From an uncultured Marinobacter sp. (GTDB lineage Bacteria; Pseudomonadota; Gammaproteobacteria; Pseudomonadales; Oleiphilaceae): a stretch of DNA of 34,585 nt. The stretch lies in assembly GCA_964521055.1 (NCBI GenBank), contig CAZFPG010000001.1, positions 1 through 34,585 of the forward strand, in the 5' to 3' direction. Shown piece by piece: positions 1 through 34,585 of the stretch. Under the pieces are notes generated by a model, which was not told where the DNA came from, did not search any database, and was given only the letters and a program-made list of their open reading frames with translations. Both the position numbers and the translations under genes were made by a program. Within the stretch, counting starts at the first letter, position 1, and each line of letters begins with the position of its first letter.

Positions 1-90
1 CAACTCTACGCGCCTATCCTCCAGGAAGGCATGCAATCCATCCATGAAGCCGGGGACTTCATCCGGGCACGGTTGACCAGCCGGGATTAG
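1..90 (+). CDS. 3' end of an alpha/beta-hydrolase (HSL-family esterase/lipase-like), truncated by the window edge
   Basis: Frame 1 reads QLYAPILQEGMQSIHEAGDFIRARLTSRD* (TAG at 88-90). This resembles the C-terminal helix that follows the catalytic His in HSL-type esterases. Only 29 codons are visible. Confidence 0.55.
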   Translation, partial: QLYAPILQEGMQSIHEAGDFIRARLTSRD

Positions 91-98
91 GAATGAGC

Positions 99-127
99 GG
101 GGTGCCCTTGACCGCATAGGGCACCCC
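99..127. terminator. Hairpin between convergent genes, probable bidirectional terminator
   Basis: GGGGTGCCCT (99-108) and AGGGCACCCC (118-127) form a perfect 10-bp stem between two convergent stop codons. There is no long U-tract directly adjacent. Confidence 0.6.
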
Positions 128-148
128 AACCTACGGGGTTTCATGGCA

Positions 149-631
149 TCAGCCAGCCGACAATACCCGAACCAGCCCAAGAAGTTGTTTTTGCAAGACC
201 TGACGTTCCGCTTCATCAAGGTCTTCCAGCATCATTGCTTCCAGCTCCGCTATGGCTTCATCGCATTCCGCCAGCAAGGCCTTCCCCGCTCCTGTCAGGC
301 TGATCTGGATAATCCTGCCGTGATTGGGGTCGGGCTGCCGCTCTATCCACCCTTTCCGCTCCATGACTTTCGTCAACTCGTTGGCGGCCTGGGGCGACAC
401 CAGGGTGCGCTCAGCCAACTGCGCATTGGACAGTTGGCCGCGGGTGTTGAAGACCGATAGTGCCGTGTACTGGCCCAGCGTGACCCCCATGGGGTTGATG
501 GCGTGGGTCATATGCCGCCGTAATGACCGGTCCAGGCGCCCTATCAGATAAGGGATGCCCAGCGGACGGCTACCGACTTTCGACACGGGAGTAGATCCTG
601 GGAGCGGATCCTGAAGGTGCTTTTTCATCAT
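149..631 (-). CDS. MarR-family repressor of hydroxycinnamate genes (HcaR/FerR-like)
   Basis: 160 aa with a MarR winged helix (LSNAQLAERTLVSPQAANEL...RQPDPNHGRIIQISLT). It is divergent from ech-fcs, the established layout for these regulators. Confidence 0.85.
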   Translation of the reverse strand: MMKKHLQDPLPGSTPVSKVGSRPLGIPYLIGRLDRSLRRHMTHAINPMGVTLGQYTALSVFNTRGQLSNAQLAERTLVSPQAANELTKVMERKGWIERQPDPNHGRIIQISLTGAGKALLAECDEAIAELEAMMLEDLDEAERQVLQKQLLGLVRVLSAG

Positions 632-675
632 ATTGGCCTTGCGAATTTTGTTAGACGACTATAGTATCAGTTTTA

Positions 676-692
676 TATCAAGTTTGTTGATA
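676..692. promoter_or_regulatory. Putative MarR operator, TATCAA-N5-TTGATA
   Basis: Inverted repeat in the AT-rich divergent marR/ech spacer, with an extra TATCAG half-site at 665-670. Confidence 0.55.
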
Positions 693-729
693 AAGACGTT
701 GTCAGAAACCATTTTAATGGGGTGCAATT

Positions 730-1560
730 ATGAGTAAATACGACGCGCGATGGAATACCGTAAACGTTGATGTTGAGGATGGCATCGCCTGGGTGACCCT
801 GAATCGCCCGGATAAACGTAATGCCATGAGCCCGACGCTCAATCGTGAGATGATTGATGTGCTGGAAACCCTGGAGCTGGATGAAGAGGCCCAGGTACTG
901 GTGCTCACTGGCGCTGGCGAGGCCTGGTCCGCCGGTATGGACTTGAAGGAATACTTCCGCGAAACCGACGGCAAGGCGGAGATCTGGCAGGAAAAAATGC
1001 GCCGTGACTGCTCGCAGTGGCAATGGAAGCTCCTGCGTTTTTATGCAAAGCCCACCATTGCCATGGTTAACGGCTGGTGTTTCGGCGGCGCCTTTTCCCC
1101 GCTGGTGGCCTGTGACCTGGCCTATGCGGCAGACGAAGCCATTTTCGGGCTTTCCGAGATCAACTGGGGCATTCCTCCCGGCAACCTGGTCAGCAAGGCG
1201 GTTGCCGATACCATGGGGCATCGTCAGGCGTTGTACTACATTATGTCCGGGGACACTTTCACCGGTCAGGAAGCAGCGGAAATGGGGCTGGTCAACGCCA
1301 GTGTCCCATTGGCGAACCTGAAGGACGAAGTCACGCGGATTGCAGGTAAAATGCTGGAGAAAAATCCTGTGGTACTGCGGTACGCTAAGCATGGCTTCAA
1401 GCGCTGCCGCGAACTGAACTGGGATCAGAACGAAGATTACCTGTACGCCAAAATCGACCAGTGCATCTACCGGGATCCCGAAAACGGACGTGCCGAGGGA
1501 CTGAAGCAGTTCCTGGATGAGAAAACCATCAAGCCTGGCCTGCAGACCTATAAGCGGTAG
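730..1560 (+). CDS. ech: Hydroxycinnamoyl-CoA hydratase-lyase (feruloyl-CoA hydratase/lyase)
   Basis: 276 aa crotonase with family-specific motifs: SAGMDLKEYFRE, GWCFGGAFSPLVACD, GLSEINWGIPPG (catalytic Glu), EDYLYAK, and C-terminal KPGLQTYKR. Confidence 0.96.
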   Translation: MSKYDARWNTVNVDVEDGIAWVTLNRPDKRNAMSPTLNREMIDVLETLELDEEAQVLVLTGAGEAWSAGMDLKEYFRETDGKAEIWQEKMRRDCSQWQWKLLRFYAKPTIAMVNGWCFGGAFSPLVACDLAYAADEAIFGLSEINWGIPPGNLVSKAVADTMGHRQALYYIMSGDTFTGQEAAEMGLVNASVPLANLKDEVTRIAGKMLEKNPVVLRYAKHGFKRCRELNWDQNEDYLYAKIDQCIYRDPENGRAEGLKQFLDEKTIKPGLQTYKR

Positions 1561-1566
1561 CCGGCA

Positions 1567-1588
1567 GTGGCCCGGGCGACCGGGCCGC
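1567..1588 (+). other. Intercistronic stem-loop after ech
   Basis: GTGGCCCGG-GCGA-CCGGGCCGC, a 9-bp stem with a GNRA loop and no U-tract. Likely an mRNA-stabilising or attenuating hairpin. Confidence 0.5.
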
Positions 1589-1685
1589 CACCCGTGAATA
1601 ACGGGAACAGATAGCAGGAACACGCATCACAAAAATAAAAGTGCCCCCAACCCGGCATCGTTGGCCAGGCACTTCACATGTAATC

Positions 1686-1716
1686 GTCAGGAAGAGCGAC
1701 ACCCGGCTCTTCCGAC
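1686..1716 (+). other. Stem-loop just upstream of the fcs ribosome-binding site
   Basis: GGAAGAGC (1690-1697) pairs with GCTCTTCC (1706-1713), extendable by GTC/GAC. The GGAGG RBS follows. Confidence 0.4.
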
Positions 1717-1734
1717 CCTTAGGGAGGACGACAC

Positions 1735-3597
1735 ATGCATGCCAAAGATGTACCGGCGCCCCGCTCCGGGGCCCGTTATCGCCAGGTGTCCATCGGCTCC
1801 GCCCCAGTTCAGGTAGAGAAAAAGCAGGGCATTTGGCGTTTCACCTCACAGGAAACGCTCCAGGATTACCCACGCTGCCTGACCGACCGTTTGCTCGACG
1901 GGGCCCGCCGGCATCCTGAACGGACGCTGATTGCCCAGAGGGACGACAGTGGTGCCTGGCAGCGGTTGTCCTATGCCGACATGCTGCAGCGGGCCCGCGC
2001 CATCGGGCAGGCGCTGCTGGACCGGGGGCTTTCCGCCGAACGCCCATTGCTGATCCTTTCCGGAAACGACCTGCAGCACTTACAACTGGCCCTGGGCGCG
2101 ATGTACGCGGGTATTCCACATTGCCCGGTTTCGCCCTCCTATTCCCTGATGTCCCGGGATTACGGCAAGCTTCGTCATATTGTGTCGCTGATGACCCCGG
2201 GAATGGTTTATGCCACGGACGGCCAGGGCTTTGCTCCGGCGATTCGGGAGGTGGTGTCAGCCGAAACCGAGGTGGTGGTCGATTACGGCGATGTCGAAGG
2301 CCGTGAGACGACAACACTCAACGCCCTCTTGGCTATGCAGCCCGACGACATCGATCGCAGGAACCAGGCCATCCAGCCCGACGACATCGCCAAGTTCCTG
2401 TTTACCTCGGGTTCCACCAAGCTGCCGAAGGCGGTTGTCACCACCCATCGGATGTTGTGCGCCAACCAACAGATGTTACTGCAAAGCTTTCCCTGTTTCG
2501 GAGAAGAACCACCGGTCCTGCTGGACTGGTTACCCTGGAACCACACCTTTGGCGGCAGTCATAACGTCGGCATTGCGCTGTACAACGGCGGCAGCTATTA
2601 CATCGACGAGGGAAAACCCACGGAGAAGGCGTTTGCCACCACCATCGCCAACCTCCACGAGGTCAGCCCGACGGTCTTCTTCAACGTGCCCAAGGGCTGG
2701 GAATTGCTGACCGATGCATTAGTGGCGGATAAAAGCCTGCGCGATAGTTTTTACGCCCGCATGAAGCTGTTTTTCTTTGCCGGCGCCGGGCTGTCCCAGG
2801 CGGCCTGGGATCGGCTGGAGCAGGTCAGCGAAGCCCATTGCGGCGAACGCATTCGGATCATGAGCGGTTTGGGCATGACCGAAACCGCACCGTCCTGCAC
2901 CTTTACCACCGGGCCCCTGATGTTTGCCGGCTATGTTGGATTGCCGGCGCCAGGTTGCGAGGTAAAACTGGTACCCGTCGGTGGCAAATTCGAAGTGCGG
3001 TTTCGCGGCCCCCACGTTATGCCCGGGTACTGGCGTATGCCGGAACAGACAGCGGCCGCGTTCGACGACGAGGGCTACTACTGCACCGGCGACGCCCTCA
3101 AACTGGCCGATGATAACCACCCGGAATACGGGTTGGTGTTTGACGGCCGTATCGCCGAGGACTTCAAGCTCAGTTCCGGCACTTTTGTCAGCGTCGGCCC
3201 CTTGCGTGCCAGGCTGATCAGCCAGGGTTCGCCCTATGTGCAGGACACTGTCATCACGGGCATTAACCGCGATGACGTTGGTGCACTGATTTTCCCACGG
3301 CTGGACCAATGCCTCACCCTGTCCGGACTGCCAGCGAGCACTCCCCCCGGCGAGATTCTCGATTCCGAACCGGTTCGTACCTTCTTCCATCGGTTGCTGA
3401 ATCGGTTTAACGCGGAGGCGACAGGCTCCTCCAGCCGGGTCGCGTTTGTTTACCTGCTGATCGAACCCCCGGCGGTGGATCAACACGAGATGACCGACAA
3501 GGGGTCTATCAATCAGGCTGCTGTACTCGCCCACCGGGCGGAACTGGTCGACAGGCTCTATGCCGGCCTCGACCCAAGGATTATCCATGCAGACTGA
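1735..3597 (+). CDS. fcs: Feruloyl/hydroxycinnamoyl-CoA synthetase
   Basis: 620 aa ANL adenylating enzyme: FTSGSTKLPKAV P-loop, DWLPWNHTFGG, GLGMTETAP, DGRIAEDFKLSSGTFV, EMTDKGSINQ. Has a GGAGG RBS and lies downstream of ech. Confidence 0.93.
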   Translation: MHAKDVPAPRSGARYRQVSIGSAPVQVEKKQGIWRFTSQETLQDYPRCLTDRLLDGARRHPERTLIAQRDDSGAWQRLSYADMLQRARAIGQALLDRGLSAERPLLILSGNDLQHLQLALGAMYAGIPHCPVSPSYSLMSRDYGKLRHIVSLMTPGMVYATDGQGFAPAIREVVSAETEVVVDYGDVEGRETTTLNALLAMQPDDIDRRNQAIQPDDIAKFLFTSGSTKLPKAVVTTHRMLCANQQMLLQSFPCFGEEPPVLLDWLPWNHTFGGSHNVGIALYNGGSYYIDEGKPTEKAFATTIANLHEVSPTVFFNVPKGWELLTDALVADKSLRDSFYARMKLFFFAGAGLSQAAWDRLEQVSEAHCGERIRIMSGLGMTETAPSCTFTTGPLMFAGYVGLPAPGCEVKLVPVGGKFEVRFRGPHVMPGYWRMPEQTAAAFDDEGYYCTGDALKLADDNHPEYGLVFDGRIAEDFKLSSGTFVSVGPLRARLISQGSPYVQDTVITGINRDDVGALIFPRLDQCLTLSGLPASTPPGEILDSEPVRTFFHRLLNRFNAEATGSSSRVAFVYLLIEPPAVDQHEMTDKGSINQAAVLAHRAELVDRLYAGLDPRIIHAD

Positions 3598-3751
3598 TAA
3601 CCTGATTGCCATCGACATCCACACCCACGCCGAAGTTTCATGTCGCTGTCCGGCGGATAACTTTGGGCATGAGCTGGATGAGGCAGCCGCCGAGAACCTG
3701 TTGGGGTTGGCGGAGACACCGACCCAAGAGGTGACAGTTCCGGAAGCCTGA
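3587..3751 (+). pseudogene. Internally deleted amidohydrolase_2 gene (CouO-like aryl-beta-ketoacyl-CoA hydrolase relic)
   Basis: ATG at 3587 with AAGGA RBS overlaps the fcs stop. The N-terminus MQTDNLIAIDIHTHAEVSC (metal-binding DxHxH) joins directly to a C-terminal-type 'AAENLLGL' segment. Only 54 aa remain of a protein expected to be about 290 aa. Confidence 0.7.
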
Positions 3752-3779
3752 ACACGCTGGATAATGGAGGAACTGGAGC

Positions 3780-4910
3780 ATGTTGACACGTAAGCGCACG
3801 GTGCAGTTTCTGCAGGGCATGGTGTTTGTCGCACTGATCATCCTGGCATGGCGCAACCACTCAGCCTTGGGGTGGTTGATAGCGATCGCGGGCATCGCCG
3901 CCCTGGGGGCCGGTGTGGTTCTCGAGGCAATGCACTGGCGAAAGCTGCTGGGAGCCGTGCCCAAAGCCTCAGAACAGTGGCTTGAAGAGCTCGCAACGAT
4001 GGCAAGCGATCCCGCCGCTAAAGACGGGAGGCGGTTTACGGAAGAGGGCCTGTTGGTCGCGGTGGGAAGGGCGTTCCGCCACTGCCGGGAGGAGCTGCGC
4101 CGAATCCAGGAGCAGTCGGATGCTTGCGAACGTCGCGTGGACGACACGACCAGGGCATTGGATGAAGCCCGGGATGCCCTTGAAACCCACGCGCAGACTA
4201 CCGGCCATACACGAGACCAGTTGACGTCGGTGAAAGCCGGCCTGGCCGAGCATGCAACGTTCACCGAGCGTGCCGGCGTCACCGCCCGGCAAGCGGCGGG
4301 GCATGTGGAAACCGTGGACCAGACAATCAGCCGCATGGCCGGGACCATGGACGAACTGTCCGGGTACACGGGCAACCTGAGGAAAGTGTTTGCCGGGCTT
4401 TCCGAGCAGTCACAGCAGATCGCACAGATTGTTTCCAGTATTCAGGATATAGCTGAACAGACGAATCTCCTTGCCCTCAATGCCGCTATCGAAGCTGCCC
4501 GTGCCGGTGACCTGGGCAGGGGTTTTTCAGTGGTCGCGGACGAAGTCCGTTCACTTGCCGAACGGGCAAACAGCTCCAGCACCGAAATACACCGGATTGC
4601 GCAAAACCTAGGGGAAACGGCCAAAGAGGCGGCCTCTGGTGTGAACCAGGCCTCTGAACGGGTCCAGGACAGTATCTCGCTGGTCCAGGCCGCCAACGTG
4701 GCCATGTCTGAGATTAAGGAGGGCCAACGCATTCGCGCCGGCGTCGTCAGGAACGCGCAGCAGAAAATGGAGGAGTTGCTGGTGGTTGTCGACCAGTTGG
4801 TGGACCGGTTCGAGGACTGTAGCCATCGCACCAAAGGCGTGCCGGGATATCCGATTTTGGCAAAGCACCCCCTTGACACGATCACAAGGAACGATAATTG
4901 CTTGCGTTAA
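3780..4910 (+). CDS. Methyl-accepting chemotaxis protein without a periplasmic ligand-binding domain
   Basis: Two N-terminal hydrophobic helices joined by a very short loop, plus the signalling hairpin [39 protein letters not shown]. Confidence 0.88.
4848..4864 (-). promoter_or_regulatory. Putative AraC/XylS-type site, TTTGC-N5-TCGGATA (copy 1)
   Basis: The minus strand reads TTTGCCAAAATCGGATA, 13/17 identical to the copy at 5926-5942. It lies upstream of the araC gene. Confidence 0.4.
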
Positions 4911-4946
4911 TGGCTTGCCAGGAATCCCTATGGAAGTGTTACTCAA

Positions 4947-5933
4947 ATGCCCACGCCAGAAAATCTGAAGCCCAATGACAGTCCGGTTCTGTGCAGCAAA
5001 CTTACCCATGACGTCGAAGAACATGCCGGCGAATTTAACGGATGGGAATTACAATACAATCAACTAACACCGGGGCAATTCGAAGGTAATATCACAGAAC
5101 TCCACCTCAACGAAATGCAGTTGATCCGGGACCAGACCAACTGCTCAATGATCAAAACCGGCCAGTCGTGGGATGGGGCGGTAACATTCAGCCTGCCACT
5201 GGCAAGAGGGGACCATCGCTTTTACTGCGAAGGCCACGCTATCAATACCGCCAGCATTCTGGTGGCCCAGGGGCGGAACCTGCCCGAAGTATGTACACCA
5301 GCGGACCTGGACCTGCTGTGCGTGGCGGTCGATCAACGGCTACTTGAAGAAACCCTGAATTGTCAGCAGCGTAACCTGGACCTGGGAACCAGCCCCCAGT
5401 GTTACCGTATGACGAACTCCGCCTGCCGGATGGATCTGGCGATGCTGGCCACGGAAGTCCTGGACGAGCAGAACCTTCAGCGACAGGCCCTGCTATCCCA
5501 TGAAACCATCAGAAACGGTATTCGCGACACCATTCTTGTACACATGCTGGACCTGACCGATGTCGAGGAGATGACTCCCCTGACACCCCACGCGCGCAAG
5601 AGGATAGTTGACCGGGCTTGCGAGTACGCTTTGTCCCTCAAGGACAATCCGCCCTCCATCATAGAGCTATGTAACCATGTGGGCGCAAGCCGGAGAAAGC
5701 TGCAGTACTGTTTTCAGGAAACCCTGGGGACAAATCCAGTCGCCTACCTGAGGACGCTAAGACTTAATGCCGCACACCGGGACCTCCTGGTGCATCCCCG
5801 CACAGTTACTGTGCAGGATGTAGCTGCCAGGTGGGGCTTCTGGCACCTGAGCCGTTTCGCAACCGATTACCGGCGGCTGTTCGGTGAACGCCCATCAGAA
5901 ACCCTGCAACGCGCCGCGAAAAACATTTGCTGA
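4947..5933 (+). CDS. AraC-family transcriptional regulator (EutR-like)
   Basis: 328 aa. N-terminal WELQYNQLTPGQFEG sensor domain and C-terminal double HTH (GASRRKLQYCFQETLG...WGFWHLSRFATDYRRLFGERPSETL). Confidence 0.92.
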   Translation: MPTPENLKPNDSPVLCSKLTHDVEEHAGEFNGWELQYNQLTPGQFEGNITELHLNEMQLIRDQTNCSMIKTGQSWDGAVTFSLPLARGDHRFYCEGHAINTASILVAQGRNLPEVCTPADLDLLCVAVDQRLLEETLNCQQRNLDLGTSPQCYRMTNSACRMDLAMLATEVLDEQNLQRQALLSHETIRNGIRDTILVHMLDLTDVEEMTPLTPHARKRIVDRACEYALSLKDNPPSIIELCNHVGASRRKLQYCFQETLGTNPVAYLRTLRLNAAHRDLLVHPRTVTVQDVAARWGFWHLSRFATDYRRLFGERPSETLQRAAKNIC

Positions 5934-5942
5934 TTTCGGATA
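5926..5942 (+). promoter_or_regulatory. Putative AraC/XylS-type site, TTTGC-N5-TCGGATA (copy 2)
   Basis: TTTGCTGATTTCGGATA overlaps the araC stop codon, about 70 bp upstream of the channel-MFS-amidase operon. Fits a TGCN-N6-GGATA pattern. Confidence 0.5.
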
Positions 5943-6013
5943 ACCCCCGATAGCGCTCCCTTTGTAATGTGGTTGTACAACAAGTACCACAAACAACATT
6001 GGGAGTGCTTTTT

Positions 6014-6934
6014 ATGAACGCCCAACCCGTCAACCAAACGTTGCTGGCTGCAACCTTATCTCTTACTGCCGCTGTGGCGCCCGCCACCGAAAACGGATCC
6101 CCTTCAACCGCCCTGGGCCTCTATGATTTCGGAACCGGCTTCATGCCACCCGCAACCGAAGGGGGCACACTGGGACTGCGTACTGCCTATTATTCCGCGG
6201 CGGACCTTAAAGATGGTGACGGAAACACCGCCCCCGGCGACTTTTCCATGGATGTACTGTCGGTTGCCATCGCCTACATCAAGATGACCGATTACAAGCT
6301 CTTCGGCGGCAAATATGGCTTCGGGGCTGTCCTGCCTTTTTTCCACATGGATGGTTCAATCGAGGTACCCACGCCTATAGGAACCTTTACCGACAGCGAC
6401 AGGGTTTTTCGGCAGGCGGATTTTCAGGTGCTGCCGCTGATCCTGCAATGGAATCCAAGCCAGGGCCTCGGCGTGAACGCACAGCTCCAGATTCAGGCTC
6501 CCACCGGAGACTATGACGCTGATCGCTTTGTGTCTCCGGGCCTGAACCACTGGACGTTTTCACCGATTCTCAACGCCACCTACATTTCCGAATCCGGCTT
6601 TGAAGTGTCGTCCAGCTTCCAGCTCGACTTTAACACCCGTAACGATGACACCGACTATCGGAGCGGTACCGAATATCGACAGGAGTTTGGTATCGGGCAA
6701 CACGTTGGTGACTGGACCGTTGGCATTGGCGGCTACTACTACCACCAGATCACCGACGACGATGCTCCATCCCTGAGCGGTGGCAATCGGGCCCAGGCAA
6801 TAGCAGCCGGCCCGGCGGTCAGTTTTTTCAGGCCTGGCCTACCCGCCGTATGGCTCCACGTTTACCAGGAATTTGAAGCACGCAACCGGGCGGAGGGCTA
6901 CAACATAGGCCTCCGCATCGCGAAAACATTCTAA
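6014..6934 (+). CDS. Outer-membrane beta-barrel channel (SphA/COG4313/Phenol_MetA_deg-like)
   Basis: Start moved to ATG 6014 (GGGAG RBS at 6001-6005). Signal peptide ending APA-TENG, motif APTGDYD...SPGLNHWTFSP, amphipathic strands, terminal Phe. Confidence 0.82.
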   Translation: MNAQPVNQTLLAATLSLTAAVAPATENGSPSTALGLYDFGTGFMPPATEGGTLGLRTAYYSAADLKDGDGNTAPGDFSMDVLSVAIAYIKMTDYKLFGGKYGFGAVLPFFHMDGSIEVPTPIGTFTDSDRVFRQADFQVLPLILQWNPSQGLGVNAQLQIQAPTGDYDADRFVSPGLNHWTFSPILNATYISESGFEVSSSFQLDFNTRNDDTDYRSGTEYRQEFGIGQHVGDWTVGIGGYYYHQITDDDAPSLSGGNRAQAIAAGPAVSFFRPGLPAVWLHVYQEFEARNRAEGYNIGLRIAKTF

Positions 6935-8169
6935 TGGGAAACACTGTTATGAAAAACAATAACGCAACACCTCGCCACCCAACGGTCAAGCGTGAAGGAT
7001 GGGTAGTGGTTCTTGCCAGTAGCCTGACAATCATGGGCTCTGTGATGGTTGCCCCCATACTGCCCAAACTCGCTGCGGAGTTTGGTCCCATAGACGCGGA
7101 AGCAGATGTTCTGGTACCCATCGCAATAACCGGACCTGCACTGGCGATAGCACTGTTTGCACCCTTCTCGGGATGGCTCGCGGACAGGTTCGGACGCAAG
7201 AACCTTCTGGTGTTGGCAACGCTGTTGTATGCCCTGCTGGGCGCCTTGCCCGCCCTGTTGAATGACCTGTCAGGCATTGTCGCCGCCCGGTTTATGTTCG
7301 GGTGCGCGGAAGCAGCCATTATGACCTGCTGCGCCGCACTGATTGCAGACTACTGGTACGGTGAAGACAGGCTAAAGCTTATCAACTATCAGGTAGTGAC
7401 CATCGGTATTGTCGGGGCGCTGTTCTTCGTCATTGGCGGGGCCTTGGGCGAGCACTCGTGGAGAACGCCGTTTTACCTGTATCTGCTCCCATTGCTACTG
7501 ATCCCGTTTATGTTAAAGCTGCTCTGGGAACCGATGAAACAGGACGAGGCCGAGACCGCCAGCGGACCAAACCAGGTGGCCCTGACTACCGTTGTGATCG
7601 GTTACCTACTGGTTATGTTCGGCATGGTCCTGAACTTTATCGTGCCGGTTCAGACACCAACCCTTCTCGTCAGCATGGGGGAGACCTCAAGCACCATGAT
7701 CGGCATGTCCACCGGGCTTGGGTTACTGGCAACACTGGTGGGGGCCATCTGTTGGCCATGGATTCGCCGTACAGCGGGCATTCCCGGCTGCAATATGCTG
7801 CTATTCCTGCTACTGGCCATCGGGCTCTGGCGTTTATCAGAAGCCCAGACCTACAACGAAGTATTGTTTGCGGTCTGTATTCACGGGGTTGGCGCGGGCC
7901 TGCTGGTACCCAATGCGATGGCACCGGTAATGAACGCACTCTCATCGGAAACCCGGGGGCGCGGCATGGGCGGGTTCACCTCATCGCTCTATTTCGGCCA
8001 GTTTGTAAGCCCTCTCGTGATCGCCGCGGTGGCCACCCAGGTTCCAGACCTTGCCAGCGCCATCTATGTAATGGCATGGGCAAGCCTGGTGGCTTCCGGG
8101 ATCTGGCTGCTATCGGCCTTGTGGTCAAGGATGTCATCCGTATCAAAGCCCGATACCCCGGCCGCCTGA
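6934..8169 (+). CDS. MFS transporter
   Basis: About 12 hydrophobic segments with motif A (GWLADRFGRKNLL). Coupled to the upstream gene via TAATG; an alternative start exists at 6949. Confidence 0.92.
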   Translation: MGNTVMKNNNATPRHPTVKREGWVVVLASSLTIMGSVMVAPILPKLAAEFGPIDAEADVLVPIAITGPALAIALFAPFSGWLADRFGRKNLLVLATLLYALLGALPALLNDLSGIVAARFMFGCAEAAIMTCCAALIADYWYGEDRLKLINYQVVTIGIVGALFFVIGGALGEHSWRTPFYLYLLPLLLIPFMLKLLWEPMKQDEAETASGPNQVALTTVVIGYLLVMFGMVLNFIVPVQTPTLLVSMGETSSTMIGMSTGLGLLATLVGAICWPWIRRTAGIPGCNMLLFLLLAIGLWRLSEAQTYNEVLFAVCIHGVGAGLLVPNAMAPVMNALSSETRGRGMGGFTSSLYFGQFVSPLVIAAVATQVPDLASAIYVMAWASLVASGIWLLSALWSRMSSVSKPDTPAA

Positions 8170-8234
8170 CACAGTATCAATCACAGGTGTGCCCTGGCAT
8201 CAGCTATCGGCCCCTTTAGCTTGAAGGAAAACAC

Positions 8235-9674
8235 ATGCAGGATATTCAGTCACTGATCGACAACTCGGACGCGGTAACCCTGGCCGAAACCATCAACCTT
8301 GGGGAAATCTCCGCCGGTGAACTGCTGGAAGCCGTAATACAGCGCCTGGAAAAAGTCGAACCGCAGCTCAATGCCGTTGCGGAAAAGCTGTATGACCAGG
8401 CTCGCGAATGCCGCCCCGCGGAGGGCCCGTTTTCGGGCATTCCAACACTGGTGAAAGACCTGTTCGCCCCGCTCGCCGAAGCCCGAATGAGCAATGGTTC
8501 GCTGGCCCTCGGCGAAGCCCGCCCCGGCCTCGATGACGAACTGGTGGGCAGGTTGAGAAAGGCCGGCTGCGTTTTTATCGGAACCAGCACGGCCCCGGAG
8601 TTCGGCACCTCCTATAGCACCGAATCGACCCGATTCGGTGCAACACGGAATCCCTGGAATACCATGCGAAGTGCCGGGGGGTCCAGTGGCGGGGCCGCAG
8701 CCCTGGTTGCCGCCAGAGTCGTCCCTTTCGCCCACGGCAATGATGGTGGTGGGTCCCTGAGAGTGCCCGCCTCCTGCTGCGGCGTCTTCGGCTTCAAGCC
8801 CAGCCGTGGCCTGATGCCAAATGGCCCCCTGGTAGGGGAAGGCTGGGGGGGAATGGGTACCGCCCACGCCATCACCCTGTCCGTGCGGGACAGCGCAGCG
8901 CTTCTCGATCTGACGGCCGGCGCGGACCTGGGGGCACCCTATGCGGCGCCGGCCCGACCGGCATCCTATGTTGACGCCCTGCAACGCCCGCAGCGCCCCC
9001 TGCGCATCGCGCTTGTCGAGCAATTGGCCCCGTGGCCGACCTCGCCGGAAGCACTCGCCGCCGTTCGCCACTCGGCAAAACTGTGCGAACAGCTCGGGCA
9101 TGAAATAGTGCCAACCAGTTTGCCGGTCGACCTTCCGCAGTTCCTGGACCAGGCTTTCGATATTATCGGCCCTAGCACACGCAGCTATGTGGAAATGCTG
9201 GGGCAGATGCGCGGGCACCCCGTCGACCGGGAAGAACTTGAGCCACGAACCCGCATCGTGCTGGCCGAAAAAGGCGACATCAGCGCCGTGCAATATGTTC
9301 GGGCCATTGAGGGAATTCATGCATTGGGCCGGCAAATGGCGAACTTCATGCAGGACTATGATCTGATCCTGACGCCAACCCTGACCCGTGAGCCCCCTTT
9401 GATTGGCACACTGGACATTACCGATGACCAGGCAGGCATGGAAGCGCTTATCGATTGCTATCACAGCTATTCACCGTTCACAGCGATCTTCAACGCCACG
9501 GGCCAACCGGCAATGTCGGTACCCCTTTACTGGACAGAGGAACAACTGCCCATCGGGGCCCATTTTGTGGGGCGGTTCGGGGAGGAACGAACGCTCCTGG
9601 CACTTGCCGCGCAATTGGAACGCGAGCAGCCCTGGGCCCATAGACGGCCGCCGGTCAACGCCTGCACAACGTGA
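8235..9674 (+). CDS. Amidase (amidase-signature family), substrate unknown
   Basis: 479 aa with the Lys-cisSer-Ser triad context: PTLVKDL, SAGGSSGGAAA, GNDGGGSLRVPASCCG, and FNATGQPAMSVP. Confidence 0.94.
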   Translation: MQDIQSLIDNSDAVTLAETINLGEISAGELLEAVIQRLEKVEPQLNAVAEKLYDQARECRPAEGPFSGIPTLVKDLFAPLAEARMSNGSLALGEARPGLDDELVGRLRKAGCVFIGTSTAPEFGTSYSTESTRFGATRNPWNTMRSAGGSSGGAAALVAARVVPFAHGNDGGGSLRVPASCCGVFGFKPSRGLMPNGPLVGEGWGGMGTAHAITLSVRDSAALLDLTAGADLGAPYAAPARPASYVDALQRPQRPLRIALVEQLAPWPTSPEALAAVRHSAKLCEQLGHEIVPTSLPVDLPQFLDQAFDIIGPSTRSYVEMLGQMRGHPVDREELEPRTRIVLAEKGDISAVQYVRAIEGIHALGRQMANFMQDYDLILTPTLTREPPLIGTLDITDDQAGMEALIDCYHSYSPFTAIFNATGQPAMSVPLYWTEEQLPIGAHFVGRFGEERTLLALAAQLEREQPWAHRRPPVNACTT

Positions 9675-9786
9675 TAGGATAGCCGTTCCTGTAGTATTGA
9701 ATACCGCCCTGGCAGCTTTTTGCCCGGGCGTTTCTCCTTATTAGATATCAGGAGAGTGGCTGCGCGAATGCACCGTAGGTAGGCAA

Positions 9787-10488
9787 ATGTCTTTATCGCA
9801 AACGGACCCTCACCAGTTCCAATACAACAGCCTGGAGTTGATCAAAAACCTGGTGCCGTTAAGCAGTTGTGCCTTCTTTCTGGTTGCCCCGAACATGCGG
9901 CACAAAGGCGCCATACTCCATGGCCTGAAGCCTGATGCCGAGGAAGAATACACCAGGGAATACGGTGCCCTGGACCCACTGCACCCCGAACGCTTTCGAG
10001 AAAGCTCCGACACCCTTGTAACGCTGGATTCCTGCATAGCCCCCCACCTCCTCAAGAAAACCTCTTACTACCAGGATTTCATGATCCGCCACAATCATCG
10101 CTTCGTGGCGGACATTTTCCTCCGCCGTGGTGGCCGCATCGTTGCGGGAATAAGCGTGATGCGGGAGGAAGCCATGGGCGACTTCCGGCCGGAGGAACTC
10201 GAACTGCTACAGACAATACAGCCATTCCTGGAATACACCCTGAACGCCGTATACACACCCGAAAGGGAACAGGAACGCTCAACCCTATCCGGGAAGTACA
10301 ACCTGACGGAACGCGAGCTTGATGTGCTGGAACTGGTGCTACGGGGGGCCGCCAACAAAGGGGTCGCAACAGACCTGAATCTTGGCCTGGCAACCGTGAA
10401 AACCCACTTGCACCACATCTACAAAAAAGTGGGCGTGAAAACCCGCAGCCAACTCATATCCACCATACTGTTCGAGCTGAACGACTGA
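9787..10488 (+). CDS. LuxR-type HTH regulator with an N-terminal ligand-binding domain
   Basis: C-terminal LTERELDVLELVLRGAANKGVATDLNLGLATVKTHLHHIYKKVGV. No receiver domain is evident. Confidence 0.9.
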   Translation: MSLSQTDPHQFQYNSLELIKNLVPLSSCAFFLVAPNMRHKGAILHGLKPDAEEEYTREYGALDPLHPERFRESSDTLVTLDSCIAPHLLKKTSYYQDFMIRHNHRFVADIFLRRGGRIVAGISVMREEAMGDFRPEELELLQTIQPFLEYTLNAVYTPEREQERSTLSGKYNLTERELDVLELVLRGAANKGVATDLNLGLATVKTHLHHIYKKVGVKTRSQLISTILFELND

Positions 10489-10497
10489 ATACCCATC

Positions 10498-10513
10498 TCC
10501 ACCTTTTGGTGGA
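10498..10513. promoter_or_regulatory. Putative operator of the adjacent LuxR-type regulator, TCCACC-N4-GGTGGA
   Basis: Perfect inverted repeat about 90 bp upstream of the 10603 operon, with no U-tract. A -10-like AATACT follows. Confidence 0.5.
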
Positions 10514-10602
10514 TGTTATCCCGGCCCCCTTCCCCGAATACTGTACGCTGAACCCGTAAATATCACCTTGACGGAGTACTACGAGAGGAGGCGAAAAGCC
10601 TT

Positions 10603-11910
10603 ATGTCAGAAAACAGTGTTCAGAGCCTTCTGCAACGAAGATTCCATGTAATGGGGAAGCATACGCCCCTTTTCTATGACGAACCGCTGAACCTGGTGCG
10701 GGGAGAAGGTGTCTGGCTCTGGGATGCCGACGGCAGGCGCTACCTGGATGCCTACAACAATGTACCCCACGTTGGCCACTGCAACCCACGGGTCGTTGAA
10801 GCATTGGCGCAGCAGGCTGGCACCTTGAACGTGCACACCCGGTACCTCCACAACAACATCGTTGACTACCTGGAGCGCCTGACCGCCACCTTCGATGATG
10901 GCCTGGAAATGGCAATGCTCACCTGCACCGGCAGCGAGGCCAATGAGCTGGCATTGCGCATGGCCCGCCACTGCACAGGCGGGCAGGGAATCATCGTGAC
11001 CGATTTTGCCTATCACGGAAACACCGAGGCGGTTGCCGAAACCGGCACCGGCTTCATGCCGGAAGCAAAGGGAACCAAGCGGGTGAAGTCGTTTCCCATC
11101 CCCGATTCCTACCGCGGGATTGATGGCCTGAGTGGCGAGGCATTGGCCACCGCCTATGCCGACCGCGTGCAGCAGGCAATCGATGAATTCGAGGCCGAAG
11201 GCGTGAAACTGGCGGGCATTCTGGTGTGCCCGGACTTCGCCAACGAAGGTTTGCTGAATGTGCCACCGGGATTCCTTGAGAAAGCCGTCGCAAGAGTCCG
11301 TAGCGCAGGCGGCGTGTACATTACCGACGAAGTACAGGCCGGCTTTGGCCGCAGTGGCCAGCATATGTGGGCCCATCAGTGGTACGACGTGCAACCCGAC
11401 ATCGTCACCATGGGCAAACCCATGGGCAACGGCTATCCGCTGGCCGGGGTCGTGGCGCGCCCTGATTTGATCGAGGCGTTCAGCAGGGACGCCATGTACT
11501 TCAATACCTTTGGCGGCACACCGGTCGCCTGCGCGGTCGGTATGGCGGTACTCGATGCCCTGGAGCAGGACAACCTGCTACAGAACGCGGTCACCACTGG
11601 CGCATACATAACCGAGGGGCTGCGCAAGCTGAAGGACAAGCACGAATTGATTGGCGACGTGCGTGATCTTGGCCTGTTCTTTGGCGTTGAACTGGTCAGC
11701 AGCAGGAGCAGTAAAACCCCCGCCCCCGCCGAAACCCGCCGGGTAATGAACCTGATGCGTGAGAACGGGGTTCTTGTGGGCAAGATCGGCGCCCATGACT
11801 CCATCCTCAAGTTGCGCCCTCCAATGCCATTCAAACCCGAACACGCTGACATCCTGATTGGCGCCCTCGACCAGGCGCTGGAACAGACACAGAGAGACCC
11901 CAACCCATGA
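10603..11910 (+). CDS. Class III PLP-dependent aminotransferase-fold enzyme, probable amino-alcohol O-phosphate phospho-lyase (ETNPPL/PHYKPL-like)
   Basis: Motifs YNNVPHVGH, LNVHTRYLH, GSEANELALR, AYHG, DEVQAGFGRSG, PDIVTMGKPMGNG (PLP Lys), YFNTFGGTP, LKLRPP. Overlaps the downstream kinase gene. Confidence 0.8.
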   Translation: MSENSVQSLLQRRFHVMGKHTPLFYDEPLNLVRGEGVWLWDADGRRYLDAYNNVPHVGHCNPRVVEALAQQAGTLNVHTRYLHNNIVDYLERLTATFDDGLEMAMLTCTGSEANELALRMARHCTGGQGIIVTDFAYHGNTEAVAETGTGFMPEAKGTKRVKSFPIPDSYRGIDGLSGEALATAYADRVQQAIDEFEAEGVKLAGILVCPDFANEGLLNVPPGFLEKAVARVRSAGGVYITDEVQAGFGRSGQHMWAHQWYDVQPDIVTMGKPMGNGYPLAGVVARPDLIEAFSRDAMYFNTFGGTPVACAVGMAVLDALEQDNLLQNAVTTGAYITEGLRKLKDKHELIGDVRDLGLFFGVELVSSRSSKTPAPAETRRVMNLMRENGVLVGKIGAHDSILKLRPPMPFKPEHADILIGALDQALEQTQRDPNP

Positions 11911-12929
11911 CCCCCTTCTACCAGATCACCCCCGAAGAACAAAGTGAACGGCTGCTTGAGATGGCGCGCGCTTCATTACGCCACTGGGCTATGGCGGACA
12001 GCAACCTGCAACTGGTGAAATACCGCGAGAACGCCGTATTCAAGGTGACCACCGCCGCTGGCCAGCGTTACGCCCTGAGAATCCACAGGCCGGGCTACCA
12101 CAGCCGCGTCGCGTTGCGCTCGGAGCTGCAATGGATGGAAGCCCTGCTGGAAAGCGGTATAGCGGTCCCGCAGGTGATCCCGGCGGAGGACGGCCGCCTG
12201 CTGGTCAGCGAACAGGTCGAGTCGGTACCGGAGCCAAGGGATATCGACCTCTTCGCATGGATTGATGGACCCCAGCTCGGCTCCGTGGAAGAGGGGCTCG
12301 GCAACAACGCACACCAGATCACCGACATCTACACCGCCATAGGCTCAACCGCCGCGCAACTGCACAACCACTCAAGCGAGTGGCTGATTCCAGAAGGGTT
12401 TGAGCGCCATGCCTGGGACAGTGAAGGACTGGTGGGGGAGGCTCCGTTCTGGGGACGCTTCTGGGACCTGGAGCTGCTCGACGACAGCCAGAGGCGGCTG
12501 ATGAACGCCGTTCGTCACCAGATAGGCCGGGACCTCCAGGAATACGACCGTTCAAGGCAGCGCTACGGCATGATCCACGCCGATTTTGTACCGGAGAACC
12601 TTATCACCGATAATGGTAAGGTGCGCCTGATTGATTTTGACGATGCCGGCTTTGGCTGGCACATGTTCGAGCTGGCCACGGCCCTCTATTTCATACGGGA
12701 GGAAAGCTACTTTCCCGTGGCCCACAAGGCGCTGATCGATGGTTACCGTGCCAACCGCCACCTGTCCGAGGAAGACCTGGGTTACCTGGACCTGTTCCTC
12801 GCAGCCCGTGGCTGTACCTATCTGGGCTGGATACAGAGCCGCCAGGAAACGGAAACGGCACGGGATCTCGCACCGGAACTGATACAGAGGGCATGCCTCC
12901 AGGCACAACGGTTCCTTGATTCACGATAG
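11907..12929 (+). CDS. APH/choline-kinase-family phosphotransferase (hydroxylysine/amino-alcohol kinase-like)
   Basis: ENAVFKV...YALRIHRPGYHS, Brenner motif HADFVPENL, and IDFDD. ATGA overlap with the PLP enzyme gene. Confidence 0.85.
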   Translation: MTPFYQITPEEQSERLLEMARASLRHWAMADSNLQLVKYRENAVFKVTTAAGQRYALRIHRPGYHSRVALRSELQWMEALLESGIAVPQVIPAEDGRLLVSEQVESVPEPRDIDLFAWIDGPQLGSVEEGLGNNAHQITDIYTAIGSTAAQLHNHSSEWLIPEGFERHAWDSEGLVGEAPFWGRFWDLELLDDSQRRLMNAVRHQIGRDLQEYDRSRQRYGMIHADFVPENLITDNGKVRLIDFDDAGFGWHMFELATALYFIREESYFPVAHKALIDGYRANRHLSEEDLGYLDLFLAARGCTYLGWIQSRQETETARDLAPELIQRACLQAQRFLDSR

Positions 12930-12950
12930 CTGGATGGAAACACCTGAAAA

Positions 12951-14183
12951 ATGTCTGATCCGAGCAGTTCGTCGATACCCGCGCCTGACGAAGATCGCAC
13001 AAATTTCAGGAAAGTATGCATCGCCCTGACCTGTACGTTCATCGTGCATGCCATGCTACTGGTGACCGTGCCCGTACACGCGGTAAACCTCGGCGCAACA
13101 CCACTGGTGCTCGGTGTTATTTTCAGCACCCCCTATTTGTTGCCGCTGGTGTTTGCGATCCCTCTCGGAAGCGTTGTGTCACGGTTCGGAGGCAGGGCCT
13201 CGATGGTGTCCGGGGCATTGCTCATGCTCCTTGGCCTGACGAGCATGCTGACCCTGCCAGGTTACCCTGGCCTGATTGTCGGCCAGCTCTGCTTTGGCCT
13301 GGCCCAGTTGCAGATGGTGCTTTCCGCCCAGACCATCATTTCCGCCCTGGGCACCGGGCCGGTGCTGGAACGCTACTTCGGGTGGTACACCACATGGCTT
13401 TCCGGCGGCCAGATCCTGGGACCGCTGCTTGCCGGTAGCCTGATTCACGCCAGCGACACAACCACCACGTCGTTTATCGCGATGCTGGTGGTTGGCGCAT
13501 GCTCACTGGCAGCGGCCATTCTGTTGGGTGGCCAGGCCCGGCAGGGGCAACGGATCGATTGGCGATCAACCGGTTTCAGGGCCCAGGGAAGCCTGTTCCT
13601 CACCAGCCCCGGCGTGAAAATATCCATCGCCGTGACCAGCGCCGCAACGTTTGCAATGATTATCCACGGCAACTACCTGCCGGTACTGCTGAACGACCTT
13701 GGCGTTACGGCCACAACCATCGGCGTGCTGGTCAGTCTGCGTGCCGTCGCGGCCATGATAATCCGGCCGTTCATCGCCGGTACCATTGTCCTCGTGGGCG
13801 GGCGCGGTAGCGCCATGCTGGTTTCCATTACCCTTCTCGCCGCTGGCCTGATGTTCCTCGGCACCACCGACAACCTCATCCTGATAGCGGTTTTCTCCAT
13901 TCTCGTTGGCTTCGGCTCCGGGGTCTGCCAGCCCCTGTCGATCGTTATCCTGTCGGAAAGCGTGGACAATGCCCGGCGTTCCGGCGCGCTCGGCATGCGC
14001 CTGATGGCCAACCGTGGCGTCAACTTTGTTGCACCACTGCTGTTTGGCGCCATCCTGGAACTCGGTGGTTTTGGCGTCTCGTTCATCCTGACCGGGGCGG
14101 TGCTTGTTCTCTGCCTGTTCCTGGTCCATGCGTTGCTGCGCGTCAGTGGTTTTTCAAACGCGCAAAAAAAAGCCGGCGAGTAA
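12951..14183 (+). CDS. MFS transporter
   Basis: 410 aa with about 12 hydrophobic segments and a motif-A variant (GSVVSRFGGR). Starts 21 bp after the kinase stop. Confidence 0.9.
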   Translation: MSDPSSSSIPAPDEDRTNFRKVCIALTCTFIVHAMLLVTVPVHAVNLGATPLVLGVIFSTPYLLPLVFAIPLGSVVSRFGGRASMVSGALLMLLGLTSMLTLPGYPGLIVGQLCFGLAQLQMVLSAQTIISALGTGPVLERYFGWYTTWLSGGQILGPLLAGSLIHASDTTTTSFIAMLVVGACSLAAAILLGGQARQGQRIDWRSTGFRAQGSLFLTSPGVKISIAVTSAATFAMIIHGNYLPVLLNDLGVTATTIGVLVSLRAVAAMIIRPFIAGTIVLVGGRGSAMLVSITLLAAGLMFLGTTDNLILIAVFSILVGFGSGVCQPLSIVILSESVDNARRSGALGMRLMANRGVNFVAPLLFGAILELGGFGVSFILTGAVLVLCLFLVHALLRVSGFSNAQKKAGE

Positions 14184-14192
14184 ATCGCCGGC
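14164..14192 (-). terminator. Rho-independent terminator of the hpa-gabD operon
   Basis: GCCGGCGA-gtaaa-TCGCCGGC hairpin (14172-14192) next to A8 (14164-14171), which reads as a hairpin plus U8 on the minus strand. Confidence 0.75.
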
Positions 14193-14237
14193 AAAGGTGG
14201 ACAGGCCACACAATGACACTGGTTACATGTCCCGGAG

Positions 14238-15692
14238 TCAGTTGATCCCCAGGCACATATATTTCTGCTCGACGTAGTCGTCGATTCCGTAATGGGAGCC
14301 TTCACGCCCCAGGCCGGACTGCTTGATGCCGCCAAACGGGGCCACTTCGGTTGAAATCAGGCCTTCGTTCACACCCACCATGCCGTATTCCAGGGCTTCA
14401 CTGACACGCCAGGAGCGGGCCAGGTCACGGGTGTAGATATAGGACGCCAACCCGAACTCGGTATCGTTGGCCATCTGGATGGCTTCCTCCTCGGTGTCAA
14501 ACCCGAACACCGGGGCCAGCGGCCCGAAGGTTTCCTCGTAGGCAACCAGCATATCGGTGGTGACACCCGCCAATACCGTCGGCTGGAAGAAGTTACCGCC
14601 CCGCTCGTGGCGCTCGCCACCCACGACAATCGATGCCCCCTTGGCAACCGCATCGTCAATGTGCTCCTTGACCTTGAGCACCGCGGCTTCGTTGATCAAG
14701 GGCCCCTGCTGGACGCCTTCCTCGATGGCCTCGCCGACGCGAAGTTCAGACACCGCCCTGGCAAGCTTCTCCGTGAACTCAACGGCCACCGGGTTCTGCA
14801 CCAGAATCCGGTTGGTACAGACACAGGTCTGCCCGGCATTGCGGAATTTTGAATCAATGGCGCCCTGTACAGCGGCGTCAATATCCGCATCCTCAAAAAC
14901 GATGAAGGGCGCATTGCCACCCAGCTCCAGGCTGAGTTTCTTGATGGTGCTGGCACACTGTTCCATCAGCAGCTTGCCAACCCCGGTGGAACCGGTGAAG
15001 GACAGCTTGCGCACTTTCGGGTTGGTGGTGAGCTCGCCACCGATCTCACGGGAACTCCGCCCCGGCACCACATTCAGCACACCGGCGGGCAACCCGGCCC
15101 GCGCACCCAACTCCGCCAGCGCCAGGGCCGACAGGGGCGTTTCGGAAGCGGGTTTGAGCACAACGGTACAGCCCGCGGCAAGCGCCGGCCCCACTTTGCG
15201 GGTGATCATCGCATTCGGGAAGTTCCAGGGCGTGATCGCGGCAACAACACCAACCGGTTGCTTGATGACAACCAGTCGACGGCCGTCCTTGTCATGGGGA
15301 ATCACATCCCCATAGGTGCGCTTGGCTTCCTCGGCGAACCATTCTATAAAGCTGGCGCCATACAGGATCTCGCCCCGGCTTTCCGCCAGCGGCTTACCCT
15401 GTTCAGCGCTGAGGATCCGCGCCAGGTCTTCCTGGTTTTCCACGATCATATCGAACCAGCGCCGCAGGATTTTCGAGCGTTCCTTTGCCGTTGTCTTGCG
15501 CCAGGTTCTCCCGGCTTCCTCGGCCGCGTTGATCGCCCGGGCGGTTTCCCTCTTGCCCACCGATGCAATCTCGGCAACCAGCTCACCGTTGGCGGGATTG
15601 CGGACTTCCATCAGGTCTCCGCTTTCAGCATCCGTCCATTCGCCGTTGATAAAGGCGTTTCGCTTGATCAGTTGTTGGTCAAGGAGCTTCAT
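14238..15692 (-). CDS. gabD: NAD(P)-dependent succinate-semialdehyde dehydrogenase
   Basis: ITPWNFPNAMITRK, SFTGSTGVG, LELGGNAPF, SKFRNAGQTCVC, EETFGP. It consumes the succinic semialdehyde released by HpaI. Confidence 0.92.
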   Translation of the reverse strand: MKLLDQQLIKRNAFINGEWTDAESGDLMEVRNPANGELVAEIASVGKRETARAINAAEEAGRTWRKTTAKERSKILRRWFDMIVENQEDLARILSAEQGKPLAESRGEILYGASFIEWFAEEAKRTYGDVIPHDKDGRRLVVIKQPVGVVAAITPWNFPNAMITRKVGPALAAGCTVVLKPASETPLSALALAELGARAGLPAGVLNVVPGRSSREIGGELTTNPKVRKLSFTGSTGVGKLLMEQCASTIKKLSLELGGNAPFIVFEDADIDAAVQGAIDSKFRNAGQTCVCTNRILVQNPVAVEFTEKLARAVSELRVGEAIEEGVQQGPLINEAAVLKVKEHIDDAVAKGASIVVGGERHERGGNFFQPTVLAGVTTDMLVAYEETFGPLAPVFGFDTEEEAIQMANDTEFGLASYIYTRDLARSWRVSEALEYGMVGVNEGLISTEVAPFGGIKQSGLGREGSHYGIDDYVEQKYMCLGIN

Positions 15693-15709
15693 GATGCATA
15701 CTTCCTGAA

Positions 15710-16519
15710 TTAGTAAACGCTGTTATCGGTGTCGGAATCATCCACGGGGGTCCCGGATTTGAACGTCGCGGCCAGGGATTTCAGCGCCCTGGTGAGAATG
15801 GATGTGTCGACACCCACGGCAACGAAGTTTGCACCGAGCTCCAGGTACCGCCTGGCCAGCTTTTCATCAGCGGCAAGGATGCCCGCCGCCTTGCCACAGG
15901 AACGGATGGTGCGGATCCCGTTCTCGATGGCATCCTGTACCTCCGGATGCCCCGGGTTCCCCAGGTGCCCCATGGCAGCGGCAAGATCCGCCGGCCCGAT
16001 GAATACCCCATCAACACCCCGGACATTGGCGATCGCCTCCAGGTTTTCCAGGCCCGCCACCGTTTCAACCTGCAGCAGCAGGCAGACTTCCTCGTCGGCA
16101 CGCTGCAGGTAGTCGGGTATGGAGTTCCAGCGCGAAGCCCGGGCCAGGGCACTGCCCACGCCCCGGACACCGCCGGGGGGATAGTGCGCGGCACGAACGA
16201 TTCCCTCGGCCTGCTCCGCGGTATCCACCATGGGCACCAGTAATGTCTGGGCGCCAAGGTCCAGTAGCTGCTTGATGCCGACCGTTGAACCGTCCGGTGG
16301 CCGGACTATTGGATGGGAGGCATAGGGCGCGATGGCCTGGAGCTGCGAAAGGATCGAGGGAATGGTGTTGGGCGCATGCTCGGCATCAATCAGAAGCCAG
16401 TCAAACCCCGCATTGGCCGCCAGCTCGGCCGGGTAGGCACCCGCAAGGCCAAGCCACAAACCGATCTGGGCCGAGTCTTCACGCAGTTTTGCTTTGAAGG
16501 TGTTGGTCATTAAGTCCAT
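15710..16519 (-). CDS. hpaI: 4-hydroxy-2-oxo-heptane-1,7-dioate aldolase
   Basis: Start moved to MDLMTNTFK (GAGG RBS), giving 269 aa. Motifs [37 protein letters not shown]. Confidence 0.94.
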
Positions 16520-16532
16520 GGGGCGCCTCGGC

Positions 16533-17336
16533 TCACATAAAGCGACATGCAATGGATCCCAGTTGATCGTAATCAACGTGGAACGTATCCCCCGGATTGG
16601 CATCGACGGGGCGTGTGAACGAGCCACCCAGGATGATCTGGCCGGCCTCGAGCTGGACATCGTAGGGAGCCAGCCGGTTTGCAAGCCAGGCGACCCCCTT
16701 GGCCGGATGATTCAGTACCGCCGCGGAAACGCCGGACTCCTCAATGACACCGTTGCGGTACAGCACCGCTGATACGCGCCGCAGGTCCACCTCGTGGGGA
16801 AGGATCGGGCGGCCACCCATAACGATGCCGCCGTTCGCCGCATTATCGGAAATGGTATCGAACACTTTCCGGGTAACCTGGGTGTCCGGGTCAATACGCT
16901 GGATACGGGCATCGATGATCTCCAGTGCCGGCACCACGTACTCCGTCGCCGCCAGTACGTCAAAGATGGTGCAGTTGGGGCCCTTAAGCGGCTTTTTCAG
17001 GATGAAGGCCAGCTCCACTTCGACCCGGGGCACGATAAAACGCTCAAACGGGATGTCCGTGCCCTCTTCAAACAGCATGTCGTCAAGCAGGGCGCCGTAA
17101 TCCGGTTCGGTGATGTTCGAGGACACCTGCATTGCCCGGGACGTCAATCCGATCTTGTGGCCGATCAGCTTGCGCCCCTCCGCGATCTTGAGGTCCACCC
17201 AGGCTTTCTGGATGGTGTAGGCGTCCTCAATGGTCATTTCAGGGTTCTGAAGTGACAGCTGTTTGATCTGTTTACGGGATCGCTCAGCTTCGTGAAGCCT
17301 TCTGGCGGCTTCCTGAACGACATCTTTGTTAAGCAT
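16533..17336 (-). CDS. hpaH: 2-oxo-hept-3-ene-1,7-dioate hydratase (HpcG)
   Basis: Start moved to MLNKD, giving 267 aa. Motifs [30 protein letters not shown]. Confidence 0.95.
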
Positions 17337-17387
17337 GGGGGTCGCCCTCGTCATAGGGTATCCACACAGCGTTGCGAACCATTTTTT

Positions 17388-17783
17388 CTACGGCTCCGAC
17401 TGCTGCTTCAGGAACGAATGAATGTTGTTGCGCTTGTAGTTCAGATCCGGATTCAGCTCAGCCAACTCGAAGGAGATCGCCAGGAGGCGTTTTTCCTGCA
17501 GCTCCGCGAAATGGGCCTTGATCGTTTCGAACAATGCATCGCCCGCATGCCGGCGAACCTCCAGCGAGCGCCCGGAACCGACCTTCAATGTCATATGGAC
17601 GAAGCCGTAATCGTGTTTCGCATCCGCGATCCGATAGGTCTCGGCTTTTACCGCGCGGCTGCGAATGCCTCCCATGGGGAAAGCGCCGGTGTCACCCAGG
17701 GTCTGGTGCACCTTCTCGAAAAGCCCTGGCAGGTCGATCTCGTCTTCAAGATTGCCGGAATACTCAACGATGAAATGTGGCAT
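17388..17783 (-). CDS. hpaF: 5-carboxymethyl-2-hydroxymuconate isomerase (HpcD)
   Basis: N-terminal catalytic Pro (MPHFIVEYS), FPMGGIRSRA, and NYKRNNIH. Confidence 0.95.
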   Translation of the reverse strand: MPHFIVEYSGNLEDEIDLPGLFEKVHQTLGDTGAFPMGGIRSRAVKAETYRIADAKHDYGFVHMTLKVGSGRSLEVRRHAGDALFETIKAHFAELQEKRLLAISFELAELNPDLNYKRNNIHSFLKQQSEP

Positions 17784-17793
17784 CGTTCTTTCC

Positions 17794-18651
17794 TCAAATC
17801 GGGAAAATGGCGTTCAGCTGGCCGGTGCCCGAGCTACCGAAAGGTTCGGTCAGCACCTCAACCTTTCCACGGTATTCGCGCCCGCCCAGCAGGCCCAGCA
17901 ACATAGCCGTGTCGTGCATGCCGCCCTCGCCGAAGCAATGCTGGGCATAGTCAGGCAGCATGTCGCAGAACTCCTCGAAGCGGCCCTCTTTCCACAGCTC
18001 CACTATCCGGAGGTCCACCTGGCGGTCAAACTCCCGGGTCCACTTGTGCAGGTTGTCCTGGGCTTTCCGGTCGTCCGAGAAACGATGCGACAGGGAACCG
18101 GACGCCAGCACAAGCACCTTCCTGTCGCTGCGCTCGATAGCACGGCGCACCGCCGCTCCGAAGGTGAAGCTGTCCTCCAGTCTGTGCCAGGCACACCAGG
18201 CGGCCACTGACACAACCTTGAAATGATCTTCCTTCGGCATGTCCATGTTCATATAGCGCATGGGCACCAGGGAGCCGTACTCCAGCTCCAGGCTCGGGAT
18301 GTCATGGGCCAGCGTGCGAACATCAGCCCCGTTGGCCTCCTCCGCGATCAGTTTTCCCAGCTCGGTATCGCCCTGATACTCATACTCCATGTCGCGAATA
18401 AAGTGGGGCAGCTCGTTGCTGGTATACACACCACTGAAGTGATCACGGCAGTTCAGGTGGTAGCCGCTGTTGACGAGCCAGTGCACGTCGAAGATAACAG
18501 CCGTATCCGCCCCTGCGTCCCGGGCCCTTCGTGCGATCTCCTTGTGCCCGGCTATCGCCTTCTCACGGCAACCATGATGCGGCCCCGGCATTTCGGAAAG
18601 ATACATTGACGGAACGTGACAAACCTTTGCTGCCAGCGCGATTTCACCCAT
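17794..18651 (-). CDS. hpaD: 3,4-dihydroxyphenylacetate (homoprotocatechuate) 2,3-dioxygenase (HpcB)
   Basis: LigB-type extradiol dioxygenase: HVPSMYLSE, FDVHWLVNSGYH, SGSLSHRF, GMHDTAML. Confidence 0.96.
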   Translation of the reverse strand: MGEIALAAKVCHVPSMYLSEMPGPHHGCREKAIAGHKEIARRARDAGADTAVIFDVHWLVNSGYHLNCRDHFSGVYTSNELPHFIRDMEYEYQGDTELGKLIAEEANGADVRTLAHDIPSLELEYGSLVPMRYMNMDMPKEDHFKVVSVAAWCAWHRLEDSFTFGAAVRRAIERSDRKVLVLASGSLSHRFSDDRKAQDNLHKWTREFDRQVDLRIVELWKEGRFEEFCDMLPDYAQHCFGEGGMHDTAMLLGLLGGREYRGKVEVLTEPFGSSGTGQLNAIFPI

Positions 18652-18696
18652 AACACATCTCCTTGAGACCCTGTCAGGCCCATCATTATTGTCGAG

Positions 18697-20157
18697 TCAG
18701 ACGCCCCAGCGCGGGATGTGATGACTGCCCATCGAGATACAGACGTTCTTCACCTCGGTAAAGACTTCAAAGCTGTACTCACCGCCTTCACGGCCGGTGC
18801 CCGACCCCTTGATGCCACCGAAGGGCTGGCGCAGGTCACGAACGTTCTGGCTGTTGATAAAGACCATGCCGGCTTCAATACCCCGGGCCAGCCGATGTGC
18901 CTTACCAATATCCTGTGTCCAGATGTAGGACGCCAGTCCATACTGGGTATCATTGGCAAGTTTCAGCGCCTCGGCCTCGTCCTTGAACTTTATCAGGCAG
19001 ACCACGGGGCCGAAGATTTCCTCCTGGGCAATGCGCATCCGGTTATCAACGTCCGCAAACACGGTCGGCTGAATGAACTGGCCCTTGCTGACGCTGTCCG
19101 GCAGGCCTTTGGGTCGCTCAAGGCCGCCAGCCATCAGTTTGGCACCCTCTTCCAGGCCCAGCTTGATGTAACCGGTCACCTTGTCGTAGTGCGCCTGGGT
19201 GATCATGGACCCCACCTGTGTGTTCGGGTCCTGGGGGTCCCCAACAATCAGGCGCTTGGCACGGGCCGCAAACTCCTCGACAAATTTGTCGTAGGCGCCT
19301 TCCTGGATGAAGATCCGGCTACCGGCGGTGCAACGCTCACCGTTCAGGGAAAAGATCGTGAACAGGGCCGCGTCCAAGGCGCGATCCAGGTCCGCATCGT
19401 CGAAGACCAGCACCGGAGATTTGCCGCCGAGTTCCATGGAATACTTCTTCAGGCCGGCATTGGACATAATCTTCTGGCCGGTTGCCGTGCCACCGGTAAA
19501 CGAGATGGCGCGAACATCAGGGTGTTTCACCAGCGCGTCACCAGCGGTGTGGCCATAGCCCTGGACCACGTTGAGAACGCCCTTGGGAATTCCTGCTTCC
19601 AGTGCCAGGCGACCGAGCTCGTTCGCGGTCAACGGCGACAACTCCGACATTTTCAGCACCGCCGTGTTACCCAGCGCAAGGCAGGGGGCGGTTTTCCAGG
19701 TCGCGGTCATGAACGGCACGTTCCAGGGCGACACCAACCCACAAACACCGACAGGCTGGTGCAGTGTGTAGTTGAGCATCTGGTCATCAACCGGGTAGGT
19801 GTGGCCGTCCATGCGGGTACACACTTCCGCGAAGAAGTTGAAATTGTGGGAGGCGCGGGGAATCAGCACATTCCTGGTCTGGTGGATGGGCAGCCCGGTA
19901 TCCAGTGTTTCCAGTTCCGCCAGTTGCGGTACGTTTTCGTCGATCAGCTCGCCAAGACGCCGCATCAGGCGCGCACGTTCCTTCGCCGGCGTATTGGCCC
20001 ACTTGGGGAACGCCTCTTTCGCAGCCGCAACCGCCTGGTTGATCTCGTCCTGGCCGCCGCTGGCAACCTTGCAAATGACCTCACCCGTTGCCGGGTTGAC
20101 GTTCTCAAACGTCTCTTTACCGGCGACCTGCTCGCCGTTGATCCAATGCTTGATCAT
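18697..20157 (-). CDS. hpaE: 5-carboxymethyl-2-hydroxymuconate semialdehyde dehydrogenase (HpcC)
   Basis: Start moved to MIKHWING (GAGGTG RBS), giving 486 aa. Motifs SPWNVPFMTATWK, NGERCTAGSR, and C-terminal HHIPRWGV. Confidence 0.96.
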   Translation of the reverse strand: MIKHWINGEQVAGKETFENVNPATGEVICKVASGGQDEINQAVAAAKEAFPKWANTPAKERARLMRRLGELIDENVPQLAELETLDTGLPIHQTRNVLIPRASHNFNFFAEVCTRMDGHTYPVDDQMLNYTLHQPVGVCGLVSPWNVPFMTATWKTAPCLALGNTAVLKMSELSPLTANELGRLALEAGIPKGVLNVVQGYGHTAGDALVKHPDVRAISFTGGTATGQKIMSNAGLKKYSMELGGKSPVLVFDDADLDRALDAALFTIFSLNGERCTAGSRIFIQEGAYDKFVEEFAARAKRLIVGDPQDPNTQVGSMITQAHYDKVTGYIKLGLEEGAKLMAGGLERPKGLPDSVSKGQFIQPTVFADVDNRMRIAQEEIFGPVVCLIKFKDEAEALKLANDTQYGLASYIWTQDIGKAHRLARGIEAGMVFINSQNVRDLRQPFGGIKGSGTGREGGEYSFEVFTEVKNVCISMGSHHIPRWGV

Positions 20158-20170
20158 AGTCTTCACCTCT

Positions 20171-20935
20171 CTAGGCGTGATTCGCAAAAAATTCGGATTC
20201 CGTCACAATCGTATTCGTCAGGCGGCCAACGCCCTCGACCTCTACCGTTACCTCATCCCCGGGCTTCACATCGGCAAGCCCCTTGGGGGTCCCCGTCGCG
20301 ATCATGTCGCCGGGCTGGAGGGTCATGAAGCTCGAGAGATATTCAACAAGGAACGGAATATCGAAGATCATGTCCGCGGTCGTGCCTTCCTGCTTCAGCT
20401 CGCCGTTAATCCATGTCCGGATGCGCAGGTTATTGGGGTCGGAAATGGTGTCTGCATCCACGATCCAGGGCCCCACCGGGGTGGTGGCATCCCGGTTCTT
20501 GACGCGCAGATTGGGGCGGTAGTAGTTCTCCAGGTAATCGCGGATCGCATAGTCGTTGCAGACGGTATAGCCGCACAGGTAATCCAGTGCATCCTCGCGC
20601 CTGACGTTCCTGGCTTCCTTTCCGATAACCGCAACCAGCTCGCACTCGTAGTGCATGTAGTCGACGTTATCCGGGCGCCAGGTGACCTTGCGGTGGCCGG
20701 TATAGGTGTTTGCCGCCTTGATAAACACCAGCGGCTCCTCCGGCGCCTTGAAATCGAGTTCGGCGGCGTGGTCGGCGTAGTTGAGCCCCAGTGCGAACAT
20801 ATTGCCCTCTGCGGGGGGCAGCCACTCGACATCCTCGGGGGTCACGCGGCTCTCATCGGGCAGGATGACATCGCCTTTATGGTCGACCAGGACGTCCAGC
20901 ACCTGGTCATTGAACTTGATGCGTGCTCGCTTCAT
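20171..20935 (-). CDS. hpaG2: HpaG isomerase/decarboxylase, C-terminal subunit (FAH family)
   Basis: ALGLNYADH, MHYECEL, NDYAIRDYLENYYRPNLRVK. Confidence 0.92.
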   Translation of the reverse strand: MKRARIKFNDQVLDVLVDHKGDVILPDESRVTPEDVEWLPPAEGNMFALGLNYADHAAELDFKAPEEPLVFIKAANTYTGHRKVTWRPDNVDYMHYECELVAVIGKEARNVRREDALDYLCGYTVCNDYAIRDYLENYYRPNLRVKNRDATTPVGPWIVDADTISDPNNLRIRTWINGELKQEGTTADMIFDIPFLVEYLSSFMTLQPGDMIATGTPKGLADVKPGDEVTVEVEGVGRLTNTIVTESEFFANHA

Positions 20936-20949
20936 GACATGACTCCTTG

Positions 20950-21609
20950 TTATTCCGCCACGATGGTATTGGTCAGGGAGCCAAGCCCCGATACTTCAAC
21001 CACCACCTGGTCTCCGGGTTTGACATCAACCCGCCCGCCAGGGGTGCCTGTTATCAGCACGTCGCCTTCGTTCAGGGTCATGAACTCGGTAATATCCACC
21101 AGAAGTTCCGGAATGCTCCGAACCCAATCCGCCGTGTTGCCTTCCTGGCGAAGCTCTTCGTTCACAAACAGCTTCACAACCAACTGATCGGGGTCCGTGA
21201 TTCCGGCAAGCTCAACCAGTTCCGGGCCCATGGGGCAAAACCCGTCGCGGCACTTCGCCTTGACCGCCGGCCGGTAATAGCTGTCTTCGGGGAGACTGAA
21301 TTCATTGACGATGGTCAGCCCGGCCACGTATGACAACGCGTCGTCCTTCCTGACGCGGCTCGCTTTCCTGCCGATGACAACGCCAACCGCCGGCCCCGGC
21401 TGCAGCCGGTCGCAGGATGCGGGAAAGGTCACAGTGCCCTGGTGCCGGTTGCGGGTATTGGGTGTCTTGATAAACAGAACCGGCTTGGTCGGGGGCGCTT
21501 TGTAGGGCGCCTCCCGGAACTCGGCCAGCTTGCTGTCAAGCAGGCTGTGGTAGTTCAGGGCAACCCCGAAGATGGTGCCGGTCGCCGCCTCGTCGATTGG
21601 GCGTGTCAT
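20950..21609 (-). CDS. hpaG1: HpaG isomerase/decarboxylase, N-terminal subunit (FAH family)
   Basis: GTIFGVALN, PYKAPPTKPVLFIKTPNT, SYYRPAVKAKCRDGFCP. Confidence 0.92.
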   Translation of the reverse strand: MTRPIDEAATGTIFGVALNYHSLLDSKLAEFREAPYKAPPTKPVLFIKTPNTRNRHQGTVTFPASCDRLQPGPAVGVVIGRKASRVRKDDALSYVAGLTIVNEFSLPEDSYYRPAVKAKCRDGFCPMGPELVELAGITDPDQLVVKLFVNEELRQEGNTADWVRSIPELLVDITEFMTLNEGDVLITGTPGGRVDVKPGDQVVVEVSGLGSLTNTIVAE

Positions 21610-21655
21610 TGCTCTCTCCTCACAATTGATGCGCGTTGGCTGCGAATCTCATTTT

Positions 21656-21669
21656 GTTAACATATTAAC
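21656..21669. promoter_or_regulatory. HpaR-type operator upstream of hpaG1
   Basis: GTTAACATATTAAC, a TTAA-N4-TTAA palindrome. This is the core I recall for the E. coli HpaR operator at the hpaG promoter. Confidence 0.75.
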
Positions 21670-21753
21670 GATATGCCGATAACAATAAGCAATTTTGGCG
21701 TCGCGCTCAACCCATTATCCTGATTCGATCATGCAATCCTGCGTGGGAAACCT

Positions 21754-21785
21754 GCCGGACAGGGGTGCAAACACCCCTGTCCGGC
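21754..21785. terminator. Perfect 14-bp hairpin immediately after feaB
   Basis: GCCGGACAGGGGTG-CAAA-CACCCCTGTCCGGC, 5 bp from the feaB stop, with only a weak U-tract. Confidence 0.55.
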
Positions 21786-21790
21786 CCCGA

Positions 21791-23290
21791 TCAATAGGTA
21801 ATGCACACAGACTTCAGTTCAGTGAATCCTTCGATGGCACTCCTGCCGAACTCCCGTCCCATTCCGGACTGTTTAAAGCCCCCAAACGGAAGGTTCGGAT
21901 CCACCGGCACATGGTTGTTCACCCAGACGGTGCCCGCTTCGATCTCGGGAATCAGCTTCATTACCCGGGTCAGGTCATTGCTCCAGATACTGGCGGTCAA
22001 TCCATACCGACTGTCGTTCACCTTCATCAGTGCGTCTTCCACTGTATCGAAGGGCACAACGGACAATACCGGCCCAAAGATCTCCTCCTGAACGCAGCTC
22101 ATGCTCTGGTCAACGTCCGACAAGACGGTGGGATTAACGAAGTAGCCCGGCAGCGTGCTCTTCTCGCCACCAGCCGCAAACACAGCCCCTTCCCGCCTGG
22201 CAGCCTGAAGGTAGCCCTCCACACTGGCCAACTGCTTTTTGGAGACCAGGGCGGTGATTTCAGAGGAAGGATCCATCCCGGCACCAACCTTCATTTGCTT
22301 GACCGCGCTGGCCAGAGCTTCCACGAATTTCCTGTACTGGCTCTTGTGGACGTAGATCCGCGAAGCGGCGGCGCACACCTGCCCCTGGTTCAGCAGGCCA
22401 CCACCAATCGCCCCTCCGACAGCCTGCTCGATGTCCGCATCCTCCAGGATCAACATCGGGTTCTTGCCACCGAGCTCCAGGGTAAAGCGGGTCATGTTTT
22501 CAATGGCGGCAACACCAACCTGCTTGCCCACCGCAGTGGAACCGGTGAAGGACACCTTGTTGACCAGCGGGTGGGAAACCAGCGCCGCACCTGCTTCCGC
22601 GCCACTGCCCACAACCACGTTGAATATACCGTCGGGTATGCCGGCCTCACGCGCCAACTCCGCCAGACGAAGCGCGGTCAGCGGGGTTTCATCCGCCGGC
22701 TTGATGACAATGGAGCAACCGCAGGCCAGCGCCGGCATGACCTTCCACAGGGCAATCATCATCGGGAAATTCCAGGGCACGATACCGGCGACAACACCGG
22801 CAGGCTCCCTGCGGGTATAGGCATTGAAAGAAGCCCCCTGTGGCACGGGAATGGACACATCCAGGGTCTGCCCCTCGATCTTGGTTGCCCAGCCGGCCAT
22901 ATAACGCATGTAATTGACGGAAGCGCCAACATCAATGCCACGGGCCACATTGATGGATTTACCCTGGTTAAGGGTTTCCAGTTGGGCCAGTTCCTCACCA
23001 TATTCCTCTACCAAGGTGGCGAATTTCAGCAGGGTGAGCTCACGCACATTGGGTGCGAGCTTGCTCCAGACACCGGACTTGAACGCCTTGTAAGCGGAGT
23101 TGACGGCACGGTCCACATCTCCCGCACCGGCGGGCTGATACGAAGACAGGGTGTCACCCGAAGCGGGATTGAAAACGGGCATTGCCCCGGAAGCGCTGGA
23201 CGGCACGGGCTGGCCATCAATAAAGGAACAGTGGGTCCGGTCCACAAACTCCGCCACCTGGGAAAGAATGGCTGTATCTGCTGTTGTCAT
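21791..23290 (-). CDS. feaB: (Hydroxy)phenylacetaldehyde dehydrogenase
   Basis: ALDH with FeaB/PeaE/StyD-type segments: LETLNQGKSI, MRYMAGWATKIEGQTLDVSIP, TLELGGKNP, NQGQVCAAASR, FTELKSVCI. Confidence 0.85.
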   Translation of the reverse strand: MTTADTAILSQVAEFVDRTHCSFIDGQPVPSSASGAMPVFNPASGDTLSSYQPAGAGDVDRAVNSAYKAFKSGVWSKLAPNVRELTLLKFATLVEEYGEELAQLETLNQGKSINVARGIDVGASVNYMRYMAGWATKIEGQTLDVSIPVPQGASFNAYTRREPAGVVAGIVPWNFPMMIALWKVMPALACGCSIVIKPADETPLTALRLAELAREAGIPDGIFNVVVGSGAEAGAALVSHPLVNKVSFTGSTAVGKQVGVAAIENMTRFTLELGGKNPMLILEDADIEQAVGGAIGGGLLNQGQVCAAASRIYVHKSQYRKFVEALASAVKQMKVGAGMDPSSEITALVSKKQLASVEGYLQAARREGAVFAAGGEKSTLPGYFVNPTVLSDVDQSMSCVQEEIFGPVLSVVPFDTVEDALMKVNDSRYGLTASIWSNDLTRVMKLIPEIEAGTVWVNNHVPVDPNLPFGGFKQSGMGREFGRSAIEGFTELKSVCITY

Positions 23291-23369
23291 TGGTTTGGGC
23301 TCCCATATTTGTTAAGCGTGCACCGTTCAGGCCTGCAAACGAACGGCACCCGAATTCTTTACCTGTACA

Positions 23370-23432
23370 ATTCTAGAGGCTCGATACCTGCCACGCTTGT
23401 CTGAACGTGCATCAACATGGACCAGAGTGACA
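23370..23432 (-). promoter_or_regulatory. Putative FeaR-activated feaB promoter (tandem sites plus -10)
   Basis: Minus strand: TGTCA-N8-CATG (23432-23416), ATGCA-N8-CAAG (23412-23396), then TAGAAT (23375-23370) 20 nt later. Confidence 0.55.
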
Positions 23433-23532
23433 TTCCTCCGGCTCGTCTGACTCGTACTGATTCCGAATATGCCAAACTGGGTTAGAATCCTGGCTTGACC
23501 GAAACCCAACGATGAGAGGATTTTTCAGATCC

Positions 23533-23955
23533 ATGTCGAAAACTCGCCCCTCCCTGACCCTGACCCTGCTGCAGGCAAGAGAAGCAGCCATGGCTTTCTT
23601 CCGGCCCTCACTCAACAAGCATGGTTTTACCGAGCAGCAGTGGCGAGTCATCCGCATCCTGAACCAGCACCAGGAGGTTGAGGTCTACAGGCTTGCCGAA
23701 CTGGCCTGCATTCTCAAACCGAGCATGACCGGCGTACTCAACCGCATGATTCGGGACGGCTATGTCGTCAAACGGAAATGTGATGAGGACCAGCGGCGCG
23801 TCCACGTGAAGCTGACGGAAAAAGGCGAGGAAGCCTTTGCCGCAATGAAGGAAGACATGGAACGAAACTACCAGAAGATCCAGGACCAGTTCGGCGATAA
23901 GAAAATGCAGGAACTGCTTAAACTCCTGAACGAGCTCAAGAGGATAAGCCCCTGA
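23533..23955 (+). CDS. hpaR: Homoprotocatechuate operon repressor (MarR family)
   Basis: SLTLTLLQAREAAMAFFRPSLNKHGFTEQQWRVIRIL...ACILKPSMTGVL. The start could also be 23512. Confidence 0.94.
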   Translation: MSKTRPSLTLTLLQAREAAMAFFRPSLNKHGFTEQQWRVIRILNQHQEVEVYRLAELACILKPSMTGVLNRMIRDGYVVKRKCDEDQRRVHVKLTEKGEEAFAAMKEDMERNYQKIQDQFGDKKMQELLKLLNELKRISP

Positions 23956-23983
23956 GCCGTCGATAGCAGCCGCAGGTAACGAC

Positions 23984-24919
23984 ATGGCGGATACCCATAC
24001 CATACCGAACATCAATATTGGCCAGGTTTACGACCAGCGCTACCTTGATGCGGATATCCACTACGAATCACTGGGCAAGCTCGCCAACTTTTTTGGCCGC
24101 AACATGCCAGTCCACCGCCATGACCGCTTCTTCCAGGTGCACTATGTGCTCAGCGGCATGGTCCGGGTATTTCTCGACGAGAAGCGGTATGAAGCCCGTG
24201 CCCCGATGTTTTTCCTGACACCACCCACGGTGCCGCACGCCTTCATTACCGACAGCAGGAGTGACGGCCACGTGCTCACCGTCAGGCAGCAGCTGATCTG
24301 GCCACTGCTGGAAGCGCCTCACGGCCTTGGCTCGGGCCCCTTCATCAGCCCGGCCTGCGTCGCCCTGAAGGAGCAGCCCGGCCCGGGCATCATCACCGCC
24401 GGCGAAGTCAGCAACCTGTTCAACGCCGTGCGGGAGGAGTTCGTTTCCAACCGGCCCGGAAAAAACCTCGCACTGGAGAACCTGATCCGGCTGATCTTTA
24501 TCAACCTGTTCAGGCTCTCGAACTCGAACCGAGAGCAGGGCTTTACCACCCGCAGCGAGGACATGCTGTTCTTCCAGCGCTTCAACGAAAAAATCGAAAC
24601 CCATTTCAGGGAACACTGGCCACTGTCGACCTATGCCGACTGCCTTGGCGTCACGGAGGCACGGCTCAACGATATTTGCCGGCGGATTGCCGATTTGCCG
24701 TCAAAGAAAATCGTTCATGAGCGTTTGATGCAGGAAAGCAAACGACTGCTCCTGTTCACAAACCAGTCCATCAACGAGATCTGTTTTGAGCTGGGCTTCA
24801 AGGACCCGGCCTATTTCAGCCGATTTTTCTCAAGGAATGCGGGCATCAGCCCGGGCCACTATCGCAACAGAAGCGGCAAGAGAGAAAAGAGCCAGACCCT
24901 TAGCTGCCCCCCCTCCTGA
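23984..24919 (+). CDS. hpaA: 4-hydroxyphenylacetate catabolism activator (AraC family)
   Basis: IPNINIGQVYDQRY, FFGRNMPVHRHDRFFQVHY, and C-terminal GFKDPAYFSRFF. Confidence 0.93.
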   Translation: MADTHTIPNINIGQVYDQRYLDADIHYESLGKLANFFGRNMPVHRHDRFFQVHYVLSGMVRVFLDEKRYEARAPMFFLTPPTVPHAFITDSRSDGHVLTVRQQLIWPLLEAPHGLGSGPFISPACVALKEQPGPGIITAGEVSNLFNAVREEFVSNRPGKNLALENLIRLIFINLFRLSNSNREQGFTTRSEDMLFFQRFNEKIETHFREHWPLSTYADCLGVTEARLNDICRRIADLPSKKIVHERLMQESKRLLLFTNQSINEICFELGFKDPAYFSRFFSRNAGISPGHYRNRSGKREKSQTLSCPPS

Positions 24920-24965
24920 AACACACCAATTTTCAGCACACCTCAATCGCTCAACACAAATACGT

Positions 24966-24998
24966 TTGACAGCTGCATTATTTTATTAATATGTTAAC
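24966..24998 (+). promoter_or_regulatory. Sigma70-type TRAP promoter overlapped by an HpaR-type operator
   Basis: TTGACA at 24966-24971. TTAATATGTTAA at 24986-24997 is the exact reverse complement of the hpaG1 operator core and covers the -10 region. Confidence 0.7.
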
Positions 24999-25057
24999 GA
25001 TATGCCAGGTGTCTAACGGCATAACCAAGGCAAACAAAAACAAACAGGAGTCGAACG

Positions 25058-26074
25058 ATGCTTTCACGGTTCTCAATTGCCCTCTGTTTCGCGCTCACAC
25101 TGCCGTCACTGGCGAGCGCGGACGCCTATACGCTTCGGGTAAGCCACTTCCTGCCCGCCAGCTCCAATGCGCACGCCAATGTCATTGAACCCTGGTGTGA
25201 AACGCTGAAATCCCAATCAGATGGTCGCCTGCAGTGCCAGATCTATCCGTCCATGCAACTGGGTGGAAGCCCCGCTGATCTCGCAGACATGGCCCGTAAC
25301 GGGGTCACGGATATTGTCTGGACAGCGCCGGGCTATTCGCCCGGAAAGTTCCCACGAACCGAAGCACTGGAACTGCCTTTCCTTTTGCCCTACGGAGGTG
25401 TGCGAGGGAACGATATTATCTGGGAGTTCTACCAACAGCATGCTCACGAGGATTACAGCCGCTTCAAGGTACTCGCCCTGTTCGGCGACGGTGGCATGGA
25501 TATCCACACCCGGGATACCCCCATCAACTCCCTGGCCGACCTGGAGGGGCTCAAACTTCGGGCGTCGGGCCGAACCATTGCCAACACCCTGGACGTCCTT
25601 GGCGCAACGCCGGTAAGCATGCCGCCTGCCCAGATGACCGAATCCATTGCCAAGGGCGTGGTTGATGGTGCCGTTGCAACCTGGGAGGTAGTGCCACCCA
25701 CCAAACTCAACGAGGTCACCAGCTATCACACACAGCTTGGAGAGGAACGCGCGGCTTTTGGCTATACCGTTCTCGCCATGTTGATGAGCAAAAGGACCTA
25801 CGATCGCCTGCCTGAGGATCTCAGGGGCATCATCGACGAAAACAGCGGCGCCCCCCTGGTTCGCGCCTTCGGCGAAGCCTGGGATAAGGAAATGGTGCGC
25901 GCGCGCTCACTGGTCGACGACAACAGTGTCACCGAGCTGACAGACGCTCAATACAACGAAATGAGAGAGCGGGTTCGGGAGCTTCCGCAGCAATGGGCGG
26001 AACGTGCCTCGGAGAATGGCCTCGACGGTGAAGCGTTGGTAGAGGCCGTCAGGAACCTCTCCAGCGTGAACTGA
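25058..26074 (+). CDS. dctP: TRAP transporter substrate-binding protein
   Basis: Signal peptide, LRVSHFLP, IYPSMQLGG, DLEGLKLRA, LGATPVSMP. CAGGAG RBS. Confidence 0.92.
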   Translation: MLSRFSIALCFALTLPSLASADAYTLRVSHFLPASSNAHANVIEPWCETLKSQSDGRLQCQIYPSMQLGGSPADLADMARNGVTDIVWTAPGYSPGKFPRTEALELPFLLPYGGVRGNDIIWEFYQQHAHEDYSRFKVLALFGDGGMDIHTRDTPINSLADLEGLKLRASGRTIANTLDVLGATPVSMPPAQMTESIAKGVVDGAVATWEVVPPTKLNEVTSYHTQLGEERAAFGYTVLAMLMSKRTYDRLPEDLRGIIDENSGAPLVRAFGEAWDKEMVRARSLVDDNSVTELTDAQYNEMRERVRELPQQWAERASENGLDGEALVEAVRNLSSVN

Positions 26075-26125
26075 AGGCGCTCGGGTTCCGGTACCCGCCT
26101 GTTTCGGGTGCATTGGGGTGACACT

Positions 26126-26611
26126 ATGATTCAGGCTTTCCTGGATAGAACGGCGAGATTGTTCGCCTTGGCGGGAGGAAGCCTCCTCCTGCTGATTGTG
26201 GCCATGTCCATCGTATCGATTGTCGGAAGGAAGCTGTTTTCCGCACCAATCCCCGGTGACATGGAGCTACTGCAAGTGGGGGCAGCCGTTGCCATTGCCG
26301 CGTTCCTTCCCGTATGCGAACTGCAGGGCTATCACCTGAGGGCGGAGTCGTTCACCTCTGCGACGCCCCGCCTTGTCCGGCGGGTGCTGGACTCCATCGC
26401 CCATCTCCTGTGCTTTGCGGCCGCCATGATCATCGCCTGGCGTACAGGGTTGCAGGCCATGGACAACCTTGAGTATGGCGACCAGACCACACTGCTCGCC
26501 ATACCGCTATGGATTCCGCTGGCCCTGATCGTTCCCAGCCTGCTGTTGCTGGCACTGTGCTCGCTCAACCGCTTCTCTCGCATTGTCATGAACACAGGGG
26601 ATGACACATGA
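26126..26611 (+). CDS. dctQ: TRAP transporter small permease
   Basis: Four hydrophobic helices, SIVGRKLFSAPIPGDMEL, and IPLW. Start moved to ATG 26126. Confidence 0.88.
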   Translation: MIQAFLDRTARLFALAGGSLLLLIVAMSIVSIVGRKLFSAPIPGDMELLQVGAAVAIAAFLPVCELQGYHLRAESFTSATPRLVRRVLDSIAHLLCFAAAMIIAWRTGLQAMDNLEYGDQTTLLAIPLWIPLALIVPSLLLLALCSLNRFSRIVMNTGDDT

Positions 26612-27930
26612 GCAGTATGACATTGGGGCTTTCCGCCCTTGGCCTCACCCTGTTGATGCTCGTCCTTCGCATCCATATCGGCGTTGCCATGCTCGCCGGT
26701 GGCGCATTGTGCTACTGGATCGTCCACAATGGCGATATCAACTCACTACTGTTCACCCTGAACAACCTGGCCTATTCGCGCCTTTCCAACTACGACCTGG
26801 CGGTGATTCCACTGTTCGTACTGATGGGGCAGTTCGCAACCCATGGCGGCCTGTCGCGGGCCATTTTCCGATGTGCGGCGGCCTATACGGGCAGGGTACG
26901 GGGAGGTCTGGGCATGTCCGCCCTCGCGGCCTGCGCCGGGTTTGGCGCCATTTGCGGATCGTCCCTGGCCACGGCCGCCACCATGTCAAAGGTCGCCCTG
27001 CCCGAGTTACGCCGGTATGGGTACCCCGCCAACCTTGCCTCGGCAACCATCGCGGCGGGTGGCACACTCGGCATACTGATACCGCCGTCCGTCCCGCTCA
27101 TCGTGTACGCTGTCCTCACCCAGGAGTCCATCGCAAAGCTTTTCGTGGCGGCGGTGATTCCCGGTATTATCGCGGCCATTGGCTACATGGTGGTTTTGCG
27201 CATCCTGGTTTCAAGGGAAAGCAGTGTCCAGAACAGCCCGGTGGACGTATCCATCGAGGAAAAGCTCAGGGCAATCTGGTCTATCATTCCCGTGGCCTTT
27301 GTATTCCTTGTGGTTATCGTCGGTATCTACGCCGGATGGGCCAACCCCACCGAAGCCGCTTCCATCGGCGCCGCGGCCTGTGGCCTGCTGGCATTTTTCC
27401 AGGGCGGCCTCCGCGGGAGCGGCCTCAAATCGAGCCTGATGGGAACCGCGCAAACCACGGCGATGATTTTCCTCGTCCTGCTGGGGGCTGACTTACTCAA
27501 TTCAGGGCTTGCGCTGTCACGCATGCCCGTTGAACTGACATCCTGGGTTGTGGAGTCGGGACTTCCCCCGCTTTTCGTGGTTGCCGTGATTCTGGTGCTT
27601 TACCTGATCCTAGGCTGTTTCATGGACTCCCTGGCCATGATTCTCCTCACCATCCCGATTTTCTATCCGGTCATCATGGAACTGGAAATTCTTGGCCTTG
27701 GCCCCTCGGAGAAGTCCATCTGGTTTGGCATCCTTGCCCTCATGGTCGTTGAGATAGGACTGATTACACCGCCCCTGGGGATGAACCTGTTCATCGTCCA
27801 ACGAGCCGTCAGGGACGTGTCATTGATTGATATCTCAAGGCGAATTGTGCCCTTCCTGGTGTCGGATATCGCACGCATTATCCTCCTGTTCCTATTCCCC
27901 GGCATCAGCCTGGTACTTCTCAACCTCTGA
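26608..27930 (+). CDS. dctM: TRAP transporter large permease
   Basis: IPLFVLMG, GAICGSSLATAATM, GGTLGILIPPS, EIGLITPPLGMNLF. ATGA overlap with dctQ. Confidence 0.93.
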   Translation: MSSMTLGLSALGLTLLMLVLRIHIGVAMLAGGALCYWIVHNGDINSLLFTLNNLAYSRLSNYDLAVIPLFVLMGQFATHGGLSRAIFRCAAAYTGRVRGGLGMSALAACAGFGAICGSSLATAATMSKVALPELRRYGYPANLASATIAAGGTLGILIPPSVPLIVYAVLTQESIAKLFVAAVIPGIIAAIGYMVVLRILVSRESSVQNSPVDVSIEEKLRAIWSIIPVAFVFLVVIVGIYAGWANPTEAASIGAAACGLLAFFQGGLRGSGLKSSLMGTAQTTAMIFLVLLGADLLNSGLALSRMPVELTSWVVESGLPPLFVVAVILVLYLILGCFMDSLAMILLTIPIFYPVIMELEILGLGPSEKSIWFGILALMVVEIGLITPPLGMNLFIVQRAVRDVSLIDISRRIVPFLVSDIARIILLFLFPGISLVLLNL

Positions 27931-27966
27931 CCCAATCCGCACGGGCAGCAATCCACTTTGGGCCCA

Positions 27967-28004
27967 TGGCATGGATATACAAGTGGCGGACAATTCTATA
28001 CAAG
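27967..28004 (+). promoter_or_regulatory. Tandem FeaR-type sites upstream of the APC permease
   Basis: TGGCA-N8-CAAG (27967-27983) and GGACA-N8-CAAG (27988-28004), 21-bp period. Confidence 0.6.
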
Positions 28005-28110
28005 AAAACACCTACGCATGCCGTCAAAGTAGACTTATCCATCGCAGCTTCGCGGTGCATGCAATCTGACACAAGGCGCCTTTAATGGCTGCCGGATCGG
28101 GAGAAAGGCT

Positions 28111-29520
28111 ATGAGCATAACGAACGTATCAGGCGATCCAAAGGAGGGGACCGCCGTGGGCGAGGGAACAAAAACCCAGGGTAAAAAACTCGGTTTCATG
28201 ACCATGCTGGCCATCTGTATAGGCCTGGTTATTGTGCAGGGTTCCATGATTACCGCCACCCAGGGCATAGGGCTTGGTGGTACGGCATTCATCGCCGCCA
28301 TGGTTACCGCGTATATTCTGGCGCAATGCAATGCCTTCACTTTTTCGGAACTGTCGCTGATGTTCCCCCAGGAAGGAACACTCGCGACCTACACCCAAAA
28401 GGCCATCGGCCATTTCCCGGCCATTATCTCCGTCTTTTCTGGCTATGTGGTTGTCGCCATGCTGGCGATACCGGTGGAAATGTTCCTGGTAGACGCCATC
28501 ATCGGCGAATTGCTGCCCGGCGTCTTCCCGCAGTATGTGATCCCATTTGGCATACTGGCGTTCTTTGCGTTCACCAACTACCTCGGCGCCGACGTGTTTG
28601 CCGGCGCCCAGAACATCCTTGCGTTCATTCTGGTGGTCGCACTCGTCCTGCTTGGCCTGAGCGCCGTGACCGGTGCTGTTGAACCGCATCCCGTCGTAAG
28701 CGGACCAACCATCGACTGGAGTTTTGGCGGTGTACTGGATGGCAGCTTTCTCGGGATGGTCGCCATGGCAATGTGGCTGATGGTGGGCGTTGAATTCATC
28801 TGCCCGATGATCAACGAAGTGAAAGATCCGGAAAAGAACATTCCCCGGGCCATGAGCCTGTCGCTGACGGCCATGCTTGCCATATTCCTGGTTTTCGTGT
28901 CCGGTGTGGGCTTCTATATGAACACCGACACCATCCTTTCCTCCCCCATTCCCTACCTCGACTATGCCAATGCCGTCTTTGGTCAGGGAGGGCTGATCGT
29001 CGCAGCCATCATGGCGGTTGCAGCCACCTGCAGCACAGTCAACACGGTACTGGCCGGCGTTCCGCGGATGCTGCATGGCATGGCGGAAAACAGGCAGGCC
29101 TTTCCGCAGCTGAAAATTGTCAGCAAGAAATACGGCACTCCCTGGGTCGGCATTGTGTTCATGGTGGTCATTATTGCCATTCCCGTGGTGCTGATGGGCA
29201 TTGACGACCTGATCACCCTGGTTATCGCCGCATCCACGAGCTGGCTTCTGGCCTACGTCGTCTCCCACATTGATGTCCTTGTTCTGCGCCGCACCATGCC
29301 GAACCTCAGGCGCCCCTACAAAACCCCGTTCTATCCGCTCCCGCAGATCATAGGCATTGTGGGCATGACGTATGTGGCCTTTAACAACTCACCGTCCCCC
29401 GAAATGACAGCCCTGGTCTACAAGATTACCGGCGGCATCCTGCTGGTTATCAGCATCATCGCTGCGCTTTGGGTGAAGTTCTACATGAAACGCGGCCTGT
29501 TTGAGGCGGACCTTTCCTGA
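28111..29520 (+). CDS. APC-family amino acid/amine permease (candidate aromatic-amine transporter)
   Basis: 469 aa with about 12 TM segments: FSELSLMFP, VGVEFICPMINEVKDPEKNIPRAM, PRMLHGMA, RPYKTPFYP. Confidence 0.9.
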   Translation: MSITNVSGDPKEGTAVGEGTKTQGKKLGFMTMLAICIGLVIVQGSMITATQGIGLGGTAFIAAMVTAYILAQCNAFTFSELSLMFPQEGTLATYTQKAIGHFPAIISVFSGYVVVAMLAIPVEMFLVDAIIGELLPGVFPQYVIPFGILAFFAFTNYLGADVFAGAQNILAFILVVALVLLGLSAVTGAVEPHPVVSGPTIDWSFGGVLDGSFLGMVAMAMWLMVGVEFICPMINEVKDPEKNIPRAMSLSLTAMLAIFLVFVSGVGFYMNTDTILSSPIPYLDYANAVFGQGGLIVAAIMAVAATCSTVNTVLAGVPRMLHGMAENRQAFPQLKIVSKKYGTPWVGIVFMVVIIAIPVVLMGIDDLITLVIAASTSWLLAYVVSHIDVLVLRRTMPNLRRPYKTPFYPLPQIIGIVGMTYVAFNNSPSPEMTALVYKITGGILLVISIIAALWVKFYMKRGLFEADLS

Positions 29521-29553
29521 AACCAGGCTCGTTAATCCAGTTGTCTCCGCCTC

Positions 29554-29585
29554 GCCCGGGCCCTTTGCAGTTCCCGGGTTTTTTT
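29554..29585 (+). terminator. Rho-independent terminator after the APC permease
   Basis: GCCCGGG...CCCGGG stem followed by T7 (29579-29585). Confidence 0.7.
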
Positions 29586-29609
29586 GGCCAGAGGCAGTTG
29601 TTCATGTTC

Positions 29610-29654
29610 AACCTGCTGGCACTGAATGCGGCCATAGAAGCTGCCCGGACAGGC
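29610..29654 (+). pseudogene. 15-codon remnant of a methyl-accepting chemotaxis gene
   Basis: Reads [15 protein letters not shown], the conserved chemoreceptor hairpin tip, with no flanking MCP sequence. Confidence 0.75.
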
Positions 29655-29664
29655 GCCATTCCCA

Positions 29665-30609
29665 CTATATCCCAAGCGCCTCTGTTCGATACTCTCTTGG
29701 TGAGTGTTGAAACTCTTTCTTGAAAGAACGACTGAAATGCGCTGAGTCGGAGAATCCCCACCGATAGGCAATAGACGTGATGGTTTCGTGCTTGAATCGG
29801 GGGTTGGCCAGGTCGTTTGCACTTTTCCTCAAACGCGACCGTTGAATGTAGCGGCAGACACTGTCTCCGTCCTCCTCAAACAGTCGATACAGGTGCCTGA
29901 CCGATATCTCAAGCTTGTCCGCCAACATGGCCGGTGAGAGCCTGGGCGAAGCAAGGGACTCCTCAATCAACCGCTCCGTGTACCTTCTCAGACTGGTACC
30001 CGTAAGCCCGTCCACACTCAGGCCGTTATTCACTTCCGCGGTCAACGACGGCCCGAGAAGTGACGTGCATGCCGCAACAATCGCATCCTGCTCATCATCA
30101 GACCGCTCTCCGGATCGGATGTTATTGCACAGTTCATCAAACATTGAATGCAAAATCCGACCACTTGCGCAGTGCAGGGACACCTTGCCAAACAACGCCC
30201 CCCTGCTCAATCGTTCGTGGATAGCTTTGCGCGGCAGGTGCAGGGACGCATGCTCCATCAGACCATGGGGCCTGATCCTGCACGAGCCAACCGAATCCAT
30301 AAGCACGACATCGCCCGGCGACAGCTCGATATCGATGCCATTCTGAGTAATGGTTGAAGCCCCCCGCCTCTGGCTGACCAGAAAACAGTACCTATCATCG
30401 ACCATGTCACCGGACCTGTACTCCCGGGAAATACACCCCGCATTGGTCCTCATGTGCGCCAGTGTTAAACCAGCCTTCTCGCACGCCGAGACATCCCCGA
30501 TAAACAGCGAGTCGTTGCCGGTTGGCTCCGTCCTGAATGGGCCGCACACATCCCTGATCGTGCTACTCCAACGTTCCAGATTGGAGGAAGACTGATCTGC
30601 CAGTTGCAT
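29665..30609 (-). CDS. feaR: FeaR-type AraC activator of aromatic amine/aldehyde catabolism
   Basis: Start moved to MQLADQ (GGAGG RBS), giving 314 aa. Motifs VCGPFRTEP...FIGDV, DDRYCFLVSQRRG, ISVRHLYRLFEEDGDSVCRYIQRSRL, WGFSDSAHFSRSFK. Confidence 0.85.
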   Translation of the reverse strand: MQLADQSSSNLERWSSTIRDVCGPFRTEPTGNDSLFIGDVSACEKAGLTLAHMRTNAGCISREYRSGDMVDDRYCFLVSQRRGASTITQNGIDIELSPGDVVLMDSVGSCRIRPHGLMEHASLHLPRKAIHERLSRGALFGKVSLHCASGRILHSMFDELCNNIRSGERSDDEQDAIVAACTSLLGPSLTAEVNNGLSVDGLTGTSLRRYTERLIEESLASPRLSPAMLADKLEISVRHLYRLFEEDGDSVCRYIQRSRLRKSANDLANPRFKHETITSIAYRWGFSDSAHFSRSFKKEFQHSPREYRTEALGI

Positions 30610-30637
30610 AGTAAAACCTCCTGGTGCGCTTAAACTC

Positions 30638-30651
30638 GTTAACATGTTACC
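30638..30651. promoter_or_regulatory. HpaR-like operator in the feaR leader
   Basis: GTTAACATGTTACC, one mismatch to the TTAA-N4-TTAA core. Confidence 0.45.
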
Positions 30652-30685
30652 AAAATAAACACGAAACGCCCTTCCCGGGCATAGA

Positions 30686-30790
30686 TGCAGAATTCATGCC
30701 TTCATTGTTGACACTCCGAGTTGCCGGACATACGCCAACCTGCGCTCCATCCCCGCAACATAATGGACCAGGCCGCACCAACCAGGGGCC
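30686..30790 (-). promoter_or_regulatory. Putative sigma54 promoter of feaR with two NtrC-like enhancer sites
   Basis: Minus strand AGGCATGAATTCTGCA (30701-30686) has exact GG-N10-GC spacing. CGCAACA-taa-TGGACCA (30754-30770) and CGCACCA-acc-AGGGGCC (30774-30790) resemble TGCACCA-N3-TGGTGCA. Confidence 0.45.
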
Positions 30791-30876
30791 CATCAGGTCA
30801 CAGGCGGGTGGTAATGGCTGGGTAATTTGGTAACAGCCCGAGTTTATCCGGTGGCCTACCCCTCAAACGCGATGGC

Positions 30877-30915
30877 TGGCGGGGAAAAACAAAAGGGATG
30901 ACAGCTTCAAACAAG
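30877..30915 (+). promoter_or_regulatory. Tandem FeaR-type sites upstream of the outer-membrane channel gene
   Basis: TGGCG-N8-CAAA (30877-30893) and TGACA-N8-CAAG (30899-30915), 22-bp period. Confidence 0.55.
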
Positions 30916-31071
30916 TAATAAAAACGCTTAAGTGAGACTAATAGCTTGGTCGCTCCGATTAGAAGCCGGGTTCGCGTTTGCTCCCCTATGACCCGATTTC
31001 TGGACTGGAGGCAGTTCACTGATACGAACAAGTAACGAAAGCCACAGGCTTACATCTTCCAGGAGTTTTCC

Positions 31072-32391
31072 ATGACGAAAAGTCACTTGATACTCAAGAC
31101 ACTGAAAAGACCCGCCATCGTTTCCGCATTGGGGCTGGCGGTTATCGGCAACGCCGGCGCCTATGAGCTACACAGCACGGAAACCACCACCCTCAACGCT
31201 GAATTCCTCGGCGTTGCGGGCTATTTTGACAGCGACAAGAATTACCGCGGCGGTACTGATAGTGTTCAATGGACGGAAGCCTTTGCCAAGTATGGGCTGA
31301 ACGGCAACACTGTGTTATCCAATGGCCAATCAATCTTTGGCGCTATCAATGTGGTCAGCTCCGGCACCTGGGGGGACGGCGATGCCGCCGGCCTTACCGA
31401 CGGCTCTGAAAGGGAAACCGAGCTTGAAGACGCCTACGCGGGTTGGCGCTCGGGCGATCTTTTCCCGGCCCTCGGTACCGACGGTGTAGAAATCTCCGCT
31501 GGCCGCCAGGTGGTCAGTATCGGCGATGGCTTTATTGTGAACGACGATGGCCTGAACCTTGGCAACTCACTCGCCGGAGGCGAACTGAACCGCGGCGGCG
31601 CGTACTACCTTGCGGCGCGGCGGGCATTTGACCAGACCGCCGTTCTCAAGCTGGGTGGTTCCGAAGGCCTGGGCGCGGACTTCATGTGGTTCAAGTCTGA
31701 CAACAACGCACAGGCTTCCACCGAAATGGCCGCCACAACCCTGGGCTACTCCGCTCCCGAAGGCACCGTCGAGTTCTCCTACATCAAGGGCCTGGACGTT
31801 GACGAGGAATGGGCCAGCCCCGCACAGCTTGAACGCGATGGCATGGACATCTATAGCCTGCGGGCAACCGGCAATGCTGGCATCGAGAATGCCAATTTTG
31901 CTTTCGAATACGCCAACCAGGATACCGATTCCAACAACGAGCGCGCCTGGTATGTTGAAGGAGGTTACACCTTCAACGATGCAACCTGGTCGCCAAATGT
32001 GACCTATCGCTACACCCGTTATTCTGAAAACTGGGACAGCCTCTTTACCGGCTTCAGCCGCGGCTATGGTACCTGGTTCCAGGGCGAAGTGGCGGGCAAC
32101 TACGCTGGCCCGTTCAACAGCAACTCCGGCATCCACCACGCAGGCCTTACACTGTCACCCTCGGAAACGTTAACCCTGGGCGCCCTGGCTTTCCGGTTCG
32201 ATAATGTCGACGGCGACAGCACCGACGCGACAGAGCTGGACCTGTACGTGGACTGGGTTGCCCACGACCACTTGATCATCAGCCCGCTGGTTGGCTTCTA
32301 CAAGCCGGATAACAGTGTCGCGGAGGGTGGCACCCAGAACGATGATGACATGAACGTTTACGCCCAATTGGTGGCGGTTGTTCCGTTCTGA
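31072..32391 (+). CDS. Outer-membrane beta-barrel protein (porin/alginate-export-family-like), candidate amine channel
   Basis: Signal peptide ending AGA-YEL, acidic and Gly/aromatic-rich amphipathic strands, terminal Phe, CAGGAG RBS. Divergent from feaR. Confidence 0.75.
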   Translation: MTKSHLILKTLKRPAIVSALGLAVIGNAGAYELHSTETTTLNAEFLGVAGYFDSDKNYRGGTDSVQWTEAFAKYGLNGNTVLSNGQSIFGAINVVSSGTWGDGDAAGLTDGSERETELEDAYAGWRSGDLFPALGTDGVEISAGRQVVSIGDGFIVNDDGLNLGNSLAGGELNRGGAYYLAARRAFDQTAVLKLGGSEGLGADFMWFKSDNNAQASTEMAATTLGYSAPEGTVEFSYIKGLDVDEEWASPAQLERDGMDIYSLRATGNAGIENANFAFEYANQDTDSNNERAWYVEGGYTFNDATWSPNVTYRYTRYSENWDSLFTGFSRGYGTWFQGEVAGNYAGPFNSNSGIHHAGLTLSPSETLTLGALAFRFDNVDGDSTDATELDLYVDWVAHDHLIISPLVGFYKPDNSVAEGGTQNDDDMNVYAQLVAVVPF

Positions 32392-32568
32392 TAATACGTC
32401 ATCACACCTATTCGTTAACATCAAAACAAACCACTGCCAAAAATCGGCATCCAAGTTAACGGATAGGGGCATCGACACCGTCGAAGATCCTTCCATCTAT
32501 CCCCTGGTCGGCATGCGCTTCATGGACATGATCGCGCGGGGGCAGATGGATGAAGCCAACTCAACCAT

Positions 32569-32599
32569 GAAAAGTACAATCTCTTCTCTGGAAAAGGCC
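32569..32599 (+). promoter_or_regulatory. Direct repeat GAAAAG(T/G)(A/C)C, candidate HpaA-binding site
   Basis: GAAAAGTAC (32569-32577) and GAAAAGGCC (32591-32599), 22-bp period, about 100 bp upstream of the monooxygenase start. Confidence 0.35.
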
Positions 32600-32699
32600 T
32601 GTGACCTGCGTGAGTCGTGAGTGATCATAGAAAAATCGGGCGGTTAAATGGCACTCGTACCTCGACCGGTCCGCGCAAACAATCATAAGGAGAAGCATC

Positions 32700-34585
32700 G
32701 TGCAGTTTCACCATCATGGCTATGTATCCGGCGACCCGCGTATCGAAAATGCAGCCGGTAGCGGCATCGACCGCCCAGAAGCCCTACCGGAGTGCGTGGA
32801 CGTCCTGATAGTCGGCGGCGGCCCCGCCGGGATGATCGCCGCCGCCCAGTTGGCGAAGTTCAGCAACATCACTACGCGTATTGTCGATCGCCGCCCCGGG
32901 CGTTTGGAAATCGGCCAGGCCGACGGTATCCAGGCGCGCAGCGTCGAGACATTCCAGGCTTTCGGTTTTGCAGACCGAATCACTGCGGAAGCCTACCGCA
33001 TCAGCGAAATGGCCTTTTGGGCGCCAGACACCAAAAACCCGGAAAATATCACCCGTTCCAAGGTGGCGCTTGACGATCCGAATGGTGCGATCAGCGAATT
33101 CCCCCACCTGATCGTCAATCAGGCCCGTGTGCTGGACTATTTCGCCGAGTTTGCAAAAAATGCCCCCGCCCGCATTCAGCCGGACTATGGCCTGGAGTTT
33201 CTGGGCCTGGAAATGCATGACGATGAGGAATATCCGGTCGCCGTATCCTTGCGCCACGTTTCAGGCGGCCAGGAAGGCCAGCACCGCACGGTCAGGGCCA
33301 AGTATGTCCTTGGCTGCGATGGGGCTCACAGTGGGGTGCGCGAAGCCATTGGGCGCAAGCACGTAGGTAAGGCCGCCAAACATGCCTGGGGCGTTATGGA
33401 CGTACTCGCGACCACGGACTTCCCGGACATCCGCACCAAGTGTGCCATCCAGTCCGCCAGCGGCGGCAGCATTCTGCTCATTCCCCGGGAAGGCGGCCAT
33501 CTCTTCCGTATGTACGTCGATCTGGGTGAGGTTCCTGACGACGACAATCGCCAGATTCGCCAGACCACCCTGGAAACGACCGCCGCCAAAGCCAATCAGA
33601 TTTTGCACCCCTATACGCTGGAGGTGAAGGACTGTGCCTGGTACACCGTCTACGAAGTGGGCCACCGTATTACCGACAAATTCGACGATATACCTCCCGA
33701 GGAAGCCGGAACCCGGACACCCAGGGTCTTTATCGCGGGCGACGCTTGCCACACCCACAGTGCGAAGGCCGGTCAGGGCATGAACGTATCCATGCAGGAC
33801 GGCTGGAACATCGCCTGGAAGCTGGGCCATGTACTCTCAGGCGTCGCCCCGGAATCCCTATTGGAAACCTATTCCCTGGAACGGCACGAGGTCGCCCAAA
33901 ACCTGATCGACTTTGATCGCGAGTGGTCGTCCCTGATGGCCAAGCCGGCCGAGGAATTCGAAAACCCCGAGGAACTGGCGGATTTCTACGTCAAAACCGC
34001 CGAGTTCCCTGCCGGTTTCATGACCGAATATCCCAAGTCGATGATCACCGGCGGCACGGAGCACCAGGCGCTGGCAACCGGTTTTCCTATCGGCAAGCGC
34101 TTTAAATCGGCTCCGGTCATGCGAGTCTGCGACGGCAACCCTGTGCACCTGGGGCATCACGCGACCGCCGATGGACGCTGGCGTATCTATGCTTTCGCCG
34201 ACAACGCCCTCCCCGGTGAAAGTTCCCGTCTCGCCAGCTGGGCTGAATGGATGCTGAAGTCACCGGACTCTCCGGTGGTGAAATATACGCCCGAGGGAAC
34301 CGACCTCGATAGCCTCTTTGACATCAAGGTGATCTTCCAGCAACCCCATGGGGAGATTAATTTCGGCCCAGATATCCCTGGCATTTTCAAACCGAAAGTC
34401 GGTCCGTTCCACCTAACCGACTACGAAAAGGTCTATGCCATCAACCCTGAGGTGGACATCTTCGAGGCTCGGAGCATCGACCAGAACGGTGCCGTTGTTG
34501 TGGTGCGACCCGACCAATATGTATCACATGTGCTTCCACTGGGAGCGGTCGAGGAACTGGCATCGTTCTTTGACGGTGCCCTGAA
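32700..34585 (+). CDS. Single-component FAD-dependent aromatic hydroxylase (phenol 2-monooxygenase / 3-hydroxybenzoate 4-monooxygenase family), stop codon beyond the window
   Basis: Absent from the ORF track because there is no stop in the window. GTG start after an AGGAGA RBS. Reads MQFHHHGYVSGDPR, DVLIVGGGPAG, GQADGIQARSVE, GCDGAHSGVR, FIAGDACHTHSAKAGQGMNVSMQD, and C-terminal VVVRPDQYV. 628 codons are visible and the end is in frame with the start. Confidence 0.92.
   Translation, partial: MQFHHHGYVSGDPRIENAAGSGIDRPEALPECVDVLIVGGGPAGMIAAAQLAKFSNITTRIVDRRPGRLEIGQADGIQARSVETFQAFGFADRITAEAYRISEMAFWAPDTKNPENITRSKVALDDPNGAISEFPHLIVNQARVLDYFAEFAKNAPARIQPDYGLEFLGLEMHDDEEYPVAVSLRHVSGGQEGQHRTVRAKYVLGCDGAHSGVREAIGRKHVGKAAKHAWGVMDVLATTDFPDIRTKCAIQSASGGSILLIPREGGHLFRMYVDLGEVPDDDNRQIRQTTLETTAAKANQILHPYTLEVKDCAWYTVYEVGHRITDKFDDIPPEEAGTRTPRVFIAGDACHTHSAKAGQGMNVSMQDGWNIAWKLGHVLSGVAPESLLETYSLERHEVAQNLIDFDREWSSLMAKPAEEFENPEELADFYVKTAEFPAGFMTEYPKSMITGGTEHQALATGFPIGKRFKSAPVMRVCDGNPVHLGHHATADGRWRIYAFADNALPGESSRLASWAEWMLKSPDSPVVKYTPEGTDLDSLFDIKVIFQQPHGEINFGPDIPGIFKPKVGPFHLTDYEKVYAINPEVDIFEARSIDQNGAVVVVRPDQYVSHVLPLGAVEELASFFDGAL

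Follow-up and report, generated by a model that had tools for sequence, protein, structure and literature searches.

A candidate kinase/phospho-lyase route for beta-hydroxylated aromatic amines beside a homoprotocatechuate operon in Marinobacter

Gene content and regulation of the locus

The window (the whole 34,585-nt stretch of DNA analysed, from an uncultured Marinobacter sp.) carries 30 genes, all recovered by the dipeptide-scoring gene caller that was used for the loci discussed below. Every hpa, feaB, and feaR marker match of the 3.86-Mb assembly falls on this single 34.6-kb contig (Table 1). The genes for a class III pyridoxal phosphate (PLP) enzyme and an APH-family kinase overlap at an ATGA (11907–11910). 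An initial annotation of the locus had described this coupled pair together with four motifs of the PLP enzyme (YNNVPHVGH, HTRY, YFNTFGG, and LKLRPP), and the reading frames, overlap, Pfam assignments, and motifs were all confirmed.

Table 1 Features of the kinase–lyase pair and its surroundings in the window
Feature	Position	Strand	Basis
LuxR/GerE-family regulator, likely activator of the kinase–lyase pair	9787–10488	+	PF00196
Near-palindromic operator, core TCCACC-N4-GGTGGA; likely LuxR box	10497–10517	+	Conserved spacers
Class III PLP enzyme, amino-alcohol O-phosphate phospho-lyase clade, 435 aa	10603–11910	+	Aminotran_3 (PF00202)
APH-family small-molecule kinase, 340 aa; predicted phenylethanolamine O-kinase	11907–12929	+	Pfam APH
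MFS transporter, 410 aa; local addition, probably co-transcribed, 21-nt gap	12951–14183	+	PF07690 (MFS_1)
Terminator-like hairpin between converging MFS and SSADH genes	14172–14192	-	Consensus scan only
Homoprotocatechuate meta-cleavage operon hpaG1 G2 E D F H I and SSADH	14238–21609	-	NCBIfam
FeaB/StyD-like arylacetaldehyde dehydrogenase	21791–23290	-	52.7% to E. coli FeaB
hpaR and hpaA regulators	23512–24919	+	Above NCBIfam cut-off
APC permease, FeaR, outer-membrane protein	28111–32391		NCBIfam/Pfam
Phenol 2-monooxygenase-family flavoprotein, truncated by contig end	32700–34583	+	PRK08294, 1013 vs 560

The pair's operon does abut the hpa operon, as originally noted: the MFS gene converges on the succinate-semialdehyde dehydrogenase (SSADH) gene (ending at 14238; above the TIGR01780 cut-off), which closes the run hpaG1-G2-E-D-F-H-I. 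NCBIfam cut-offs were passed by hpaI, H, D, E, G1, G2, R, and A, with hpaF below (177 vs 215). Of the two fea genes claimed for the region, feaR stands (NF007243), while the dehydrogenase gene, upstream of the hpa operon and co-directional with it, is only FeaB-like, its best NCBIfam model being StyD at 652 against a cut-off of 850. Amidase (8235–9674) and feruloyl-CoA genes (Fcs/Ech) are adjacent in the Marinobacter genome.

None of the window's 30 genes encodes an amine oxidase, in agreement with the initial annotation. In the genome as a whole (80% complete), copper amine oxidase, quinohemoprotein amine dehydrogenase, and HpaB were not found; there were seven partial matches to flavin amine oxidases, and the search for TTQ enzymes was run without a positive control. 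The phenol 2-monooxygenase-family flavoprotein is a candidate ring hydroxylase that may replace the missing HpaBC.

A luxR gene lies directly upstream of the pair in 13 related loci. The operator was seen in 14/14 luxR–lyase spacers and is followed after ~20 nt by a conserved TACT element, likely the promoter; a sigma-70 scan found no consensus promoter. The copy at 10497–10517 is the top-scoring site genome-wide (29.9, next 20.1), and no LuxR box was found before feaB or hpa within the window. Judging from these sequence features, the operator appears to tie the pair to the upstream LuxR gene, whose product likely activates it. The MFS gene, listed earlier as following the pair, is present, but none of the 125 other scored loci has an equivalent, and it was rejected as a core part of the system. 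The outer-membrane protein of the window has a counterpart in 41/80 related loci.

Identity of the lyase and the kinase

Among solved structures, the PLP enzyme matched 5G4I (E = 7.7e-132) and 6TOR (E = 3.7e-112), with the next family at 4.3e-55; ~57 orders of magnitude in E-value thus separate the two solved phospho-lyases from all other class III structures. The catalytic lysine K272 and the DEVQ motif (D242-E-V-Q245) are present, and Y51, R80, K403, and R405 are identical to 5G4I in the alignment. These four correspond to the Tyr/Arg/Lys/Arg phosphate site reportedly described in Cuetos 2016. Across 99 relatives, Y51 and R80 are kept in 97, K272 in 98, and K403 and R405 in all 99, the remainder being gaps. 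At the level of sequence comparison, the phospho-lyase assignment made in the initial annotation is confirmed, the enzyme grouping with solved phospho-lyases and apart from transaminases and racemases. Only the lyase half of the PRK06148/PRK06149 fusion models was matched (502 vs a cut-off of 1128 bits), and the kinase did not match these models at E 1e-10; the window pair thus differs from such hydroxylysine-kinase-type fusions of ~1000 aa. The PbfA model NF049939 gave 209 bits against a cut-off of 525.

The order lyase then kinase, with the two genes adjacent, was found in 98 of the 106 loci that have both, which argues against a chance pairing, and two natural kinase–lyase fusions exist (P0029 and P0132). 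It is highly improbable that the PLP enzyme is a plain tyramine or dopamine transaminase and the kinase a separate activity, phosphorylating for example a toxic compound or the hydroxyl of the ring. Besides the near-constant adjacency or fusion of kinase and lyase, the phosphate-site residues of 5G4I kept here are missing from the two other class III clades of the same loci, and in several loci the lyase is accompanied by a second class III enzyme of ordinary type (PRK07481 family). In favour of such a transaminase, it would account for the aromatic neighbours as well and suit a window with no other amine-removing enzyme; in addition, RefSeq labels relatives as aminotransferases, and the kinase bears a weak likeness to AmiN (E = 1.6e-13). 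Its identity to AmiN chains is 16–19%, below the 32% or more given for subfamily membership in PMC7314540.

The kinase has the APH fold, the Brenner motif, and a metal-binding DFDD. Its closest solved relative is the aminopropanol kinase 6EF6 (32–34% identity, E = 1.1e-50; TM 0.83, Z 34.9, rmsd 2.3 over 309 aligned residues), from which E41/N42, H224-D226-N231, and DFDD are kept. The pocket motifs differ, with RENAV, HADFVPEN, and RGCTYLGW in the window against SENAT, HADLRLAN, and RRLLLLAW in 6EF6. Across the clades, R40, V228, E230, Y261, G302, T304, Y305, and R312 of the window clade correspond to S, R, A, S, R, a variable residue, L, and H in the 6EF6-like clade. Positions 228–229 and 262–266 align with AmiN H204/H205 and N238/W241/Y242, named as acceptor-pocket residues in PMC7314540. 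A quick tree separated the window clade from the 6EF6-like clade (support 100, long branch), the latter being placed by its member L123, which matches 6EF6 at 2.5e-81 (vs 1.1e-50 for the window kinase) and stands in for 6EF6 itself; support for the window's own subclade was 97. By sequence, then, the kinase is related to, yet distinct from, the aminopropanol kinase, and its acceptor is predicted rather than observed. Relatives are currently annotated as 'phosphotransferase', 'homoserine kinase', 'RdoA', and 'aspartate aminotransferase'.

These affinities bear on the possibility that the substrate is a small aliphatic amino alcohol and that the pair simply rides along in amine-catabolic islands; 1-amino-2-propanol (from aminoacetone), ethanolamine, or hydroxylysine would then yield propionaldehyde, acetaldehyde, or the semialdehyde of an amino acid. 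Small aliphatic amino alcohols are indeed the substrates of the nearest characterised kinase and lyases: the best structural match is a microcompartment aminopropanol kinase, and the lyase resembles enzymes that use ethanolamine phosphate. For aminopropanol, Turner reportedly described a route through a kinase and a phospho-lyase in Pseudomonas in the 1970s. We nevertheless regard this explanation as unlikely, given the separate, long-branched clade nearest 6EF6, which holds the BMC/eut contexts, the differing acceptor-pocket residues, and the gene neighbourhoods described below.

Gene neighbourhoods across related loci

Markers were counted within about 10 kb of the pair in 80 related loci. 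Genes for hpa, paa, FeaB-like dehydrogenase, or amine oxidase/dehydrogenase occurred in 45/80, in varied gene orders, and hpa, paa, or feaB in 39/80, bearing out the linkage to feaB and hpa that had been predicted and extending it to paa and amine oxidase genes. After dereplication, 24 of the 51 loci of the clade carried aromatic or amine markers, as did 11/14 in the window's own subclade. Some loci were short, and 27/51 dereplicated loci and 12/18 in a mostly alphaproteobacterial sister clade were without an aromatic marker. The strict count excludes FeaR-only loci (9/80), since in Pseudomonas many copies lie next to an unrelated cluster of ring-dioxygenase and amidase genes. Markers for prp, eut, BMC, and tdh/kbl were found in 0/80 loci, six 'prpR' matches having been excluded as generic sigma-54 activators; this absence of propionate, ethanolamine, microcompartment, and threonine genes also speaks against an aliphatic substrate. 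In the control clade nearest 6EF6, hpa, paa, or feaB occurred in 0/18 loci and eut/BMC genes in 4/18. Fisher tests gave p of about 0.002, a value that is overstated, since kin are not independent and one locus (L089) was placed in the control by its context.

Partners of the pair vary by lineage yet share one chemistry. The pair runs into hpaF-E-D-gabD-G-H-I in Rhizobium and into paaX-paaABCDE-Z in Mesorhizobium, has a neighbour annotated 'tyramine oxidase' in Phyllobacterium, directly follows luxR and an above-cut-off 4-HPA 3-hydroxylase gene in L017, and lies within a TTQ amine dehydrogenase-feaB-feaR cluster in L024 and L036. An aliphatic substrate would leave this repeated joining to three different arylacetate/arylamine systems unexplained. 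Culturable, non-pathogenic carriers of the pair include Pseudomonas jessenii DSM 17150, Rhizobium etli, and Halomonas organivorans. FeaB-like matches (n = 27) come mostly from one Pseudomonas lineage, and 4 of 10 plasmid loci opened had no hpa, paa, or amine oxidase genes. A 470-aa aldehyde dehydrogenase is co-regulated in close relatives; its predicted fold matches 8YEN, titled only 'Aldehyde dehydrogenase'. In Pseudomonas, a chemoreceptor is linked.

Near the pair, 14/80 loci carry an SDR closest to 3PK0/6CI8/6CI9 (aminopropanol dehydrogenase), and 49/126 an ethanolamine-permease-like gene (334 vs a cut-off of 382); both would suit an aliphatic amino alcohol. The SDR could also point to a related aromatic substrate: an aryl aminoketone after its reduction by this SDR, an aromatic amino acid with a beta-hydroxyl (phenylserine type), either intact or decarboxylated, or an amine of another ring system that carries a side-chain hydroxyl. 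Pyridoxal-dependent decarboxylases near the pair in Shinella and L065 fit this reading, as does the occurrence of both paa and hpa contexts, by which ring substitution varies. We consider it decidedly improbable, however, as the SDR and the decarboxylase are both absent from the window locus, and, according to PMC8154272, the amines used by class III enzymes are generally not adjacent to a carboxylate.

The window's lack of an amine oxidase is not typical: in relatives, the pair is often accompanied by a copper, TTQ, or flavin amine oxidase or by another transaminase of class III. More probably, the pair takes care of beta-hydroxylated amines, from which an oxidase would make mandelaldehydes, and complements the amine oxidases instead of replacing them.

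Proposed route and comparison with known systems

Taken with its gene neighbours, which suggest the substrate, the pair probably forms a kinase/phospho-lyase route from phenylethanolamines to arylacetaldehydes, and the interpretation first proposed is partly supported. Points against this route are the loci without an aromatic marker, the concentration of FeaB-like matches in one Pseudomonas lineage, the plasmid loci without hpa, paa, or amine oxidase genes, the lack of a LuxR box before feaB or hpa in the window, the aliphatic substrates of the closest characterised enzymes, the recurring aminopropanol-dehydrogenase-like and ethanolamine-permease-like genes, and the 470-aa aldehyde dehydrogenase, whose comparisons pointed to no particular substrate. 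After uptake, possibly via the MFS or APC permease, the kinase would phosphorylate the benzylic hydroxyl of octopamine, noradrenaline, or 2-amino-1-phenylethanol with ATP. The lyase would then form a Schiff base at Lys272, remove the proton of the amine carbon, and release phosphate, and hydrolysis of the enamine would yield Ar-CH2-CHO and NH3; this Schiff base and phosphate-elimination chemistry is established for the phospho-lyase family. The FeaB-like dehydrogenase may oxidise the arylacetaldehyde to 4-hydroxyphenylacetate or homoprotocatechuate, with ring cleavage expected from the hpa operon, whose genes are present, and LuxR would switch the pair on via its operator. Oxidases and transaminases would serve non-hydroxylated amines, both amine classes converging on the same aldehyde. 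Amines with an N-methyl group (synephrine, adrenaline) would first have to be demethylated, because PLP needs a primary amine.

More speculatively, and with considerable doubt, the locus could represent a dedicated, horizontally spread regulon that senses, imports, and consumes octopamine and noradrenaline, comprising a LuxR-type sensor for the amines and its dedicated operator, a means of uptake, a new aryl-pocket kinase clade, the phospho-lyase, an aldehyde dehydrogenase, and, in Pseudomonas, the linked chemoreceptor. Here, the amidase and Fcs/Ech might extend it to plant amides (e.g. N-feruloyl-octopamine), both halves being degraded in one island.

Octopamine, noradrenaline, and phenylethanolamine serve as signalling molecules in animals and occur within defence amides of plants, and we know of no gene tied to the bacterial breakdown of such beta-hydroxylated aromatic amines. 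If the route is correct, genes would be named for this breakdown, a widespread misannotated group would be reassigned, and the amines would have an ATP-driven entry into the adjacent aromatic-acid pathway; a stereoselective aryl amino-alcohol kinase and possibly an octopamine/noradrenaline biosensor would also follow. The chemistry itself is known; what would be new is the class of substrate and not the reaction. The emphasis initially placed on an O2-independent entry adds little, as O2 is required by the hpa pathway itself, and entry by a dehydrogenase or a transaminase likewise does without it.

The suggestion that the route is undescribed holds in part. Cuskey et al. (1987) reportedly described an octopamine dehydratase (EC 4.2.1.87) of Pseudomonas aeruginosa converting octopamine to 4-hydroxyphenylacetaldehyde and NH3, so a net conversion is on record, but the ATP-dependent two-step route and its genes would be new. 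To our knowledge, this enzyme and synephrine dehydratase (EC 4.2.1.88) act by direct dehydration without ATP, and neither has an assigned gene; the net products predicted here, 4-hydroxyphenylacetaldehyde and ammonia or amine, are the same. Octopamine dehydratase is probably another enzyme, since no cluster bearing the name P. aeruginosa appears in the best 120 relatives of the kinase (clusters of up to 264 members, with names partly shown). A search of mostly non-subscription literature, covering listings and the starts of abstracts, found no paper describing a kinase/phospho-lyase route for octopamine, an octopamine or synephrine dehydratase, or Pseudomonas octopamine-to-hydroxyphenylacetaldehyde catabolism.

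With A1RDF1 of Arthrobacter aurescens (5G4I/5G4J), human ETNPPL (6TOR), and PHYKPL, reportedly paired with hydroxylysine kinase by Veiga-da-Cunha in 2012, the window pair shares the class III clade, conserved active-site residues, and the logic of phosphorylating then eliminating. It differs in that its kinase comes from another branch and its context points to aryl substrates, whereas their known substrates are aliphatic. PbfA ammonia-lyase is likewise a class III PLP enzyme converting R-CH(OH)-CH2-NH2 to R-CH2-CHO and NH3, but it eliminates water and has no kinase. As for the Rhodococcus/Mycobacterium microcompartment system of 6EF6 (the RMM locus described in PMC4207490), a related SDR recurs near the pair, but the kinase clade is separate with changed pocket residues, and shell and acylating aldehyde dehydrogenase genes are absent from the window and the 80 related loci; where loci do contain BMC genes, their class III enzyme is another one, 25–27% identical to the window lyase. 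Finally, the E. coli TynA-FeaB-FeaR-Paa route for phenylethylamine resembles the window in its FeaB-like dehydrogenase, FeaR, and arylacetaldehyde junction, although entry through TynA oxidises amines without the beta-hydroxyl.

Gene content of the locus

The lyase and kinase genes form a real two-enzyme module, conserved and regulated, which probably acts as a phenylethanolamine kinase and phospho-lyase feeding arylacetate pathways. The three open reading frames, the ATGA overlap and the four motifs described in the initial annotation were all recovered, and the run abuts the hpa operon as proposed there, ending head to head with hpaG1, G2, E, D, F, H and I plus an SSADH gene. The window likewise contains no amine oxidase, as had been stated, and hpaBC are also absent from it. 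In the 80%-complete genome, no member of the copper amine oxidase, quinohemoprotein amine dehydrogenase or HpaB families was found; a flavin amine-oxidase search returned partial matches, and the search for a TTQ enzyme was run without a positive control. None of 90 further genomes from this genus yielded the kinase, even though the region's GC content (0.59) agrees with that of the genome as a whole (0.58); the trait is patchy and was probably transferred.

Features of the window and predicted operator sites in related loci
Feature	Position	Strand	Remarks
MarR regulator, p-hydroxycinnamoyl-CoA hydratase/lyase, feruloyl-CoA-synthetase-like ligase	149-3597		Hydratase/lyase above cut-off
AraC regulator, SphA-type channel, MFS transporter, amidase	4947-9674		
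PLP enzyme (lyase)	10603-11910	+	
APH-family kinase	11907-12929	+	
MFS transporter	12951-14183	+	
FeaB-like gene			Directly upstream of the hpa operon; 52.7% to E. coli FeaB
hpaR, hpaA, TRAP transporter, APC permease, FeaR, outer-membrane protein, phenol-monooxygenase-family gene			In this order beyond the FeaB-like gene
Operator sites, L002	7772, 3151, 3502		
Operator site, L004	11061		
Operator site, L005	1155		
Operator sites, L007	3147-3517		
Operator sites, L008	3149-3518		
Operator site, L047	5924		
Operator site, L040	8570		

The two gene groups upstream of the pair could, together with it, serve the splitting of hydroxycinnamoyl amides. The closest structure to the amidase is 6-aminohexanoate-cyclic-dimer hydrolase, and the amidase cassette precedes luxR only in the window and in one related locus, L004.

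Sequence features of the lyase and kinase

Among solved structures, the PLP enzyme is best matched by the Arthrobacter aurescens phospholyase 5G4I (E = 7.7e-132) and human ETNPPL, 6TOR (3.7e-112), with the next family at 4.3e-55. Its Y51, R80, K403 and R405 are the same as in 5G4I and invariant in 99 relatives wherever the sequence is present; two other class III clades in the same loci lack these residues, which, in 2016 work by Cuetos, are said to bind the substrate phosphate. On these grounds the enzyme passes as a predicted phospho-lyase family member. PMC6750192 confirms the identity of 5G4I, and PMC8154272 gives phospho-lyases and PbfA as the known class III lyases; PbfA was ruled out by score.

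The predicted kinase model (pLDDT 96) is structurally closest to the 'microcompartment-associated aminopropanol kinase' 6EF6 (TM 0.83, Z 34.9, rmsd 2.3, 309 aligned). A quick tree of 90 of the 124 kinases, 34 near-identical Pseudomonas rows having been dropped, set an 18-row clade (labelled 100, asterisked) apart from the relatives of the window kinase. One member of that clade matches 6EF6 at 2.5e-81, the 6EF6 signature residues are common to it, and BMC/eut loci also fall within it. The window kinase, in contrast, fails to show the sequence marks of membership: V228, E230, Y261, G302, T304 and Y305 on its side stand against R, A, S, R, a variable residue and L. In an alignment with AmiN, positions 228-229 and 262-266 correspond to its acceptor pocket, as described in PMC7314540. 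Two arginines are lost and tyrosines gained, which would fit a larger aromatic acceptor. Partners are interchangeable: in L102, L126 and P0023, a kinase of the window's broad clade is paired with, or fused to, a class III enzyme other than the 5G4I-type lyase.

Neighbourhoods of related pairs and the proposed route

Searches of GTDB genomes found 380 loci, of which the best 80 were surveyed with markers from the window, E. coli K-12 and annotated loci, some being drawn from the surveyed loci themselves and named by Pfam/NCBIfam. The lyase was present in 76 of the 80 and any aromatic marker in 54; hpa, paa, FeaB-like or amine oxidase/dehydrogenase genes occurred in 45 (24/51 after dereplication). 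The linkage to feaB/hpa that the initial annotation had proposed counting across genomes was borne out, with hpa/paa/feaB in 39/80 loci (dereplicated 18/51) versus 0/18 in a control, the 6EF6-side clade, drawn from 40 regions that genome searches supplied. That clade carried copper amine oxidase in 1/18 and eut/BMC genes in 4/18, or 5/19 if L089, a locus included for its context, is counted. On the marker set behind the 45/80 figure, positive loci made up 11/14 of the window's own subclade and 6/18 of a mostly alphaproteobacterial sister clade. Six of ten plasmid records opened (out of 93) carried hpa, paa or tyramine-oxidase genes and four did not. The strongest cases are Rhizobium and Mesorhizobium, where the pair runs in one direction into hpaF-E-D and paaX-paaABCDE, respectively.

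Repeated association with hpa, with paa and with amine oxidases of three kinds suggests that the product is Ar-CH2-CHO, from which, given the chemistry of the phospho-lyase family, the substrate would be Ar-CH(OH)-CH2-NH2. Close relatives encode a 470-aa aldehyde dehydrogenase, an orthologue of which (56%) adjoins a 'tyramine oxidase' in Phyllobacterium. That dehydrogenase was not found in the window's genome; there, oxidising the aldehyde would fall to the FeaB-like enzyme.

An aliphatic amino-alcohol route of the aminoacetone type is improbable but stays alive, since an SDR closest to 3PK0/6CI8/6CI9 (14/80 loci) and an ethanolamine-permease-like gene (49/126 loci) are parts of such a route. 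The SDR might just as well serve to reduce aryl aminoketones or to interconvert enantiomers. Markers for prp, eut, BMC and tdh/kbl occurred in 0/80 of the best loci, six generic sigma-54 matches having been dropped. Also counting against the arylethanolamine reading, about half of the window's clade lacks an aromatic neighbour.

The predicted working of the arylethanolamine pair resembles that of hydroxylysine kinase/PHYKPL and of the aminopropanol kinase route. Its novelty held in part: the kinase-dependent route is undescribed in the literature searched, while the net octopamine reaction is EC 4.2.1.87 of P. aeruginosa. That activity probably belongs to a different enzyme, as no P. aeruginosa-named cluster was among the best 120 kinase relatives. 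PMC4207490 and PMC5897657 offer background only.

Several other arrangements recur. Ten loci (L104-L107, L109, L128, L129, L138, L139, L141) share a block, not every gene in each, of IclR, a UPF0261/Tm-1-like protein, HAD hydrolase, PRK07481 transaminase, lyase and kinase; hpa genes frequently adjoin this block, as in some cases does a cytochrome P450. Many Pseudomonas loci (L020-L073) carry downstream of the kinase a conserved cluster with a FeaR-like regulator, ring-hydroxylating dioxygenase, SDR, amidase, SnoaL protein, HsaA-like monooxygenase and flavin reductase; in L020, L042, L048 and L053 a YcaO-type peptide-modification cluster, whole or part, is inserted upstream of the pair. L089, L090 and L113, from members of the window's class or phylum, are RMM-like microcompartment loci with shell proteins, a kinase and a class III enzyme; the last of these lacks the 5G4I-type phosphate residues.

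Predicted LuxR operator

The lyase gene is preceded by a luxR gene in the window and in 13 relatives; each of the 14 luxR-lyase spacers carries a near-palindrome and, after it, a TACT element. With a matrix built from these sites, the window site ranks first in its own genome (29.9; next 20.1; six sites score at least 16). In the window the matrix found no site ahead of feaB or hpa, genes that have regulators of their own. In relatives, further predicted sites ahead of genes for aldehyde dehydrogenase, porin, transporter and SDR outline a putative LuxR regulon. The tabulated sites in related loci, which were not used in building the matrix, precede outer-membrane protein/470-aa aldehyde dehydrogenase, USP-tripartite transporter and TctC-SDR genes.
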